Program-made: the position numbers and the translations under genes
DNA from: Podarcis erhardii
Lineage: Eukaryota
Length of the DNA: 64,000 bases
NCBI GenBank assembly: GCA_964252035.1
Contig: OZ176210.1
Reading direction: 5' to 3' (one strand)
Notes under the pieces: model-generated
What the model was told of the DNA's origin: nothing
Seen by the model: the letters and a program-made list of their open reading frames with translations, nothing else
Databases searched by the model: none
In this document: positions 1-64,000 of the stretch, one piece after another
How the letters are laid out: the number at the start of each line of letters is the position of its first letter
How positions within the stretch are numbered: the stretch's first letter is position 1

Positions 1-1347
1 AGCAGGAGATGGTGTCATTTCCAGCATGGACAATCAAATTACTCCAGAGAAGTTGAAAGCCTGTTTGAAGTTGTTCTTGGCTAAGGATGCTTCATATTCT
101 GTTTTTTCTTCCTTATTAAGATGCATGTTGCAATTCCACTTTATGTCGGGGGGAGGAGCAGGCTGGCTGGGTGGGGGGCAAGGAACAGCTTGTTTCTGTA
201 GAAACTAGTCCTTATATTGAATAAATGGAAGAGAGTCTGGAACCAAAAGGGTTGTAAGAAGCAAGCCCTGTTCCATTTCTGGTGGGCAGTTTTGCCTGGG
301 CTCTCCAGACCACAAATTCAAGTGAGGCAGAGGAGCTGCCAACTATACCATGCGGATGCTGGAAGAGGCGTCCGGCATCCTGCCTCAGATCTGCCCTCTT
401 CAGACAGTGCTTCTGTTAGACTGTCCTCCCTCCGTTGCCCGGTGGTGGTTGTAGCTTGTGGGTCGATGTTGCGTAGTGACTTTCCTGCAGTCCCTCCTCT
501 GAGCACCACAAAAGTTGCCGGTTCTCCTTACCATTCCCACTTTGTCAACCAAAACAGAAATACTTAAGCTGTGATCACCCTCGGCAGAGCATGAGCACTC
601 GCAAGAACAACCTGCCAGCACATCCTGCCAGTTTGTTCCTCCTCCCCTTCCCTCTGCCCCCCAGCCCTGGGCAACTTCCTGGGAGGGACGGAGCTGCCAT
701 TCAAGCTAGAGGTTTAGTGTCCTTCCTTTCCCCTTGGGCGATGTTTACTTGTTGTTTGTTTCAGTGGCCACCTTTTAAAATACTCCTAAATAGAAATGTT
801 GGCAATTGTGCACACAAGGTATTTCTCAATGCACCATCACAGATGCTTTCTCCTTCCTGGCTCCCAAATGTGCCATGACTGCCCTTTCCACTAATGTTTC
901 CTCCCCATTCCTGGTTGGAGAGATGCTGCTTAGCTGAGGGCTCCTTGGAAGAGGTCTAGGAAGAGAGGGGAGAAGCAGGGCAGTGCTGCCTGCAACCTGC
1001 AGAGGGAGGGGAAGGAAGCCAGTAAAAAAAGCTGGCTAAGAAAATGGTTCTGCTCTGTTCTCTTTCACCAGCTATTAAACCAGGTGAATAAATAGATTCT
1101 CCTCTCCTCTTCCACCCACAATAGAGCCAGCCTTTATGGTATGATGTACTTTGGGAGGAGTTGTAGGAAAACACCTCTTCACAGGCCTCATTCGTGATGC
1201 TTAGGCAGCTGAATCTCCAGTGAGCAGCTTCCCTGGGAAGCCAAGAAGCTCTTCCTTTAGGCTGCCCTTTACTTTGTCTCGTGCTTTTGTCTGAAGTGTC
1301 CCGATCTTGGACTGGGAGACGCTGCTCAACCTTGTCCTGTCTTCTAG

Positions 1348-1570
1348 CTTTTGAAGACCACGATAGTGCTGTGGATGACAGAGACAGCGACTACCGCAGT
1401 GAGACCAGCAACAGCATTCCTCCCCAGTACCACACCACCTCGCAGCCCAATGCTTCGGTGCACCAGTTCCCCATGGCTTCCCGCCTGCAGCAGCAGGGGG
1501 TCCCCCGAGAGTGCTGTGTGGAGTCCCTGCACGGCTATGATTTGGATTACCACGAACGAGCAGCCATCAG
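1348..1570 (+). CDS. UNC13B: UNC13B exon (A)[22 protein letters not shown]...DYHERAAI, phase 1 to 2
   Basis: Acceptor ttgtcctgtcttctag, donor ATCAG|gtaggt; matches the Munc13 [17 protein letters not shown] motif. Confidence 0.95.
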
Positions 1571-2156
1571 GTAGGTACCCCCTTGGAACCAGGGCGTTTT
1601 CTTTCCCCCAACCACAAATTTATTGGCAGGAGAAACTCACCGTAAGCTACCAAGACTGGGGCTGGCTGCTTCAGACTATCTTGTGGTCAGGTTCTTAAAA
1701 GAAAAGCCATTCTGCTGCTTCAGGGGTGACGGAAGAGCAGTGAGCAACAGCTGCCAGACACGGGTCCCCCCCCCCCCCAGAATAGCCCAGTGGGAGCAAA
1801 GAGAGCTTTGCAGCTGAGCCTCCTCCTTGCGAAGCAGAGCTGGCGGTAAGCAGTTCTTTTTGCTGTGGAATTTTGGGATCCCCAGGTTGTCGCCCTGAGT
1901 GACCAAGAGTGACTGACAATATGTGGACCAATTTCACTTGAGATTGCAAGGCGTGCTGCTCCTCAGGATGCCCCTCTTGCTGAGATTTGGCTTCTGTTGT
2001 CTCGCACCCATCCAGACTCCTACCATGATTGTGCAACCACCAGTCCCACACGCCACACACTTGCTTTCACTTTCCATTTTACGATACTAAGCTGTTTGAA
2101 CCTTCTGTGTTGCTCTTGTCCTTCACGTCTCCCAATGTCTCCTTGCCTTTTTGAAG

Positions 2157-2282
2157 AAGGCGCCATAGCTTAGACTCCACTGTGAGTGGCCGAACTGACC
2201 TGGAATCTGCATCAGAGTCAAGTCAAATGACAAGCCGCCAGCTGTCATTAGAGAGCCGCCACTCACTAGAGGTGTCTGATAG
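2157..2282 (+). CDS. UNC13B: Candidate 126-nt symmetric cassette exon RRHSLDSTVSGRTDLESASESSQMTSRQLSLESRHSLEVSD
   Basis: Long pyrimidine tract then ttttgaag (NAGNAG alternative start 2160), donor GATAG|gtgggt. Phase 2 to 2, open in the UNC13B frame; TGCATG at 2369-2374. Confidence 0.7.
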
Positions 2283-2914
2283 GTGGGTGACCCTCTCCGA
2301 AGCCTCTGTGTCTGTGTCTCGTGACGTGGCTTTGGTCTGCTGGGGTTCCTGGGCTGGCTATCAGTGTTTGCATGAATTCATCCTCTTCCAAGTATAGTTG
2401 CCAGCTGGCTGTTTTCTATTGCTTCTCTTGTTTCAACTGGGTTTTTGTTGCTGTTGACTTCCTCCTTAGGAAAAATGTAGAACGTTTGTATCAGCCCTCT
2501 AAAGAGAGAAGTGATGCAAATCATTAGCTTTCCCCCAAACTAGGCCTTTAAAATCTTAGATCTATCTAATTTATTCTCATATAATTACTTTGGTTTCTAA
2601 TTGTCCTGTCAATACTGTAGCTGGAGTTTTTAGGATTCATGTTTCCAATTCTGACTTGCCCATCATAATCTTGTTTGTGCTGTCCACATGGTTAATGGAA
2701 GTAACCCCAAATAATAATTGGAACAGTTCCTCATTTTGCGCCTTATCAACATGGTTGTTGTTTTTAATTTATTTACCTCTAGCGATAAACCACAAGTAAG
2801 ATAATGGGTTTTTCCTGTTTTGTCACATTGCAAATTTAATTAATTGATGCACTTTATTGTGTGCTTAGTGTAATAACTTATTATTAGTCTGTTGCAAAGG
2901 CCCCTTCTTAAAAT

Positions 2915-3212
2915 CAGGAGGTAAGAGTCCTGCTGGATCAGGCCAGTGGTCCTCCTTCTCCAGCATCCTGTTCTTACAGTGACTGACCAGATGCCTGGGA
3001 GAAGCTCAGAAGGAGGACCAGAGCCCTCCTCTCCGCTCCTCTCCTGCAGTTTACAGCAACTGGGGCTCAGAAGCATCTCTGCCTGCGACCGCGGAGGCAG
3101 AGCAGAGCCATCATGGCTAGTAGACTTTGATAGCCCTTCTCCCCCATGAATTTGTCTAATCCTCTCTTAATCCAAGTTGGTGGCCATCATTGCTTTCTGT
3201 GGGATAAACTCC
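2915..3212 (-). mobile_element. CR1-type LINE 3' fragment
   Basis: gtcctgctggatcaggccagtggtcc...ccagcatcctgttc and tccaagttggtggccatc match my recollection of the reverse complement of squamate CR1 3' ends. Confidence 0.6.
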
Positions 3213-3620
3213 GTTGAGAGGCTCCAGAAAGTGACTTGTAACATTTTAGGTAGCTGCTCATTGACATTTTTAATCTGCAATTCCTGTTCTTAACAGAAGC
3301 TTATAAATAACATACCATACATCACTTTATAGTATACATAACACTGGTATACATGTTTCGTGCTCTCCTACCCCTACAACCCTACTATTTAGCTGCAGTA
3401 ATAGTAAAAGAGAGATTCCTAACATTTCATGTTAATAAATGGATTCATTGTTATGATATTTTAATATACTTTTTGCATGTGATTCACGATATCATTTGGT
3501 CTTTATGAAATGCTCCTTTGCAAGTTTTGTGTTTAAAGCTCTTTTTTCACCCCTCCTGCCCTTTCCTTTTTTTCTTTGCCCTTCTGTCCTTCTTATATTT
3601 TCCCCCTCCACACGTATCAG

Positions 3621-6600
3621 ACCAGGATCTTTAGTTAGCAATGGGAAAGTCAGGATCATTCCATTTGATTACGAAGTTGGCCAAGAACAGGAAGAGTGTG
3701 AAGAGAACTATGAGGAATTAGGCAAACAGTTAATAGAAGATTTTTTAGAAAAAAGTCACAGGACTAGAAGTTCACAGGGACGAAGGAGCCCGAGGCTCTC
3801 GAAAAGGGAGAACTTTGGCCATCATGAAAGAGGAAGATACTCACGGAAGGCTTGCCCAGAATCAGGACATCCTGATGTTCCTTGCTATCCAGAGGAATAT
3901 GACACAATAGACAGGAGAAGAAAGAAGAAGCTGAGATATAACAATTTTGAAGAATGCGAGCGAACTATACTGCAAAGCAGTAGTAACCGGAGATTTTCAT
4001 CAGGCAGCATTAAAGCAAGAACTGAACATAACCTATATCCTGATTATGATGAAACTGAGAAATGGGGCAGCAGCCCCATTGAAAGTGAAGAACAGTTACC
4101 GGAATATCCAGTTCTGCGTCCATACAAGAATGGCCTTCTAGTCAAGAGTGGCAAGTTGTCCACTAACCAACGCGCAAAGCATGACTCAGGATCAGTCCAT
4201 TTTGATGGTGAAAATGAGATCCATTCAGAACAGCCAGCTCACTCTTTTGTGCCATTGGGTGCCCTTAAAGAGTTTGGCAGCTGTTCGTCCAGCGTAATCC
4301 TGTACTCCCCAGTTTCTGATGATGATGATGATGAAATGGAAGAAATAGCAATACTTTCCCAAGCATGGCGTGAATCCAGTGTTCGCCATGTTGGAGACCT
4401 TACTGACGCCCGTACTGGAAGTGCCATATCCCTGTTACCAAGGGACAAAAGCTCACATAGGATGAGAGGAGGAAAGCACGGCTTTCTTAAGCAAGACTTG
4501 ACCCTCTCTCCTGTTGAAGAGCCAACGGAAGAATACGTGGACACAATGGATGAACTGCAGTGCTTAGTTGAAACTGTGTCTGAATACTTAGCTGAAAAAG
4601 AGGAGGAGATTAGCAAATTCGAAACCCTTCCTGCCAGCAAAAACGCAAGCGGTTGTGCCTCTCCCAAACTGGCCGGTGCTGATAAGTTGGCGGAGGAAAG
4701 TGCCCCTTTGGAACATGCAAAGCCAGCCGCTTCTGCTGCAGAGGAGAGTGAGGGCAGCAAAGGCATAACAGAGGCATTGCCAGACTTGTCTGGGGTGAAG
4801 AACACAGTCAGCTCCTTATTTAGTTCTTTCACCGAAAAAGTGGGCTCAGGAACAAAGCACTTAACAGCCTCAGTTGAAAAACTTGTATCTCCCACACCAG
4901 AGAAATCTGAAGCCCCTGGTCAACCTGAGGGAGGCATCACAAGTCTGTTTTCAAGTAAGCCTAAGTCTGAGGGTGCCTCTCCAGAACTGAAAGCAGAAAA
5001 CAAATCGGAGGCCAAGCTGTCCACGGCAGCCTCCCCTTCTGTGACCCAGAGTAGCCGTGAGCGAGAAGCCAGTGATGCCAAGGCCAAGATCCCAGAAAAG
5101 ACGGCAGGAGACGATAAGGCTCCTCCAAGTGTCCAGGATGCTTCAGCAAGCTCTGCTCCACCCTCTTCTCTGGACCCCAGCTCAGTCGTGAACTCCGTCT
5201 TCGGCATGTTCAACCCTTTGAAAATCTTCTCCGAAAAGGAAGCACCGAAAAAAGAGACTGCAAAACAGGAGGAGGCTGGGAAGGTGGAAGCCACGCATGC
5301 CAGTGCTTCTGAAGCCAAGGCAAGTGCAAAGGCAGCTGAAGGCAACGCGACGAAACCCACCAACGTTGCGCCTCCCGAAACGAGCAAGAGCGAGGCAGAG
5401 GCGAGCGCAGGCAGCGGCCCCGTCTCCTCCATCTTTGGCAAGCTGTCGAGCTCCGTTAGTTCTTTCAGCTTGAAAGCCAGTTTTGAGAGCCTGGCTGTTC
5501 CCAAGCAGCCAAGTGGGCCGCAGAAGGCTTCTGATGCGCCGCTGCAGGCCACAAGTCAGCCAGATAAAGTTGTTAAAGAACACCCAGGCATGCCAAGAAA
5601 TCCACAACCTGCAGGGAAAGTGCCAGAAAACAAGCCAAGTGAAGCCAAGAAGGAGACTGGTAACGCTCCGCCATTGGAGCAGGGGGAACCATCTGAGAGC
5701 TTTTTCAGCCCACTTAAGAAATCCTTCAGCCAGTTGCTACTCCCTTCTTCTGCTACTGAAACTGTGCCAAAGGAGCCACCACCGGGCTTGGGGAAAAGTC
5801 ACCATTCTGAAGATGATGTCAGGAAAACAAGCTCCGCAAGCAGCGAACCCAACTTCCCTTTCACCGGTAAGCTCCAGATTCCCTTTTTGAGCGGTTTTGG
5901 CTTTTCAGACAAACCACCGCAGGACAACAAAGAGAAGCCAGGAATTTTCACTTCCTTCTTGAAAGCTGCTTCTGTGGAAAACCTGACAGCTTCAAGAGAT
6001 CAAACTGCCCCACCAAGTTTTAGTGGCAAGCCACCAAATGCTGAAGAGGGTCACAAAAGCAGCAACGCAGAAGCTGCCAAAACGGAGTCGTCAAAGTCTC
6101 AGGCAGTTCCCGAGGCACCGCAGAGAAAAGAGGAGCCGATGAGGAAGAAAGAAACCAGAAAAGAAGATGGTGCACCAAAACGTGGAGATAAAGACCAGGG
6201 TGCCTCAGACACGTCACAAATTGCACAGATGGATCATGATACCAAACGCATGGGTGCTCTGGACCACAAAGATTCCAAATGCAGGGGGGAGCTGGCAGCC
6301 CCCACAAAAGAACCTGACTTAAATGCTACAGCAGGAAAGCCAGTGCTTCCTGGTGGAATCAGAGAGGACCAGGCAATGGATGATACTCAGAAGAAGGCCC
6401 CACAGCCAGGGCAGGGGTTGCTCTCAGGCCTCTTCCGGCGGGCGTCTTCAGACCACATAACCCACACGGAAGAGTCCAATGCTAAAAATGAAACGGACAG
6501 CCAGAAGAGCAGATCAGCTGGCTTACTTTCTGGATTATTTAGGTTTGCTTCAAGTGAAAACCTGACCGAAACTATGCCAGATAAGGCAAAACCAGGCTCT

Positions 6601-9600
6601 CTGGGCATAATGAAATTTTTTGAGAGGAGCGAAGAGACGAGTTCTGGTGACAAGTCCGTTGGCTCACATGTGACTCCTGGTCCCCAAGAAAGCACTGGGG
6701 GGAAACAGGAGACGGGCAGCTTCATAAAGAACTTCATGCAGAGGCCAAAAGAAAAAGCGGAGGAGGCAGTGACCGAGACTGCGAAGGCGAATGGTCATTT
6801 GCCTCACCCAGAACTGAGCAAAATGGACAACGGACATGGTCCCGTCCCTTGGCAACCCCCCTCTCAGAATGCTTTAAGCTCACAGCCAAAGATACAAGAC
6901 TTATCGGGGCAGCCAACTCTTTATAGACAACCTACGGATTCCAATATTTATCAAGCAGTTCTCAACGAAAGGTCAAATGAATTTCTCAATTCCTCTTTGC
7001 GGAATGCTAAATTGTATGGCCACTCAGAGCAGCATCTTGCTCTTGAGGAAACAAGGAGCCACTCTAGCTTTGACTGGGAATATGATACAGGAGCATTTTC
7101 TCTCAATCCCCACCAGGTTTCCTTGCCCGTTTACTACGTCTTGCAGCAGAATTCTGTCCCACTGGCTGAGTTTCTGGAATGGCCAGACTCCAGTGATGCC
7201 GTAGTGAACTTGTGTAAAAAAGATGGCAATGCTAATGTTGTGGATTGGAGGTCAAATGCCAATTTTGATGCCCTGAGCGTAGATTTCAGTGTCATGTCAC
7301 ACGAATCGTTTGATCAGTTAGACTTACAAGATTTAGGTCTAGAAGAAACTGAAATGTGGGCAACACATTCTCTGAATGGAAACTTTCCTCCATTTGATGA
7401 CTGCAGCTATATTTTGGAAGAGATGCCCATGGACTTAAGCTATTCGTCGGCATGTGATGGCAATATGTGGACCTTAATTGATCAGGAGTGCTTGAGCTTG
7501 GAAGGCAGTTTTGTCTATTCATCTTATAGCCAGGAGTACCAGGACTGGCTGATGCTGCTTGAGAAGGGCGTGTGGTGGCCATCGGAAGATGGCGATTGTG
7601 GATATTACATGTACAGGGACGGTCAGTTTGTTTATTCTCTGCTCACCGACCCCACTGGGCAGTATGTCTACATTTGCACTCCTGACACTTACACCTACCC
7701 AGACTACTGGGATTATAATTATCCGCAGAGCATTTTGCAGAGCACTGTCTTGGAAGATGACATGATTGCCGTTTGCGGTTTCAAAGTGCCTCTTGGTAAT
7801 GAAGACGAGTTATTCTGGTTTGCTGAAGAGGAGCAATTGGATAATTACTCTGTAAACAAACCACTTGATTTGTCTGTAGCTCTGCAGAGAAGTGATCAAC
7901 TTATGAACATGAATTTAGAGACCTTTTCACAGATGTTTGAGGAGTCCATTTATTACCAGAGAGAGCAGCCTTTAGACTTTTCAGGGTACAAACTTCAAAA
8001 ACTCAAAGTAGACTTTAGGCCTGAGAATGACATGGAGTGGCGCTCAGAAGAGCCTCCCCTGACCCTTGACCTTAGAGTTCACTCCAGGGTGGCTTCCAGT
8101 GGGAGGCTAAAAGATGATGCTCTGCCCAAACATCTGGACAGGACCCCTGCTGTGACAGTTTCTGAAAGTGCACAGGCAAGACGGTTTGGTTTCCATATAT
8201 TCCAGTCTTCTGCCAAGCCTGAGCCTTCATCGGCGTCTCAAAGTGTTACAGAAGTCAAAACCACCGAAGAAGATAAAAAGCCACCTCTGAATAAAGTTGC
8301 ATCTTTATTCTCGGCTTTGGGTGGCCTGATGGGTAAGGGTTTGGAAACGCATGAGACAGTGGAAGATGCGGCTGTGAAGAAAGAAGAACCGGTGGTGTTG
8401 GGACACAAAAACGATGCTCTTCCAACTATGCCACCCAGGAAAACAGGAGAGGATATGCAAAACCAGCAGCAGACTGAGCATGAACAAGAGAGAAAAGAGA
8501 GAGGCAGATTAGTTAAGTCTGTTAGGGATGAAAAGCCAATGATTTCTCAGAAAAAGCCTCAGCTGGTGAGGTCTTCCTCTCAGCTAAGCCAGGGTCCCGT
8601 GGACAGCAAGACCAGTCAGCTGGATAAAAGTGTTAAGCCTGCTCCCCTCCCAAGTCAACAGAAACCCAAAGTGGGTGAGGATGAACCCAAGAAAACCCAG
8701 CCAGCCCCCAGCCAAGCGCCCACAGAGGCTGAGGGCACGTTGTTTAAAAGTGCTCTCAAGATTCTCAGCCTGGGAGAAGACTCCTCCACAACTGCAGCAC
8801 CCAATAAAAGTCAAGGCCCCGGGTTCTTTGATTTCTTTAAAACGCAGGTCAACAAAGCCCCACAGCCACCGCCAGCACCCCAACCAAATCTGACGAAAAA
8901 TGAAGCTGAGAAGAAAATGCCTCAGGAGAAAGTGGAGCCCCCAGGCATTTCATCATTCTTTGGTTCCATAGGGGATCTTTTCAAAGTCGATGCAGGCCCT
9001 GCCCCACCAAGTGCTGCTGCTCCACCAAAGAGTGGAACCCACACCTCCCTGAAACCGAATGACAACGCGGACCAGCGTGGCAGAGAGCCAAGTAAGAGCA
9101 GCACTCCTGCTCCTCAAATCCCCGTGGAGCAGGCTCGTGGGGAAGCTGCCCAGAAGGCCGCAGTCCCTAAGGAAGAACAGCATGGCAAAGTAGGCAAGGA
9201 AGCTGCTCCAGTGAAGAAGGAGGACATCCCCACCGCTGGGAATGCAGAACCCAAGCCTCCCATGCAGGCAGGACCTCGAATGGACCAAGCAAATCGCTCT
9301 CCAGGGCAGCATGGCCATGGACCAGCTGTTGCACCGGGACCGCAAGGCCATGCAGGAGCCATACCTGGTAAAGCTCAGCCAGGAAAAGCCAGTCAGCCAC
9401 CCAGGGAGTCTGGGTTTAGCCTGCCTTTTGGCTTGTCACAGGCAGCACCTTCGAAGCCTCCGCAGGCCCCGCAGCCGGCTGGCAAGAGCATCTTCTCCTC
9501 CTTCTTCGGTGCCCCAGAGAAAGGCCCTGCTCCTGCCCCAGCTCCAGCAGCTCCTAATGCCAAGCCCCCGGAAGCAGAGGCTCTGTTCAAGATGCCTTCT

Positions 9601-12468
9601 TTCTTTTCCGGAGGGCCCACCGCAAAGAAGAACGTGCCTCAGAGCAGCTCCAGCTTCAGCTTTTTCAACCTGACCTCCTTCCTGGATGACAAACCACCGG
9701 CAGCTTTTCCTGACAAGGGGAATATCGCAAAGCCACCTCAGCAGCAAGCCAGCAACCTGGGAAGGCCGCCTCAACAGCAAGCAGACGCAAAGCCATCTAT
9801 GAAGCAGTGTGTTTCTGTTGACTCTGGCATTGGACTTGCCAGACAGCAGGGCTTGAAGGATAAAGAGGCAGCGGCGGGTGTTATAGAAGCAGTACTTGGA
9901 AAGCAAGAGGCTGTTGGCCCGGAGCACAAGGCAAGTGAGTTAAGAACTCCTGCGGCTGAGCATGCTGCGGCAAGTGCTTCAGAAGTGAAAAATGAGGTAG
10001 AGATACCCTTTGTGGCCAGTAAACCTCCTGATGATGGCACAGATAGAGAAGACCACTCAGTCTATCCTGATCCTGGCTCTCAGGTCCCTACGCTGCAGGA
10101 AGACATCGCACCTTCCCTTCCGGAGATTCCACAACCAGAGGAGCAGCTGCAAGACAATGCAGAAAAGAGTGGTGGTATTGTGGTGTCCTCTGAGAAGGAA
10201 TTTGTTCCTTTAGTTGGGAACGAGACTTTTGAAAAGGCAGAGCCCGGTCCAGTTTGTGATGAGACCTCTGTGGCTCTTGAGCCATCTGCTGCTCCTGGAG
10301 ACCTTTCACAGGAGGCTGTACCTGAAGAAAAACCAAGCGCCCCTGAAGTCAAGCCCCCGGAGCCCAAGCAACCTGATAGGACCCCAAATACTGCAGGAGA
10401 GCAGCAGGCTCAGGGCCAGAGGCCTCTCCCTCAAATGGCAGCAGCAGCAACACCTAGCCTGCAGGAGAAACCTAAAGAACCTGAGGCTGACAAATCAGTT
10501 CTAGATTCCTCAGTTGAAATGTTTTCCAGCTTCATGACGAAGATGAAACCAACCAAAACATTATCTGGCTTCTTTTCCCAGCCCCAGACTCCAGCAGCTC
10601 CTAGTGCCCAAAAGAAGAGCACTTCGTTTTTCGGCCTTTCCTCCCTGCCCACTGGGCCTCCTCCAGCATTTACAAGCGATCTCTTTGGCATTTTTAAAGG
10701 AGCAACAGATGAGACCCTTTCAAAGCCTGCAGGGAGGACCACAGGCACTTCAAAACCCCAGGAAATGAGCTCCAGGGCAAAGGAGGCTGTGGGCCCAGTT
10801 CCTGGTAAAGGTCTCGCAAAACAAGATAAAGCCTCTAGGGATGAACTTTTAGGGACAAATGCCGGCAGTGTTTTGAAACAACCGGACCAAACCTATAGGG
10901 CTGAACCTACAGAGAAAGAAGCTAGCAGTGACTTGAAACAAGATGCCCCTTCTGCTTTAGCAGATGAGAGTTTGGGAAAAGAATGTAGGGCAGAATTGGA
11001 AGCTGAAAGCAGTGGCAGACCTGAACATGGTCTGGAACCCTCCCTTAATGCTTCAGAAACTTTAGACTCAAGTAGGGATCAGGGCCCTGAAGTGGTACAG
11101 CTGGACACAAACTTACTGGCATCTGATGAAGCAGGGAAGGCTGCCCTGTGTAGTCAAGAGGTACATGATGCAGTTGAGATGGTGGTGCTGCAGGAGAAGA
11201 GTGAAGTGCCTGTGGAGCCCTTAGAAAATGATGCTGTCCCTGCTGTTGAAGAGCAAGTGAGACCGGCAGGAGAAACAGAGGTTGGCCAAATGGATTTGGA
11301 CAGTACACATGAGCTGGAACCCAAGGTTGGTGAGGAAGATGAACACCTGAAACTGCCAGAACTGACGGATACTTCACTAACCACTGAAGAAGTAACTATA
11401 AAGAATGAGGCAGATGTTGATATTTGCCCACCAGACACGTTTGAGACCCTGGAGATGGAACCCAAAGCTGCTGCCGATGAGGCCCATGACTTGCCCCATC
11501 AGGATATAGAAAAGGTCCCTGAAATAAAATCTGATCTTCCTCCTGAGCAGAAAGAGCCTCTAACCATCAGCGAAGCAGCCCCAGAAGCTGCTCCCTTGAA
11601 AAGCAGTTTGGCTGGTAAGAGCAAGCCAGCCAGTGCTCCTACAGAGGCCAGCAGCACCAAGCCCATGTTTGAAATTCCAAGCATGCCCACTTTGCCCAAA
11701 TTCGGCTTCATGTCTTCTGCAGACAGCAGCAAGCCATTTGGCTCCTTCTTCTCTGCACAGCCGCCTTCGGCAAGCAAGCCTGCGCCTGAGCCAGGCCTCG
11801 TGTCCAGCTTCAACAAGTTTTCCTCAAGTCTGTTTGGTGGAGGAAGTGATGAGAAAGCAGGTAAAGTAGAGGGCACTCCGGGTGCTGTGTTTGGAAAGAA
11901 GCTGGACTTCTCATTTCCGTGGCAGAAAGATGCCAAGGAGCCAAGTCTCAAGAAGGAACCAGGTGTGCCAACACCAAAAGCTTCCTCCAAACAGGAGGTG
12001 GCCCCAATTGCTTCATCCAAACTAGATTTGAAGGCACCAGAAGCTGTCTCGAAAGCCGAGGAACAAGCAGTGGATGTGACCGGGGCTGATGGGAGCCCAA
12101 ACCTCTCTGCCTCTGACCAGCCAGCTGACAGTGCTGCTGATTCAGACCTTTCTTCTAAGCAGCCTGACAGCAAGAGCAATGAATGCTTTGATGGTCCCAC
12201 ACCTGACATTCCGGTGGCGCCCAACAAGGAGCTGGAGCTTGAGGTCTCCAGAGAAACGGAAGATGAGCCAAGCACCATTTCCAGTGAGCCTCCTGGGCTC
12301 CCTTTGGAGGAACCAGCAGAAGGTGCCACACAGGTTCTGGATGAAGTAGAGCAGAAGGAAAGTGTCCCTTGTCCAGAAACGGAAACACTTGCTACTGGAC
12401 TGCAGCCAGCGGAGCAGAGTAGCCCTGAGCCACTCAGGAAGAAAAGGCCAGTAGCCAAAACAGCATGA
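3621..12468 (+). CDS. UNC13B: UNC13B giant alternative exon (~8.85 kb, ~2950 codons), mostly low-complexity P/S/E/A/K-rich
   Basis: Uninterrupted ORF; strong pyrimidine tract and acceptor cacgtatcag at 3620, phase 2 and compatible with exon 1348-1570 (AIR|PGSLVSNGKVRIIP). The 3' boundary is unresolved: the ORF ends TGA TAA at 12466-12471. Confidence 0.85.
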
Positions 12469-12969
12469 TAAATGGTGCCAACTTGTGAGCCATTTATAAT
12501 GCAAGTGCCGTAACAGTAGATGCCTGACCTCGTAGATCAGACTCCTCTAGGCTGTGTTTGTCATTAGTAGTATCCAGTGGTAGGTAGAGTTGTGAACGCT
12601 AGTTGCTAGACTGCCCATCCAGAGCCCTTCCTGCCCTTCTCCTTCTCAACTTCTGGTTTCCTTTGTTCCAAAAGGCTGCAATGACTCTTCTCCTTTGCTC
12701 TCCGTTTGTGTTGTGTCCTTGTGAGTGAGCTGCTTTGAGTATTAGTTTCATTAACCTTCCATAGCCTAATTGTGTGCGTGAGAAAACAACTTGCACCTCT
12801 AGTTGACATGGTGGGAGGGAGGAAATCGGGGGCTCTCTTGGTTTGCAGAAAGCTTAGTTGGACAACATACAAGGCATTCACATTTTAAGGTGGGGGAGAG
12901 ACCCAGATGGCAGCAAAAGCTGTTTCAGGGGTTGCAGTTCAGTCACCTGCAGCATAACTTTTCTACGCC

Positions 12970-13194
12970 CAGAAGGGGATTCCGATGAAACATCAGATAA
13001 AAGCTTTCTGACAGTAGCAGCTGTTGAACAGACTCCCTGGGGAGTTGGTGGACTCTCCTTCCTTGGAGGTTTCTAAGCAGAGGTTGCCTGGCCATCTGTC
13101 ATGGATTCTTGAGCTGTGATTCCTGCATTTAGGGGGTTGGGCTGGATGACCCCTGGAGTCCCTTCCAACTCTGCCATGCTAAGATTCTGTGATT
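12970..13194 (+). mobile_element. CR1 LINE 3' end
   Basis: ggactctccttccttggaggtttctaagcagagg...gtcccttccaactct...attctgtgatt, the CR1 3' terminus with ATTCTRTG tail. Confidence 0.75.
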
Positions 13195-14516
13195 AAAACT
13201 TCCTCCCTCCCACCAGGAGGAGTTAAACATGGCCGTGGACTATTAAAGGGACTAATGCAGAAACATCCAGTTCTTGCTGCCCGGAAGCTGTTACTGCCCA
13301 GCTAACATGATTCAATTTTTCTCTATCAGCTGTATTCAGCGGCATTAGCTGAATGTGCTTTTCTGTGTTAGGCTGCAGGCATCTGGAGCCAATGAGGAGC
13401 TCCTTGGTGCCCCCATCAGGTCTCCAATCAAGATGATAACTGGTTTTCTGGTTTACCATTTCTCAAAAACATGCTTAATTGTTCCATATTGAAGAGAACT
13501 GCAGTGATTTCATGTTACAGCTATCAGTATATTAGTGACTTTTGCTCCCTGTTTACCCCTGTCCGGGGGATGATTGGGGTTGGTGTTCTTGCTGCCCCTC
13601 CCTAGTTACAGAACTGCTTGTCACTAAAATCATTGCTAAATCTGCACTCCTCACCCGCCATCTCTAGACAATTGGCCTAGCAGGGATCCTGCTTCAAGCT
13701 TTTCCCTTTCTGCCCAGCCTGTTTCCCAAGGAATAGATGGGATTTTCGCAGTGTAGCTGCCTTGGGTCCTCTTGCAGATGTCTCTGCCTATGTGGGCTGC
13801 CAAAAGCCAGGCGGCACTTAAATAGCGGCCCAGAAGCATTTGTGCCCCTTCCCTCTTAGAATTCCACAATGGAGAGAGAGCGTGTGGGTGTCTTGTTGAA
13901 TTAACAGCTCCTGGTGCAGTAACCCCAACCTTATAATAATCAGTCACTCCCAAGCAGCAACAGCAATGGGCCCATGTTGTGCTGGAAGACAGGGCTGATT
14001 TTTCTAAATGGCAGCTACAACAGGATCCATTCTCAGCCGCTGGAGAAACTTAAGAATGTGTTAATGAAATGGGAGTGAAGATGAAACCCTCATGTCCCAG
14101 AATCCAAGTTCAGTTGACATGCTGGGGGCAAACGTTGTAAGAAGGTGTTGCACTTAGCAGCTTAGAGGTTCAATATGCACAAAACTTTTGCTGCCATTCT
14201 TAATTTTCCTATGGCCTGTAAACAATTTATAGGATGCACAGCAGATGATGATATCTGTTTCTGATTGACATATCAATAGGGTCCAGAGGCTTAGGCCCAG
14301 CACAAAAATTGCAAACACAAATTTGGAAGTGGCGGGTGACTGAGAACAGTGGCTGCAATGTGCAAGAGACATTTTGCTTGGCTAGAGTTTCCATTTGATG
14401 CTTTGGCCTGGTGTAGTTAGGATTTGCGCGCTCTCTCTCTCTCTCTCTCTGCATGCATTCTGCTGTTTCCTGGTTGCCAAGACCTTTTGACTTACTAATG
14501 CTTTGCTCTCTCACAG

Positions 14517-14813
14517 TCCTGCCAGCAGTAGTAAGTTTGGTTCCTCCTGTAACATCAGTCAGGGAAGCTCTCAGCTGAGTGAGCTGGACCAATATCACGG
14601 GAGTGTGCCCGGCTCCGAACACGAGGACGAGCTCACAGAAGGGGTGCCTGCTGCTGCTCCTCCTCATTCAACAGAGGGCCCTGCACCATCTAGTGAGCAG
14701 CATGAGCCCCAGGAATTGCACAGGGAAGGAGAGGGGAAGGTGAAAGAGCAAGCCACACCTCAACTACCTCCTGAAGTGGACGAGCCCAAAGAAGCCACCA
14801 AGACACCGGGCAG
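14517..14813 (+). CDS. UNC13B: UNC13B exon (S)[27 protein letters not shown]...KTPG, phase 2 to 2
   Basis: Branch-like ttactaat, acceptor ctctcacag, donor GGCAG|gtaggt; matches Munc13-2 [28 protein letters not shown]. Confidence 0.93.
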
Positions 14814-14969
14814 GTAGGTGGTGCACGTTGGCCACGGATTCCTTGGAGTTGAACTTGAGGCCACTTTTCTGGTTGATCTTGGGAGAGACAAACAGGCTAT
14901 GGGTGTAGTGCCATACCTGGTTTTGAGTAGTCCACTGGTGTCTAGGGTCAGAAAGGGTGGGACAAACGT

Positions 14970-15239
14970 CATTAAATAAATATAATTAATCCTCCTCTTA
15001 GGTTAGGTTATGCTATGCTTCTAATAGGTTGTGTTATATTCTGGATTATGTATGTTTTAATAGATTATGTCTGAATAGGATGAGAGTGTTGGAGATACGT
15101 GCAAATGTGTATGTGAATCCGGTCTTGGGTGTTTGATTTTCGTTGTTGTGTATACTGTGTATATACGGACAATGACAATAAATTTATCTAATCTAATCTA
15201 ATCTAATCTAATCTAATCTAATCTAATCTAATCTAATCT
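14970..15239 (+). mobile_element. Probable LINE 3' UTR remnant ending in an (ATCTA)10 microsatellite tail
   Basis: TG-rich segment, then gacaatgacaataaa, then (ATCTA)n at 15186-15239. Layout resembles L2/Rex-Babar tails; family not determined. Confidence 0.5.
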
Positions 15240-15501
15240 TCATCATCATTTTACACCCATCTAGTGACTAATGGGGTGCATTCCTTACAGGGTTCTCTAC
15301 CACAGTCCCTGTTGGCCACACTTTCTGTTCTTTCCATGCCATTCTCTGTCTTTTGCTGGCCATCCCAGGTCTCTTGGGGCCAACTGTTCTCAGCATTTGT
15401 TCCCACCATTACAATAAATGGTTCTTTTCATGTGTTAAGTTTCATGAGACTGCTCTTGATTTTCCAGTGCTCATTTTTCCCTCGTTTTTCTTTTTTGCAA
15501 G

Positions 15502-15592
15502 TCACCTTGATGAAAACGAACTTCTCCTGCTTCCCGCTGCAAGAGCCCGCTGGATCCGAGCCATTAATAAAGTGCGGCTTCAGTTTGAAGAG
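15502..15592 (+). CDS. UNC13B: UNC13B exon with the ubMunc13-2 calmodulin-binding motif (AARARWIRAINKVRLQFEE)
   Basis: Acceptor ttttttgcaag, donor GAG|gtaggg, phase 2 to 0; W-x3-[AV]-x2-V CaM anchor of Munc13-1/ubMunc13-2. Confidence 0.95.
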
Positions 15593-16019
15593 GTAGGGTC
15601 CATGAAATGTCCCTCCCCCCATCCTTCCACCTGTGTCTGTGCTTGTAAACCTTGCCGTGACTTTTGTCTGAAGGTTGCTTTGCTTGTCTAAAGGAGACAC
15701 CGTTCTGGGGCAACTGCACAAATGGTGCATGTGCCCCTCTGGTACCAACAACTTGCTGAAGTTGACCGTGGTGGGCTTAATTTGCTGACCCCATGGCAGA
15801 GGGGTGCAGAACTTGTGCCCCACCAGATTTTGTTGGGCTCTTTCCTCAGCCCCAACAGCCAACAGGGCCGGGATTGTGGCGAAGTTGGAGCTCAGCGACA
15901 TCTTGGGGCACGAAGTTGGCTACCTGTGTTGTGTAGAAGAACCAGGATTATTTATGGAAGTGTTGTGTTGACATCACTGTTCCGCTGTGTCTGTAGTTTG
16001 TCTTCTGAGGCCCTTCTCT

Positions 16020-16110
16020 ATGTTCCCTTTCCCCAAAAGGTTCGGAGGGTGACAACACAAGAAAGGGCCTTTTTAGTCGTGGGTCCCCGTTTGTGGAATG
16101 CTCTCCCCAG
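16020..16110 (+). mobile_element. L2-type LINE ORF2 C-terminal remnant
   Basis: Translates QERAFLVVGPRLWNALP, the RAFS..AP.LWNSLP motif. Confidence 0.6.
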
Positions 16111-18111
16111 ATGCTTTCCCAACCCGTTGTGGGTGTGTGGGAGAGGAGACCCTTCCACGAACTACTGTGCTGCTCCTGGCCGCCTCCCGATTTCACTCCA
16201 GAGAGCACCCAGAAGCCGAGTGTTGTCTGAACAGGCCGGAGCAGAGAGTGGCAGCAGGTTCCCTCTCTGCGCCATTTTGTTGTTGACTTGTGCCACTTGG
16301 ATGCTGCCCTGGCCAGCAGAAGGCCATTGATGTGCCCCAGATCAAAATAGGCTCATGTTTGCAACCTTGTCGTTTTAGATGGATCAGAATTTACACAATG
16401 TCACTGGGCTCTTTCGAGAGTGGGCTTAGCATTGCAACTGTGTTGTTGAGGTATCACAAAAGGGTCCTTAGCAGCAATGATATTTTTCATGGAAAGGGGA
16501 AATCTGAGCTTAAAGTGGGGAAATGCAGGGTGGTAGTTTTAGGGAATTCTGCAAAATAAGAGCATACAAAAGAAGCACCTCGTCCACAAAGAGCACCTAG
16601 CTGACACTGATGCCAGGTTTTCTTAGCAGTTTCTCACGCACGGCAGAAACTGTGTTTTGCTACACAGAGTATCAAAACACTTTTGTAATTCTTAAGCAAG
16701 TCAGAAGCTTGTTGAGTTGAATTAAAAGATCCTGACGGGTATAAGAAATGTGAGATATTTTCAAAAAGCCGTCAACCCAAGAGTTTTAACAGAACAACCC
16801 GGCGAGTTTGTCTGTCTTCTGAAAAATGCTGCTTTGAATCATTTAGTGAATTGTTTTGAAAAGTAAAACTCTCGAGCGCTGGAGGCTTCTGTGCACAAAG
16901 AGAATTGGTGGTGTGTGAACGACAAGCGGCTCCTGATGGCTGCAAGCAGACCCCTCGTGCCTTCACGTGCGTGCCTCCCTCCGCCTGCTTTCTTGTGGGG
17001 CAGAGAAACTGGCAGGATGCACCGTGGAAAGCTTTTGCCACTGCGAGATGCTACACTGGCGTCTCTCCAGAAGCACCAAGGTTTTCTCTTGATGCGTCTC
17101 CTGGGAGCGGGAGATAGGAGTGGAGTACAAACTTGTCTGCGATGAGCAGGAAGGTTCCTTGCGTGCCTGTCAAGATTGGTACATTAACTCTTTTTCGTTA
17201 TTCTGGCTTGTGCTTGTGTTGTGTTTCACTGTTCACGGAAGAGAGTTGTATTCAGTAGCAGCAACAATAAGTTGGGTATCCCCCTTTGCATCTTCTATAA
17301 CCTTTTTTGGAAACTCTTATAGTTGCAATACTCATCCTCAATTGCACCCATTGCAGAGCTGTTCAGGATAGCAAACTATCATCCCAACAGGAATTTGGTT
17401 CCAGTGGAAATAGCATGTTTCAATAATGGACCTGGTGGAGTAGGCTCCATTCCTGAAATCGTTTGACCCAAACTGGAGCCTGGCAATTCAGTCATGCCCT
17501 CGCACATGTGTGTGACCCACATGGTCTGAGTCATCAGGCAAATCAAAGGTTTGGAACGTGGATGCCTTCTTTTGCTTTGGGCAGAGTCTGACTCCCCTGT
17601 GGGCCATGGGACACTCTTGAAATGCAAAGGTGCACACTGGTTAAAGGGTGAATTTCCCCCATTTTGGGGTTCTCCTCTGTTGCAAATGAACCTTAACCAG
17701 TCCTGGGTCAAATCGGGACTTGAAAGCTGTGAACGTTTGGCTGAAATCTTAATCCTTTCACACCAGATACGCTTGGAGTTCAGGCAAGCAAGCCAGACTG
17801 AATTTTGCTCTGCTGCGTTTGTCAGCAGCTGGTACCGCAGCTGTTGTGTGTGGAAAGCAAAACGGAGAAGGAGAGCCTTGTGTGTCTTGTAGATTTAAGT
17901 ACTATGAAGCGAAAGACTGGTCAGAGACACCGTTGTCTGTCTTGGAGTTGCAGGTTCCTGTGCGGGGCTTCTGGTGTGGAAACTTTACATCTAGAGTGCA
18001 AAATAACAAATATGTTTCACGTAGTGTAGAAAAGTCTATACATATGTAGTATTATTCTAAAAGTGTTATGTGGCATATACTTTTGACTTCCCTTTAAAAA
18101 AACTGTTTACA

Positions 18112-20178
18112 ACTGGCTTTCTACCAGGCAGGCAATTGTCAGACAATGTGAGGAATATTATAGACATTTTAGAACTTCTGGAAACTGACATAAATAGAAA
18201 AGCTGTTTTGATTTTTGTGGATGCAGAGAAAGCCTTTGACAATATTTGTTGGAGCTTTATGAAGAGGAATCTCCAAGGGATGGGGGTAGGCAAGAACTTT
18301 GAAAATGGTATAAGTGCAATTTACTCTGAGCAAAAGGCCAAACTAATTGTAAATGGTATGGTTATGGACGAAATTCCAATAGAGAAAGGGACACGACAGG
18401 GATGCCCAATTTCCCCTCTATTGTTTATATCGGTACTGGAGGTTTTCCTAAATATGATTAGAAGAGACCAGCTGGTTAAAGGTATACAGGTCGGAACTAA
18501 ACATTATAAGTTAAGAGCATTTGCAGATGATCTAGTCTTGACATTACAACAGCCAGAAACCAGTACAAAAAGAGTTCTGGAACTTATTGAAATATTTGGT
18601 CAGGTAGCAGGTTTTAAACTAAATAAACATAAGACAAAGGTGTTGGGAAAAAATCTTACGGTGGGGGAAAAAGATAGTTTTCAAAGAGAAACTGGTTTGG
18701 AAATTACTAAAAAGGTAAAATATCTGGGGGTGAATTTAACATCTAAGAATGTGAACCTATTTAAAGACAATTATGAGAAATGTTGGGCCGAAGTGAAGAA
18801 AGATTTCGACATATGGTCAAGATTGAGACTTTCCTTGTTAGGCCGAATTGCTGTTATTAAGATGAATGTATTGCCGAGATTGTTGTTTCTGTTCCAGACA
18901 TTGCAAATTCTAGATAAGATGGACTGTTTCAAGAAGTGGCAGAAAGACATATCTAAATTTGTCTGGCAGGGCAAAAAACCCAGAATAAAATTTAAGATTT
19001 TGACTGATGCAAAGGATAGAGGGGGCTTTGCCCTGCCGGACTTAAAACTTTATTATGAAGCAGCAGCTTTTTGCTGGCTGAAACCATGGCTACTTCTTGA
19101 GAATACAGACATTCTGGACCTGGAAGGTTATGATAATAGTTTTGGTTGGCATGCATATTTATGGTATGATAAGGTAAAGGTACATAGAAATTTTAAAAAC
19201 CATATTGTTAGGAAAGCATTGTATAATGTATGGAATCGATATAAAGATTTGCTTGAAAGTAAAACCCCCAGGTGGTTGTCACCAATGGAAGCCAAGGCGG
19301 TAAAAAGACTGAACATGGATACAGATTGGCCAAAATATTGTGAAATTATAGAATATGATGGTGAAAAGTTGAAACTACAGAGTTTTGAGAAATTGAAACC
19401 TAAAGTCCGAGATTGGTTACATTATTTCCAGATCAATGAAACTTTTAAGCAGGACAGAAAACTAGGATTTCAGAAGGAGAGGTCAAAATTAGAAACAGAA
19501 TTGCTAGAACCCAATACTAAGAATTTGTCTAGAATGTATAATCTGCTGCTAAAATGGAATACACAGGATGAAACGGTTAAATCAGCTATGATTAAGTGGG
19601 CACAGGATATTGGTCATGATATTATGTTTGCTGACTGGGAGCAGTTATGGACCACAGGTATTAAATTTACGGCATGCAGTGCCCTGAAAGAGAACATAAT
19701 GAAAATGATCTATAGGTGGTACATGACTCCAGTCAAGCTTGCAAAGATATATCATTTGCCCAATAACAATTGTTGGAAGTGCAATGAATGTGAAGGAACT
19801 TTTTATCACCTTTGGTGGACCTGCCCAAAGATTAAGGCCTACTGGGAAATGATCTATAATGAAATTAAGAAAATCCTTAAGTGGACATTTGTAAAGAAAC
19901 CGGAGGCTTTTCTCCTGGGCATGGTCGGCCAATTGGTACCAAAGAAAGATAGGACCTTTTTTATGTATGCAACAACAGCAGCAAGAATCCTTTTGGCGAA
20001 GTATTGGAAGACTAAAGAATTACCTACTCTGGAAGAATGGCAGACCAAGGTGACTGAATTTATGGGACTGGCAGAGATGACCGGCAGAATCCGTGACCAG
20101 AGGAAAGAGACAGTGGAGGAGGACTGGAAAAAATTTAAAATCTATCTTAAAAATTGTTGTAAAATTTCGGAATGTTAA
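18112..20178 (+). CDS. L1 ORF2p fragment: reverse transcriptase plus C-terminal CCHC knuckle, lacking the endonuclease
   Basis: Motifs GFLPGRQ, DAEKAFD, GTRQGCPISPLLF, AFADD, YLGVNLT and CWKCNECEGTFYHLWWTC; no stops or frameshifts. Confidence 0.92.
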   Translation, partial: TGFLPGRQLSDNVRNIIDILELLETDINRKAVLIFVDAEKAFDNICWSFMKRNLQGMGVGKNFENGISAIYSEQKAKLIVNGMVMDEIPIEKGTRQGCPISPLLFISVLEVFLNMIRRDQLVKGIQVGTKHYKLRAFADDLVLTLQQPETSTKRVLELIEIFGQVAGFKLNKHKTKVLGKNLTVGEKDSFQRETGLEITKKVKYLGVNLTSKNVNLFKDNYEKCWAEVKKDFDIWSRLRLSLLGRIAVIKMNVLPRLLFLFQTLQILDKMDCFKKWQKDISKFVWQGKKPRIKFKILTDAKDRGGFALPDLKLYYEAAAFCWLKPWLLLENTDILDLEGYDNSFGWHAYLWYDKVKVHRNFKNHIVRKALYNVWNRYKDLLESKTPRWLSPMEAKAVKRLNMDTDWPKYCEIIEYDGEKLKLQSFEKLKPKVRDWLHYFQINETFKQDRKLGFQKERSKLETELLEPNTKNLSRMYNLLLKWNTQDETVKSAMIKWAQDIGHDIMFADWEQLWTTGIKFTACSALKENIMKMIYRWYMTPVKLAKIYHLPNNNCWKCNECEGTFYHLWWTCPKIKAYWEMIYNEIKKILKWTFVKKPEAFLLGMVGQLVPKKDRTFFMYATTAARILLAKYWKTKELPTLEEWQTKVTEFMGLAEMTGRIRDQRKETVEEDWKKFKIYLKNCCKISEC

Positions 20179-20408
20179 GATGTCAAGGGATTGGATACAA
20201 AGAATTACAGCTATAAATTGAAATTTATAAAATAGAATTTTTTTTTTTTTTAAAGAGAACTAAATATAAAAATGGGATGAAGAATTGCTAAAAATTTTAA
20301 AATATGGGTGCAGGGAAGGGGAGGTTTGGGGAAGTCGTGTTATGTTTATTTGTTTTTTGTTTATGTTGTAAAATCAATAAAAATTATTTTAAAAAAAATA
20401 AAAAAAAT
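18112..20408 (+). mobile_element. 5'-truncated L1-clade LINE with intact partial ORF2, 3' UTR and A-rich tail
   Basis: 16-bp TSD AAAAAAACTGTTTACA at 18096-18111 and 20409-20424, target ttt/aaaa, AATAAA at 20376-20381, A-rich tail. Confidence 0.93.
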
Positions 20409-21626
20409 AAAAAAACTGTTTACATTTCCATATGAGATTATAGTCCTTTTTGTGTGTTTACATGCATTAACTCCTGGCGTAGTAGCTTGAATATTAGCAA
20501 AGTCTGCATGTTGTCCTTAATAAACTTTTCGACACTTATATCCAGGTTGATGAATATTCATAGGGCTTTCTGGGTAAATTGAAAGTGAATCCATCTGGAA
20601 TGAGAGTCAGGAGAGAATTATATGTCAGTAGCCAGGCTTATTAAAGTGATACAAATGAATTGTGTCTTACCTTCTTGTTGCTGGCAAAGGAGGACCATTT
20701 TGGAGATGTTACGTGGAAGTAGCAATGGGTATTCTCTGAGGAACTGATGGGGATCTTCTGATGTGGATTGCAGTGAGGGGCCAGATCACATTTTACCAGA
20801 AGTTGCAGAAGGGGAGCTGCGAGTGCCTCCTTGGATTTGCTTTAGCATGCAGAGCAACCCAAGGCAGAGGGCGCCTCCTCTAGAAACCCTCCCGTCTTGG
20901 CAGACAAGATAAACATACACATACTGGTTCTTTGTTAGTTTTCCTTCTTGTAGGTTTTTTTTTGCGGTTTTATAAAATACAGCCCGTTTAAGTTTCACAT
21001 TCTTTGCTATGGGGCTGCGGACTGTGCTGCCTGTTTCACGATACCAGACTTCTACTGAGTCAAAAGGTTCATGCAACAAAGAGCCTTGTTCTTACGAGTA
21101 CTCAAATGTGAAATTGCTGATCTCTTAACAGAAACGTGGAACTTGTCCCTAAGACCCCAAGGACTGGAACATGTCGAATGTGACACAAACATGTTTAAAA
21201 GGGATTCAGGCGTGGGGGGGGGGGACCTGGAAATTACAGGTCGCTTAGCTTAACATCTGTCCTGGGAAAACGGGTGAAAAATATTGTCAAATAAAAATAA
21301 CCAAGCATATAGAAGAAGCAGCCTTTGCTGAAGCAGTCTCTCACTAACCTATTTAGAGTTCTTTGAGAGTTTAAGCAGGCATATAGATAGAGGTGTTCTG
21401 GCTGACATTGTGTTCTTGGACTTTCAAAAAGCTTTTGGCAAAGTACTTTGCCAGAGACTCTCCAGTATGCTTAGCAGTCGTGATATAAGCGGAGAGGTCC
21501 TCTTGTGGACCAGGAATTGGTTCAGTAACAAGAGGCAGAGTGTAGAAATAAATGAGCAGTTCTGCTGGAAGGAAGGGAGTCCTCCAGGGACCTGTGCTTT
21601 TAAACTTGTTCATAAATGATCTAGAG

Positions 21627-21764
21627 CAGCCTTTCTCAACCTGTGGGTCCCCAGATGTTGTTGAAGTACAACTCCCATCACCCCTAGCTAGCAAGGCCAG
21701 AGTTCAGGGATGATGGGAATTGTAGTCCAACAACATCTGGGGACCCACAGGTTGAGAACCACTG
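21627..21764. mobile_element. Palindromic hAT-type MITE (138 bp)
   Basis: Long TIRs ttctcaacctgtgggtccccagatgttg / caacatctggggacccacaggttgagaa; 8-bp TSD ATCTAGAG at 21619-21626 and 21765-21772. Confidence 0.88.
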
Positions 21765-21772
21765 ATCTAGAG

Positions 21773-21930
21773 CATGGGTGGGCAACCTAAGGCCCGGGGG
21801 CTGGATCCGGCCCAATCGCCTTCTAAATCCGGCCCTCGGACGGTCCAGGAATCAGTGTGTTTTTACATGAGTAGAATGTGTGCTTTTATTTAAAATGCAT
21901 CTCTGGGTTATTTGTGGGGCATAGGAATTC
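21773..21930 (+). mobile_element. hAT (Charlie-like) element left-end fragment
   Basis: catgggtgggcaacctaaggcccgggggctggatccggccc terminus directly after ATCTAGAG. Confidence 0.55.
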
Positions 21931-22899
21931 TGCATACTGAGTGAATGGGTCATAAAATGGCAGTTGAGAGGAATTGAAAATAAAACTTACCAACATCATA
22001 CTTCTGTTTTATACATCTGTGGGGTGTCTTCTTTTGGAATGCTTTGTACAATTCTGGTCACCTTGCCTGAAAAAACGATGCTGTACAGTTGGAAAAGGCT
22101 CAGAAAAGGGCAGCCTTTTAAATGATGATTAAATGATGCCTGACATGGAGACAGTGAATAGAGGAAAGACTTTCTCCCTCTCTCATAACCCTGGAACTTG
22201 TGGGCATCCAGCATAGCTGCATCTTGGAGTATTCAGGACAGAGAGAAAGAAAGTGCTTCTCCAGCCTTCCCCTGAGTTAGGGCCATCCAGGTGTTTTCAC
22301 TACAACTCCCATCAGCACCGTCCCCATGGAGCTGTATGGATGGGAGTTGTAGTTCAAAACTTCCAGAGGGCACCAGGTTGGGGAAGGTTGCTGCAGAGGT
22401 TTTGTCCAGTCAGATACTTTATGAAGCTCCAGGTGCTTCCTGGGCTGTGGATTTCCAGCCAGTGGTCTAACAGGTCCATTTGCAAGTGGAATGAATCTGT
22501 GTTCTGTTTCCATAGGAAAACGCAGCCTGGATGTGTTCCTTCACTGGATGAGCCAGTCGGTGTTGGGGAAAATTGGACTGTGACCCCATTTTTTAAGGAG
22601 TTTGTTTAAGATGTGCTTTTACACAGCAGCAGGGCCAATCCTCCTTCAGTCAACTGTAATGGAAGTTGCTGGTTATACTTAGTGACTGTAGTAGTGAATG
22701 CACAAATGCCAGAAAGCATCTTGACTTCCCTTTGCAACTCACTGGTCTGAAAATAATAGCACACCAAATCAAAGAGCCCAAACAGGCACCCAAGAATGTT
22801 TTGCATTTTGACCGTTCTGGGAAGGTGGACCTGCTAGCAGGTTGCCCAGGGGGATGAACCTGCCACTTCATGTGTTTTTAAATCAGTCCATCACCTTCA

Positions 22900-23086
22900 G
22901 GAGCAAAGGAGACTGCCGTATAGTGAGCCAGAGCAATGACCCATCATCAGTGTCTACTCTGATTTGGCCAGGCCTCTCTGGGATTTCAGGCAGAGAGAGG
23001 TCTCACCCAGCCCTGTCTGGAGATGCCAGGCATTGAACCTGGAACCTTCCGCAGGCACAGCGGACGCCCGACCACTGAGCTATAGC
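22900..23086 (-). mobile_element. tRNA-derived squamate SINE (Squam3-like)
   Basis: Reverse strand reads tagctcagtggtc (A box)...ggttcaatgcctggcatctcc (B box)...agagtagacactg. Confidence 0.7.
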
Positions 23087-25240
23087 TCTCCCCCCCCCCC
23101 AGCACAGGAGCAGGCAGGTGCCCAGGTAAGTTGCAGCTCCTTTTTCAGACATGGTCAGCTTATGATGCGGATGCATTTTTTCTTTCCTTATTCTCTTTGC
23201 CTCGTTTTTGAAAAGTGTCCAATAATCTCATAAACGGGGCTCATCTGTCATGGCCTTATGGTTTAGTATGCTTTTTTGGTGGTGTTTTGGAGACCCATTA
23301 TGATGTATCAATGGGCATTTTTGTGGTCAGGGGTGCCATCTGGACACCCCGTTTGGAGTGGAGGCAGAACGCAGGAGTTGTGGGTACTTTGGTAAACATC
23401 AGCGGCTGCTTTTCTGTTTAAATAACGAGCAAGGGCTGTCATTAGGACACAGAAGTCCTTCCCAAGCAGAAGGGATACTGAATGTTAAGCCAAAGCAAAT
23501 ATGTGAAACAGAATTCTGGGGAATAAATTATGCAGATGAAGTCCAAACCGTTTGTGCACAGGAAGCATTTGCTTTGGGGAGAAAGAAAGCCCTGCAAACA
23601 TAGTCTTCTCCCATTTGGAACCTTCATAATCATCTGGGAATATCCCTCTTTTGAGCCCCATAGAAATAAACAGGCGATGCGCAGGGCACAGTTTTTCTAT
23701 TATTTATCTGTCTAGCAAATGAGGTTAAGTGGACAGGGCACCCCACGAAATATGTCAAAGCTGGTAATGTCCAGAAAGAGCAAATTGTCAGAGCTGTTGA
23801 GAGGTGCAAAGGTGGCACCTTAATAAGAGCATCAGGAGATCTCTGAATCTGGAGAGACCCCAGGGGGCTCATCTAGTCTGGCTTCCTGTTCATGCCTCTG
23901 AGAAGCCCAAGAGGATCTCCAGCAGCTGGTGTTCAGAGGCACCTGGATGGCACTGAAGGGCTTGGGAGATGTTGTGCAGTCCCCCGGCAACAACAATTAT
24001 CCAGGAGCTGCATACTGAAGGGGTTAAATTTAAATCAGTGCTAAAATGCCAGCAGTAACCCTGGGTTTCCAAATGCACGAAGGGGTGAAGCTCCTGCATT
24101 TACCATCTGTTGGCTGGGAGACTCATTGGCAGAAATGAAATCAAGAGAGCAGGCTAGAGAGCTTGATCCGCCTAATCCTTCTGCTGCAAACACTGGCTGG
24201 CTGCTGCCTTTGGGGCTAACGGGTTTCCGTTGCTTGACTTCGCCCCATCCTTCAGCCTTGCCTTCTTCTCAGGTGGGGCTTCACAGCCACTTCTTCAAAC
24301 AGAGCTTATCCTCGCCCTGGGCTTTTGAGAGCTATCTCATCTCAGCAGCTTTAATTGGAGGGTCCTGCTTTTTGTGGCGGGTGCAGTGGAGAGATTTTAA
24401 GCGTCTGTCCAAAGTAGCATTGGTGTGTCAGTTCTGGTTCAGTGCAGTGGGAAGCTCCCTTCTTGCAATGAGGCGCAGTTTGTAAGGACCAACAGCAGAG
24501 GGTATCTTCTCTGCAGCACATACAGCCTTGCTGCTGTGGGCTGACTGTGGATGTGTTTGGAGGGGCGATGGGTCAGTTTACAGCAGGGGTGCCCCCCCCG
24601 GCCCTCCAGACCACATTGGACTCCCAACTCCCACCATCCCTGCTCATTGGCCATGCTGGATACTGGAGCTGGTAAGAGCTGGGAGTCCAACAACATCTGG
24701 AGGACCACAGGTGTTCCCCATCTGTGGCTTAAAGGGAAGTGTGGTGCACATGATAGGAGGCGGCAGGTGTTGCTTTTTGGTCTTCAGGAGGATTGCAAAA
24801 TGTTTACATTGATGGCATATATGACATTCTTCATAGAACGAATTGTCTTAACAGTTGTGCAAAGGTTAGAACAATAAAACCCCATACTGGGATTAAAAAT
24901 CACAACGAAAGGAATCTCTGGAACAGGAATAACAATAACTTCTGGCTTATAGGGCAGTATATAAATTCAATTATTATTATTACAATAATTATCCTAACTT
25001 TGTCAGTACCACCAGCTTGCGCATCCAAGACTTTCTCCCAGGAAAAGAGCTGAGAATATCCTGAGGTCACCCTCTCTCTGTCAAGGAATCACCGAGACAC
25101 AGTTTTGGGCCATGTTCTCCTGCTCATTTGCCCTCTTATCTATTCCTTTTGTGAATTGCTTCTCATTACATAACTTGAATCGATTTCACAGTAAAATCGT
25201 CAACAATAAAAACAATTGTATATGTGCAAACTATCCTGTA

Positions 25241-25603
25241 GGGGACGCAGGTGGCGCTGTGGGTTAAAGCCTCAGCGCCTAGGACTTGCCGATCGAAAGG
25301 TCGGCGGTTCGAATCCCCGCGGCGGGGTGCGCTCCTGCTGCTCGGTCCCAGCGCCTGCCAACCTAGCAGTTCGAAAGCACCTCTGGGTGCAAGTAGATAA
25401 ATAGGGACCGCTTACCAGTGGGAAGGTAAACGGCGTTTCCGTGTGCGGCTCTGGCTCGCCAGATGCAGCTTTGTCCCGCTGGCCACGTGACCCGGAAGTG
25501 TCTCCGGACAGCGCTGGCCCCTGGCCTCTTAAGTGAGATGGGCGCACAACCCCAGAGTCTGTCAAGACTGGCCCGTACGGGCAGGGGTACCTTTACCTTT
25601 ACT
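25241..25603 (+). mobile_element. Sauria SINE, full length
   Basis: ggggacgcaggtggcgctgtgggtt, B box ggttcgaatccc, (ACCTTT)n tail; 13-bp TSD AAACTATCCTGTA at 25228-25240 and 25604-25616. Confidence 0.93.
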
Positions 25604-25937
25604 AAACTATCCTGTATGTGCAGTTTAAAACAGCTGCATATACAAAAACAATTTCGAATAGAGACACAGACTGGGACAAGCTGACGTATATTCACTGGAA
25701 AGGTTCTTTGTGTGCGTTTTCAGCGAGAGGCAGCCTACCAGGGAGGAGGCGCAGGAGATGTTCCTGTTGTCATTCAAGCTAAGATACAGAGCTAGCGGTG
25801 TTAGTGGACCTAAGAGACAAGGTGGTGAAACAAGCTGAGATGCCCTTCAGCACCATGGTCAGCAGCACCAGCTGTTGCCTGATTCGGCATTGGGATGTGC
25901 CAAAGGGCAACCTGCCCTTCCCTGCTTGTGTCTTGTG

Positions 25938-26230
25938 CCTCGGTGGTCCTGTATACGTGAAGGAGCGTCTCCACTGCATCGTTCAGCCTAGACACTGAGG
26001 TCCAGCTCCGAGGGCCTTCTCGGTGGCGGTGCCCGCCCATCAGATGTCAAGGAAATAAGCAACTATCTTACTTTTAAAAGACATCTGAAGGCAGCCCTGT
26101 TTAGGGAAGCTTTTAATGTTTGAAGTTTATTGTGTTTTTAATATTCTGTTGGGAGCCACCCAGAGTGGCTGGGGAAACCCAGCCAGATGGGCGGGGTATA
26201 AATAATACATAATTATTATAAATTATTGTT
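25938..26230 (+). mobile_element. L2-type LINE 3' end
   Basis: GPVYVKERLH-like coding remnant, gagggccttctcggtggc, and the tail ccacccagagtggctggggaaacccagccagatgggcggggtataaataat. Confidence 0.7.
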
Positions 26231-26882
26231 GTGTATTTTTTATTGTGGGAATGCATTGCGAAAGAGAGGCTATTTTGTCATTTAAAGAGGGCCCGTTTGT
26301 GCAGGAAATGAGCTTGCAGTTGTTAGGCAGAGTCTGCTTGACACGTTTGTGCAGCGTTCTTAACCCTTTTCCACGCTGAGGCCTCTGCTCTGATGCAGCC
26401 CAGGATTTTATCACCTCTCCGGTAAGAGGTGCATATCCCGCTTAATATCTGCCGCTAAACATTTGATGGGCCATAATCCTTAACATGGTGCTTTGTTCAG
26501 GGCTGGAGGAAGGTGATTGGTGGTTTGAGGAATTTGGTCTAGTTCCCTTGTTAGGGCAGGGTGTGTGGATGTGGTCTGCCTCCAGAGACCAATGGATCCA
26601 AAATGGTTCTGGGAACTTTATTGTAGACAAGGCCAGCCTCTGAAATCAGAAGTTGGTCTGGGTTGTTGACACAATTTCTTTCTATCTAGACACTTGAGGG
26701 GAGCCTCTTCTGCTCTGTGGTTTATGCTGAGCTGCGGCTGAGAAGATGGTTGAGCCGTGAGCTCAAGCCCCTCTTGTCTAGCATCTGATGGATGTTACCC
26801 ACCCCGCCTTGCCTCTCCCAGAACGTTCCTCTCCCTGTACAGTCAGTCACTAATGCATTTGCACCCTTCTCCAGAGCAGCAG

Positions 26883-26884
<2 letters not shown>

Positions 26885-26948
<64 letters not shown>
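26885..26948. repeat. Compound (GT)15(GA)17 microsatellite
   Basis: Read directly. Confidence 0.95.
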
Positions 26949-26951
<3 letters not shown>

Positions 26952-27869
26952 TGCTCTGGTGTGCATTTGATGGGCCGTTTTCTGCTAGAGGCTCAGCTGC
27001 ATCTTCTGTGGTTTATCCACCCACATGCTTAGAGAAGAATTGCTTACCATACAGTTTATCTGGAGTTCAGAGCTTTACTCTTCAGGAAGTTGGAATGAAG
27101 TAGAGAGATAACTAGGATTTTTTAAATATAGAATTATGTATACCTCATAGACATCAAAGCACTTGGCCTACATTGCTGAACTCTTTCTTTATCAGTTTTA
27201 ATAATTCCTCACTGATTCAGCCCCAAATTATGTCTTAGCAGTGAATTAAAACTCCAGGCCCCCACAGTGCAGAATATTTAAACTCCTAACTGGAAGTGGA
27301 ACCCCAGGGAAAGGCTGTCGCTTTGCCTGCAGAAGCTCCCAGCTTCCTTCTCCAGCTTCATCAGTATAAAGCTTTCTTGGGGAGCTGCTGCAGCTCAGAG
27401 TGGACCTCTTCCAGCCCCTTCCTCTGTGGATTGTAAATTCCTTGGTGCCTAGACTGAAGCAAGAGGAATGCATCCAGAGAGCTTCTGTGTGGCGGCAGCT
27501 TGTTCTGAGGAGGCGCTGCTATTAGAAAGCAGCTTCCCTGGTGGGGTTGACACAACTGCTTGGAGAGCCTCCCTGTTGGGGCTCTGCATTCACGGGTTGT
27601 GGCTGTCAGGCCTTTGAACCTGGCATCGGACCATCGGGAGGTTCCCCAGGTTAGATCTGGAGGTGATCTCTTTTTCTTCCTTCCGCTCTCTGGTCTGGGA
27701 GTGAGCTTCATGTCGGATGACCTGCCCTGGTGTGGCTTGTCTTTCGAGCTGTCACGGTCCAGTTCACGGGTGATCAAAGTCCCGGCAGGGGACGTCAGGA
27801 CCGGGGGGGGGGGGCAAGATGGTGGGGTGGGAGCAGGAAGGGGGGTTCAGAAGCCAGGAGCCAGAAGTC

Positions 27870-28051
27870 AGGAGCCAAGAGTCCGAGGGTCAGGAAGCAA
27901 GGAGTCACGAAGCCAAGGGTCCGAGGGTCAGGAAGCAAGGAGTCACGAAGTCAGGGGTTCAAGGCTCAAGAAGCAAGGAGTCAAGAAGTCAAGGGTCCGA
28001 GAATCAAGAAGCAAGGAGTCAAGAAGCCGAGGTTCAAGGATCAGGAAGCAA
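27870..28051. repeat. ~38-bp minisatellite (ggagtcacgaagccaagggtccgagggtcaggaagcaa), 4-5 copies
   Basis: Units start at about 27901, 27939, 27977 and 28015. Confidence 0.85.
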
Positions 28052-29357
28052 GAATTCAAATGAAGCAGAGCAGGAAACCTGTTGCTGCGGCAAAAAGCCA
28101 AAGGGAAATTCGGACCTTCCCAGCTCAAGCCACCAGGTGCTGTGAGTTACAAATCGGCCTCACCTGTGTGGCCACACCTTGCCTCTTCAGAACAAACTTA
28201 GGAAAGCCCCAGTCCTGCAAAGTCCTACTGGTCACAGGGCCTGGCTCCTGCACGCACACCGGACATGAGCTGCCACACACTCACCTGAGAGAACCAGGGC
28301 TTATTTTGGCTTCTCCAGACCCTTCCCTTTCCCCATAATCTTGGGCAACTCCCATCATTTGCCCTCCACTAAAGCATTTTGGTCATTTATTTCCATCGAA
28401 TTCTTCTGTGGCCTTTTGAAAATAGCCACACAATCTCTTCATCTCTCTCTCACTCAGAAGGCATATCAGAAAAAAAAAGATATGTTGATGACAGGTACAT
28501 GCTCAGAAACAAGGAAGTATAATTGAAACAGCAGGCCAATGTAAACCAAAATAACAGCAGTTACTATGCTGTGACTAATTAATTAATTAATTAAAATGCC
28601 TTTTTCCAAACACAACGTACCATAAAAATGGCTAAAAATAGGTTTAAAAACAAACTCACAGTGGGTTTAAAAACAATACAGAATAAGCACTGAAAGCAGA
28701 GACCTCTTCATCCAACTGGAAAAGCCTTCCCAAACAAAAACGTATTTAATTGTTAATGAAAGTACAGATAGTTGGCCCCTATCGTATCTCGGCAAGGATT
28801 CTGTTCCACAAAACAGGGGCTGCCACATGGAAAGCCCTGCTCTGAGTTACTGCTTTTGTTTTATGGACTTTAAGGTGAAACTCTCCCACAGAAAGCAGTG
28901 ACCTGCTGATTGTAGCAGATCTAAAGGCTGCCAGTGAACTTATCCCCAGTGAATTTCTCTAAAACTTTAAAACCATCTAAGCTAGTTGCCATAATCACAT
29001 ATTCTGGCAGCGAGTTCTGTAAGTTAATTAAAAATGTGAAGCGGAATTTTCTCTTGTGTCCTGAATCTGCTATTAGTCAGTTTCACTAGGTGATCAAAAT
29101 AGAGAGGGGAAAATCTGGTGGGAAGCAAAACCTTTGCTTCCCATATACTGTGTGTAATCTCTGCACTAAGCTCCCCCTTCCACACTTCATACACACAACT
29201 TCCATCTGTCTAAAAATCTCCAAAAGTCAGCATTTCCTCTTCTTGGAGGTGCTGCAGTTCCCTGATCATTTTGAACCATGTTTTCTGTCCCTTTTGCAAC
29301 TCTTGTGATGTTCTTTTTTGAGATGAGGCAACCAGAAGTGTCTGTAATATTCCAGAT

Positions 29358-29941
29358 TCAGGTAGGTAGCCGTGTTGTTCTGGTAGAAATATATATAAAA
29401 AATAAATTGTCCAGTGGCACCTTAGAGACCAACTAAGTTTGTTCTTGGTATGAGCATTAGGTATCTGAAGAAGTGTGCATGCTCACAAACACTCATACCA
29501 AGAACAAACTTAGTTGGTCTCTAAGGTGTTACTAGGGGACGCGGGTGGCGCTGTGGGTGAAACCTCAGCGCCTAGGACTTGCCGATCGCATGGTCGGCGG
29601 TTTGAATCCCCGCGGCGGGGTGCGCTCCCGTCGTTCAGTCCCAGCGCCTGCCAACCTAGCAGTTCGAAAGCACCTCCGGGTGCAAGTAGATAAATAGGGA
29701 CCGCTTACTAGCGGGAAGGTAAATGGCGTTTCCGTGTGCTGCGCTGGCTCGCCAGATGCAGCTTGTCACGCTGGCCACGTGACCCGGAAGTGTCTGTGGA
29801 CAGCGCTGGCTCCCGGCCTATAGAGTGAGATGAGCGCACAACCCTAGAGTCTGGCAAGACTGGCCCGGACGGGCAGGGGTACCTTTACCTTTACCTTTAA
29901 GGTGTTACTGGATAATATTTTTATTTTTATTTTTATATATT
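29358..29941. mobile_element. Penelope-like element terminal fragment in inverted (hairpin) arrangement
   Basis: caggtaggtagccgtgttg start; arms ccagtggcaccttagagaccaactaagtttgttcttggtatgag / ctcataccaagaacaaacttagttggtctctaaggtgttactgg; flanked by 15-bp direct repeat TGTAATATTCCAGAT (29343-29357, 29942-29956). Confidence 0.7.
29534..29897 (+). mobile_element. Sauria SINE nested in the Penelope fragment
   Basis: Same head and (ACCTTT)n tail; 12-bp TSD TAAGGTGTTACT at 29522-29533 and 29898-29909. Confidence 0.93.
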
Positions 29942-31059
29942 TGTAATATTCCAGATGTGGTTGCACCATAGATTTCAATAGCAGCAGTACAGTACTTGAA
30001 ACTTTATTTCCTAATACTCTGTAGCATGAAATTTGTCTTCTCGCAGCTGCTGCTGCTGTGGCCGCACACATATTGCCATTGGTTTCTCAACTGCAACCCC
30101 AACATCTCTCTCCTGGTCAGTTGTCACCAGCTCAGACTCCTTCAGTATATATGGGATGTACTCCCCACTTCCTCCTTCCGCCCCCATCACTTCATGCTTA
30201 TTCAGATTGAACCTCGTTTGCCATTTTATTGCCCATTCATCCAGCTGAGAGGGATCCTCTGACTTCCGTTTTGTGTCTTACGGGGACTAAGGCTGTGTTC
30301 TGCAATGGGGTGCTACAACCCATCCACCTATTCCCATTTTGAGAGCGTGTGTCCTTAAAACTCCATCAGAGACGTCTGCGAACCAAGGGAGCCAAAGGCA
30401 CAAAGAGGACCGCCCAACAAACAAGCATTGAAAACTTTGACCAGGTTCTCAGGAGGGGATGAAGAGCTTGTGTTTTGTGGGGTGGGAGGGTACTTTGCAC
30501 ACTTCTCAAGAAGAGACGTGAGGAGCACCTGCTGATGTGAGCCTCGGGGTGACAAGTTGGTCTTGAGGAAGCCTCATGAAGTGGAGCCTTAAGAGGAGAA
30601 GCTCCATTCTTGTTGAGAGAGTTCCACCTCTCCTTTTGGGCCCCCAAAAGGCTGCGAGGTGATTTCCAAGTTCCAACTCATAAATACGGTAAAAAATAAT
30701 AACTCTGAAGCAAAAGGCAAGAAACCGATTAAACTAGTAGCGAGGAGTAGGCATAAATACAAGTCAGTTTAAAGTAATATAAAGCGTAACAGCAGGAGTT
30801 GAAGAGGTTTAGGCAGAGAGTTCTGGCTTTCCTTCCTTCCAGTGGGGAATTTTTGTTCTTGTTGGGTGTTGGGTCACACGGGCTGGTTGTCGGCTAGCCA
30901 CTCTCCAGGGCTGCTGGGGAGCCACCCTTGCTCTCTCTGAAGCACAGTCTCCGTGCCCAAGTTTGCGTGCACCAGTGATGATGTTTTGGCAGTTAATGCC
31001 GGAGTGGGTGTACAGCCCGTGATGAAGAGATGCGGGATAAAAAAGACCCCCCCCACCCG

Positions 31060-31145
31060 CAACTATGCAATTGCAATTAGCTGCAGCCCCTGCAACCTCT
31101 CCCTTTCCTAGCGAGCTGTGAAGAAATCAGTTGTGGGTGCTCTGC

Positions 31146-31187
<42 letters not shown>

Positions 31188-31560
31188 CGCCTTGCTGTGC
31201 TGCCTGCTCTCATCTTTCCCGAGGAGGAGCTCGTTCATTGCTTTTTGTCACATTGCTTTTTGCCACTGAATGGATAATAAAATTAAGGAATTGTTTCATG
31301 CCAGGGTGTGCGGGGGAGAGGGAGGGTGTGGGGCTGCATGGCTCCAGGCAGAAAACAGAGGAGGAGGAGGAGTTGAAGTAACAGGAGCTGCACGGCGGTG
31401 GCGGCAGCAGCAGCAGCAGCAGCGGCGGCTTTCCTTTTCTTTCCCAGCACAATGCTGAAGAGAAGGACGAAGTTGAGCTGCTCCTCTGGCTGTCTGGGAA
31501 ACCGAACGCAGGCTGGAGAGCCAAGCTGTGCCTGGGGAAGGGCCCTTCTAGAGCAGCGCT
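31060..31560 (+). promoter_or_regulatory. Candidate internal promoter / 5' UTR-like region
   Basis: Non-repeat GC-rich segment with (TG)n, (GGA)n and GGC/GCA runs (31393-31428), upstream of a consensus donor at 31865. Composition only. Confidence 0.3.
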
Positions 31561-31858
31561 TCCAGAGTGACCTCTCCGCTCCTTGGGCTTCACTGTTTCT
31601 CCTTTCGGGTTCAGGGCAGCTGTGGATTTTTTTGATTTAAAAAGTCTTCCGCTTTGCACTTCCTGCCGCCTGGATGCTGTGGAGCCCGATGCCTTTCCCA
31701 CCACGACCCGTGAAAGACCCCACCCCTCGGTGGGACAGGCGTTGGCTCGCCCGTGCTTCTTCCTTCTGGGAAAGGGAGCTTTCGTAGTCTTTCGCTTTCC
31801 TTTGATTTCCCCAAGTTTCTTTTCTGTTTGCATTTCCTTATGCTTTTGTGTGTTTTAG

Positions 31859-31865
31859 CCGCAAG
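31859..31865 (+). CDS. UNC13B: Candidate 7-nt microexon CCGCAAG
   Basis: ~70-nt pyrimidine tract with TGC at 31829 and 31841, ttttag|CCGCAAG|gtaagt; in frame only together with the 23-nt exon. Confidence 0.55.
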
Positions 31866-34800
31866 GTAAGTTCTAAGACTACAAGCATGAAGTTTGAGGC
31901 ATCTCTAAAGAGGTGGGGGGAGATGGACGGCTCTGTGTGAGTGTTTGTGTGTGTGTCTGAGAGAGAGGTCCTGACCTGCTGGCTTCCCTTAATGCTTAGT
32001 AGCCTTAAACTAGAGTATTTTGGCATGCTCTGTCTCTGCGGTTTGTCTTTCATGCTCACAAATCAGAGCGCTTCCTTTTAGGATCGGTAGACTCCTACAT
32101 GTCAATTGTTTCAACTGGAATTGAGCATTGAGGGATTCACTGGGGGGGGACACACGGAACTACTTTCTTTATGGTGAAGAATCTTATTTGAAGGGCACAT
32201 GGTTAGGGAGCCTGTTGAATTATTTTGTTCAGCAGCAACTTCACCAAATTGAAGCACACAAAGCTGAAAATATTTCTGCCCTTGAACTCTTTCCCCCCGT
32301 CAGGGGCTTGAGACAGGCGAGTGGGTGGCAGAGCAGTAAGTGCCGAGTGCCTTGTGATTCCTTCTTCTGCCCTCCTGCCTCATCCAAATAGAACCCTGGC
32401 ATCTCTCCCGGCTGAAGCCAGCTCTGGGTTGGGGGTTGTGAGTATCCCTGGCTGGGATTCTGCTTTACACGAGAGGCAGAAATAGGAAAAGCTTCTTGCT
32501 GCCTCACATAATTGTTGTGTGAAGCCACTTGTGAAGCTGACAGGGAAGAACGAGTGACGGAGAGTCACTCCTCAGGGAGGAATGTGAGTGCTGAAATTCA
32601 CTGTTGTTTGACGTCTTGCTTTGCTATTCCAATTCCCAGGCTGGGCACTTTGGTCCCGGTTTTGCAGAAGCCCCGTTTGCCAGGCCCTGGAGTTTAACTG
32701 GGAGTGAAAAAAGGCAGCCTTCCTTTCAGGGGTGCACATTGCTGCCCCTGTTAGAATCCCATGTTAGTGATGACCCACAGTCTTGGAAAGGGGCGTGAAC
32801 TTTCACAGTCAGCTGCCTGGAAATGGCAATCTAGCACAGATTCACCAGAGTTCATTTCTTTTATGGAGATTGTTCAGAAACATAAAATCAGTGACACAGG
32901 AGGCTTGCAGGTGGTTTGCTTTTCTTTTTGGGTGTCACCAGGACAGCTTTTAGCGGGCAGCCTCCGTTGTCCAAGACATCACATACCCAAGTTCCCCGTG
33001 CAAACAACTGGCATGCTTCAAATTTCCTTGCAGAGGATTCTGGAGGGAAAGAGATCTGAGGAGCCTGGCATGGGCCGCGGCCGGCCTGCAACTCTCCCAG
33101 GGGCGCTGGCGTCACCCTTGGATACAGAAGCTGCCTTGCCTCTTGCTGCTTCATGTCTGCCTGGCTAAAAACCTGCTTTGAATCCTCGTGCGGAGCAGAG
33201 ACAAAATACCTCGTCATGCTGTCAGAAACCAAACTTCATTCTCGCCAACAAGAAACATGTTTCTTACCATACAGATCAAATAGTGGCCAGTCCACTGCCC
33301 CCCTTGGGCATCTGAGCCCCCAGTTTCATTTTCCCCCAGAAGACTTTCCAAGCACATTTCAAGTGTTTGCACTTTGCACTCAGTTGGTCAAATGTCTTCT
33401 GAATCTCGCATTTTTCTATGGAGAATGTCACTGGAATTTTCATACCTTGTTCCTAAGAGTAGGTTTCCATGTCTGTTGACTTTTGCTTCTAGATTGTTCA
33501 AAGAGTAGGCTAGTCTGCGTAGGCTTACTTTCGCTTACCCTTTCGCTTACTTACCCTCCTGAAGGAAAATTGTCACCTGCCAATTGTTGAAATGCTTCTA
33601 ACGTTAACTAAAATTAATGGGTGCCTCAGTTTTGTTCATAGAGCTTATCTTTGATGAGGCATTAGTGATAAGCTTTCTTAGCAAGTAGGAGAATGGGAAG
33701 GTCTTTCAAGGTGGCTTCTCTCCCTTCCGTAGGAGGAAGCGGTTAGGATGACAGAGCCTTGTAGCAATCAGCACTGGTTACTCAAGGCTGAGTGACTTGA
33801 CAAGTTCTATCACCGGCTTTTTGTACCAATCAGTTTGTGTTCTGTTCTTGTCATTCATCCCCCAGAAAGCTTTGTTGCTTTCTGCCACATGTGTCCCCTC
33901 TGACTGCCATGTAACTAGGATGTCATGGGACCTGTAGCTTGGCTTGGGATGCCTGAGTCCCTTTACATTCCCAAATGCATTCCTTGACACAAGAGGCTGT
34001 GCCAGTCTGAGCCTCTGCAATGGCCCCCATGAATCTTGTGAGATTGGCAACAAGTGAGATGGATGTAGGAACCTAGGAGTCAGGCCCATTGAGCTCAGCA
34101 TTGTCTGCCCTGATCAGCAGCTGTAGCATCTCAGGCAGCTGTTTATTTTGCATCCTTCTCTTTGCTTCCCGTTTTCTTCTGTAAACATTTTGATCTGAGT
34201 CTTTATTCCCTTCTGAGCTTGGTGAGCGACTTGCTAGCGCATGTGCTTGCTCTGGCTGGAGTTTAGAATATTTCCCCTTTGATAAGCGTTCTCATTCGGC
34301 TCTCTACCTTCCGAAACGTGATTCATCCAGCCGCGTAGTGCCTGCTTCAGCTCTTGCTGAGATTAGCAGCTTGCTTATTGGCAGATCAGGCTTTAGAAAA
34401 TAAACAGTTTGGGAAGCAAGCGACGAGGACAGAAACTGTCGTCCTGAAGTGTCATCAAATTGCAATTGTAATCTTTGCTTGCCAGCCTCCAGGGATGATG
34501 GAGCCAAGAAAGCAGCATCATCCCGGCACCTTGGCCAGGCCTCGTTTGAAGCAGGCGTAGTCCTCCGTTGGCCATAAAAGGTGCCGTGTAAGAATTCCCA
34601 GCAAGTGTCAGAATTGCCGCATGTCGAGAAGGGCTGCCATAGCAACCTTTCCTTTGGCACTCAGCTGTGAGTTTTCATTTCTCAGCTTCTGCTGTAGCCT
34701 TGCAAGCCTAACCCAAAGCAAGGCGGCCAGGTTTGACTTGCAGGATTAGGCCCACCCAGCCCATGCTCTCCAGGCTTACGAGCCGGGCATGAGAGAGGAG

Positions 34801-36289
34801 CCCGGAGGCCTTGTTGCTGATCCCTGGCCTCAGGTTCTCCAGAGCGAGACGGCTACCAAAGACAGATGGAAAACCTACATTAGCCCATCTTCCATGGCTA
34901 ATAGCTTTGCCCGTGTCTATCAGTCAGAGTCGTGTCAGCCTTGAAAAAAGCTTCCCCAGCCATTTTCCCCTTTTGAAAGATGCCCACGGTGTGCTCTGCT
35001 CCCCCCTTTGATATGCTACCCCCAGAGGGCCAATGTGGTTCTCAGCCTGCACACAATTTAGCCACCCTGATACAGAGCATGTGATGGCACCCAAAGGGGC
35101 TGCACCTTGTTTTCCCTTGGGCTCCCTGCTCGGTCTCTGCCACCTCCTTGGCAGCAATTTGGGGTTTTGCTTGCTGACTCCCTTGTGGCTCATTACAAAT
35201 GATGTGGCTGCTGGATGGTGCCCTCTGCCTGTCAGGCCAGCTTTGAATAGCAGGGGCTTGTAGGCGGGGGCTCTTGTGGGGTGCCCCACTAGCTAAGGAG
35301 CTGCCTTTCTCTGCTGACTGCAAAGCTTAAACATGAAAAAATAAAATATTTCCTTTCTGGGACTGATCTTAGTGCTTTTAACAACTTAGAATGTTTTTAT
35401 TGCATATTTTCATAAACTGCTTATCCAGCCTGAGCTTCTGGGGATAAGCTTTTTTTTTGCACCCGTTCCCATTATGGTCCTTAACGGTTTCAGTGGAAGT
35501 TGCAAGCCCAGCAAACTTCAAACAAGTTTTCTAGCGATAAATGCCTCTCTTCCTGCCCCCCCCCTCCCAAAGCAGTGCATCTCCTCTTAGGAGATTGTTC
35601 CTGTTCTTGGGCTGAGGTGTGAAACTTCATCTGGGAGGCAGCCATCTCTTTCCAATGCCTGTGTCTCCAGGCCGGCCCCCTCTGCTCCAATGTGCTTAGT
35701 CACTTAGAGATAGTTAGTGTTCTTTGACACTGGAAATGAATGGCTGTTTACTCTGTGGGCTGAAACGGGGTCACTGTCATTGATGAGATGACAGAAGAAA
35801 CGAGATTTTGCAGGGCGATGCCGCTCGCCCTCAAGAGAACACACAGCTGAGTAGCAGGCCGATCCTGCAGACACCTTCCAAACAGTCCAGCGGCTTTTTC
35901 TCTTAAACAAAATTGAAGCTTTTTCCATCAGAAAAAAAGTTGCCTTCTTAATTATTAAGATTTCCGCCCCAGCCTTCCAGTCCGTAGTCAGAAAAGTAAG
36001 CAGAAAGGCAGACAGCTTTCAGTAGAACTCGGAAAGAGACGGTGCTTCACACAATACGCTGCTCTGGGATTCTGAATGCTGTGCATGGAAAAGTGGGTTT
36101 TGTTTCGCTGCTCCAGCAGTTTCTGAATGGAGCTGAGTGTCGGCGGACCACGCTGTGCTGAGCCAGGCTGGGGGGCTTGCTGGGTTAAAAGTAGTGTAGG
36201 AGCAGGAATAATGTCGAAGCGGTGTATTTAAATGCTTGTTTAAATACTGCCCCCCAAGTTGTGAGCCAATGTGTGAAGATGATGCTGTT

Positions 36290-36547
36290 CTGTGTACTGC
36301 TCAGAACTCTCCCTTGACTTTGCAGTTGCCCCAAAGGGCCCTGAGCACAAGAGCCGTCTCCCCTCCTGTGTCTCCAGCAACTGGCATTCAGAAGCATATC
36401 TATCATCTCCAACTGCAGAGGCGGAGCAAAGCCATCATGACCCATAGCCATCGATCGCTGTCTTCCCCATGAGTTTGTCCCATCCTCTTTTAAAGCCATC
36501 CGAGTTGGTGGCCCTCGCTCCCTCCTGTGGGCGGGAGTTCCACAGTT
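36290..36547 (-). mobile_element. CR1 3' fragment
   Basis: Resembles 3050-3212 (cagcaactggcattcagaagcat...agccatcatg...ccatccgagttggtggcc). Confidence 0.55.
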
Positions 36548-36636
36548 AATAATAATAATTTATTATTTATACCTCGCCCATCTGGCTGGGTTTCTCCAGC
36601 CACTCTGGGCGGCTTCCAACAGAATATTAAAATACA
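36548..36636 (-). mobile_element. L2-type LINE 3' tail
   Basis: Reverse complement of the tail at 26140-26230, ending in (TAT)n. Confidence 0.75.
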
Positions 36637-36644
36637 ATTCCCCC

Positions 36645-36971
36645 CAAAAAACTTTTATTTAGCATTTACACCAACAGTCCAGCAGTTACTTAAACTTTTA
36701 TTTACCTTACAATATTAAGACATTAAACAGCTACAGTGAAAACAAATGCTATTGGCAACTTGCAAATAAAAAGTTGCGTTAACACCTAAAAGTCACCCCT
36801 CAGACGCAGCACAAGGTGGAAGGTGGATTCCTTCTGGATGTTGTAGTTGGAGAGGGTGTGGCCACCTTCCAGCTGCTTCCCGGCAAAGATCAGCCTCTGC
36901 TGGTCAGGGGGAATGCCTTCTTTGTCCTGGATCTTAGCTTTCGCGTTCTCAGTGGTGTCACTGGGTTTAAC
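36645..36971 (-). pseudogene. 5'-truncated processed polyubiquitin retrocopy (last repeat, residues 17-76, plus 3' UTR), probably UBB-derived
   Basis: [61 protein letters not shown]; 8 of 60 residues changed incl. G76D; extra terminal Phe; minus-strand AATAAA at 36654-36659 and 36697-36702. Confidence 0.9.
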
Positions 36972-38417
36972 TGGACTTCCTGACTCTGCTCCGAGCGCCT
37001 GTTCCTCTCCTCCTCCTCCTCCAGGACCATTCAGCACCCACTATTTCACCCCTATTTATTTTTAAGGAACAACTGCAAATGTTAACTCTCGCCAGGTTTA
37101 TGGTAAATCTTTCTTACCAATGCAAAATAATAGTTACAGAAACTGGCTGAGTTTCTTGCTCACTAGGCCAGTCGCAGTTGGTGTAGAATTATGTAATTGT
37201 CCAAGGTTTCAATTCTGTGAAACCTGGCATATTTCTCAGTTGCGAGGAGGTGGCCCAATAAAAATGTCTTCTGTATTATATACGTATCTCATGCCGCTAG
37301 TGCCCACTAGAGTAACAGCAAGGAAAGAGGCACCTATCTTCTTCCAAAACGCTGAAGTTTTTTTGCGCAGTGAAGTGGCACGCAAATTTTGTTAAATTCA
37401 TAAAAAGAAGTGTATTCCTGCCGCCAAGGAGATTGCAATCTAACCTTCAACATGGGGAGGGGGAGAACGTTCTGTTCACTTGCCTGTATCTTCATTAAGG
37501 GATGAGGACTAAGTGGTTGTGCTGAGCCTTCCCTTAACTGATTTCAGGATATTAGCAGATGACCTTAAAGCTATAAAAAGAAAGCTTCTGTATGCAGGCA
37601 AGGCCTTTTCTTCGTCTTCTTTCATCATTTTTCTTGTGAAAATGATAACTGCACACAGACAAATCTATGCCCATACAAAGATGAAGCTGGAACTGGCTTG
37701 TGCCTGCGCCTCTTAGGGAACAGGGCAGAGCTGCTGGCTGCATGCCAAGGAGCACTTTGGGCAGGTAATGGATACGCCAGGATATTGTACTTGAGGGGGA
37801 TAAATAGAGAGGGCTCTGCTGCTAAGACTTCAATTTCGATAAAATTCCGGTCTCCCTGGTGGAAAAGGAAACCATTCTCATAAAGCAAATTTGGGGGGAG
37901 GTGAAGGCATCCTTTACTTGTTGCAAGAGTCAGGGAGACCTTCTTGTTTCACCACTTGGCCCCAGGACCTTCATTCAGTTGGAAGGCTGAAATGGAACAG
38001 CAGGTTATACCGGCATGCTTGCAAAAATAGATTTGTCCTGCTGCACGGGTGCAATTTTGTTGGATTACGTGGCCCAAGCTAGTGTGTGTATGTATGTGTG
38101 TGTGTGAATGTGTGAGTCGCTTTTTTCTCCACTGACTCCGATATCCAGCGTCTCTGTCCCTTCTCTTGACAGCAGCTTCTGATGAGTCTTAATCCTTGGC
38201 CGAGAGAGCCTTGCTGGGCAGGCAGCGAGGGGCAGAGGCCTCTGCCGCTTTGTGGCATGATGAGAGGGCGGCAACATGGCCACTGAGGATGTGCGCCGGC
38301 AGAGGCACCCTAAGGCTAGAAGATGACATTGCTTCTGTGCTTAGAACATCTGCTGTGAAACTCCTAACTGGGCAGCCCTCTCAGAAGCAGAAGGCCCTGC
38401 TGTTTCTGGAGGAGAAG

Positions 38418-40752
38418 ATGAAGAAGCTTCTGCAAGGGCCGGCGAGCGAGCTCTCCCTGAGCCAGAATCACCACCAGCAGCTTTCCCTGGTGGAAATAGA
38501 AACGGACGCCTTTGTCTGTGGCGTCAATAGGAAATCTGCAAGCAGTGACTTTTCCGCTGCTCAGGGGAGGAGCCCTGGAACCAGGGAGGCCAGTAAAGGT
38601 GGGCTGGACTGGGATGGATACATCGAAGCCCCACGGGCGTTAGTTCCAAGCCAGTGTGACTCAGGGTGTATCTCTGGCCGCCTGGCCGCAGAGAGCCTTC
38701 TGGAGCAAATGGAGAGCCCCGAGGGGCAAGCCGATCTCGCTGCCCTGAGCCTTGGCACTGGCTGGAGGGGAGTTGCTGGGGAAAGAGAAGGGGAAGGGCC
38801 CTGCCCTCCAAACAAGCCCCTCGCCTACACTCCTTGCAGCCCTGGGCCCAGAGACCGCTCTGCCGATGTCATTGAGTACATCGTGAAAGAGCTCCAAGGG
38901 ATAAGTCGCATCCAGATCGAGATTGCTGAGCTCCAGCAGCACCTCACCTTGATCAAAGGCTCTGTGGACGAAGTCTCCAGCTGCGTGGACACTGTTCTGA
39001 GTGAGATTGAGGGCCTGCAGAGCAGCTCTGGCCCCACCAGCAAAAACTCCCCATTGCCAAAGGCCAAGGCCAGGGAGCCCCTCCTGGGAGGGCCCATCAG
39101 AGAGCCAGTGTTGTATTTTTATGGCATCCCAGAGCAGGAGGGGGAGAACACCAAGGAGCTAGTCCACCGTTTCTTGTCAGAGTACCACTGTTTCAATGGC
39201 ATTCAGCGTAGCAAGTACATCAAGGATGCTTACAGATCTGGTGCAGCAACAGGCAAGCAGCTGGCCCCACGACCCGCTGTTGTAAAGCTGGCTAACGCTG
39301 AGCAGCGAGACTTCATTCTCCAGAAATCGATTCTTTTGCAAAGTGCAGGAGTTACCATTGTGGCCAGCAGTGAGCAAAGCCAGCAGAATGGCCAGGCGGG
39401 TCCTGGGGCACAGCTGGGCACCTTGCCCTCGCCAGGCCAGAGTGGGAACCACTGGGGCTCCCTGCACATTCGTGGGGAAGTGGTCAGGACGGACGGAGAC
39501 GGGCAGCTCCAAGTGGACTCTTGCCAAAACGCTTGCCAAGAGGCTCACCGCCGCGTAGGGGAAAGGCTTAACTTTCAACCAAAATCCACCCTACCGAGGA
39601 AGAGCCACCTAATTGCTGAACTTGAAGAAAAAGTGGGGAGAGTTGTGCAAATAATGGGCAGTAGTGAGCAGACTTTGTACAAAAGCAGCTCTTCCGCTGG
39701 AGTCCTTGATGCGTCCCACAAGAAGCTGGAAGGCCCTGGGCATGAGAACAAAGGCAGGGATTCCTTGCCATCCCCGGAGTGCTTGGGCAAGGTGCCCGCC
39801 TTGTGTGAGGGAGGAGGGGGACGTGCCTCAGATGCTGAAAATGCCACCAAGGGCAGCTCCTCTCCTGTGGAAGAGGACCAAGCAGGAGGGCTGACTCCTG
39901 GCGAAAGCGAGACGGACTGTGATGCCACCACACTGGAGTTTCTCAGTCCTGAGCAAGTCAGTCTCCTGGAGGAGGCACCGGTGGCCATGACCACTCCCGG
40001 CTGTGACGGTGCTCTGCGCAAATTGGTTGACAGCAGTGAGACGCTCAAAGACATGATCCAGATTGACCTGAACGAGCAAGACCCAACTGATCAGGTCTTC
40101 AGGGATGTCCTAGAAAATTCCCAGTACTTCCTTGAGCACTCTCGGGACAGCATTGATCTCGTGGACATGAGGTTCTACACTAACAAACTGGGCAAAGCGC
40201 TGAATCACTTCCGGTCTGCGCTGCAGGTGGTGTTCCACAAACTGGAGACTGGGGACCCAGAAGTCCTCCTTGAAGGGGAAAAGAGCTTCCATATGAACAA
40301 TGAGCCAGCTCCTGCCCTCCGTAGCCCAAGTGTGCACGGCAGCTTGGATACCTTTGCTGAAACTCCCCCTAGTCAGTCTTCTGAGAGCCAGGCTAACACG
40401 ACTGTGAGCAGTGACAGTGTGGGCCTGATGCAGAGGGCTCTTCCCAGTGCTTCATTGCCTCTTGACAAAGCTCCAGTCCCCGACCTGGTGCCCCCACCGG
40501 ATTCTGAGAGCTGTGTGGAGCAGCCCTTACCCTCTGGAGAGGCCCAGCAGGATCCGGGTTCTGCGCCTGTGCAGCCCAGCGGGTGCCGACCTATGAGCCT
40601 CGAGAAGGTGTGTGCCGAGACCATCTACCTGAACAAGTGCATCAACAACTTCAAGAATGTCCTGAGGGAAAAGAGGCAGATGCGTCGGAGGCTCTTGAAG
40701 GAACTGGCCCAGGAGGCAAGTTGGACTTCCTCGGCTGAAGAGATTCATTCAG
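38418..40752 (+). CDS. UNC13B: bMunc13-2 (brain-type) alternative N-terminal coding exon; exon acceptor at 38172/38175
   Basis: MKKLLQ start, DVIEYIVKELQGISRIQIEIAELQQHL, KLGKALNHFRSALQVVFHKLE and SLEKVCAETIYLNKCINNFKNVLREKR match recalled rat bMunc13-2. Donor TCAG|gtactc, phase 1. An in-frame upstream ATG exists at 38289. Confidence 0.92.
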
Positions 40753-43700
40753 GTACTCCCAAAGTTGTTGAGATTTGCTGGTTAAATGCTTGCTCGTTTT
40801 TTTTCAGAAAGTTTAGCAGCTGCAGGCAGAATGATTAAATAGAAATGGTTTATTGAAGTTTGGTCAGAGATAGCAGATCATAAGAGCCAAAGACAAAAGC
40901 TGCCCTATCTCTGCACCCTTAACAAATGCAAAAAAACACACACAAAACCCCCGTTTCTGGAGGTCTGCCAAATGATTTGTGATGTTCTATCTCCAAGGAA
41001 GCAGACATTGACTTCAGATCTGCTTCTTGGCAAACTGAAAGCATGTTGGGAAAGTGTTTCTAATACCATTAACCTGCTTAGGGGATCCACTTGGAAGCAA
41101 GAGCTTTTCCATGTCTCTTTACTTTCATAGGAAATAGTGAACCAGTAGCCAGTTGCCATTTCCCATATAAATTTGCCAGGGAAGCTGAAATCTGCTGGGA
41201 GATCTCTCCTGAAATGTTTAAATAACCAGCTCCAAGGAAGAGCTCTGCTAGAGCACTGTTTCCCTCCATGTAATAATGCCCCTTGAGAAATCCACATAAG
41301 AGGTGTTCTGTTGGAGTGCAGAATTCATGTGGATCGTACTCTCCATTATGTTTGTCATGTGCCTTATATCAAGAGCCCTCTTCTGTGGAGCTTATATTGA
41401 GAACTGTTCAGATGATAATCAGTTGTGGGGTCCATGTGAGCTGCTTCCTAGCGATCGTAGGCACTTGAGATTCCAATTGGGTTAGGCCTTGTGTTTTACC
41501 TTTGTGGGTTTGTGAAAATCAAACTTCAGAACAGTGGAGCTTGACTTTAGGGAGCAATAAGGAGACTTGAAGGAGAGCAAAGGGAAAGAGCAGAAGCAAA
41601 ATTCATCAGAAGCTTCACCCAGCGAGATTCAGGGAGCTGCTTTGGTCCTTATGTACTACTGAGCTGCAAAAGGACCATGTCTGGGGGTGGGGGGGCACCA
41701 CCTGCTCACTCGCTAAAATAAGCAAAAGATTTGCACATATTTGAAATTGCACCTCTGCACTTAACCCTTGGGTATAGTGGCAAAGGCGCTTTCCGTTTCC
41801 CCCTAAGAAATGCCCCACCTGATTCTAGATCCTCATGTGTGATGCATGTTTTCTGAAATTGCGCCCAAGTGGGCCCACAGTAGCCCCCTCCACCATACTT
41901 GACAGCAGCGCCTGTCTCCAAGGATAAAGATGAGGCTCTCTCTCCCCTCCTCCTTCTGCTGCTGTGTGCAGTATACAAAGACGGAACATCATGCCTAGGA
42001 CAGTTTGACACACTGCCCTGTGTGGGAGAAGGACTTCTCTCAGAACCCTGCAGTCCATGCGCCCAGGCCAGAACCACAGTGGCTTCCCACAGCGGCAACA
42101 TCAAGTCATAGTGTACTCTGCATGCACATCTCCCACGATGCACACATGGAAGGCGCTCAGTGCTTCTGCAGTGCATGAAAGGGCTCTTGATGGTGGGATG
42201 ACAGCAACTCCCACTTTCCCGGAGAAGCCTCATGTCCTTCCCCAATACTTCATCTTTTCCTGCTTAAAGCGGTTTTCCACATACGTTTAACGTGTTCTGT
42301 CGCAGCTGTACTTCGGAAGGAAGAGCACCAAGTTGAACAAGTGTTGGGCTTGGGAGAGCTGAACTCTCATCCTTGCTCCCTCACAGGCTGAAGGCTGCTC
42401 CACACATTGGGGGAACAACCACCTTTTCTTGGATGCTTGAAGGCGAGATGCATGCAAGGAAGACGTGGGAAACTTGCAGGAGCTGGGATTGGCTGCAGTT
42501 CCCACTCTGGGCAGGTTGAAACCTCTTGCCATTTCATTTCTGCCGTTCTAAAAGAGGGTTGTGGGGGATTTCCTCCTCTGCAGGACTAAAGGAAAGCAGC
42601 ACGGCACTTTCAACGCTTTAAATGATTTTCATAAATCATGGGTTGTAAAATTCTCTAGCAGAGTTATGGATAGTGCAGGAGGTTTGAGGCTATAATGAGC
42701 TCAATATTACTATGGAAATAGTGGTTTTTATGAGGCAAGGATCCCGCCACAAAATGGTCCCAGGTAATGATAATTCTAGTAAATTAATATGCCCTAGCCA
42801 TCCATCCATCCTGTGGCCTAGAAAATTTATTCCAGGTCGTTATAAAATCAGCTTATTAGGGTTGGAGGCAGAGAAGTTGTTTCTGCTGAGGGCTGGCAAA
42901 AGTTTGGAGCATTTGCCATCTTCCTTCATAAGAAACTTTGATCTTACTCAGAATAGCTGGTTTCTAAGTAGAGGCAGTTTCTGACTGCAAACCACATTAG
43001 CCTTTTGTTTTCAGGTGACAATTAAGAACAACAATGGAAGCCCTTTGAAATAAATGGCTGACATTGTGGTGCCATTGGGGAGCTTGTGACAAACTATTCA
43101 TTTTCCTAATTTCTTGTTCTTTTGATTTGACAGCAAATATTTCCCAAAATTGAAATGGGAAGAGTTGCTAAAATCTGCTAGATTTATCAAGTAATGCTTC
43201 AGTTCTCTTTAGAAAACAGATGGGAGAAGGATTCATTTCTCCTCCACCTGTTAAATCACTGCTCATGTGTGTTCCTTTTCTGCATGTTTTCGTTAGGGAA
43301 TGGGAGATACAGAATTTGAAACAGGAGAGAGAGAGAGAGAGAGAGAGAATGGGGCAAAGGTGGGTCTGATGTTTCAGACTCCTAGGTCCCCAATTCTTTC
43401 TTTGCTCTTTTATGCCCAAGAAAAACTAGGCGATGTTTACTAAGAAAATGCGCTTTTGTTGTAATGAAGAAGCTTGATTCAGAGCATACCCTGTCAGGTA
43501 TTTTCCTTGGGACAGTTTCAAATGAACTTCTGAGGTGATGGTTGGCTGTGTTTCTGGTATGTCAGCTCTTTGTTTGAAAATTAGATTCTTCTGGCATGGG
43601 CCTCTCTCTCTAGGCATAATCCTAACCCCCTTCCCAATTCTATTTCGCTTTTTGGAAGCCAAGGGTCATCTACTTTTTGGACAATAACTGCCACACGGGC

Positions 43701-44493
43701 TCCCCCCCTTTTTTTGGCCAGCAGTCACCATTATGGATTAAAATTACTACCCATGCAACTTTCTTAAAAGTAAAAAGCCATATTCTACTGCATGATGCAT
43801 GCACACTCAAGTTATGGTCTAATCTCAAATAAAATCAGATTGAACATGCCCCCCTGGATTTGGGCTTCCTGGGGTCCTTTGATCTATATCAGGTTTTTGG
43901 GGAGGGAAGCTGAGTAGCTGTGAGATACTGAGATGGTTCTGTCCAAGGTGCTGAATCGAGGGCTTTGCCTACTGAGCTGCCTACTCATCCAGACTTCATT
44001 TTGCCCCACACTTTCCAGGCAAAGGTCCATGCTTTAAACTCCATGTCCAAGTGGTTTGTTTGTTTGTTTGTTTGTTTGTTTTGTCCTGGCGCCTCCCCGG
44101 TAAAAGCCCGCATTTTACTGCTGAATCGGAGCAAATAGCAATCTGCGGGGAACCCAATTGTGGTTTGCTTCATTCAGTGGTAAAACGTGGGCTCTACCTG
44201 TGAAAGCAGCAGGGAAGAGAAAACGAAACTGCTCAGACATGGAGCTCTAAAGTGCAGACCTGGGCCCAGAAACGCAGCGCAAAAGGAAGTCTGCCTGAGC
44301 CTTAAGAGTGCGCCATGTGGGGAGGGAGGGAGGGAGAGAGAGAAAGACCCCCCTGCCAGTGCCACTCATTGGCCTTTCATTGGACTGCTTGGTGTAACAA
44401 ATGTTCCAAGCACCACTAATAACCTCCCTAACATTTTTTTATACACAAGGTGGAGTGTTTTGAATTGAAGGGTTTGCTAAAAAGCTGTATGTA

Positions 44494-44708
44494 CAGTGGT
44501 ACCTCGGGTTAAGAACTTAATTCGTTCTGGAGGTCCATTCTTAACCTGAAACTGTTCTTAACCTGAAGCACCACTTTAGCTAATGGGGCCTCCTGCTGCC
44601 GCCGCATGATTTCCGTTCTCATTCTGAAGCAAAGTACTTAACCCGAGGTACTATTTCTGGGTTAGTGGAGTCTGTAACCTGAAGCGTCTGTAGCCTGAGG
44701 TACCACTG
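44494..44708. mobile_element. Tc1/mariner (Tigger-like) MITE
   Basis: TIRs CAGTGGTACCTCGGGTTA / TAGCCTGAGGTACCACTG; TA TSD at 44492-44493 and 44709-44710. Confidence 0.9.
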
Positions 44709-45516
44709 TATGTCCATTTCCCTGCTAGCTTGCTTGTCCTGAGGGACAGGACCTCACAGCATTTAAAACAAAACAAAACAAAACGTTTAGCATAAGCATC
44801 AATAGTGTTTGATGGAATTGTTATTTAGACGTGATAAATCATTGTGTGGTGTTTTATCCAACCTTCTTCGTTAAAAGTATTAGCTTCTGGGACAGTGCTG
44901 CAGTTTTGTAACAGAAGCATTTGGCATTTCCCTTCCTTATGGAACAAAAAGTTACCTGAATGCTGTGTCACCACTGCTTCCCTGGACCCTTTTGCCCCAG
45001 GCTCAAAGACATCCTCTCAGGGGGATGTGGGAGCCAGCCTACTCTCAGGATCCCTGGAGCTTTGTGGGTCATCGTTAAGGAGAGGGGACATGACTTCTTA
45101 AGTGAGTCAAGATTTTTTTAGGTGCCTGGAACTGCTGTGGATTTCGAGGCAGGTGTGACTATGCTATGCTAATTAAAAGGTTTACTTGTAATTAAGATTC
45201 TATGCCCACAATATGTTGCTGATGCTAAGAATAAAATGAAATATGAGTGTTTTATTGAAACTGCAACAGAAATTCATTTTTAAAACATAACCACCCCAAC
45301 CTTCCAGCACCTTCAGTGTACAAAGTTGAGCCTATGTTTTTCAGGCTAAATGGACCTTTCCTACTAGGGATTTTGGGGGGTGATACAGAAATTTTACATC
45401 TCTGCACTGCTTTGCTTCATTTTCCAAACTTGGTCAACAGCGTAATTTTTCCGTGTTAACTGTGTGACTCTCCTTTCCTCTCCTTTGTGTTCCCCCCACC
45501 CCTTTCTCCTTTGCAG

Positions 45517-45539
45517 AAGGAAGTAGAGGAGAACTTCAG
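45517..45539 (+). CDS. UNC13B: 23-nt microexon (E)GSRGELQ, phase 1 to 0
   Basis: Pyrimidine tract then ttgcag|AAGGAAGTAGAGGAGAACTTCAG|gttata; links the bMunc13-2 exon to 48079 in frame; matches recalled rat EGKREALQ. Confidence 0.85.
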
Positions 45540-45883
45540 GTTATATACTGTTCATTCTAACCAGTGTGTCTCCTACTTTTGACACTCCAGTGTGTTATTT
45601 TTGCATGCCCTGTTGAATTGTCACTTGGCTGTTTGGCTGACCCCTGAAGTACCCCCCCCCCAAGTCTCTTGGCAAGTTCAGCATGCGACAGTCTTGGGAG
45701 GAATTCCTGATCTTGTGTATGAACTGAGAGGAGTCTGTTCAGTGCAGGTAGCTTCTATAAAGGAAGAAAACATTCCTACTTAACACCTTGTTGATGTTGC
45801 AAACCCATGTCTGCTGTGTGCAGTTCCTTCCCAGTCCCAGCAGAGGATAAATGTACTGTGTGCCATGGGAAGGATACCTGGAG

Positions 45884-45914
<31 letters not shown>

Positions 45915-48078
45915 ATCTGTGGGTCACAGAGGCTAAACTTTTACCTCTTGGGCACCAGTACTTAAAATATAAATATTATTTTGTGTTTGTCACTTTGGCA
46001 GAAGACTTGCTACTAATTCTAAGGATTGGCAGAGCCACCATTCCTTTTGGTGCTTCTGGGCAAAATTGTTTTGTGTTTCTTGGAAGCACTGTGCAAACTC
46101 ATGGGCAGAAATGGTCTTTAGGGGTCTGCAGGCTACAAGCAACAAGGGCTTTATCCTTGTGCTACCTTGAACTCAAAAGACTCATTGTCCATTTCTAGCC
46201 ATTTTATTCAGAGGTCAGACACCAGAGGGATGAAGCCCAAGAGCAACGTTCTGTAAAAAGCAAAGCAGGTTTCTAATTCAGGTTTGTCTACATGTTCCTT
46301 AGCGAGATCATGCATTTGACTTTTTGGTTTAAGATTTGATGGCCTCCATGCACAGTTTCCAGGGTGAGAAGGGCGTGCATCCAGAGGCCTTTGCTTATGT
46401 TTGTCTAAATAGTGCTTCCCCAAGTGGGCTTGCTTCATTTGACTGCCGATTTGGACTCCAAATACATGTTCTGTCGCTTTAATCTGACTGCATCCTTGCA
46501 CAAAGCCAGCAGACTTACGCCCAGGCACCTCAGAGGAGACCTGCAGCTGGATCAGACCCAAGGTCTGTCTGGGCCACCATCCTGTCCTTGCAGATGCCTA
46601 CAGCTAGTTCAGAAGCACGACAGGAGTGAGCCAGCACTTGTGCTGCCCTTCTCGTGTGTCACAGGAGTGAGTCAAAGTGGCCACGTCATCTCTGCTAGCG
46701 CTGGCGCCGTGCCTTCACATGAGTGGATTTCTTGAATGCCACATGATTGATCTGTGACTTGCTCGGCGCAGGCAGCATTCCTGTTGATTCCTCCACCTTT
46801 GCCCTTGTAGGAATTCCTCTGAGAGGAAGTCCTGGGCAGCCGCGGATTCCCAGGGAGGCGTCTGGGTGGAAATTGCCCTCCTCTGAGACAAGGTGCTGCT
46901 TAGCCTGGCCGGAGAAAGTGTTACTGGGGAAATGAAGCTCCCCTTCTCTCCTTTGTCCATGAACTCCTGAACTCCTCATTCAAAGGGCAGTTTGATTGCC
47001 TTCCTTGGTGCAGTTAGCAGAAACTTGGTAATTGGCTACTGAGGAGGCCAAGAACAAGGTAGCAGTTGACCAAAAGGGGCTCCTCCTTTCACCTTTCACT
47101 GTTTGTTTGCCTGCCTCTGTTCCACTGCTTGGCTGCTCTGGTTCCAACAGTGCTGTGGACCTTAGAATAAGTGGCTTCCTATTGAAGTAGCCTGCCTCCT
47201 CTCGGTGCTCATTCTGGGGCTCATCCTGGTGGCAGCTTCCTGCACAGACTGTGGGGCTGCTCGTGTCGAGAGCCTTGGAAGCCAGCCATGGAGGTGGCAG
47301 AGCCCTCTCTCTTGTGCTCTCTTCAAGCTGGGGAAGTGGATGCTGCTGCCTGGATGAGCCTTTTGTTCCCTTGTGCTCTCTAGGCAAGGATGGCTGCTTT
47401 TCAGGAATTTGTCTAGCATGTATTTGTTCTTCCAGGAAACAGGCTGCTACTAAATGGTTGCTGCTGCTGCTGCAGCTCCTTGGTGGTGCAGGTGCCAGGA
47501 ACAGCTGGCAGGCTCCTCTGGCACCTCACAGAAGTCCCCCCCCCCGGCTGTTTCCTGGCTTAGGGATTGAAAAGCAGTGTGAGACCAGGCACTTTTTTCT
47601 GGTTTCAGAGGGGCCGAAGGGAAGGTAGATGTGTGACTCAATTCCGGTGTCCATAGCCTTACGTCTGTTTGTTCTGTCTGTTTGTGTGCTCTCAATAAAT
47701 AAGTATTTTGGAAATGTTCTCGGCAACATTAGGACTTCACAGATTCAAATCAAACTCGTAGGATCTGCTCTTGCCAAACTCTTGGGTGTGTTTTTTAAAA
47801 GAAATGTTTGTGGGTTGATTCCCCCTCAAAAGCACATTGCACTGAACAGGCTCTTTTGGCCCCTGTCCTGTGTGCCGCCGTGTCCACACCACTGGGCAGC
47901 ACAGCCTCTGCCATCCTCTGAGGTGCTAATGAACATGAAGCGCTTTGTGTGCATTTTCGTGCATGAAACGTCCTCCCTGATTTTGAACTCTGCAGCTGGC
48001 TTGAACTTCGCTCAGCACAATTAATTCTTCTCTCTCCCTCTCTCCTTCTCTCTCTCTTAAAAAAACCAAACATTTAAG

Positions 48079-48125
48079 GGTCCGGATGATGGCGATCCGT
48101 CCAAGTCACCGTGGTTCAAAGGAGG
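48079..48125 (+). CDS. UNC13B: UNC13B common exon GPDDGDPSKSPWFKG(G), phase 0 to 2
   Basis: catttaag acceptor, donor GGAGG|gtaagt; matches IPDDGDPSLPQWLPEG. Confidence 0.9.
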
Positions 48126-49850
48126 GTAAGTGGCCTTTGACAACTTCTGTTTTTATATTGTAAATTGCCCTGTGATCCTCAGATGAAGGGCAGTATAGTC
48201 ATTTAATAAGTAATAATGGCACACAAGCCTCTCAGAGTCTCCATGTTAGTGCATGAGCTTCAATTACTCAGGGAGGGAGGCAGACGCTAAGTTAGATCAT
48301 TTCAGGGGGTCTGCTCTGAGCAAAACTTAGCCCCACCTCAAACTCTTAACTCCACTGCACCCTCCCCACCTCTCTTGCTGCTTCTCCCCCTGTCTGGTCC
48401 TGCTCCCAGAGCTCCCTGCCTCCAAGCCCCTCTCCCAGCCTCACGCCCCCCCCCCCACTTGCAGCCCCTCACAGCTTCAAACCCAGCCCAAGCCCACCTA
48501 TGTAGCTGAGTCCCCTGAGCACTGCGGCAGCCCTGCAGGTTTCTCCCTGAGGCACGCAGCTGAACCCCCCACCCAAAAAAATCCTTGAGGTTCCCAGCGG
48601 TAGTAGTGGGAGCCTGGCCCCCTTTGCTTTTCTCAGGCTGCATAGAGGCCGTTCCTTTCAGAAGTACCCCAAGAGAGACCAGTGCACTGCATGAGAAAGT
48701 CCTTTCTCATCTGCCCCCCCTCCTTGTGCCTCTTCCTTGAGTCCCTGGGTTTCCTCCCAGCGCAAGAGAGGGTTTCGCCCACCATAGACTGCTCATATGG
48801 ATTACCGCTTCCGTGAAGGAAATGTGGCAAAATAAGGTTCCTGTGCACACAACCGCTTGTTGAGGTTGTGGCTGCATTGGGAAATGTGGGCAGGTGTGAA
48901 TTGGCAGACCCCGTTTCTGCTTCTCTTGGAGTTGGAGGGCAGGCCAGGGCAGGCCAGGGACGGTGGTGAGCCCTACTTGTGCCTCTTCCAGCTGCAGCCC
49001 CCTCAGCTTCTCTCTTAAGGGCCTGGGCTTGGAGCTTCTTGCCTGCCCTGCAAAGGACCTTCTGAGGGCAGCTGGTGAAGTTGGTGTGATCTCCCTCCTC
49101 CTCCTCCTCCTCCTGGGTGTCTCTGCACCTGCTCTTGCCACCTTCCCCCATTAGGAACTGAAGGCTTGCCAGGAGAAAGACGGGAAGGCACCATTTTACA
49201 TGCTGTTTGATTTTAAATGTGTTCGTGTGTTTGATGAGAGCCATATGGCTTTGATCTGTAATATTTGAATTCTGCTCCCTCCGAGGGCTGGTGTGCTGTT
49301 GCAGCCGGCGGGACTGAGCAGGGGGGCACTGGAAGCTCCACCCCGAAACGTCTGCCTGAGACTGACTTGCCTCTCTCCCTGCATATAAATCAGGTTTCCA
49401 AACAATGAATTAGGCAAAACTAATCAAACATGAAATTAAACGAGGGGAGGCTTTAATTTCAATGAGCCTCTTTCCCGAGCTGGCTTCTCTCTTTCGTCTC
49501 CTCCTGCCACACCCGCAGATGTGCTGAGCTGCTTAGCAACTCCCCCAGTGCTGGGAGGTTCGTGGGCCATCACCCCAGAGGCGGCAAGGGAACTGTTTTT
49601 GTTTCTTCGAGTGTGCGAAGCGCCTCCTCACATGAGCTGCTTGTGAAATGCACACACTCAGCTGCCTTGAAAGAGGGGCAGATGTACCCCAGCATGCTTC
49701 ACTCCAGCCATGCCAGCTGTAACTAGGGGAAAACTCAAAAGCCCCCCACCCTCCCCTTGCTGAACGGAAGCATCAGCCAGCCCTGGGCAGTGGCTGGGCA
49801 GTTATCCTGGCCAAAAGTGTGCCTTGCAGGGGGCAGCGTCATTGAGGTCA

Positions 49851-50036
49851 TGGAACGCCCTCCCACCAGATGTCAAAGAGAACAACGACTAACAGACTTT
49901 TAGAAGACATCTGAAGGCAGCCCTGTTTAGGGAAGCTTTTAATGTCTGATGTATTACGGTATTTTAATATTTTGTTGGAAGCCGCCCAGGGTGGCTGGGG
50001 AAGCCCAGCTAGTTGTGCAGGGTATAAAAAATAAAT
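49851..50036 (+). mobile_element. L2-type LINE 3' end
   Basis: ggaacgccctcccaccagatgtcaaag...agacatctgaaggcagccctgtttagggaagc..., near-identical to 26035-26230. Confidence 0.75.
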
Positions 50037-50038
50037 TA

Positions 50039-50842
50039 CAGTGGTGCCTCGCAAGACGAAATTAATTCGTTCCACAAGTTTTTTCGTCTTGCGAGTTTTT
50101 GGTCTTGCGAAGCACGGTTTCCCATAGGAATGCATTGAAAATCAATCAATGCGTTCCTATGGAAACCGCCTTCAGACTAGGTCCGGGGACAGTCTGTCCC
50201 CCGACCTCTTCTGAAGGCTGGGGGGGGGGGACAAGGGCTTTTCTTCCCACCCCCAGCATTTTAAAAAACCCCGAGACAGCAGAGGACTTCTCCGCTGTCC
50301 CGGGGTTTTTTAAAATGCTGGCGGGCGGCAGCACTGCCGCCCACCAGCATTTTAAGATCGCCCCGGACAGCGGACTTCTCCGCTGTCCCGGGTCGATTTT
50401 AAAGCCCCCGGGAAGGCAGGCGGGGGGGAGCAAAGACTTTTGCCCCCCGCTGGCCTTCAGAAGAGGTCCAGGACCTCTTCTGAAGGCCGGCGGGGGGCGA
50501 AAGTCTTTGCTCCCCCCCGCCTGCCTTCAAAAGCCGTCCGGGATAGCGGGAAGCGCTTCCCTGCTATCCCGGACCGCTTTTAAAATGCTGGCAGTGGGGA
50601 GCAAAGCCTTTCGGCCCCCGCCAGCCTTCCTGGACCTCTTCTGAAGGCAGGAGGGGGGGGAAAGGCTTTGCTCCCCACCGCCAGCATTTAAAAGAGGTCC
50701 CCGGAGATTTCCCTATGGGCTTTCTTCTTGCGAAGCAAGCCCATAGGGAAATTCGTCTTGCGAAGCGCCTCAAAAAACCGAAAACCCTTTCGTCTAGCGG
50801 GTTTTCCGTCTTGCGAAGCATTCGTCTTGCGGGGCACCACTG
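50039..50842. mobile_element. Non-autonomous Tc1/mariner element (804 bp) with internally repetitive GC-rich core
   Basis: TIRs CAGTGGTGCCTCGCAAGACGAA / TTCGTCTTGCGGGGCACCACTG; TA TSD at 50037-50038 and 50843-50844. Confidence 0.9.
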
Positions 50843-52899
50843 TATCATTATTATATTATTATGGTGCCTTGGAGAAGAGGCTGCAGGGAGGGTGTCAGAC
50901 AGAGAGTTGAAGCTGAGGCTCCATGCTTGCCTGAGCCGCCGCCACCACCTCCTGTCCTTGGCAAGAGACCAACCCTTTTTTCCTGGGGCCACTTGCACTA
51001 ACTTGCTAGTGCGAGCTGGCTCCCTAAGGCACCTTCTCTGGCTTTCTGCTTAACCTGTTGCCATCATAGATAACAGAAATGGAGCCTTTGGGGTGTGGAC
51101 ACACGATCCCAAAGGCCGCTAGCCTGGGCACTGCTCTCCTCCATTGTCCCTCTGCAGAACCCCCTAAGGCTGGGCCCCATAAGCTTTCCCATGGCCTCCT
51201 TCTCTAACCCCCGCTTCCCCCCTTCTGTAAAAACTCTTGAGCAAATGGAAGTGGAAGCAAAGAGCAGGAGGGCAGGAGCGAGGCAGGGCAGCTGGAGAGG
51301 GAAAGAAAGGAGCCGGGGTCAGGAGACTGGAGGACGTCCAGCTTGAGGGGAGAAGAGGAAGGAAACCTATGGGGCGTCTGGATCCAGGGGAAATGTGCTG
51401 AGTGGGGGGCAGTATTGTGCCCTGAATCCTGTCTCCCTTCTGGGTGAAGGCTTCCTGGCTTGGGTCTGAGGTTCCTTTTTCCTTGCTGCCTTTGCAGAGA
51501 TAATTAGCCGTGTGCTTGTTGCGCACAAGCCAATTATCCCCATCCGCTCGTCTCTAACTTTGCCGCTCACGTTTTTCCAAGCGTCTGTGTGCATCAGCGT
51601 GACAAGGTATTATCAAAGCTGACAAGCGTTCTCCTGAGGGCAATAGACTTCCAGCACAGTGCAGATAACACACTCCCCGGAGTTATTCAATGTGAAATAT
51701 ATGTAACTTAGTACAGCAATATTTAAAGTTTCGCTGACAGCTTCACTCCGTGTTATTGTTCACCTGCAGCGCAACAGGGAGGCGGCAGAGATGGATTCCA
51801 GAGCAGTGAAATGGTTGCATTTTTCCCTTGCCTGCCAGAATTTCTGCCTGCCTCACTGCCAAAGGGTGGTGTGTGACGGAACTGGGCCTTTTTAACGTGC
51901 TCCTAAGTGATCTGCATGGGGTGGTGATGCCGTGTATGGCTCAGGGAGGAAAGAAGGAAACGGGGCTGTGAGGAGTCCGAAAAGAATATGTCCAAACTAG
52001 GCAAATGCCATTAAAGTAGTGCATGTGCTTCTATATACTGATTGGGCCACAAAATGCGAGCTCTGCCTATTCCCTGATGAGTTCCAAATCAGTTTGCCAC
52101 CGAGGGAAAGGAGGCAGGCATTGGGCCTGGTAGGGCAGCCAGAATCTTCTGCTCTCCTGCTCCTGCCCCAATGGGCAGAGGTGATGGAAACTGTAGCCCA
52201 ACAGCATTTGGAGGGCCACAGGTTAGAATCAGATCATTTTGAAGCCCAAACCTGTCTAAGGCTCTCATCCCAAATCCACAGATAATCTTCTCCCCCATCC
52301 GAGAGAGAGTTCTGGAATGGGAAGGGCTTCCTCCTCCTCCTCCTCCTCGCTGGCTCTCCTGATGAGCAGGTGCTTTTCTCTTTTAAAATGTAGATTATAG
52401 GCGTCTGAAGAGCTTTCCTGTTGTGTCTCTTTGGAGTTCAAAGAGTGTTCTGCCATGATGGCCTGATGAATTCTGACACCTTCCCCATTGCTGCTTGCCA
52501 TGCCTCTTTGGAGGAAAGAAGAGAACAAAACCTGATTTAATTTGTACATGGGATGGATTTGAGCAAGGCGCCCTTGATTTCAGAACTGTCAGGGGCGCCT
52601 GTGCTGTGTAACCTGAACTGACGGGAATAATTCACAGACTTAAAGCCACACAAAAGCCGCTCGGCATTCAGTCACGTCAAGGTTATTCCTTGTAGCGTGG
52701 AGCATTTCTTGCCTTGTTGAACTGATGTGTTTTTAGGTGTTGGTTTCTCCAGGCCAAGGCGAGATCCTGCATTGCCCGCGTGATTCTTAAGTCTGCAGGA
52801 GGCCTCACGTGGGTCCCTCAAGAGCATCTGGCTGACAGATGATAACTTGTGGCTTGCCATCACTGCTTGCCCTCATGCATTTTCCCCTTTGCTTTCTAG

Positions 52900-52978
52900 G
52901 CCAGCTGGGGGTCTCTATGGCATCGACAGCATGCCTGACCTGCGCAAGAAGAAGCCCACCCCACTTGTCAGTGACCTG
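52900..52978 (+). CDS. UNC13B: UNC13B exon [26 protein letters not shown], phase 2 to 0
   Basis: Acceptor gctttctag, donor CTG|gtgaga; conserved Munc13 motif. Confidence 0.96.
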
Positions 52979-53102
52979 GTGAGACTTCCTGCCCCCCATC
53001 TCCCCTACATGAATATAATGGAAGTGGTATTTACTGCTTATCATTCAAGTGCAGAAATGTTATAGGAACAAGACTTATGATGAGTTAGACCTAGGTAATG
53101 TA

Positions 53103-53460
53103 AGGGACGCGGGTGGCGCTCTGGGTAAAACCTCAGCGCCTAGGACTTGCCGATCGTCAGGTCGGCGGTTCGAATCCCCACGGCGGGGTGCGCTCCCGCT
53201 GCTCGGTCCCAGCGCCTGCCAACCTAGCAGTTCGAAAGCACCCCCGGGTGCAAGTAGATAAATAGGGACCGCTTACTAGTGGGAAGGTAAACAACGTTTC
53301 CGTGTGCTGCGCTGGCTCACCAGATGCAGCTTGTCACGCTGGCCACGTGACCCGGAAGTGTCTTCGGACAGCGCTGGCCCCCGGCCTCTTAAGCGAGACG
53401 GGCGCGCAACCCCAGAGTCGGACACGACTGGCCCGTATGGGCAGGGGTACCTTTACCTTT
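53103..53460 (+). mobile_element. Sauria SINE
   Basis: Same head, B box and ACCTTT tail; only a weak TSD (taatgt/taacgt). Confidence 0.9.
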
Positions 53461-55069
53461 TAACGTGGATTCCTGGCAAACTCTCATTTGAAAAGCTGCA
53501 GCTTCTTGATGGAGCAAGTTTTCTCTGGAGGCCTCTGCATGGCAGCCTCCTGCCCTCAGTCCAACTAAACTAAAAGCGAGAAAGGCAGGGAAGAGACAAA
53601 TCTTTTCCCAAGTATTTCCTCTGTTTTGTAGACGCTGAAACAAATGTGTTAGTCGCGTTTGCCTCTCTCTGCTGTGTGGATGTATTTTGCAGACTGTCCC
53701 CTTTTCAAGTCTTGCTTGTTTCGCTTTATATGCTGCTTCCGCCGTTCAGCATTTCTTTAGCCCTCCCAGGGTCTTGTGTGCCACATGCAACTTGGAAATG
53801 ACATGGTCTCTTGCCCAGATGAGGGCTCTGTCTCTTACACACAATCCAACACTGATTTCTTGAAGAGAGGCCTCACTCATGACCAAAGGGCCGGCTTTCA
53901 TGCCTTGCATTTGGCAGAGGAAGGCGGTGGAGAGATTATCAGACTCAGTAAATCAAGGCGATGCAAATCTTTGTTCAAAACACACCAGAAAACATCAAAG
54001 CGGGAGTCATGGGCAGTGGGTGAAGGCAGGGGCGGTGCTCTAAGGGGGGGGGGAATACAAATCTGGAAAGAGAATTGGCTACATGCAGCAGGTTTAAAAC
54101 TAGGCATCAGGAAGAGCCTTGTTCTGAACAAAGGCTCCTTTGGGTGTTTGCCTCATGTATTGGGAACTGGTGAAAAGGGGATGGCAAACGAGTTGTGGAG
54201 ATTCCTTTATATAGAGGAATCGTGCCATTTGGATGGCTACAGTGGCATAGTGTGGTGGCAGGGTCACAGGGGCAGCTGGCCTGGGTGCAAAAGTCTTTAA
54301 GGTACAAAATTTCAAAAGGAAGAAAAGAGAAAATAGCAATAATAAATCAATAGTAGTCCCTCCCCCTCACACAGAAAATTTCCCAAAGTTCACGGGGTGG
54401 ACTGAGGAGTGGATTTGGGTGACAGCTGGTTGCTAGGGTGCCCCCTGAAGGGCTTTAGAAAGATACCCATTCCCGACCAATCCCCTGTCCTGTTCTCCGC
54501 CATGCTTGACGCTCATGGGGCAGCGTTGCTGCCACTCAGGTAAGTCACTGACCTATTGCCCCTTTGTTCCAGCCTATCAGTGGGCGGTGCCAAGGACACT
54601 TGCCTTGCCCTGGGTTTTGGCAACTCACGCTATGCCACTGGTTGGTGATAAGGCTTCCATAGTTTTTCAGAGCTGCACAATTAAAAGCAAGAAAGGTTTC
54701 GATTAACGTTACTGAGACTTAACAACAGATTTCAGGAACACACTAGATGAGCACAAGAGTCCTTCCACATCCTTATCAGTAGCGTTGACCAAGGCCAATG
54801 TCACCAGTTCCTCTAGACACTGAGATGGGAGTAGTACTTCCTAAACATTTCTGCAGAAGGAAAGGAAAGCCGTGAACTTAGTTTCTGCACTGGCAGCGAG
54901 ATCAGTCTTGCTTAATCCACACAGCGTAGAATAATAGCTAACTGGAGAATTGCATCCGTTTCCTTGCAAAGAGGGAGCCTGGGCAATGTCTTTGTAGCTT
55001 TAGCGATGGGGGGACTAATGGAATTAACCTGTTATGCTTCTCTTATATGCTGACATTCTCTTCCTACAG

Positions 55070-55075
55070 GCCATG
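55070..55075 (+). CDS. UNC13B: 6-nt neural microexon GCCATG (Ala-Met)
   Basis: ttcctacag|GCCATG|gtaagt gives VSDL-AM-SLVQSRK; upstream TGC (55035, 55048) and ctgac/actaat branch-like motifs. Confidence 0.93.
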
Positions 55076-56063
55076 GTAAGTGGAGATCCAACCATACACT
55101 CCTTCCTGCAACCACCTATTTAGTTGCATTTCCCTTTCTGGTGGCTGTTCCCTCCCCCTTTTTTGTTTATTTCTGCAGCTTGCTCAATGGGGATACCCTG
55201 CCACACTCCCCTTCCTTGCCCATCACTGCCTTAAGGATCCCACACAGTCTTGCTGTGAAACGGCCCTAGTTCTGGGGGCTTGGGCCACCTTCAGAGTGAG
55301 CCTGAGTGTGGCTGGAGGGGCTCCGTGGATGAGGCCCTGATCCGCCTCCTGGCCCCCCTGTGCACTTGGCAGTGGGAGCAGCCAGTGGGCAAGCTCATTT
55401 CAGTCAATGCTGAATCTGGCATGCGGACGGATCCAGGCATGCATGCCCACTTCTCCCTTTCTCAATCCTCCATGCGTGGTGCCTGCCCCTTCTGGTCCCG
55501 GTGGTCTCTCTTGCACGGAGGAGAATTGCTGGTTTCCCCCACCCGCAGCCTGGGGAAAGGTCCGAACTGTCTCCTGCAGTGGAAGAGGCCAGCTTCCTTG
55601 AAAGCTGCCCTCAAAACATTGGGCAAAAATCTATCTGTTGGGGATCCTTTGGGTACATCTTGCCTTTTTTCCCAAGCAAGAGGCTGGATTCAGTAGGTCT
55701 GTTGGATCCATTTATGTGATCCCCCTTGGACCTTCCTTCTGTGCCCTGCCTGTGACACGAGGAAAAGCTTTGATGAGTGGCTAATTGGGGGGCCAAGTGG
55801 GTGACCTCCTTCTGGGCCCTTCTTCCTCTCAGGGGCAGAGGAGCTGTGGTGGGAATGGCAGAGCAGGCAAGGCTGCTGGAGCACGTAAGCCCCTTCTCAC
55901 CTGTTGTGCTCCTATTAGTTTGGCTTCCTGCCCTCCCTTCAAGGAGCTCAGGGCGTCTGACCTGGGGGTCAGCAACATGCGCAGAGACCACCCTGAGCTG
56001 TGAACGATGCTCTTGAAAGAAGCACAAGGGTGCAGAGTAACTGAGGCTGCTTTTCTTTCCCAG

Positions 56064-56138
56064 TCGCTGGTCCAGTCCCGGAAGGCCGGAATTACCTCAG
56101 CCATGGCCACCCGAACTTCTCTCAAGGACGAGGAGCTG
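56064..56138 (+). CDS. UNC13B: UNC13B exon [25 protein letters not shown]
   Basis: Acceptor ttttctttcccag, donor CTG|gtaagg; identical to recalled mammalian sequence. Confidence 0.97.
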
Positions 56139-57009
56139 GTAAGGGAGCCGGAGAGCTCACCTCCGCCTTCTGGCAGGCCCCAGCCTGTGGTCTGAGTGCC
56201 CTCGCGCTCTCTGTGGAGCACAAAAGCCGGCTCAGAGCGAAGCTGGCGTGGAAAGTCCACCCTCGTCGGCACAGGCGAGATCAAAATAGCATGAAAGGGG
56301 GAGACTTTCAAAGGCAGCCAAGAGAGCTGAACTTGCTCCCACAGAACAGCCATTACAAGAACAATGGGGTGTGTGCCGGGGGGGGGGGCGGTTAATTACC
56401 TACGTGGGACTGCTGAAAGGGAAAACAGCAGCACCTGAGGAGACGGAACAGAGCGGCTCTTGCACTGCTGTTTCCATCAAGTCTCCTGCTCCTTGCCTGT
56501 CCTTTGAAAGTGCTGCCCAGGGCCTGGCTCTTAGGAGCGATGGGGCGGGGGCCACGGAGGGCTCCCCACACGCTGCCACCACAACACAATGCAGGCATTG
56601 CTGGCCTGGTCGGTTGCCGGGCCTTGTTGAAAGGAAGCTCACAGGAGAGGAGGGCTCTGCTTGCTCAGCCTACGTGGATCAGGCCCCACCACTCTGGCTT
56701 TGGTTACTAGGGGCAGCTCGCACACTCGAGGAGCTCTTCTCCTGCAATGAAGTACCACCCCCCCCCCCCGCCGGCCTTTTTAGGTTTGGAAACGCTGGCC
56801 CTGAACACGTCCTTGCTGAGTTTGGCAAGGAGCTGTTCGCCGTAAGTGCTGCTCTCTGTGTGCTGCCTGGAAGGGCGGCTCTGCTTCAGGGCTGACCCCG
56901 GCAGGCATCCCATAAAGCTGGCAGGTGTGGCGGCTGGGTCCCGTATTCTGACCCTTCAAGAAAACGGAGCCTGATCCCTAAACGAAACAATGCCAGCCGC
57001 GCATGCTGA

Positions 57010-57276
<267 letters not shown>

Positions 57277-60068
57277 TAGCCCCTCCCTTTCCTGTGGGGC
57301 AAGAACTGCTAGGGGTAGAGGGGGCAGGCTGTAGGGCAGCCACATTTGTTTCATTTCTCAGTGGCTTGTTTTTGGGGAATGAGGCAAATGAATGGAAAGG
57401 CTTAAAAAATGGGGGTGAGGAAATGGAGAGAAGGCTCTTGAGATTCTGAACAGCGGTCAAGACGCTGTTGGGTCTCCCTGGTGATGGTGCTTCATCTGCT
57501 CTGGGTGGGGCTGGGTAATGGGTGGCCGCCCAAGTGTTGCTGGGCTACAGCTCCCCTCGTTCCATCGGGGCTGGGGGCGCAGGAGAGTTGGAGTCTAGCA
57601 GCATCTGCCGTGGGGCATCAGGTGAGCCAGCTCTGCCCTGCAGGAGGTGGAGATGTTCTTCAACCCAGCCTTGACACAGGAGACCCAAGTGACCTCAGTG
57701 GCCAGAAGACCTTGCAGACAGCTGTGTCCTCTCTAGACTGAGAGCATCTAACTGCTTGGTAACCTCCCCTCTGGATCTGATGCAGTCCACGGTTGTTCAC
57801 TCATGTCAGCTGTCCTGGGAGGGGCCCCTCTTTTTTCCCTTTTTGTTGAAGGAAAAGCCAAAATCAAATAAGTTTACTCTTGTGGGTTTCTGTCTGTATC
57901 ACAAATGGAAAGCTGTGTTTTTGTCTTTCCCTTCTTGGGGGAGAGGTCTCTTTCCCCCTCCATGGGGAAAACAAGCTGTTTCCTTGTTAGCTGCTGACCG
58001 CTTTGGCCTCCTGTCTTTGGGAAGAGTTAAAGCTCAGAAAAGCTGACACTTTGGGCAGTAGCTTTGTTCTGGGCTGGCCCCATCCCTCTCCCTTGATGCA
58101 GCAGGAAGGACATCAATACTCAGCCAGGCTTTGTGTTTCCTTTCCTGCCTCTGCTCTTGGCACCTGAATCTTTTAGCCAAGTAGCATTTTGGTCTCGGTG
58201 GATCACTTTGAATATAATTTCAACCATGGAGTCCCGGGAGGAGTTGCCTCTTGTTTTTGTGTGTGCAAATTGCCTCCTTTGTCTTGTGAAGGACAGATGG
58301 CTTTTTAGCAGCTCTGTGAGGGAGGTAAAAAAGAAAAAGAAGTCCACCTGGTTTGCAGCTTCACAGAAATAGAAATCTCACATTTTGAATGCAACAGGTG
58401 TGGCAGATGCATTGATGCCCAGATGGCAAATCCTGCAGGGAAGCTATGAGGCCTAATTTTGGTTTGGTTTTCTGAGAGTTGACCCACTACTGGCAACTTG
58501 CTGAGGCTGCCTGCTCAGCCCGTCTTTTCCTAGAGTTGAACTAGACAGGTCATTGCTGCTTGATATCATTCATCTGAATCACAACCATGATTTGTCAAGA
58601 GGCCTGCTTTCTGAATGCAGAAAGGAAATCTGTGGGGTGTGTGGAACAGGGAAGATAAGAGAGACCATACTCCAGGACCTTGGGAAAGCACTGGACAAAC
58701 TAGGCAGAATCCTTGTCATGTCTGTTGCTGTGTCTTTCTTCCTGCTGCAACAGTTCACAGGGGCTCAGAACAGTTGCTTGTATGCCATGAATGCCATGAC
58801 CTGGGATCATTATTTGGACATACATAAAAATCTGTACACTTCGGGACACTCCTGCAGGAGAACAAAGGATTGAAAACAGACTCTGCCATTTGGATGCCCC
58901 CTTTTCTTGGGTTTCATATCCTTATTTCTTAAGTCGTAGTTCGTGCAAACACTTTATCTTGGTGCCGGTTCTGCGCCATTTTGAATTGAATTTGATAGGA
59001 GCATGTAGCTTGCCTGTGTTCAGTTAAGGTCTGGAGCCCCATCACAAACCATCCTCAACACACCCCCCCCGGCAGAGCAGAGGGGAGAGACTATTTCCCC
59101 TAATGAAGGTAAGGGGGGAGAGGAGGGTGCCCCCCTCCCTGGCGCATCTTGCAGTGCTTTTAGCTGTGAGGCTGCAGCATCCTTGACTCAAACCCTGGAA
59201 GCCAACCAGCCGCTTTGGGAGCTGGTTCACTTCCGACTCCGCTCTGGTTGTTTGATCAAAAGGGGCAGCTTGATGCAGCTGGGAATTCTCGTTCTCTTCC
59301 TTTTACAAACCTTGGTGCTGAGTGTTCAGGCGGTGATTGAAGTGCAACCTTTGTGAGCGCCAGTTTCGTCACAGGCTCTCTGTCAAGAAGTGTTTGGGCA
59401 GCAGAAGGAACGCTGGTTTTTATTTTAAATCGCAAAGCCTATTTTAGGGTTCCAAGAACAAATCATTTTCAGGCATTACCCTCCTACCTAACAGATGTCC
59501 CCCATGCCATCAGCAGGAGGAAGGTGCACATTTCTCCACTAAGGCAAATGGCACTTGGGGGGAAACTCCCGAGGGGATCCCCAGTTCCTGTGCAGCAAGC
59601 ACGTTCCGTTGGAGGCTTCCCTCACCTTATGACCACCCTGCACAAGATGCTGGGGGAGCCAGAAGCCACGGGGGGGGGGGGTTGGCTCCTGAGGCTGGGA
59701 TGCTGTTCTGTCATCTGGCCAGGAAAAGACCTTTAAGTTACAGGCTAGCAGGATCCCCTTTCCCCCTACTCAGCCTCTACTTATAAACGCTGTTTCTGTC
59801 TGTCTGTCTGTCTGTCTGTCTGTGTGTGCCCATGCGGCTCTCCCATTAGCAACAAGTGCTCTGTTTCCAACTGCCTTGGGTGGCATCAGGAATCTCAGTC
59901 TTGCATACCACACAGCCCTGGCTTAGGGGAATTGAGTTGGGTCCAACTTCCTGGAAAGCTAGCATGATTCCAAGAGCAGTTTTGCTCCCCGGCCCTCTTT
60001 CCAGCCGGATCGACGGGGTCAGCTCTTTGCCAGCCGTCCCTTGCTAATCCTTTCCGCATTGTTTGCAG

Positions 60069-60296
60069 GAGCGGCAGAGAAGTGCTCGAAGCATGGGGCC
60101 GAGGATCGCACCCAGAACATCATCATGGCCATGAAGGATCGCATGAAGATCCGAGAGAGGAACAAACCAGAGATCTTTGACCTGATCAGAGATGTCTTCA
60201 GTGAGAGCAAAATGACCCACTCTCAGCAGATGAAGACGGTCAAGCAGAGCGTTCTGGACGGTACCTCCAAGTGGTCAGCCAAAATCACCATCACAG
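60069..60296 (+). CDS. UNC13B: UNC13B exon, C1-C2B linker ([30 protein letters not shown]...KWSAKITIT)
   Basis: tttgcag acceptor, ACAG|gtcagc donor, phase 1 to 1. Confidence 0.97.
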
Positions 60297-60409
60297 GTCA
60301 GCAAGGCGGCCTGAGTTGTTAGGGGGGTGAAGGTGCCTTAGCTGCTCCTGGAACTACCTCGTGTTTTTCTTTAGCTGTGCCGTCTTGTTACGATAATGTG
60401 TTTTTCTGA

Positions 60410-60574
<165 letters not shown>

Positions 60575-60756
60575 TAAGTATTTGTGTGTTGTTTTTCCCA
60601 CTCCTCTTTCATAGATTCCCGTGTTGTCCTTTTTGTTTGCAAAACACCTTGGCGGGGGGGGGGGACACAAATACCTGCCAAATATCTCAATAATAATAAA
60701 AAGGCCAAAAGTTGTTGTTGTTGATTATGATGGTGATGGTGATGATAATGATGCTG

Positions 60757-60798
<42 letters not shown>
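60757..60798. repeat. (AAT)n microsatellite preceded by degenerate (GAT)n
   Basis: Read directly. Confidence 0.95.
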
Positions 60799-60799
<1 letters not shown>

Positions 60800-61446
60800 A
60801 CATTTGATCTATTTAGCCCTGATTCAAGATAGCAGCATCCAGGGGCGCAAGAAGGGGGTAGCCACCCACCCACAGGCATTTCTGGAAAAAGACATTTGAA
60901 AGGGGGGCCCAGTTGTCTGGCTTCTTGTCTGGTTTGTGTAGTGAAATTGCTTGGTAGAGGCAGGAGGTACAACTGCGGTGATCATCTGAATTACCTGCTG
61001 GAGATGGGAGTTGGAGATTGGGTGCTGCGGCGGAGCTGCTCTTTTCTGACGGTTGGATTGAGAAGGTGGTGCTCAGTCTGCAGCCATTGTACAATATAGC
61101 TTTATTCTCTCTTGTCCCCTGAGCTCTTCAGTGTCTTCTTGAAACCAACAGGGGAGGTTTGCCAGGGATTTGGGTATCTGCCTTTTCATCTGGTCCAGAA
61201 GAGGCTGTGGATGTCTGTGCTCCATGATGGGCTGGGCGTGGGCTGAGGAGCTGGGGCTCAGTCCTGGGAAGGTGGAGGTGCTGCTGTTGGGTGATGTGTT
61301 GGAGCATGACAGGTAGACGTCAGGGCTGCACTTTCCCTCTTGGCTTGGCAGCTCAGGGCTGCCTTTTGAGCCAGCTTTGCTGAGAGATGCCTAAGTAGAA
61401 GCGATGTCTTTCAACGACTCCAGATGTTGTGCAACCTGATTCCCCT

Positions 61447-61990
61447 TCTGGGAAGGGATGATCTTGTCTCAGATATCCATGCTGTGGAGGACTGCTATGC
61501 GGTATATATGGGGCTGCCTATGCAAAACATTTGGAAACGTCGGTTATTCCAGAGCACAGCAACCAAGATATTAGCTGGGACTCATTTGAGGGAACTTCAC
61601 TGGCTTCTGATTTCCTTTGGAGCTCAAAGTGCTGACTCTAACCAAGAAAGCTATTTATAGCCTGGGGGCTCTTCTCCTGTAAGAACCTTCCTTTCAGTGG
61701 AGATCTGATCAGGCCCTTCCAGAAGCTAGAGGGGGCTGCCACTGCTGAGAGGGCCTTTTCTGTGGGGCTGTCCCACTTTCTTTGCCTGCTCCAGACACAA
61801 TGACCCGGCCTCCTCATTACTCTCTGCTAAGCCTCCTGCTTTCCTGACCTTTTAACAGAACTTGGGATCCATCATCATTACCAGGTTTTTTATTTATTTA
61901 TAGTGTTTATTTTTGAGTACTTTTGAGTATTGTTTCTACTTTTGCTCCTTTTATTGAAATCAGTGATATTTAAGTGGTTATTTGTAAACT
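61447..61990 (+). mobile_element. Degraded L2 LINE 3' ORF2 fragment
   Basis: DDLVSDIHAVEDCYAVYMGLPMQ...FQSTATKILAG...LRELHWL resembles L2 RT C-terminal motifs (YCN.LY.GLP, LHWLP). Confidence 0.6.
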
Positions 61991-64000
61991 GCTCTCAGGA
62001 CAAGGCAAAGGGAAAAGGGAAAAAGTAAACTTACATGGGCCTCTGGTTCTCTGTTTGTTAGAGGCAGGGCTGGCCCACCCATGAGGCAAGGTGAGGCAAC
62101 TGCCTCGGGCGGCAAGATCCTCAGGTGCAGCAGATCCCAATGTAGATCTTTATTCCCCTTGTTATGGATGTAGATCTTCATTCAGTCCTTATTCCCAAGC
62201 AGGGAAGGAGACACCATTTTGTGGTTCGCCTCAGGTGCCCAAATGTCTTGGGCCGGCCCTGGTTAGAGGGATTATGCTCCCTTCATCTTGCTTTAGGAAG
62301 GGCAGCAGAGTGCCTGCAGGGTGCTTCTCGGTTAACAGTGCAACCCCTGTATCTGTGCCCAAGTGGCGTGAAACCTGGTGGGCGGCACGGTGACTTAGAG
62401 AGCACGGAAAGCTGCAGCTAAGGACTTTGTTAGTCTGCAAAGTGGTTGCCAAGTTAACAAGATATGCCCTCAAGTTGCTGCTGCTGTCGTTTCACATTTA
62501 ATTAATGCTAAACCTAAAGCGGAGTCAGCTGCTGCAGAACAGCTTTGTTCGATGGGTGCTCAGCTTCTTTAAAAGGGTCTCCTTCTTGACAGCAGTTGGC
62601 CAGCTTTTCCCTTCCTCCTCTTGGCCTCATCCCTCCCTGAGCAAAGGAGCCCTATGACCCCCGGATGACCCCAAAGTGTCAGCCAAGGGACCTTTTCGTT
62701 TGGTACTTTCGTCGGCTGTCTGAGCTGCCAAGGCTTTTCTTCCTTGAGAGCAGATTTTGAATGAAAATGGATGAAGTGGGTCTTCTGTGAGCTAGAGCTG
62801 GTGGATCTCACTCCATTCTGAGTGTAAGATGCAGTTTGTGTTTTCAAGAAAATTGCGCATGTTACAAAGACTAAGCTTTTGCTTGGATGGATGAGGAAGC
62901 CTTCCTGGTCTTTCTCTCGAGAATCATTTCCCCAGGAGGCCTGATGGGTTCCTTACAAAGTATTCTGCAACCCGTCAATAGTTTGCGGAGACACATCCAG
63001 GTTTAAGAGCATGAATGGAGGAGAGATGGTTTGCGTTGGGCTGAAAGGGGTGCATGAACATCCCGGGGATCAGCTGCCACCCCGTGACCCTTCCCAATGC
63101 CCCAGGGCGGGTTCAGCACCGGGAGTGGAGTTTCTCTTCCCTCTGGGCTGGGAAGCCAGTTTCCTCCGGACGTTCGCTGCCCGTTCAATGCCGGCACCTG
63201 GGAAAGCAGAAGAGCTGCCTGCTCACAAGGCTGGAGCTGGAAAGCCGAGACACGGGCACGTCGAGCCTCTGCTGACGTCTCCAGATGTAATTGTCTCAAA
63301 GGGGGAATCAGAAAGCACAGCTCATCGGGGAATAATCACGCATAAACACAGGATTTCGGTGAGATGCTGAGCGTGATAATAGGCTGGGCCCCTGCAAGAA
63401 AGATTACAGAGCCAGGCGGAAGCTTTTAAGCAGCGCCACTGTAGTTAACCACCCAGCTGGCTAGTTCGAGAGGATTTAATGGTAATCAAAACTGTTACAT
63501 GCGACTGCCTCATCTACACCTGATATTGATCATCAGCTGCAGGGAGGCATCTCATCTCTTGTAGCAGCTGGACTGGCTTTGGTAGCGAGGGAATAAATAT
63601 ATCACAAAAGTACCCCGCTAACTCCCCTCCCCCTCCCCAGAAAGCACCCAGCTACATTGCCATGTGGCTGGAAGAATACCATGCCTGGCAGCTTCTGGAA
63701 CATTGGCATGACTTGGGCAGAGAGAGACCGCCCACATGTGACCACTTGCAGTGTCATCCTCTTAAAAAAGCACAGTGTAGTTCTGAGAGAGGAGGAGTCG
63801 GGTTTTGTGTGAAGGATGTGTAGACTTGTGAAGAAATACATGACTGGAGCATAGAAAACAGATTGAGAGTATAGGGGTGAAAACTGTAGGAGACAGAAGC
63901 ACCTTCCTGGGGGTGTCTGCTATAGACCTCCAAGCCAGACTGAAGACTTGGGTGATGCAGATTACCAACCATTCAGAAAAGAAAGATATCGTAGTCATGG

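What the first reader, a model, noticed from the sequence alone, without database searches (positions are those of the whole stretch)
3621..12468. Intact ~8.85 kb giant alternative exon turning Munc13-2 into a scaffold-sized protein
Seen: ~2950 uninterrupted codons between two ordinary exons that already join in frame without it. Composition is P/S/E/A/K-rich with Q/P-rich stretches, like Piccolo/Bassoon. Known (recalled): mammals have an annotated giant UNC13B exon of similar size, with little functional characterisation. Inference: a priming factor fused to its own active-zone scaffold.
Basis: partly seen in the sequence, partly recalled or inferred. Interest (0 to 1): 0.75.

Follow-up and report, generated by a model that had tools for sequence, protein, structure and literature searches.

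The report
Giant Munc13-2 exon with built-in exit switch
A real, 8.8-kb protein-coding exon sits inside the lizard's Munc13-2 (UNC13B) gene; the same exon is already annotated in other bony vertebrates, from teleost fish to mammals, but its function is unstudied, and its conserved odd splice exit suggests it often ends a long protein that lacks the vesicle-priming part.

Summary
Window 3496-12468 (+) is one open frame of 2,990 codons. The exon starts at 3621, after AG at 3619-20.

It is the lacertid orthologue of the giant UNC13B exon. Databases already model this exon from teleosts to mammals, in long forms of 4,100-6,000 aa and short forms of about 3,000-3,300 aa. Six paper searches found no description of it.

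It is under selection. dN/dS against Zootoca is 0.33, and all eight indels are in frame.

The neighbouring exons (1348-1570, 2157-2282, 14517-14813) are all phase 2. RNA contigs of a related lizard join 1570 directly to 14517.

What this work adds:
- The only in-phase exit is a GC donor, AAAAG|GCCAGT at 12446/7. The AG|GC core is kept in seven vertebrates.
- Six codons further lies a stop overlapping an AAUAAA-type hexamer, inside a deeply conserved non-coding block.
- In two of the four RNA runs laid, contigs run straight through that donor (the other two lack contigs there). No giant-to-next-exon joint was seen.

I therefore read it as a composite internal/terminal exon. It mostly yields a protein with the C2A domain and a roughly 2,950-aa disordered tail, without the MUN domain. 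A "priming factor fused to a scaffold" is possible but not shown here.

The parts
1348..1570 (+). Upstream constitutive exon A of UNC13B (the linker after C2A). It ends ..ATCAG|GTAGGT, phase 2.
   Evidence: tblastn with Zootoca, eagle and turtle proteins. Sequence read. Its 3' end appears as the loose end joined to exon D in RNA contigs.
2157..2282 (+). Exon B, a 126-nt cassette, phase 2-2.
   Evidence: Matches eagle isoform X10 residues 261-308. AG at 2155-56 and donor AG|GTGGGT. Absent from Zootoca models and from the lacertid RNA contigs.
3521..3620 (+). Polypyrimidine tract and AG acceptor of the giant exon.
   Evidence: The region is conserved with turtle (3474-3698).
3621..12446 (+). Giant alternative exon in its cassette form: 8,826 nt, 2,942 codons, phase 2-2.
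   Evidence: Open frame. 91% identity to Zootoca UNC13B X1, and 44-45% to bird long isoforms over 98-100% of the length. dN/dS 0.33, all indels in frame. RNA contigs cover 9100-12446 and reach back to about 6290.
4546..4611 (+). MDELQCLVETVSEYLAEKEEEI, almost unchanged from gar to mammals. It is the core of a confidently predicted 31-residue helix.
   Evidence: Alignment A3. AlphaFold2 helix at residues 24-54, pLDDT 93-94.
4777..4893 (+). The best of five ALPS-like amphipathic segments (..VKNTVSSLFSSFTEKVGSGTKHL..). The others are at 5416-5469, 8287-8358, 8938-9000 and 11791-11850. They belong to about 25 conserved Phe-rich clusters.
   Evidence: Five windows meet the ALPS-type criteria, against 0.26 in shuffles. 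Phe is the most conserved residue (0.61). There are 31 F-F pairs within 4 residues, against 11.7 +/- 3.0 expected.
7159..8091 (+). Central conserved block of about 310 aa. It carries PMDLS (7426-7440), PLDLS (7861-7875), PLDFS and LDL, whose cores are invariant.
   Evidence: Alignment A1, 46-96% identity from gar to Zootoca. P.DLS occurs 3 times against 0.147 expected. A profile search finds it only in UNC13B-type proteins. AlphaFold2 confidence is low, pLDDT 33.
12447..12452 (+). Non-canonical GC donor: AAAAG|GCCAGT.
   Evidence: This is the position where Lacerta, eagle, cat, turtle, gar and stickleback long models join the next exon. The core AG|GC..GT is invariant in DNA of 7 species.
12447..12468 (+). 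Read-through tail (R)PVAKTA plus the TGA stop.
   Evidence: Tails of K-R-P-V-x.. then stop occur in squamates, turtles, axolotl, sturgeon and mammals; birds have K-R-L-V.
12463..12521 (+). Deeply conserved non-coding block. The hexamer GATAAA (12467-72) is AATAAA in turtle, pigeon and sturgeon. The arms 12463-75 and 12490-12502 can pair.
   Evidence: The 13-bp hairpin has no covariation and a z-score of -0.29, so the structure is unproven.
12700..12786 (+). Second conserved non-coding block. It is GU-rich and contains GTGAGT.
   Evidence: blastn hits in turtle (78%) and pigeon (73%).
12999..13198 (+). CR1-like repeat 3' end, with ATTAAA at 13192.
   Evidence: Sequence read. RNA depth is in the thousands, and run X2's coverage stops here. 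PAS scan.
14517..14813 (+). Downstream constitutive exon D, 297 nt, phase 2-2.
   Evidence: RNA contig depth is 63-213, joined upstream to exon A and downstream to the exon at 15502.

Best explanation
Window 3621-12446 (+) is the lacertid copy of the giant alternative exon of UNC13B (Munc13-2). Bony vertebrates from teleosts to mammals share this exon.

Shown:
- It is a selected coding exon of 2,942 codons, in phase with its neighbours.
- The dominant mRNA skips it, joining 1570 directly to 14517.
- Its only in-phase exit is a conserved, weak GC donor at 12446/7.
- Six codons past that donor lies a stop (12466-68) that overlaps a conserved AAUAAA-type hexamer.
- In two runs of a related lizard, RNA contigs read through the donor.

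Inferred:
- The exon is a composite internal/terminal exon.
- If the weak donor is used, the product is a Munc13-2 of about 4,500 aa, with a 2,942-aa disordered insert between C2A and C1.
- If the donor is not used, the product is a protein of about 3,200 aa. It has the RIM-binding C2A domain and the tail, but no C1-C2B-MUN-C2C. In lacertids this second form seems to be the usual one.
- The tail has one invariant helix, about 25 conserved Phe-rich motifs (some ALPS-like) and a conserved block with invariant PxDLS motifs. It would act as a long, multivalent tether or scaffold anchored at release sites through C2A.
For: ORF and splice phases.

Orthology and breadth: 189 hits. Long forms carry C2+C1+MUN and short forms carry C2 only. 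Teleost unc13bb proteins also match.

Selection: dN/dS 0.33, dS 0.12, and 8 of 8 indels in frame against Zootoca. Against the RNA contigs, indels are -6, -3 and +3 inside the ORF but -1, +1, +2, +4 and +5 after the stop.

Skipping: loose ends at 14514 carry the end of exon A in X1, X2 and X5.

Exit: the AG|GC..GT core is invariant in window, Zootoca, camel, turtle, sturgeon, pigeon and snake, including at synonymous sites. Long models splice exactly there.

Stop, hexamer and conserved block.

Read-through: X1 record 1 (9238-12740) and X2 record 18 (11911-13072) cross 12446-12468 unbroken. No 12446->14517 joint appears in any of the 4 runs. The next intron (14814-15000) has no coverage.

Annotations in the nearest genera: Zootoca models (3,208, 3,196 and 3,073 aa) end RPVAQTA-stop. 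The Podarcis LOC144329246 model is unspliced.

Tail features.
Against: - Only assembled contigs were available. They cannot show RNA ends, strand or minor isoforms.
- In run X1, depth stays at 16-19 across the whole 12447-14409 interval. Unspliced pre-mRNA or a retained intron would look the same.
- X5 and X10 show only thin patches in both exon and intron.
- The runs come from a relative about 3.3% diverged, not from the window's own species.
- No joint into 3621 was examined, because read laying allowed one call.
- The hexamer in this lizard is GAUAAA, a weak variant, and contigs run past it.
- The RefSeq model for Lacerta agilis (4,525 aa) does splice at the GC donor.
- The hairpin has no covariation.
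- The tail's tether function is pure inference. AlphaFold2 gave no confident fold for the central block (pLDDT 33).
Confidence: 0.6

Rival explanations
1. It is a plain internal cassette exon. In the right cells it is spliced on both sides and gives only a full Munc13-2 of about 4,500 aa. On this view the read-through contigs are unspliced pre-mRNA, and the stop and hexamer conservation serves splicing control.
For: The exon is phase 2-2 and exactly 3n long. The GC donor is conserved at synonymous positions. Long models splice at this site in Lacerta agilis, eagle, crow, cat, turtle, gar and stickleback. Run X1 covers the whole downstream intron at the same depth as the exon.
Against: No giant-to-D joint appears in four RNA runs where exon D is deep, at 63-213. 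The neighbouring intron 14814-15000 has no coverage, so general pre-mRNA background is low. Run X2's coverage ends near 13072 rather than filling the intron. A stop within 5-8 codons and an A[ACG]UAAA-type hexamer are kept in six of the seven lineages examined (snake differs). From general knowledge, internal exons of 8.8 kb are very hard to define, and GC donors with C at +3 are weak.
Confidence: 0.25
2. It is an independent, intronless gene nested in a UNC13B intron. RefSeq annotates it that way in Podarcis muralis, camel, painted turtle, softshell turtle, sturgeon, axolotl and several birds ('uncharacterized protein LOC...'). It would be transcribed from its own promoter and translated from an internal or intronic ATG.
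For: Many stand-alone models of 2,500-3,000 aa exist. The RNA contigs are unspliced at the 3' side. The Podarcis model begins in the upstream intron.
Against: The Podarcis start ATG is ATA in this window, so that start is not conserved even within lacertids. The frame opens exactly at a strong acceptor, in the same phase as exons A, B and D. The GC donor is conserved. Models with C2A joined to the exon exist in Zootoca, Pogona, Paroedura, zebra finch and manakin. No promoter evidence was obtained.
Confidence: 0.1
3. It is a decaying or non-functional open frame: a chance or relic ORF in an intron.
For: There is no Pfam domain. Composition is low in complexity. Much of the sequence evolves fast, with deep identity of 0.10-0.25 in several 100-aa bins.
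Against: The chance of such an ORF is about 1e-62. The frame is open in teleosts, gar, sturgeon, axolotl, turtles, squamates, birds and mammals. dN/dS is 0.33 and only in-frame indels occur. Conserved blocks reach 0.7-0.83 identity.
Confidence: 0.01

Closest known systems
Predicted long and truncated UNC13B isoforms in RefSeq/Ensembl. Examples: Lacerta agilis XP_033020586.1 (4,525 aa), Zootoca vivipara XP_060136397.1 (3,208 aa), Podarcis muralis LOC144329246 (2,999 aa), and bird and mammal 'isoform X1' models of 4,100-4,550 aa.
   Same: It is the same exon: same position in the gene, same phase, and 91-94% protein identity to other lacertids. The GC exit and the read-through stop are also the same.
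   Different: Nothing essential differs. This window's species is not among those records; the best match is 94.3%. The three lacertid annotations disagree on how the exon is used. This report traces that disagreement to the GC donor followed by a stop.
ubMunc13-2 and bMunc13-2, the two described products of Unc13b (Kawabe et al. 2017, PMC5379939).
   Same: It is the same gene. The skipping mRNA seen here (A joined to D) is the ubMunc13-2 type. The bMunc13-2 first exon lies downstream at 38196-40838.
   Different: The giant-exon forms are a third class of product that the papers found do not mention. They insert 2,942 aa after the C2A linker, or end there.
Composite internal/terminal exons, where a weak 5' splice site competes with a nearby poly(A) site. 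The immunoglobulin mu secreted/membrane switch is the classic case (from my own knowledge).
   Same: Weak donor, in-frame stop a few codons on, an AAUAAA-type hexamer beside it, and two annotated products that differ in their whole C-terminal half.
   Different: Cleavage at the hexamer is not shown here. Contigs run past it, the donor is GC rather than a weak GT, and the exon is 8.8 kb.
Giant neuron-specific exons of ankyrin-B (440 kDa) and ankyrin-G (480 kDa) (Chen et al. 2020, PMC7401806).
   Same: A single multi-kilobase alternative exon adds a long, mostly unstructured stretch with embedded short binding motifs to a well-known neuronal protein.
   Different: There is no sequence relationship. 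The ankyrin exons are ordinary internal exons. Tissue specificity is unknown here.
Piccolo/Bassoon active-zone scaffolds.
   Same: Size class, P/S/E/A/K-rich disorder, and the presence of PxDLS-type motifs. Such motifs bind CtBP/RIBEYE in Bassoon and Piccolo (from my own knowledge).
   Different: There is no homology. No Piccolo zinc finger or other Pfam domain is present, and the profile search returns only UNC13B proteins.
ALPS amphipathic lipid-packing sensor motifs (ArfGAP1, GMAP-210, synapsin; from my own knowledge).
   Same: Five 18-residue segments have a high helical hydrophobic moment, a Ser/Thr/Gly-rich polar face, few charges and bulky Phe/Leu residues.
   Different: This is only a compositional and periodicity match. 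Most of the roughly 25 Phe clusters are shorter than an ALPS helix. Membrane binding is untested.

Membership tests
UNC13B (Munc13-2) giant alternative exon, orthologous group | Lies on the gene's strand between the post-C2A linker exons and the bMunc13-2 first exon / C1-coding exons. | tested here: met
   tblastn exon map: 1348-1570, 2157-2282, 3621-12446, 14517-14813, ~15502-15625, 52901.., 56055.., 57052.., 60071... The b-type exon ORF is at 38196-40838.
UNC13B (Munc13-2) giant alternative exon, orthologous group | End-to-end similarity to the insert of annotated UNC13B long isoforms. | tested here: met
   91% identity to Zootoca; 44-45% to birds over 98-100% of the length; 29-37% to mammals; 33-34% to axolotl, sturgeon and gar.
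UNC13B (Munc13-2) giant alternative exon, orthologous group | Length is a multiple of 3 and the phase matches the neighbours, so skipping and inclusion both keep frame. | tested here: met
   8,826 nt. Exons A, B, giant and D are all phase 2.
UNC13B (Munc13-2) giant alternative exon, orthologous group | Purifying selection on the reading frame. | tested here: met
   dN/dS 0.33, 8 of 8 indels in frame. Indels against the RNA contigs are 3n only inside the ORF.
UNC13B (Munc13-2) giant alternative exon, orthologous group | Inclusion in mature mRNA joined to the upstream UNC13B exons, in this lineage. | tested here: inconclusive
   Contigs of a related lacertid cover the exon at depth ~19, against 213 for exon D. 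The 5' joint was not examined, and intron-like coverage exists in X1.
Composite internal/terminal exon (weak 5' splice site versus adjacent poly(A) site) | Weak or non-canonical donor at the internal-exon exit. | tested here: met
   AAAAG|GCCAGT has C at +2 and +3. No in-phase GT donor lies before the stop.
Composite internal/terminal exon (weak 5' splice site versus adjacent poly(A) site) | In-frame stop shortly after the unused donor. | tested here: met
   TGA at 12466-68, 6 codons after the split codon. The tail is 5-8 codons in six of the seven lineages examined; in the snake the stop is shifted further downstream.
Composite internal/terminal exon (weak 5' splice site versus adjacent poly(A) site) | A functional poly(A) signal and cleavage site next to the stop. 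| tested here: inconclusive
   The hexamer is GATAAA here, AATAAA in turtle, pigeon and sturgeon, and CATAAA in camel and snake. Contigs run past it and cannot show RNA ends. ATTAAA at 13192 fits where X2's coverage ends.
Composite internal/terminal exon (weak 5' splice site versus adjacent poly(A) site) | Both the spliced and the terminated mRNA exist. | tested here: inconclusive
   Both exist as RefSeq models in lacertids. RNA contigs show only the read-through form. The junction census in the protein collection found only genomic-type ORFs.
ALPS motif | Amphipathic helix of 18 aa or more, with an S/T/G-rich polar face, few charges and bulky hydrophobic residues. | tested here: met
   5 segments against 0.26 expected (maximum 2 in 200 shuffles). 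One segment is predicted helical at low confidence.
ALPS motif | Curvature-dependent membrane binding. | not testable with these tools
   Needs liposome assays.
CtBP/RIBEYE-binding PxDLS motif | P-x-D-L-S core present and conserved. | tested here: met
   PMDLS and PLDLS have invariant D-L-S from gar to mammals. P.DLS occurs 3 times against 0.147 expected, P=0.0005.
CtBP/RIBEYE-binding PxDLS motif | Binding to CtBP1, CtBP2 or RIBEYE. | not testable with these tools
   Needs pull-down or ITC.
Piccolo/Bassoon family | Shared domains (Piccolo-type zinc fingers, homology regions). | tested here: not met
   Pfam finds no families. The profile of the central block hits only UNC13B-type proteins among 1.84 billion representatives. 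PDB searches find none.

The most novel reading that the evidence does not exclude
UNC13B has an ancient third product that the Munc13 papers found here never mention. It is a protein of about 3,200 aa made of the RIM-binding C2A domain and a 2,950-aa tail, without the MUN priming machine. A GC-donor / stop / poly(A) switch conserved for over 400 million years selects it. The tail carries multivalent Phe-rich (ALPS-like) motifs and invariant PxDLS motifs. Through these it would tether vesicles or ribbons (RIBEYE/CtBP) at release sites, or compete with full Munc13s for RIM.
Probability: 0.35. Interest if true: 0.7.

Novelty: already known. Interest (0 to 1): 0.45.

Why it matters
Munc13 proteins are among the most studied parts of the transmitter-release machinery. 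Yet the Munc13 papers found and read here name only ubMunc13-2 and bMunc13-2 as products of Unc13b (PMC5379939).

An exon that nearly triples the protein, or replaces its whole priming half, has been kept in frame from teleosts to mammals. It contains a 22-residue stretch that is almost unchanged across that span.

If the GC-donor/stop arrangement really is a switch, three things follow:
- It explains why annotation pipelines give three incompatible models for one locus.
- It predicts a C2A-only giant protein that could anchor to RIM at active zones or ribbon synapses. ubMunc13-2 is the Munc13 of retinal ribbon synapses (PMC7660176).
- It gives simple handles for experiments: donor and hexamer mutants, exon deletion, and antibodies to the invariant helix.

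For this window alone, the finding is an orthologue of an already annotated exon.

Tried and rejected
- **Pfam** on the whole exon translation: no family, even at E 0.1.
- **PDB sequence searches** with profiles of the central block and the N-terminal conserved region: nothing at E 1.
- **AlphaFold2 on the central block**, with an 18-sequence alignment: pLDDT 33. I made no fold search, because a poor model gives meaningless matches.
- **Conserved hairpin after the stop:** 13 pairs, none covarying, fold z-score -0.29. I keep it only as a possibility.
- **Rfam** on 12300-13300: only chance-level hits inside the repeat.
- **Junction census.** I searched the protein collection with a bird fragment spanning the giant-to-D joint. 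It returned only genomic-type ORFs, either intron read into exon D or the read-through tail, so it was uninformative.
- **Two Logan contigs carrying the exon** (L006, L007) proved to be genomic, with introns in place.
- **Ideas I first held and dropped.** I thought squamates had lost a GT donor and that birds had GT. DNA shows GC in all seven species, pigeon included.
- **A GT donor at 12451** is out of phase and gives an immediate stop after splicing (reading).
- **Teleost, gar, gecko and axolotl DNA** could not be fetched.
- **Six paper searches** found no description of the exon.
- **Human material.** I fetched no primate or human-looking contig.

Full report
**1. The observation**

The ORF listing finds one open frame of 2,990 codons on the + strand, 3496..12468 (translation). 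At about 50% G+C, the chance of no stop over that length is about 1e-62.

The frame is preceded by a long polypyrimidine tract and AG at 3619-3620. That base is the third position of a codon, so the intron before it is phase 2.

Composition is S 11.6, P 10.1, E 9.9, A 9.1, K 7.9 %.

**2. Gene context**

tblastn with long UNC13B proteins maps the neighbouring exons. Reading the junctions gives:

| Exon | Window coordinates | Note |
|---|---|---|
| A | 1348-1570 | |
| B | 2157-2282 | 126-nt cassette |
| giant | starts at 3621 | |
| D | 14517-14813 | |
| next exon | starts at 15502 | |
| C1-side exons | from about 52.9 kb | |

A, B and D are all phase 2 at both ends. A bMunc13-2-type first exon is open at 38196-40838, and a LINE reverse-transcriptase ORF lies at 18070-20178. 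The exon thus sits in the ubMunc13-2-specific part of the gene.

**3. Relatives**

The word-indexed protein search returned 189 hits.

- The best is Zootoca vivipara 'protein unc-13 homolog B isoform X1' (3,208 aa, 91% identity, Pfam C2 only).
- Other squamates follow, then turtles, and birds at 44-45% identity over 98-100% of the exon.
- Further out are mammals (29-37%), axolotl, sturgeon and gar.

Two kinds of model recur. Long ones (4,100-4,950 aa) carry C2, C1 and MUN. Short ones (about 2,500-3,400 aa) carry C2 only or no domain.

The cluster of the best hit holds three incompatible lacertid models:

| Species | Model | How the exon is used |
|---|---|---|
| Lacerta agilis | 4,525 aa | internal exon |
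| Zootoca vivipara | 3,208 / 3,196 / 3,073 aa | ends in the exon |
| Podarcis muralis | LOC144329246, 2,999 aa | unspliced stand-alone gene |

The window is 94.3% identical to Podarcis, 91.4% to Lacerta and about 91% to Zootoca. It therefore comes from another lacertid.

A profile of the central block, searched against 1.84 billion representatives, found 68 proteins. Those I looked up are UNC13B-type or unnamed models, and they include teleost unc13bb proteins of 4,900-6,000 aa. The exon therefore dates at least to the ancestor of bony vertebrates, and I could detect no paralogue.

**4. Selection**

Against the Zootoca orthologue (locus L001), dN = 0.040, dS = 0.121 and dN/dS = 0.33. All eight indels are whole codons.

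Constraint is strongest at 4522-4971 and 7222-8121 (dN/dS 0.11-0.20).

Against the RNA contigs of another lacertid, indels inside the ORF are -6, -3 and +3. Downstream of the stop they are -1, +1, +1/+4, +5/+2, +2 and -1. A decaying ORF is excluded.

**5. The exit**

No GT donor in the right phase lies before the stop. Another first-stage note (s1-244816) concluded there is 'no phase-2 exit'.

Comparing the long and short models locates the exit:

- Eagle and crow long forms read ..EQLNEK|S|PADSSRYGSS.
- Zebra finch's short form reads ..EQLNKKRLVTNEA-stop.
- Lacerta reads ..LRKK|S|[10 protein letters not shown].
- Gar and stickleback read ..VK|S|PAGSS and ..AK|S|PVESS.

The joint is therefore after AAAAG at 12446, and the intron begins GC: AAAAG|GCCAGT. 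3621-12446 is 8,826 nt, or 2,942 codons, phase 2-2.

I checked the DNA of seven species: the window, Zootoca, camel, painted turtle, sturgeon, pigeon and garter snake. All show AG|GC[C/T][A/T]GT. In the six non-snake species the preceding AAAAGG (Lys-Arg) is unchanged even at its synonymous positions. Pigeon also has GC, so my first idea that birds have GT was wrong.

With C at +2 and +3, this donor pairs poorly with U1 (general knowledge).

**6. What follows the exit**

Reading through gives (R)PVAKTA and then TGA. The same K-R-P-V-... tail and a nearby stop occur in squamates, turtles, axolotl, sturgeon and mammals. Birds have K-R-L-V.

The stop overlaps a hexamer:

| Hexamer | Species |
|---|---|
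| AATAAA | turtle, pigeon, sturgeon |
| GATAAA | this window (12467-72), Zootoca |
| CATAAA | camel, snake |

Around it, GCAU.AUAAAUGG and CCAUUUAU.AUGCA are almost invariant. In the snake the first stop is lost, but both blocks remain. The constraint is therefore on the RNA or DNA, not on the peptide.

The two blocks can form a 13-bp hairpin, but no pair covaries and the fold is not better than shuffles. The structure is therefore unproven.

A second conserved non-coding block lies at 12700-12786. Rfam has nothing here.

**7. RNA evidence**

I had one runs search and one read-laying run.

No listed holder is recorded as RNA. However, X1, X2, X5 and X10 are clearly cDNA: their contigs carry exon D joined to the next exon at 15502. 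These are three studies, assembled contigs only, from one organism whose contigs differ from the window by about 3.3%. In X1, X2 and X5 the listed upstream loose ends also join exon A's last bases to exon D.

- The main mRNA therefore skips both B and the giant exon. Exon D depth is 213, 213, 106 and 63.
- The giant exon is covered by long contigs at depth about 19 in X1 and X2. X1 has 3,500 nt over 9238-12740. X2 has a 5,643-nt contig reaching back to about 6290, plus 11911-13072.
- These contigs cross 12446-12468 without a break and continue downstream.
- No 12446->14517 joint is reported in any run.
- The next intron (14814-15000) is empty in all four runs.

Caveats:

- In X1, depth stays at 16-19 all the way to 14409. 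An unspliced intron would look like that.
- X2 stops near 13072, inside a CR1-like repeat that is followed by ATTAAA at 13192. A hole in contig coverage proves little.
- X5 and X10 show only thin patches.
- Contigs cannot show RNA ends, strand or rare isoforms.
- The 5' joint was not examined.

**8. Reading**

The sequence architecture is that of a composite internal/terminal exon: a weak conserved donor, a stop a few codons on, an AAUAAA-type hexamer, and deep non-coding conservation.

Together with the read-through contigs and the Zootoca and Podarcis models, I take the usual exon-containing product in lacertids to be C2A plus tail without C1-C2B-MUN-C2C (about 3,200 aa). The full 4,500-aa form would be a regulated minority or a tissue-specific product.

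This is inference. Confidence is about 0.6 for the composite reading, and above 0.95 that it is a selected coding exon of UNC13B.

**9. What the tail contains**

There is no Pfam domain and no PDB relative. An 18-species alignment shows mostly fast-evolving disorder, punctuated by conserved islands:

- **(a) Invariant helix.** MDELQCLVETVSEYLAEKEEEI (nt 4546-4611) is almost invariant from gar to mammals. AlphaFold2 predicts a 31-residue helix here with pLDDT 93-94.
- **(b) Phe-rich clusters.** There are about 25 ([ST]S-L/I-F-S/G-S-F and similar).
  - Phe is the most conserved residue outside the central block, at 0.61 against 0.12-0.48 for the others.
  - F-F pairs within 4 residues number 31, against 11.7 +/- 3.0 expected.
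  - FG, FF, SF and FS dipeptides are enriched 2-3 fold.
  - Five 18-mers meet ALPS-type criteria, against 0.26 in shuffles.
- **(c) Central block.** It spans about 310 aa (7159-8091) and is 46-57% identical to fish and mammals. The P.DLS motifs have invariant cores (PMDLS, PLDLS), and PLDFS and LDL are also invariant. P.DLS occurs 3 times against 0.147 expected. AlphaFold2 gave pLDDT 33, so I claim no fold.

From established knowledge:

- Munc13 C2A binds the RIM zinc finger (see PMC5436228).
- PxDLS is the CtBP/RIBEYE-binding motif.
- ubMunc13-2 is the Munc13 of retinal ribbon synapses (PMC7660176).

A C2A-anchored, multivalent tether or scaffold is therefore the most economical function. Nothing here tests it.

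**10. Comparison with the known, and novelty**

The exon itself is already in public annotation for close relatives and for most vertebrate classes. As a sequence feature it is already known.

Six full-text searches found no paper describing it. A standard account of the gene lists only the ub and b forms (PMC5379939).

This report adds:

- the conserved GC exit;
- the conserved stop, hexamer and non-coding block;
- an explanation for the three conflicting lacertid models;
- a motif map of the tail.

Analogues are the giant ankyrin exons (PMC7401806) and the immunoglobulin-mu type of composite exon (my own knowledge). Piccolo/Bassoon membership was tested and not met.

**11. Limits and housekeeping**

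- DNA of axolotl, gecko, gar and stickleback could not be fetched.
- I fetched no human or primate contig.

Noticed in passing
window 18070-20178 (+): A 702-aa ORF that looks like a LINE reverse transcriptase (..AFADDLVL..) lies inside the UNC13B intron. A 71%-identical copy lies on the other strand of the Zootoca locus (L001 29452-30512).
   Followed up: no
window 12999-13200: This is the 3' end of a CR1-like repeat (..GGGTTGGGCTGGATGACCCCTGGAGTCCCTTCCAAC..ATTCTGTGATTAAAAC). RNA-contig depth reaches 3,000-11,000, which breaks every assembly here. It supplies an ATTAAA at 13192, where run X2's coverage of the giant-exon transcript ends.
   Followed up: partly
window 2157-2282 (+): Exon B is a 126-nt phase 2-2 cassette. 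It is used in the eagle X10 model but absent from Zootoca models and from the lacertid RNA contigs, which join exon A straight to exon D.
   Followed up: partly
window 4546-4611 (+): The 22-residue stretch MDELQCLVETVSEYLAEKEEEI is nearly invariant from gar to mammals. Its hydrophobic spacing (L, LV, V, YL) recalls docking helices of the AKAP type. AlphaFold2 gives a confident helix. No partner was tested.
   Followed up: partly
window 12700-12786 (+): A second conserved non-coding block lies about 250 nt after the stop (turtle 78%, pigeon 73%). It is GU-rich and contains a consensus-like GTGAGT. Its role is unknown.
   Followed up: no
L008 (Thamnophis elegans) 11170-11290: In the garter snake the first stop after the GC donor is lost. 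The tail reads on (..RPVANAAHKWRRPVHL-stop) through both conserved blocks, which stay nearly intact as nucleotides.
   Followed up: yes
window 14425-14452: A (CT)n microsatellite sits inside the polypyrimidine tract just upstream of the exon D acceptor. The reads tool skipped 14420-14462 as repeat.
   Followed up: no
window 38196-40838 (+): An 880-aa open frame is the bMunc13-2-type alternative first exon. It places the giant exon in the ub-specific part of the gene.
   Followed up: no
L002, L003, L004, L005 (camel, painted turtle, sturgeon, pigeon): RefSeq annotates the giant exon in these species as a separate 'uncharacterized protein LOC...' gene, nested inside a UNC13B gene model. The same locus therefore carries two overlapping gene records.
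   Followed up: partly

What the first reader, a model, noticed from the sequence alone, without database searches (positions are those of the whole stretch)
7426..8076. Cluster of PxDLS CtBP/RIBEYE-binding motifs in the giant Munc13-2 exon
Seen: PMDLS (7426-7440), PLDLS (7861-7875), PLDFS (7969-7983) and PPLTLDLR (8053-8076) within ~220 aa. Known: PxDLS is the CtBP cleft ligand; Bassoon/Piccolo anchor CtBP1 at presynapses; RIBEYE, the ribbon scaffold, contains CtBP2; ubMunc13-2 is the photoreceptor ribbon-synapse Munc13. Inference: the giant isoform could dock the priming machinery directly on RIBEYE/CtBP, or sequester CtBP1. I know of no description of this.
Basis: partly seen in the sequence, partly recalled or inferred. 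Interest (0 to 1): 0.87.

Follow-up and report, generated by a model that had tools for sequence, protein, structure and literature searches.

The report
Conserved CtBP-motif cluster in giant Munc13-2
A huge optional exon of the synaptic vesicle-priming gene Munc13-2 (UNC13B) carries four short docking motifs, two of them textbook CtBP/RIBEYE-binding sites, that are almost unchanged from sharks to mammals; this predicts an undescribed link between the priming machinery and the CtBP/ribbon scaffold, but binding is untested.

Summary
PMDLS, PLDLS, PLDFS and (PP)LTLDLR sit at the stated coordinates, in frame, in a 2,942-codon exon (3621-12446) of a lacertid lizard UNC13B gene.

They are not chance. 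About 0.03 PxD[LF]S are expected in this 401-aa island and 3 are seen. A fifth copy elsewhere, PGDLS, is not conserved.

- The four pentamers are among the eight most conserved non-overlapping pentamers of the best-conserved part of the exon.
- They are kept in catshark, sturgeon, bowfin, teleosts, amphibians, sauropsids and mammals.
- Spacing from motif 2 to 3 to 4 is fixed at about 31-36 residues.
- One teleost group has multiplied the motif to 12-14 copies.

Motifs 1, 2 and 4 lie in segments AlphaFold leaves unstructured. Downstream flanks are basic, as in CtBP ligands, not acidic as in SUMO-interaction motifs.

Caveats: PLDFS and TLDLR depart from the CtBP consensus. PLDFS abuts a predicted strand. 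Binding and expression of the giant isoform in ribbon-bearing sensory cells could not be tested.

My reading, at about 0.5, is a multivalent CtBP-family docking array like Piccolino's. The ribbon-specific claim is about 0.15-0.2. I found no paper describing it. The scan had noted this stretch before (s1-244804).

The parts
3621..12446 (+). Giant alternative exon of UNC13B (8,826 nt = 2,942 codons, frame-neutral), from acceptor cag|A to an inferred GC donor
   Evidence: Open frame. UNC13B orthologues from lizards to sturgeon. Acceptor read and donor. Length and phase computed. No Pfam family.
6937..8259 (+). Conserved island (exon residues 1100-1540) holding the motif cluster; its centre (residues about 1201-1500, nt 7240-8139) is the best-conserved part of the exon
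   Evidence: Per-100-aa identity profile against 8 species peaks at residues 1201-1500. Alignment A1, 24 species. Profile search of 1.84 billion proteins finds only UNC13B-type giant proteins.
7201..7221 (+). Degenerate upstream copy VVNLCKK ([VIA][VMIA]N[LIF]C[KQ][KR] in tetrapods)
   Evidence: (N91 invariant, C93 at 90% or more). Weak candidate only.
7276..7290 (+). Degenerate upstream copy SVDFS (S[LIVM]D[LF]S in sauropsids, lost in mammals)
   Evidence: Mean conservation 0.52, weak.
7426..7440 (+). Motif 1, PMDLS (P[MIV]DLS followed by YSS); fits the CtBP consensus
   Evidence: D, L and S invariant and P at 90% or more in 24 species. Among 120 hits: PIDLS 61, PMDLS 47, PVDLS 4. pLDDT about 30, coil.
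7525..7683 (+). Predicted small folded core between motifs 1 and 2: a helix (7525-7563) plus a four-strand aromatic beta-meander (7570-7683, WWPSEDGDCGYY...SLLTD..GQYVY)
   Evidence: AlphaFold2 on the 75-sequence alignment gives pLDDT 64-72 here only. No fold match above Z 3.4. No PDB sequence relative.
7861..7875 (+). Motif 2, PLDLS: the exact canonical CtBP ligand
   Evidence: P invariant in 75 sequences, D and L at 90% or more. PLDLS in 108 of 120 hits. Second most conserved pentamer of the island. pLDDT about 31, coil.
7915..7965 (+). Conserved predicted helix between motifs 2 and 3 (MNMNLExFSQMFEES block)
   Evidence: H178-194 of the 246-residue model, pLDDT about 44-52.
7969..7983 (+). 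Motif 3, PLDFS: Phe at position 4, outside the CtBP consensus, and copy-specific
   Evidence: Most conserved pentamer of the island. PLDFS in 115 of 120 hits. PVDF[ST] in teleosts. Followed directly by a predicted strand at 7987-8007, pLDDT about 67.
8062..8076 (+). Motif 4, TLDLR ([TI]LDLR in tetrapods, AFDL[RT], [IV]IDLS or AADLT in fishes): no Pro at position 1
   Evidence: D and L invariant in 24 species and at 90% or more in 75. Variants listed. pLDDT about 39.
12447..12452 (+). Inferred GC-type splice donor (AAAAG|GCCAGT) that lets the exon join the exon starting at 14517 in frame; stop TGA at 12466-12468 if unspliced
   Evidence: Same AAAAG|GC in a bird and a mammal contig. Predicted full-length proteins of six species join at this point.

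Best explanation
The four strings are functional short linear motifs in the one strongly conserved island of a giant, frame-neutral alternative exon of UNC13B (Munc13-2).

Most likely they form a multivalent docking array for the PxDLS-binding cleft of CtBP-family proteins: CtBP1, CtBP2 and the RIBEYE B-domain. Each motif would add as a short extended strand into one cleft. Motifs 1 (P[MIV]DLS) and 2 (PLDLS) are canonical. Motif 4 ([TI]LDLR) and the upstream degenerate copies would add avidity. Motif 3 (PLDFS) may be partly structural.

CtBP and RIBEYE-B are dimers, tetramers or filaments, so a cluster with fixed 31-36-residue spacers would bind far better than one motif, as shown for Piccolino.

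The exon lies between the ub-type N-terminal exons (C2 domain) and the C1/C2B/MUN exons. The giant isoform would therefore tether a RIM-binding, vesicle-priming protein to CtBP1-containing Bassoon/Piccolo scaffolds or to ribbons.

Shown here: the motifs, their non-randomness, deep conservation, fixed spacing, unstructured context, basic flanks, and multiplication in teleosts. Inferred: the identity of the partner, the cellular site, and inclusion of the exon in MUN-containing mRNA in this species.
For: - Motifs and frame.
- Enrichment about 100-fold over composition.
- D, L, S of motif 1, P, D, L of motif 2, P, L, F, S of motif 3 and D, L of motif 4 are invariant in 24 species from sturgeon to mammals. 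They remain at 90% or more, or invariant, in 75 sequences including teleosts.
- Catshark has PMDLS, PLDLS, PLDFS and AFDLR.
- The four motifs rank 1, 2, 5 and 8 among non-overlapping pentamers of the island. Their conservation is 0.88-0.99 against 0.46-0.74 in the flanks.
- The unconserved PGDLS at 10294-10308 serves as an internal control.
- Motifs 1, 2 and 4 lie in coil with pLDDT 30-40, while the neighbouring core reaches about 70.
- Downstream flanks carry net +0.8 charge per 6 residues against a background of -0.2 to -0.3, with Lys enriched 2-6 residues after the S/T. This resembles PxDLSxK-type CtBP ligands (own knowledge of E1A, RIP140, Knirps).
- Teleost orthologues carry 12-14 copies against about 0.5 expected, in triplets about 30 residues apart and in tandem units of about 110 aa.
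- Literature: PIDLS and PLDLS are prototypical CtBP motifs, DL to AS abolishes binding, and PVDMS is accepted as PLDLS-like (PMC4063256). Piccolino's seven PXDLS motifs, with about 25- and 45-residue spacers, crosslink RIBEYE B filaments; one motif is ineffective and six are strong (bioRxiv 10.64898/2026.04.28.721253). The RIBEYE cleft is needed for Piccolo co-localisation (PMC10760060).
Against: - No binding could be tested, and co-folding with CtBP was not possible with these tools.
- PLDFS (Phe at position 4) and TLDLR (no Pro) break the consensus.
- L versus F at position 4 is strictly copy-specific for more than 400 million years, which a generic motif array would not require.
- The motifs are not isolated islands. 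The whole block from motif 2 to motif 3 is conserved. A strand with pLDDT about 67 follows motif 3. Part of the signal may therefore be structural.
- Low AlphaFold confidence is not proof of disorder.
- Nothing shows that the giant isoform is made in photoreceptors, hair cells or neurons. Published ubMunc13-2 is about 190 kDa (10.1101/2021.05.28.446138).
- Loss of Munc13-2 barely affects photoreceptor ribbons (PMC6539712).
- In this lizard the exon can leave only through a GC donor; the closest annotated relative (Zootoca X1, 3,208 aa) ends inside the exon.
Confidence: 0.5

Rival explanations
1. The motifs are structural elements of one folded or folding-upon-binding module (helix, aromatic beta-meander, further strands and a helix). 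They are conserved because they pack inside the molecule, not because they recruit CtBP. The resemblance to PxDLS is coincidental.
For: - The island is conserved as a whole, with fixed spacing between motifs 2, 3 and 4.
- Motif 3 abuts a predicted strand of pLDDT about 67, next to a core of pLDDT about 70.
- Position 4 is copy-specific: always L in motif 2 and always F in motif 3.
- The block between motifs 2 and 3 is as conserved as the motifs.
Against: - Motifs 1, 2 and 4 fall in segments with pLDDT 30-40 in both models, even with 75 sequences.
- Flanks drift in mammals while the pentamers stay.
- Teleosts multiplied motif-bearing units far from the core, in low-complexity sequence. That fits independent linear modules, not one fold.
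- No known fold or PDB relative.
Confidence: 0.25
2. The motifs are true linear docking motifs, but for a partner other than CtBP. One option is an unknown receptor for x-hydrophobic-D-[LFM]-[ST]-x-K at the active zone. Another, for the F class (DF[ST]xYxLxK), is an endocytic adaptor appendage.
For: - The family consensus across vertebrates is broader than PxDLS: [PAVIT][VLMI]D[LFM][ST].
- Many teleost copies lack Pro.
- The invariant Phe copy does not fit CtBP.
- The resemblance of DFxxYxxxK to the [DE]xxFxx[FL]xxxR appendage motif is from my own knowledge only.
Against: - PLDLS and P[MIV]DLS are exact matches to the best-characterised ligand class, with the typical basic downstream residues (PMC4063256).
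- No alternative receptor for this pattern is known to me.
Confidence: 0.15
3. The cluster is a set of SUMO-interaction motifs of type b (core like the VIDLT of PIAS) that reads poly-SUMO chains on presynaptic proteins.
For: - Teleost copies such as VVDLT, IVDLT, AVDLT and VIDLS match the SIMb core.
- Clustered SIMs give avidity for SUMO chains (PMC3901395).
- Upstream flanks in tetrapods are acidic, net -1.3 per 6 residues.
Against: - High-affinity SIMs depend on acidic flanks (PMC3901395). Here the downstream flanks are basic, +0.8 per 6 residues with Lys enriched.
- Tetrapod copies carry Pro at position 1 and Ser rather than Thr.
- The F and M variants do not fit SIMb.
Confidence: 0.05
4. 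Chance: four look-alike strings in a long, compositionally biased exon, with no function.
For: - The pattern was chosen after seeing the sequence.
- One further PxDLS (PGDLS, 10294-10308) is indeed a chance, unconserved match.
Against: - Expected 0.03 against 3 observed in the island.
- 0 of 5,000 whole-exon shuffles gave such a cluster.
- The motifs are near-invariant across jawed vertebrates and are top-ranked pentamers.
Confidence: 0.01

Closest known systems
Piccolino/Piccolo C-terminal PXDLS array (PVDLT and six further motifs) binding the RIBEYE B-domain
   Same: - A giant, mostly disordered active-zone protein encoded largely by very long exons.
- Several conserved PxDL[ST] motifs separated by tens of residues.
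- Multivalency is the proposed working principle.
- Teleost UNC13B copies even include PVDLT itself.
- Sources: PMC10760060; bioRxiv 10.64898/2026.04.28.721253; PMC6539712.
   Different: - No sequence homology: the profile search finds only UNC13B-type proteins.
- Only two canonical motifs in tetrapods.
- Motif 1 is separated from the rest by 145 residues that contain a small predicted folded core.
- One copy has Phe at position 4.
- Binding and ribbon localisation are shown for Piccolino and untested here.
Bassoon (and Piccolo) binding of CtBP1/RIBEYE at conventional and ribbon synapses
   Same: An active-zone scaffold that carries PXDLS motifs and anchors a CtBP-family protein at the presynapse (discussion of bioRxiv 10.64898/2026.04.28.721253; own knowledge of tom Dieck 2005 and Ivanova 2015).
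   Different: Here the carrier would be a priming factor with C2A, C1, C2B and MUN domains rather than a pure scaffold. No experimental link exists.
Nuclear CtBP partners with PxDLS motifs (adenovirus E1A PLDLS, E2F7 PIDLS, p66-beta PVDMS; ZEB-type multi-motif clusters)
   Same: - Identical core pentamers (PLDLS, PIDLS).
- DL is the critical pair.
- Basic residues often follow.
- Several partners carry two or three motifs close together (PMC4063256; the ZEB cluster is from own knowledge).
   Different: Those are transcription regulators acting in the nucleus. UNC13B is a cytoplasmic, presynaptic protein.
Clustered SUMO-interaction motifs (RNF4; PIAS SIMb VIDLT)
   Same: A short hydrophobic-x-D-L-T core that binds by strand addition, with avidity through clustering (PMC3901395).
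   Different: SIMs need acidic flanks. Downstream flanks here are basic, and Pro at position 1 with Ser at position 5 is typical of CtBP ligands.

Membership tests
UNC13B (Munc13-2) gene, ub-type giant isoform | Orthology of the exon and of its flanking exons to UNC13B | tested here: met
   The best hits are named unc-13 homolog B, at 95% identity to Zootoca. tblastn of three full-length orthologues places ub-type exons upstream and the downstream shared (C1-region/core) exons downstream in the window.
UNC13B (Munc13-2) gene, ub-type giant isoform | The exon is spliced in frame into MUN-containing mRNA | tested here: inconclusive
   Exon length is 3 x 2,942 and a GC donor sits in the right phase. 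The same GC donor is present in a bird and a mammal, and gene models of six species join there. No transcript evidence was obtained: the Logan contigs were genomic, and the Zootoca model ends in the exon.
CtBP-cleft ligand, PxDLS class | Core consensus P-[LVIPME]-[DENS]-[LM]-[VASTRG] (ELM pattern, quoted from memory) | tested here: met
   Motif 1 (PMDLS/PIDLS/PVDLS) and motif 2 (PLDLS) match in nearly all species.
CtBP-cleft ligand, PxDLS class | The same consensus, applied to motifs 3 and 4 | tested here: not met
   PLDFS has Phe at position 4. TLDLR/ILDLR/AFDLR lack Pro or Gly at position 1. They can be filed only as degenerate copies.
CtBP-cleft ligand, PxDLS class | The motif lies in an accessible, unstructured segment | tested here: inconclusive
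   Motifs 1, 2 and 4 are coil with pLDDT 30-40, while the adjacent core reaches about 70. Low confidence is compatible with disorder but does not prove it. Motif 3 borders a predicted strand.
CtBP-cleft ligand, PxDLS class | Evolutionary conservation above the flanks | tested here: met
   Motif conservation is 0.88-0.99 against 0.46-0.74 in the flanks. The motifs rank 1, 2, 5 and 8 of the non-overlapping pentamers and are kept from shark to mammals.
CtBP-cleft ligand, PxDLS class | DL-dependent binding to the hydrophobic cleft of CtBP1, CtBP2 or RIBEYE-B | not testable with these tools
   This needs pull-down or ITC, or complex prediction with a CtBP sequence, which could not be supplied here.
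Multivalent PXDLS arrays of active-zone scaffolds (Piccolino type) | Several motifs separated by spacers of tens of residues | tested here: met
   Spacings in the window are 145, 36 and 31 residues. Across species they are 34-36 and 30-36. Teleost triplets sit about 27-36 residues apart.
Multivalent PXDLS arrays of active-zone scaffolds (Piccolino type) | Sequence homology to Piccolo or Bassoon | tested here: not met
   The profile search of 1.84 billion representatives returned 68 clusters. All that carry names are UNC13B-type or unannotated giant proteins of jawed vertebrates. The resemblance is convergent.
Multivalent PXDLS arrays of active-zone scaffolds (Piccolino type) | Presence of the protein at ribbons or CtBP1-positive active zones | not testable with these tools
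   [quoted passage not shown] Whether the giant isoform contributes is unknown.
SUMO-interaction motif, type b | Core [PILVM][ILVM]DLT with acidic flanks | tested here: not met
   The core is partly matched, mainly in teleost copies. Downstream flanks are net basic at +0.8 per 6 residues. The requirement for acidic flanks is taken from PMC3901395.

The most novel reading that the evidence does not exclude
The giant UNC13B isoform is a second, Piccolino-like multivalent cross-linker of RIBEYE B-domains and CtBP1. It physically couples a RIM-binding C2A domain and the MUN priming domain to the ribbon or the Bassoon/Piccolo-CtBP1 scaffold. The number of motif copies (4-6 in tetrapods, 12-14 or more in one teleost group) tunes the avidity. 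A weak, conserved GC splice donor decides whether the scaffold carries the priming domain or ends as a C2A-plus-array decoy.
Probability: 0.18. Interest if true: 0.85.

Novelty: new member of a known kind. Interest (0 to 1): 0.66.

Why it matters
How release sites and priming factors are held in register with the synaptic ribbon, and what CtBP1 does at conventional active zones, are open questions. [quoted passage not shown]

A deeply conserved PxDLS cluster in an uncharacterised isoform of Munc13-2 of roughly 4,000 or more residues would give a direct, testable molecular link between priming machinery and the CtBP/RIBEYE lattice.

It also draws attention to a giant UNC13B isoform that I could not find described in any paper. 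It is kept open for 8-15 kb in every jawed-vertebrate lineage sampled.

The prediction is cheap to test: one fragment, DL to AS mutants, CtBP cleft mutants, and co-expression with RIBEYE in HEK cells.

Tried and rejected
- **Pfam on the whole exon and on two teleost giant proteins:** no family.
- **PDB sequence search with the 75-sequence profile:** nothing.
- **First AlphaFold2 run (24 sequences, 441 aa):** uninformative, mean pLDDT 31. The second run (75 sequences, 246 aa) resolved only a small core.
- **Fold search of that model against 48,161 chains:** best Z 3.4, no credible fold.
- **Logan contigs carrying the giant ORF:** I hoped they were spliced transcripts. They are genomic, starting in the intron and reading through the donor, so they give no expression evidence.
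- **Literature searches:** Munc13-2 or UNC13B with CtBP, giant exon or large exon found no description, only incidental co-mentions.
- **Rfam and DNA repeat scans of 6900-8300, and ORFs on the minus strand:** nothing that could explain the conservation otherwise.
- **Rejected readings:**
  - Chance.
  - SUMO-interaction motifs as the main reading, because downstream flanks are basic.
  - PP1 RVxF docking at KVDF, which is not conserved in mammals, where it reads KGDF.
  - A paxillin-type LD helix at motif 2, because mammals have prolines there.
- **Sequence choice:** primate sequences were left out of alignments A1 and A2. One macaque row was used only in the local alignment.
Full report
**1. 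What is there**

The window holds one uninterrupted reading frame from 3640 to 12465 on the plus strand, 2,942 codons. A polypyrimidine tract and cag|A acceptor precede it at 3620|3621.

- PMDLS 7426-7440
- PLDLS 7861-7875
- PLDFS 7969-7983
- PPLTLDLR 8053-8076

A protein search with this part of the frame returns 168 proteins. The best is 'protein unc-13 homolog B isoform X1' of the lizard Zootoca vivipara at 95% identity. Other squamates, turtles, birds, marsupials, placentals, amphibians and a sturgeon follow. Many are 4,100-4,950-residue models carrying C2, C1 and MUN Pfam domains.

tblastn of three such models onto the window places ub-type N-terminal exons at 1338-1580 and 2155-2298. The giant exon comes next. 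Downstream exons sit at about 14517-14815, 15500-15625, 52901-52978, 56064-56138, 57052-57270 and from 60071.

**2. More than chance**

From the exon's own composition, 0.135 PxDLS are expected in 2,942 residues and 0.020 in the 401-residue island around the cluster. For PxD[LF]S the island expectation is 0.029, against three observed. Only 5 of 20,000 shuffles of the island reached two copies and none reached three. None of 5,000 shuffles of the whole exon put three copies within 200 residues.

The pattern was chosen after the fact, so conservation is the stronger argument.

**3. Conservation**

*24 species, sturgeon to placentals (alignment A1).* The invariant columns include D-L-S of motif 1, P, D, L of motif 2, P, L, F, S of motif 3 and D-L of motif 4. 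The remaining motif positions are mostly at 90% or more.

Mean conservation of the four pentamers is 0.90, 0.98, 0.99 and 0.88. The 15 residues on either side score 0.59, 0.68, 0.74 and 0.46.

Among all pentamers of the 441-residue island, PLDFS ranks first and PLDLS second. DLSYS (motif 1) and TLDLR are 5th and 8th among non-overlapping pentamers, level with the aromatic core.

*120 listed hits.* Motif 1 is PIDLS (61), PMDLS (47) or PVDLS (4). Motif 2 is PLDLS in 108. Motif 3 is PLDFS in 115. Motif 4 is x[TI]LDLR in most.

*Wider search.* A profile search of 1.84 billion representative proteins found 68 clusters. All that carry names come from jawed vertebrates and are UNC13B-type or unannotated giant proteins. 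They include:
- catshark: PMDLS, PLDLS, PLDFS, AFDLR
- bowfin: PIDLS, PLDLS, PMDFS, AFDLT
- arowana 'Unc-13 homolog B': VMDLS, PLDLS, PLDFS, AFDLS

(motif lists.)

In a 75-sequence alignment that includes teleosts, the Pro of motif 2 is still invariant. D-L of motif 2, D-F of motif 3 and D-L of motif 4 stay at 90% or more.

*Internal control.* A fifth PxDLS in the exon, PGDLS at 10294-10308, is not conserved at all.

*Position in the exon.* The island (exon residues about 1201-1500) is the best-conserved stretch of the whole exon in every comparison.

**4. Anatomy around the motifs**

AlphaFold2 with 24 sequences gave nothing confident (mean pLDDT 31). With 75 sequences on residues 1249-1494, a small core emerges at pLDDT 64-72:
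- a helix (nt 7525-7563)
- a four-strand aromatic meander (nt 7570-7683)
- a short strand at CGFKV
- a helix between motifs 2 and 3 (nt 7915-7965)
- a strand right after motif 3 (nt 7987-8007, pLDDT about 67)

Motifs 1, 2 and 4 lie in coil with pLDDT about 30-40. Motif 3 sits at the edge of the predicted strand.

The core matches no solved fold (best Z 3.4), no PDB sequence and no Pfam family.

Spacing is nearly fixed. Motif 2 to 3 is 34-36 residues from shark to mammals and teleosts. Motif 3 to 4 is 30-36 residues. Motif 1 lies 145 residues before motif 2, across the core.

Two further degenerate copies lie upstream: VVNLCKK at 7201-7221, and SVDFS at 7276-7290, which is kept only in sauropsids.

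The copies share no DNA-level repeat. Nothing on the other strand and no Rfam family explains the conservation.

**5. Multiplication in teleosts**

One teleost group of orthologues (4,000-6,000 residues) carries 12-14 matches to [PAVITL][VLMIF]D[LFM][ST], against about 0.5 expected. These include PVDLT, PMDLT, PIDLT, AMDLS, PVDFS, VVDFT, IVDLT and TLDMS. They are arranged in triplets about 27-36 residues apart and in tandem units of about 110 residues, each with xLDMSxK.

Such multiplication in low-complexity surroundings, far from the aromatic core, is what one expects of independently acting linear motifs selected for valency. It is hard to reconcile with a purely structural role.

**6. Which partner**

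P-hydrophobic-D-L-S/T is the ligand of the hydrophobic cleft of CtBP proteins. PIDLS and PLDLS are called prototypical. DL to AS abolishes binding. PVDMS is accepted as PLDLS-like. All are sensitive to the cleft mutation A58E (PMC4063256).

The RIBEYE B-domain keeps this cleft. Cleft mutants lose co-localisation with Piccolo, whose PVDLT is conserved in vertebrates (PMC10760060). Piccolino has seven PXDLS motifs with alternating spacers of about 25 and 45 residues that crosslink RIBEYE B filaments. One motif is ineffective and six are strong. Bassoon is also cited as a PXDLS carrier (bioRxiv 10.64898/2026.04.28.721253; PMC6539712).

The obvious look-alike is the SUMO-interaction motif of type b, with a VIDLT core, whose affinity depends on acidic flanks (PMC3901395). 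I tested the flanks. Over 176 teleost and 40 tetrapod, shark and sturgeon copies, the six residues downstream carry net +0.8 charge, against a background of -0.2 to -0.3. Lys is strongly enriched 2-6 residues after the S/T.

That argues against SIMs. It fits the PxDLSxK/R habit of CtBP ligands such as E1A, RIP140 and Knirps, which I quote from my own knowledge.

Against a simple CtBP reading:
- Motif 3 always has Phe and motif 2 always Leu at position 4. That copy-specific constraint is unexplained by a generic array.
- Motif 4 and many teleost copies lack Pro.

**7. Is the exon joined to the priming domains?**

The frame ends at TGA 12466-12468. The next exon (acceptor cag|T at 14516|14517) needs two bases of a codon from upstream. 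The sequence AAAAG|GCCAGT at 12446|12447 is a good GC-type donor in exactly that phase. It makes the exon 8,826 nt, which is 3 x 2,942.

The orthologous spot reads AAAAG|GCTAGT in a bird contig and AAAAG|GCCTGT in a mammal contig, each with a stop 6-7 codons further on. Full-length gene models of Anolis sagrei, a turtle, a wallaby, a whale, a dog and a squirrel join ...K|S-P-[AT]-[GS]-S-S at this point.

The exon is thus a frame-neutral cassette with a conserved weak donor. If spliced, the array sits between C2A and C1-C2B-MUN. If not, the protein ends as C2A plus the array, as in the Zootoca model (3,208 aa). I found no transcript evidence either way, because the Logan contigs are genomic.

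**8. Verdict**

*Shown:*
- a real, non-random cluster conserved across jawed vertebrates (shark to mammals)
- two canonical CtBP-type motifs plus two to four degenerate copies
- unstructured segments flanking a small unknown core
- fixed spacing and basic flanks
- copy-number expansion in teleosts

*Inferred:*
- that the partner is CtBP1, CtBP2 or RIBEYE (confidence about 0.5; that at least one motif binds in vitro about 0.7)
- that this happens at ribbons (about 0.15-0.2)

*Rivals:*
- structural role (0.25)
- another partner (0.15)
- SUMO (0.05)
- chance (0.01)

*Caveats from the literature:*
- Munc13-2 loss has little effect on photoreceptor ribbons (PMC6539712).
- The ubMunc13-2 studied so far is about 190 kDa (10.1101/2021.05.28.446138).

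No paper in the library links Munc13-2 or UNC13B to PxDLS or CtBP, or describes the giant exon. It is a new candidate member of a known kind, the PxDLS-bearing active-zone scaffolds, and not a new kind of system.

Noticed in passing
window 12440-12470 and 14510-14520; L001 11795-11830; L002 8605-8630: The giant exon leaves through a conserved GC-type donor: AAAAG|GCCAGT in the lizard, AAAAG|GCTAGT in a bird and AAAAG|GCCTGT in a mammal. An in-frame stop lies 6-7 codons downstream in all three. This gives the phase the next exon needs and makes the exon exactly 3 x 2,942 nt. It also suggests a regulated choice between a full-length isoform and a C2A-plus-exon truncated isoform.
   Followed up: partly
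window 10294-10308: A fifth PxDLS (PGDLS) lies in a poorly conserved part of the exon and is not conserved in any other species. It serves as an internal control for a chance match.
   Followed up: yes
window 7525-7683: The aromatic core between motifs 1 and 2 (a helix plus the WWPSEDGDCGYY...SLLTD..GQYVY beta-meander) is the only part AlphaFold2 models with pLDDT about 70. It has no Pfam family, no PDB sequence relative and no fold match above Z 3.4. It is a conserved domain of unknown fold, specific to UNC13B giant isoforms of jawed vertebrates.
   Followed up: partly
window 3640-12446 (e.g. about 4950-5000, 6350-6480, 9000-9400, 10700-10800, 11700-11800): The rest of the giant exon is studded with short hydrophobic motifs such as SSLFSSF, SVFGMFNPLKIF, GLLSGLFR (twice), GFFDFFK, SSFFGSIGDLFK, SIFSSFFG, SFFGLSSL, DLFGIFKG and FGSFFS. 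They are spaced through low-complexity Pro/Ala/Ser/Lys/Glu sequence. They may be membrane- or vesicle-binding, or condensate 'sticker' motifs. I did not analyse them.
   Followed up: no
teleost proteins P0144-P0165 versus P0127-P0143: Teleost orthologues fall into two groups. One is about 3,000-3,500 residues with about four motif copies. The other is about 4,000-6,000 residues with 12 or more copies, including tandem units of about 110 aa each carrying xLDMSxK. They may be the two paralogues left by the teleost genome duplication.
   Followed up: partly
window 18070-20178 (+): An intact 702-aa ORF with reverse-transcriptase-like sequence (FADD motif), probably a LINE element, lies in the intron downstream of the giant exon.
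   Followed up: no
window 38196-40838 (+): An 880-aa open frame lies downstream of the giant exon. It is probably the bMunc13-2-specific N-terminal exon and is not matched by the ub-type full-length models. It holds no PxDLS-type motif apart from a weak LVDMR. If it is the b-type first coding exon, transcripts from the b promoter cannot include the giant exon.
   Followed up: partly
window 7930-7949 and 8117-8136: A 20-nt inverted repeat, 80% complementary, with arms 167 nt apart inside the island. Probably chance.
   Followed up: no

What the first reader, a model, noticed from the sequence alone, without database searches (positions are those of the whole stretch)
38865..39362. LINE ORF1p-like coiled coil + RRM module inside the bMunc13-2 exon
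Seen: heptad coiled coil (38865-39020), short linker, then VLYFYGIPEQEGENTKELV...IKDAYRSG...APRPAVVKLANAEQRDFILQKSILLQSAGVTI (39108-39362). Known: this matches the L1/Tx1-type ORF1p RRM pattern (NLRxxGxPE..EN, IxRAHR, PRxIIVKF, KExIL) that follows a trimeric coiled coil, and the same segment is present in recalled rat bMunc13-2. Inference: the brain-specific N-terminus arose by exonisation/domestication of a retrotransposon ORF1 before the amniote split, so the ELKS-binding coil may be transposon-derived and may trimerise or bind RNA. This would parallel Arc and L1TD1; I know no report.
Basis: partly seen in the sequence, partly recalled or inferred. Interest (0 to 1): 0.87.

Follow-up and report, generated by a model that had tools for sequence, protein, structure and literature searches.

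The report
Retrotransposon-derived module in Munc13-2
The brain-type first coding exon of the synaptic vesicle-priming gene UNC13B (Munc13-2) carries a coiled coil plus RNA-recognition-type domain that descends from the ORF1 protein of a LINE retrotransposon; UNC13C has the same module, so it was captured before jawed vertebrates diverged, and the coil is the stretch reported to bind the active-zone protein ELKS1.

Summary
Window 38856-39029 encodes a confident 58-residue helix with an a/d heptad core. [quoted passage not shown]

Two fold searches rank human LINE-1 ORF1p first (Foldseek E 3.5e-4; VIA-align Z 10.0, rmsd 2.5 A over 88 residues). A UNC13B+UNC13C profile hits L1 ORF1p in the PDB at E 2.4e-8, against 0.058 for the next family. 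In 1.84 billion proteins it finds 5630 relatives. All four sampled sit directly upstream of an endonuclease plus reverse-transcriptase ORF2. A UNC13B-only profile against these LINE ORF1 proteins gives hhalign probability 99.4%, E 2e-21.

The same genome's UNC13C exon has the module, and UNC13B+UNC13C group together against the LINE proteins (support 98). A shark UNC13B-type exon has it; ray-finned fish UNC13B kept only the coil. Capture therefore predates the UNC13B/C split.

Coil and RRM are under purifying selection (dN/dS 0.02-0.12; flanks 0.2-0.4). The ORF1p C-terminal domain is absent and the UNC13B RRM is not basic, so RNA binding is doubtful.

Prior art: Kitao et al. 2025 noted the ORF1-like exon in UNC13C without analysis. 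I found nothing on UNC13B.

The parts
38289..40752 (+). bMunc13-2-type first coding exon of UNC13B. Candidate start codons are the ATG at 38289 (long form, as in bird, frog and gecko gene models) and the ATG at 38418 (short form MKKLLQ, as in mammalian gene models). The splice donor GT is at 40753-40754.
   Evidence: Open frame 38196-40838. Orthologue N-termini and the ATG at 38418. Donor sequence cag|gtac. Occupancy of the orthologue alignment starts near residue 75-81 and ends near residue 855.
38856..39029 (+). Coiled coil derived from the ORF1p coiled coil. It is the counterpart of the ELKS1-binding motif of rat bMunc13-2 (residues 145-187).
   Evidence: AF2 helix over residues 7-64, pLDDT 88-98. 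In-register parallel contacts at a/d positions in the three-chain model, score 0.52 against a best control of 0.01. hhalign aligns it from residue 22 onward to the coil of LINE ORF1 proteins. dN/dS 0.02-0.04. ELKS1 mapping from PMC5379939.
39030..39107 (+). Disordered, poorly conserved linker between coil and RRM. In UNC13C and in LINE ORF1p the helix runs on to the RRM instead.
   Evidence: pLDDT below 50 for residues 64-87. Identity 0.24. dN/dS 0.39-0.85. Comparison with UNC13C.
39108..39362 (+). Non-canonical RRM domain of the LINE ORF1p type: b1 39108-39122, a1 39150-39182, b2 39219-39236, b3 39276-39290, a2 39297-39341, b4 39354-39362.
   Evidence: AF2 topology. Foldseek top 12 hits are all human L1 ORF1p. 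VIA-align 2w7a_B Z 10.0, rmsd 2.5 A over 88 residues. Profile matches. It shares the LINE ORF1p consensus positions L90, F92, G94, E97, E101, I126, R131, G133, P142-R143-P144, V147, K148, R155 and L165. dN/dS 0.09-0.12.
40056..40265 (+). Second conserved island of the exon. It is collinear with an island of the UNC13C exon, which shows that the whole exon, not only the module, is paralogous.
   Evidence: Identity 0.53-0.82. BLASTP second segment 54% over 35 residues, E 2e-6, against the same genome's UNC13C exon.
40596..40715 (+). Conserved amphipathic basic island near the exon end. Its V-x4-I-x8-F spacing fits the calmodulin-binding site described for rat bMunc13-2 (V709, I714, F723; residues 719-742). 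It is context only, not part of the ORF1p-derived module.
   Evidence: Identity 0.74-0.93. dN/dS 0.04-0.07. Motif positions from PMC7017353. The assignment by spacing is my inference.

Best explanation
Window 38856-39362 encodes a domesticated fragment of a LINE retrotransposon ORF1 protein: its parallel coiled coil and its non-canonical RRM, without the C-terminal domain. The fragment is built into the alternative first coding exon of UNC13B (the bMunc13-2 isoform). It was captured once, in an ancestor of UNC13B and UNC13C before jawed vertebrates diverged, and has been kept under purifying selection since. In ray-finned fish UNC13B only the coil survives. How it works, as inference: the coil has been re-used as a protein-protein docking and oligomerisation helix. 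In mammals it is the stretch needed for ELKS1 binding, and so for placing bMunc13-2 at a subset of active zones. The RRM now serves as a folded accessory or protein-interaction domain, not as the nucleic-acid chaperone it was in the transposon. What is shown here: the fold, the homology to LINE ORF1p, the paralogy with UNC13C, the selection pattern, the absence of the C-terminal domain and the loss of basic charge. What is inferred: the oligomeric state, the role of the RRM, and the transfer of the rat ELKS1 result to this species.
For: Fold: AF2 gives a helix followed by b-a-b-b-a-b.
Structure searches: all 12 best Foldseek PDB hits are human L1 ORF1p (best E 3.5e-4, target TM 0.66), ahead of generic RRMs. 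The Foldseek-independent VIA-align search of 48,161 chains ranks 2w7a_B first at Z 10.0, rmsd 2.5 A over 88 residues, with 2ldy at 8.8 and 2yko at 8.3.
Sequence: the UNC13B+UNC13C profile against PDB sequences gives L1 ORF1p E 2.4e-8, with profile positions 39-162 matching chain residues 4-131 (coil end plus RRM). The next family scores 0.058. The UNC13C module alone gives E 0.004.
Large library: the profile finds 5630 proteins at E<=1e-3 in 1.84 billion, with 200-450-residue proteins matching positions about 22-182 at E 1e-18 to 1e-11. All four whose context I checked lie just upstream, on the same strand, of an ORF2 with Exo_endo_phos plus RVT_1. Of 40 such proteins, 14 hit Pfam Transposase_22, the commonest family among them.
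UNC13B on its own: the UNC13B-only profile against these LINE proteins gives hhalign probability 99.4%, E 2.3e-21, over 154 columns.
Paralogy: the same genome's UNC13C exon matches at E 1.3e-28, and BLASTP gives 31% over 225 residues plus a collinear second island. In the tree, UNC13B+UNC13C form one side of a branch with support 98. A basking-shark UNC13B-type exon has coil plus RRM, and a bamboo-shark UNC13C-type protein has the module at 71% identity.
Selection.
Function: Kawabe et al. 2017 show that deleting residues 145-187 abolishes ELKS1 binding, and that both positive constructs (1-305 and 70-605) include what I now identify as the RRM.
Oligomer: the three-chain model scores 0.52, best of 3 controls 0.01. 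The mark was reached by 21 of 30 proteins solved as pairs of one chain and by 0 of 23 solved as single chains. The runs agree in at least 60% of contacts and partner pLDDT is 61-62. The calibration used two copies, so these counts hold only roughly.
Against: Pfam's Transposase_22 model does not reach any reported score on the window protein, on its 80 orthologues or on the UNC13C module. A search of this genome with PF02994 found nothing.
The UNC13B-only profile reaches only E 0.03 against human L1 ORF1p. The strong statistics come through UNC13C and through non-mammalian LINE ORF1 proteins, which were themselves selected with the UNC13 profile.
The tree is unrooted and used the quick method, so the direction of transfer rests on distribution, not on the tree.
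No ELKS binding, oligomer state or RNA binding has been measured for this species. The three-chain model cannot tell a trimer from a dimer.
Confidence: 0.85

Rival explanations
1. The module still works like ORF1p. It forms trimers that bind single-stranded RNA, so that bMunc13-2 (and Munc13-3) carry or tether RNA at the presynapse, in the way Arc keeps Gag-like behaviour.
For: The coil plus RRM build is preserved and strongly conserved. The three-chain parallel model passes its controls (0.52 against 0.01). The core is rich in beta-branched Ile and Val at both a and d positions, which from established coiled-coil rules favours trimers. The invariant Arg of the 'AHR' and 'PRP' motifs is kept. 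The UNC13C RRM keeps a net positive charge, mean +3.2.
Against: No trace of the ORF1p C-terminal domain in UNC13B or UNC13C exons (best E 0.18 in a set of about 170 sequences). From established knowledge of L1 ORF1p, the RNA cleft is formed by RRM and C-terminal domain together. The UNC13B RRM has mean net charge -1.3 and about 10 Lys+Arg, against +4.7 and 16.6 in LINE ORF1 proteins. The basic pair before strand b1 (consensus R-R) is Glu-Glu in UNC13B. Strand b3 has no aromatic RNP1 residues (read from the sequence).
Confidence: 0.1
2. UNC13B and UNC13C acquired ORF1 fragments independently from related LINEs (recurrent capture), instead of inheriting one capture.
For: Recurrent ORF1 exonisation is documented for MYL4, RFX5, NUP42 and USP4 (PMC12129022). 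The UNC13B and UNC13C modules are only about 31-34% identical.
Against: UNC13B+UNC13C form one side of a branch with SH-aLRT support 98 against 45 LINE ORF1 proteins. Both modules sit at the same relative place in the first large coding exon and both lack the C-terminal domain. The exons share a second collinear island outside the module (E 2e-6). The coil is far more alike between UNC13B and UNC13C than either is to any LINE protein.
Confidence: 0.04
3. There is no transposon origin. Either the likeness to ORF1p is convergence on a coil plus RRM build, or LINEs took the module from a host unc-13-like gene.
For: Pfam's Transposase_22 does not detect the module. The tree is unrooted.
Against: Profile statistics are far beyond convergence: E 2.4e-8 against PDB sequences, 1e-18 in 1.84 billion proteins, and hhalign 2e-21 over 154 columns with the signature motifs in register. 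The LINE family is large (5630 cluster representatives) and occurs in cnidarians, molluscs and insects. The host module was seen only in jawed-vertebrate UNC13B and UNC13C, and it is a truncated version lacking the C-terminal domain.
Confidence: 0.02

Closest known systems
LINE-1 ORF1p (human; PDB 2w7a, 2ldy, 2ykp, 2yko; Pfam Transposase_22 PF02994)
   Same: A parallel coiled coil followed by a non-canonical RRM. Shared motifs are in register: L-x-F-x-G-x-P-E..E-N, (H/Y)-R-x-G, P-R-P-x-V-V-K-(F/L) and L-(K/Q)-(G/S). It is the best structural match in two searches and a significant profile match.
   Different: No C-terminal domain. Not next to an ORF2; instead the exon is spliced to the Munc13 C1/C2/MUN core (Pfam columns). 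The UNC13B RRM is not basic. A disordered linker interrupts coil and RRM. Below Pfam's cut-off. It lies closer to LINE ORF1 proteins of marine invertebrates than to mammalian L1.
UNC13C (Munc13-3) ORF1p-like canonical exon, noted by Kitao, Ichiyanagi and Nakagawa 2025 (PMC12129022)
   Same: The paralogous exon with the same module in the same position. In this genome it matches at E 1.3e-28, and the two group together in the tree.
   Different: UNC13C is much more conserved (83% reptile to mammal, 71-73% to fish and shark). It stays closer to LINE ORF1p: shorter stem branch, positive charge, helix continuous into the RRM, and a D-x-S-x-E-T-like tail. It does not bind ELKS1 (PMC5379939). That paper does not mention UNC13B.
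L1TD1 and Lyosin (MYL4 fused to L1 ORF1)
   Same: Host proteins whose coding sequence derives from LINE ORF1 and is kept by purifying selection (abstracts).
   Different: L1TD1 is a stand-alone eutherian gene, and Lyosin is a sauropsid testis isoform. The UNC13B/C capture is shared by sharks and tetrapods, so it is far older, and it sits in a core presynaptic gene.
Arc (Gag-derived synaptic protein)
   Same: A retroelement structural protein re-used in neurons.
   Different: Arc derives from LTR-retrotransposon Gag and still forms capsids that carry RNA. Nothing here shows particle formation or RNA binding.

Membership tests
LINE ORF1p of the coiled coil-RRM-CTD type (L1-like; Pfam PF17489/PF02994/PF17490) | Parallel coiled coil directly N-terminal to the RRM | tested here: met
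   AF2 helix over residues 7-64. In-register parallel three-chain model, 0.52 against a best control of 0.01. hhalign aligns the coil from residue 22 to the LINE ORF1p coil.
LINE ORF1p of the coiled coil-RRM-CTD type (L1-like; Pfam PF17489/PF02994/PF17490) | RRM fold (b1 a1 b2 b3 a2 b4) closest to the ORF1p RRM | tested here: met
   for topology. Foldseek top 12 are L1 ORF1p. VIA-align Z 10.0, rmsd 2.5 A over 88 residues for 2w7a_B.
LINE ORF1p of the coiled coil-RRM-CTD type (L1-like; Pfam PF17489/PF02994/PF17490) | Statistically significant sequence homology to proven ORF1 proteins | tested here: met
   E 2.4e-8 to human L1 ORF1p. E 1e-18 to 1e-11 to proteins that lie upstream of APE+RT ORF2s. 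hhalign 99.4%, E 2.3e-21.
LINE ORF1p of the coiled coil-RRM-CTD type (L1-like; Pfam PF17489/PF02994/PF17490) | Reaches the Pfam Transposase_22 gathering score | tested here: not met
   No PF02994 match even at E<=10 for the window protein, its 80 orthologues or the UNC13C module. Of the bridging LINE proteins, 14 of 40 match it at E<=0.1.
LINE ORF1p of the coiled coil-RRM-CTD type (L1-like; Pfam PF17489/PF02994/PF17490) | C-terminal domain after the RRM | tested here: not met
   A profile of the C-terminal domain of 43 LINE ORF1 proteins finds nothing in UNC13B or UNC13C exons (best E 0.18). The model is disordered after b4.
LINE ORF1p of the coiled coil-RRM-CTD type (L1-like; Pfam PF17489/PF02994/PF17490) | Encoded in a retroelement, upstream of an endonuclease/reverse-transcriptase ORF2 | tested here: not met
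   It is an exon of UNC13B. Longer orthologue models continue into C1, C2 and Munc13-homology domains (Pfam columns). Only two loci in this genome match, UNC13B and UNC13C.
LINE ORF1p of the coiled coil-RRM-CTD type (L1-like; Pfam PF17489/PF02994/PF17490) | Basic RNA-binding surface; binds single-stranded nucleic acid | tested here: inconclusive
   Mean net charge of the RRM is -1.3 in UNC13B, +3.2 in UNC13C and +4.7 in LINE proteins. Binding itself cannot be tested with these tools.
LINE ORF1p of the coiled coil-RRM-CTD type (L1-like; Pfam PF17489/PF02994/PF17490) | Homotrimer | tested here: inconclusive
   The three-copy model passes its controls, but no two-copy model was run, so trimer and dimer are not told apart.
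Host exons domesticated from LINE ORF1 (L1TD1, Lyosin, UNC13C as noted in PMC12129022) | ORF1p-homologous coding sequence inside a host gene, conserved across lineages under purifying selection | tested here: met
   Orthologues from shark to mammals. Conservation islands. dN/dS 0.02-0.12.
Canonical RRM (Pfam RRM_1) | RNP1/RNP2 aromatic motifs on b3/b1 and a Pfam RRM_1 match | tested here: not met
   No RRM_1 hit. Strand b3 reads A-V-V-K-L, without aromatics. Generic RRMs score below ORF1p in the fold searches.

The most novel reading that the evidence does not exclude
The ORF1p-derived N-terminal modules of bMunc13-2 and Munc13-3 still assemble as ORF1p-like trimers that bind RNA. Vesicle-priming proteins would then tether or sense RNA at active zones through the oldest known domesticated LINE protein.
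Probability: 0.1. Interest if true: 0.9.

Novelty: new member of a known kind. Interest (0 to 1): 0.66.

Why it matters
[quoted passage not shown] Here the two exons prove to be paralogous, and their conserved core proves to be a truncated LINE ORF1 protein.

This gives the ELKS1-docking helix an origin and a structural template, the ORF1p coiled coil. It also reveals a previously unrecognised folded RRM domain next to the helix. That domain was present in every ELKS1-binding construct tested, so it raises concrete experiments: is the RRM needed for ELKS1 binding, targeting or priming, and what does Munc13-3's better-preserved copy bind?

For transposon biology, this would be a LINE ORF1 domestication shared by sharks and tetrapods. 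That makes it far older than L1TD1 (eutherian) or Lyosin (sauropsid), and it sits in a core synaptic gene.

Tried and rejected
Searches that found nothing:
- Single-sequence Pfam scans of the exon, the module, the RRM alone, 81 orthologues and the UNC13C module gave no Transposase_22 or RRM hit, only weak coiled-coil noise.
- A single-sequence PDB search with the window module gave only low-complexity and coil noise.
- The Pfam PF02994 search of the window's own genome found nothing. The control genomes are all prokaryotic, so this shows little.
- A profile of the C-terminal domain of LINE ORF1 proteins, run against all UNC13B and UNC13C exon proteins, found no remnant. That script printed a profile consensus of an 86-residue fragment as a by-product. 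I did not use it further and do not repeat it here.
- There is no CpG island upstream of the exon.
- The supplement of PMC12129022 is not held.
- Earlier scan notes held nothing on this feature.

Questions left open:
- LINE clade. The ORF2 of one related element hits R2 and L1 ORF2p about equally in the PDB, so I could not name the clade.
- Cluster look-up of the LINE-like hits gave no names.

Ideas I dropped:
- That teleost UNC13B lacks the module altogether. It keeps the coil, and Amia keeps a remnant of helix a1.
- A recent insertion or annotation artefact, because of deep conservation and because the module has only two loci in this genome.

Tools not used: I did not use the reads tools. 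I took none of the fetched loci for human. L008 and L009 are Logan contigs whose exon is about 75% identical in protein to the window, which fits a sauropsid origin.
Full report
**What is at the coordinates.** It lies in an 880-codon open frame, 38196-40838.
- A database search with residues 215-400 of that frame returned 85 proteins. All those that carry a gene name are UNC13B, or are labelled 'UN13C/unc-13 homolog C-like' or 'uncharacterized'. Identity is 76-80% in squamates, about 74% in birds, about 60% in mammals and 56-60% in frogs.
- Longer gene models continue into C1, C2 and Munc13-homology domains. The frame is therefore the bMunc13-2-type alternative first coding exon of UNC13B, in a sauropsid genome that is probably squamate.
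- Candidate start codons are the ATGs at 38289 and 38418. The splice donor is at 40753.

**Fold.** AlphaFold2 with 81 tetrapod sequences gave mean pLDDT 76.
- One helix covers module residues 7-64 (window 38856-39029, pLDDT 88-98).
- A disordered linker follows (39030-39107).
- Foldseek against the PDB put human LINE-1 ORF1p in all twelve top places (best 2w7a, E 3.5e-4, target TM 0.66), followed by generic RRMs.
- A search that does not lean on Foldseek (VIA-align against 48,161 chains) also ranked the L1 ORF1p RRM first: 2w7a_B at Z 10.0, rmsd 2.5 A over 88 of 99 residues, 2ldy at 8.8 and 2yko at 8.3. Ordinary RRMs scored 7-8.5.

**Sequence homology.** Single sequences and Pfam see nothing. 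Profiles do.
- The UNC13B-only profile gave L1 ORF1p E 0.03 against PDB sequences, aligned over the whole RRM.
- The window's own genome holds one paralogous locus, the first large exon of UNC13C (E 1.3e-28). That module alone has L1 ORF1p as its top PDB hit (E 0.004, query 42-181 against chain 3-150).
- A joint UNC13B+UNC13C profile of 89 sequences hits L1 ORF1p at E 2.4e-8, with profile positions 39-162 matching chain residues 4-131 (the end of the coil plus the RRM). The RRM-only entry 2w7a scores 1.2e-6. The best unrelated family scores 0.058.

**Link to real retrotransposons.** I ran the joint profile against 1.84 billion cluster representatives.
- It found 5630 proteins at E<=1e-3 and 182 at E<=1e-10.
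- Behind the UNC13B and UNC13C orthologues come 200-450-residue proteins that match profile positions about 22-182 at E 1e-18 to 1e-11.
- I looked up the context of four of them. Each lies just upstream, on the same strand, of an ORF2 with an apurinic-type endonuclease (Exo_endo_phos) and reverse transcriptase (RVT_1). This is the ORF1 position of a LINE.
- For one of them, the only PDB relatives are L1 ORF1p.
- Of 40 such proteins, 14 hit Pfam Transposase_22 (best E 6e-6), the commonest family among them. They therefore bridge UNC13B/C to the curated L1 ORF1p family.
- A profile-profile comparison of the UNC13B-only alignment with these 40 LINE proteins gives probability 99.4%, E 2.3e-21, over 154 columns running from coil residue 22 to the end of the RRM.
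- Named relatives of these LINE proteins come from octocorals, a sea anemone, oysters, other molluscs and an insect. NCBI's automatic naming calls several of the 265-residue coral proteins 'protein unc-13 homolog C-like'. That is an independent sign of the similarity, and it is a mis-annotation.
- The LINE clade stays unresolved. The ORF2 is about equally distant from R2 and from L1 ORF2p in the PDB.

**History.**
- The UNC13C module is 83% identical between this reptile and mammals, 73% to teleosts and 71% to a shark.
- A basking-shark 776-residue exon of the UNC13B type has both coil and RRM (E 4e-41).
- Teleost and bowfin UNC13B keep only the coil. Bowfin retains a remnant of helix a1, so the RRM was lost in ray-finned fish UNC13B.
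- In a maximum-likelihood tree (quick method, unrooted), the 21 UNC13B and UNC13C modules form one side of a branch with support 98 against 45 LINE ORF1 proteins. UNC13B has support 99 and UNC13C 86. The UNC13B stem branch is long (0.9 against 0.19).
- The two exons of this genome also share a second collinear island outside the module (54% over 35 residues, E 2e-6).
- The simplest reading is one capture before the UNC13B/UNC13C duplication and before jawed vertebrates diverged, with faster change in UNC13B.

**Selection.**
- Along the UNC13B exon, identity to the window across 49 tetrapods is 0.75-0.82 in the coil, 0.62-0.80 in the RRM and 0.15-0.35 in most of the rest. Two further islands lie at residues 621-690 and 801-840.
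- I computed Nei-Gojobori dN/dS against two sauropsid-like contigs. The values are coil 0.02-0.04, RRM 0.09-0.12, and flanks 0.21-0.39, with the short linker at 0.39-0.85.
- dS is saturated, so these values are rough, but the ranking is consistent.

**What was kept and what was lost from ORF1p.**
- Kept: at 20 or so of 32 positions where the LINE proteins have a clear consensus, UNC13B has the same residue. These include the invariant Glu of the P-E..E-N motif, the invariant Arg of (H/Y)-R-x-G, and P-R-P.
- Lost: the C-terminal domain. A profile of it finds nothing in any UNC13B or UNC13C exon.
- Lost: the basic character in UNC13B. Mean net RRM charge is -1.3, against +3.2 in UNC13C and +4.7 in LINE proteins, and the R-R before b1 has become E-E.
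- In L1 ORF1p the RNA cleft needs RRM and C-terminal domain together (established knowledge), so RNA binding by the UNC13B module is doubtful.

**Oligomer.** A three-copy model gave a score of 0.52, against 0.01 for the best of 3 controls.
- The mark was reached by 21 of 30 proteins solved as pairs of one chain and by 0 of 23 solved as single chains.
- The runs agree in at least 60% of contacts, and partner pLDDT is 61-62.
- The calibration used two copies, so these counts hold only roughly.
- The contacts are parallel and in register, at the a/d positions of residues 8-61.
- The model supports self-association through the coil. It does not show it, and it cannot tell a trimer from a dimer.

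**Function, from the literature.**
- Kawabe et al. 2017 (PMC5379939) mapped ELKS1 binding of rat bMunc13-2 to the coiled coil at residues 145-187. Deleting it abolishes binding, active-zone accumulation and normal priming.
- By position in mammalian orthologues (the module starts near residue 132-136), this is the same helix. That equivalence is my inference.
- Both ELKS1-binding constructs (1-305 and 70-605) contain the RRM. The coil was not tested alone, so a contribution of the RRM remains open.
- The Munc13-3 coil is reported as 52% identical and does not bind ELKS1.
- The paper calls the two N-termini otherwise unrelated. The present results show instead that they are paralogous over the coil, the RRM and a further island.

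**Prior art.**
- Kitao, Ichiyanagi and Nakagawa (Genome Res 2025, PMC12129022; preprint 10.1101/2024.04.25.591049) screened RefSeq for ORF1p fusion isoforms. [quoted passage not shown]
- They do not mention UNC13B.
- Full-text searches for Munc13/UNC13 terms together with ORF1, ORF1p, Transposase_22 or L1TD1 found no other relevant paper.
- The kind of thing is therefore known and the paralogue has been flagged. I believe the following are new: the UNC13B case, the single ancient capture, the loss in ray-finned fish, the missing C-terminal domain, the charge loss, and the identity of the ELKS1-binding helix with the ORF1p coil.

**Verdict.** I used no reads tools, I took no fetched locus for human, and I referred no step.

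Noticed in passing
window 36786-37037 (-): An 83-codon open frame whose second half reads like ubiquitin ([32 protein letters not shown]). It is probably a processed ubiquitin pseudogene fragment upstream of the exon.
   Followed up: no
window 40596-40715 (+): The most conserved island of the exon (identity 0.74-0.93). Its V-x4-I-x8-F spacing fits the N-terminally extended calmodulin-binding site described for rat bMunc13-2 (PMC7017353).
   Followed up: partly
window 40056-40265 (+) and L002 (UNC13C exon, residues 771-805): A second island shared by the UNC13B and UNC13C N-terminal exons (54% over 35 residues). It may correspond to the 'predicted' calmodulin site at residues 572-594 of rat bMunc13-2. 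Its function is unknown.
   Followed up: partly
P0321, P0328, P0423: Coral proteins of about 146-267 residues that NCBI and UniRef name 'protein unc-13 homolog C-like' are relatives of LINE ORF1 proteins, not Munc13s. The name was probably passed on from the ORF1p-like region of UNC13C.
   Followed up: partly
P0177: A 446-residue metagenomic protein joins the ORF1p-like coil plus RRM to a C-terminal NADAR domain (E 6e-29). This is an unusual fusion.
   Followed up: no
(protein atlas): By language-model features, the module sits as near to arthropod clusters carrying Baculo_FP_2nd/Baculo_FP (score 0.89-0.90) as to Transposase_22 clusters (0.86-0.88). The baculovirus FP25K second domain may be related to the ORF1p RRM.
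   Followed up: no
P0150-P0162: Several UNC13C gene models match only the first 41-113 residues of the 196-residue query (most of these are Ensembl-derived UniRef entries from birds). Either the RRM part is skipped in annotated isoforms or these are prediction artefacts. Kitao et al. also mention isoforms lacking the exon in three species.
   Followed up: no
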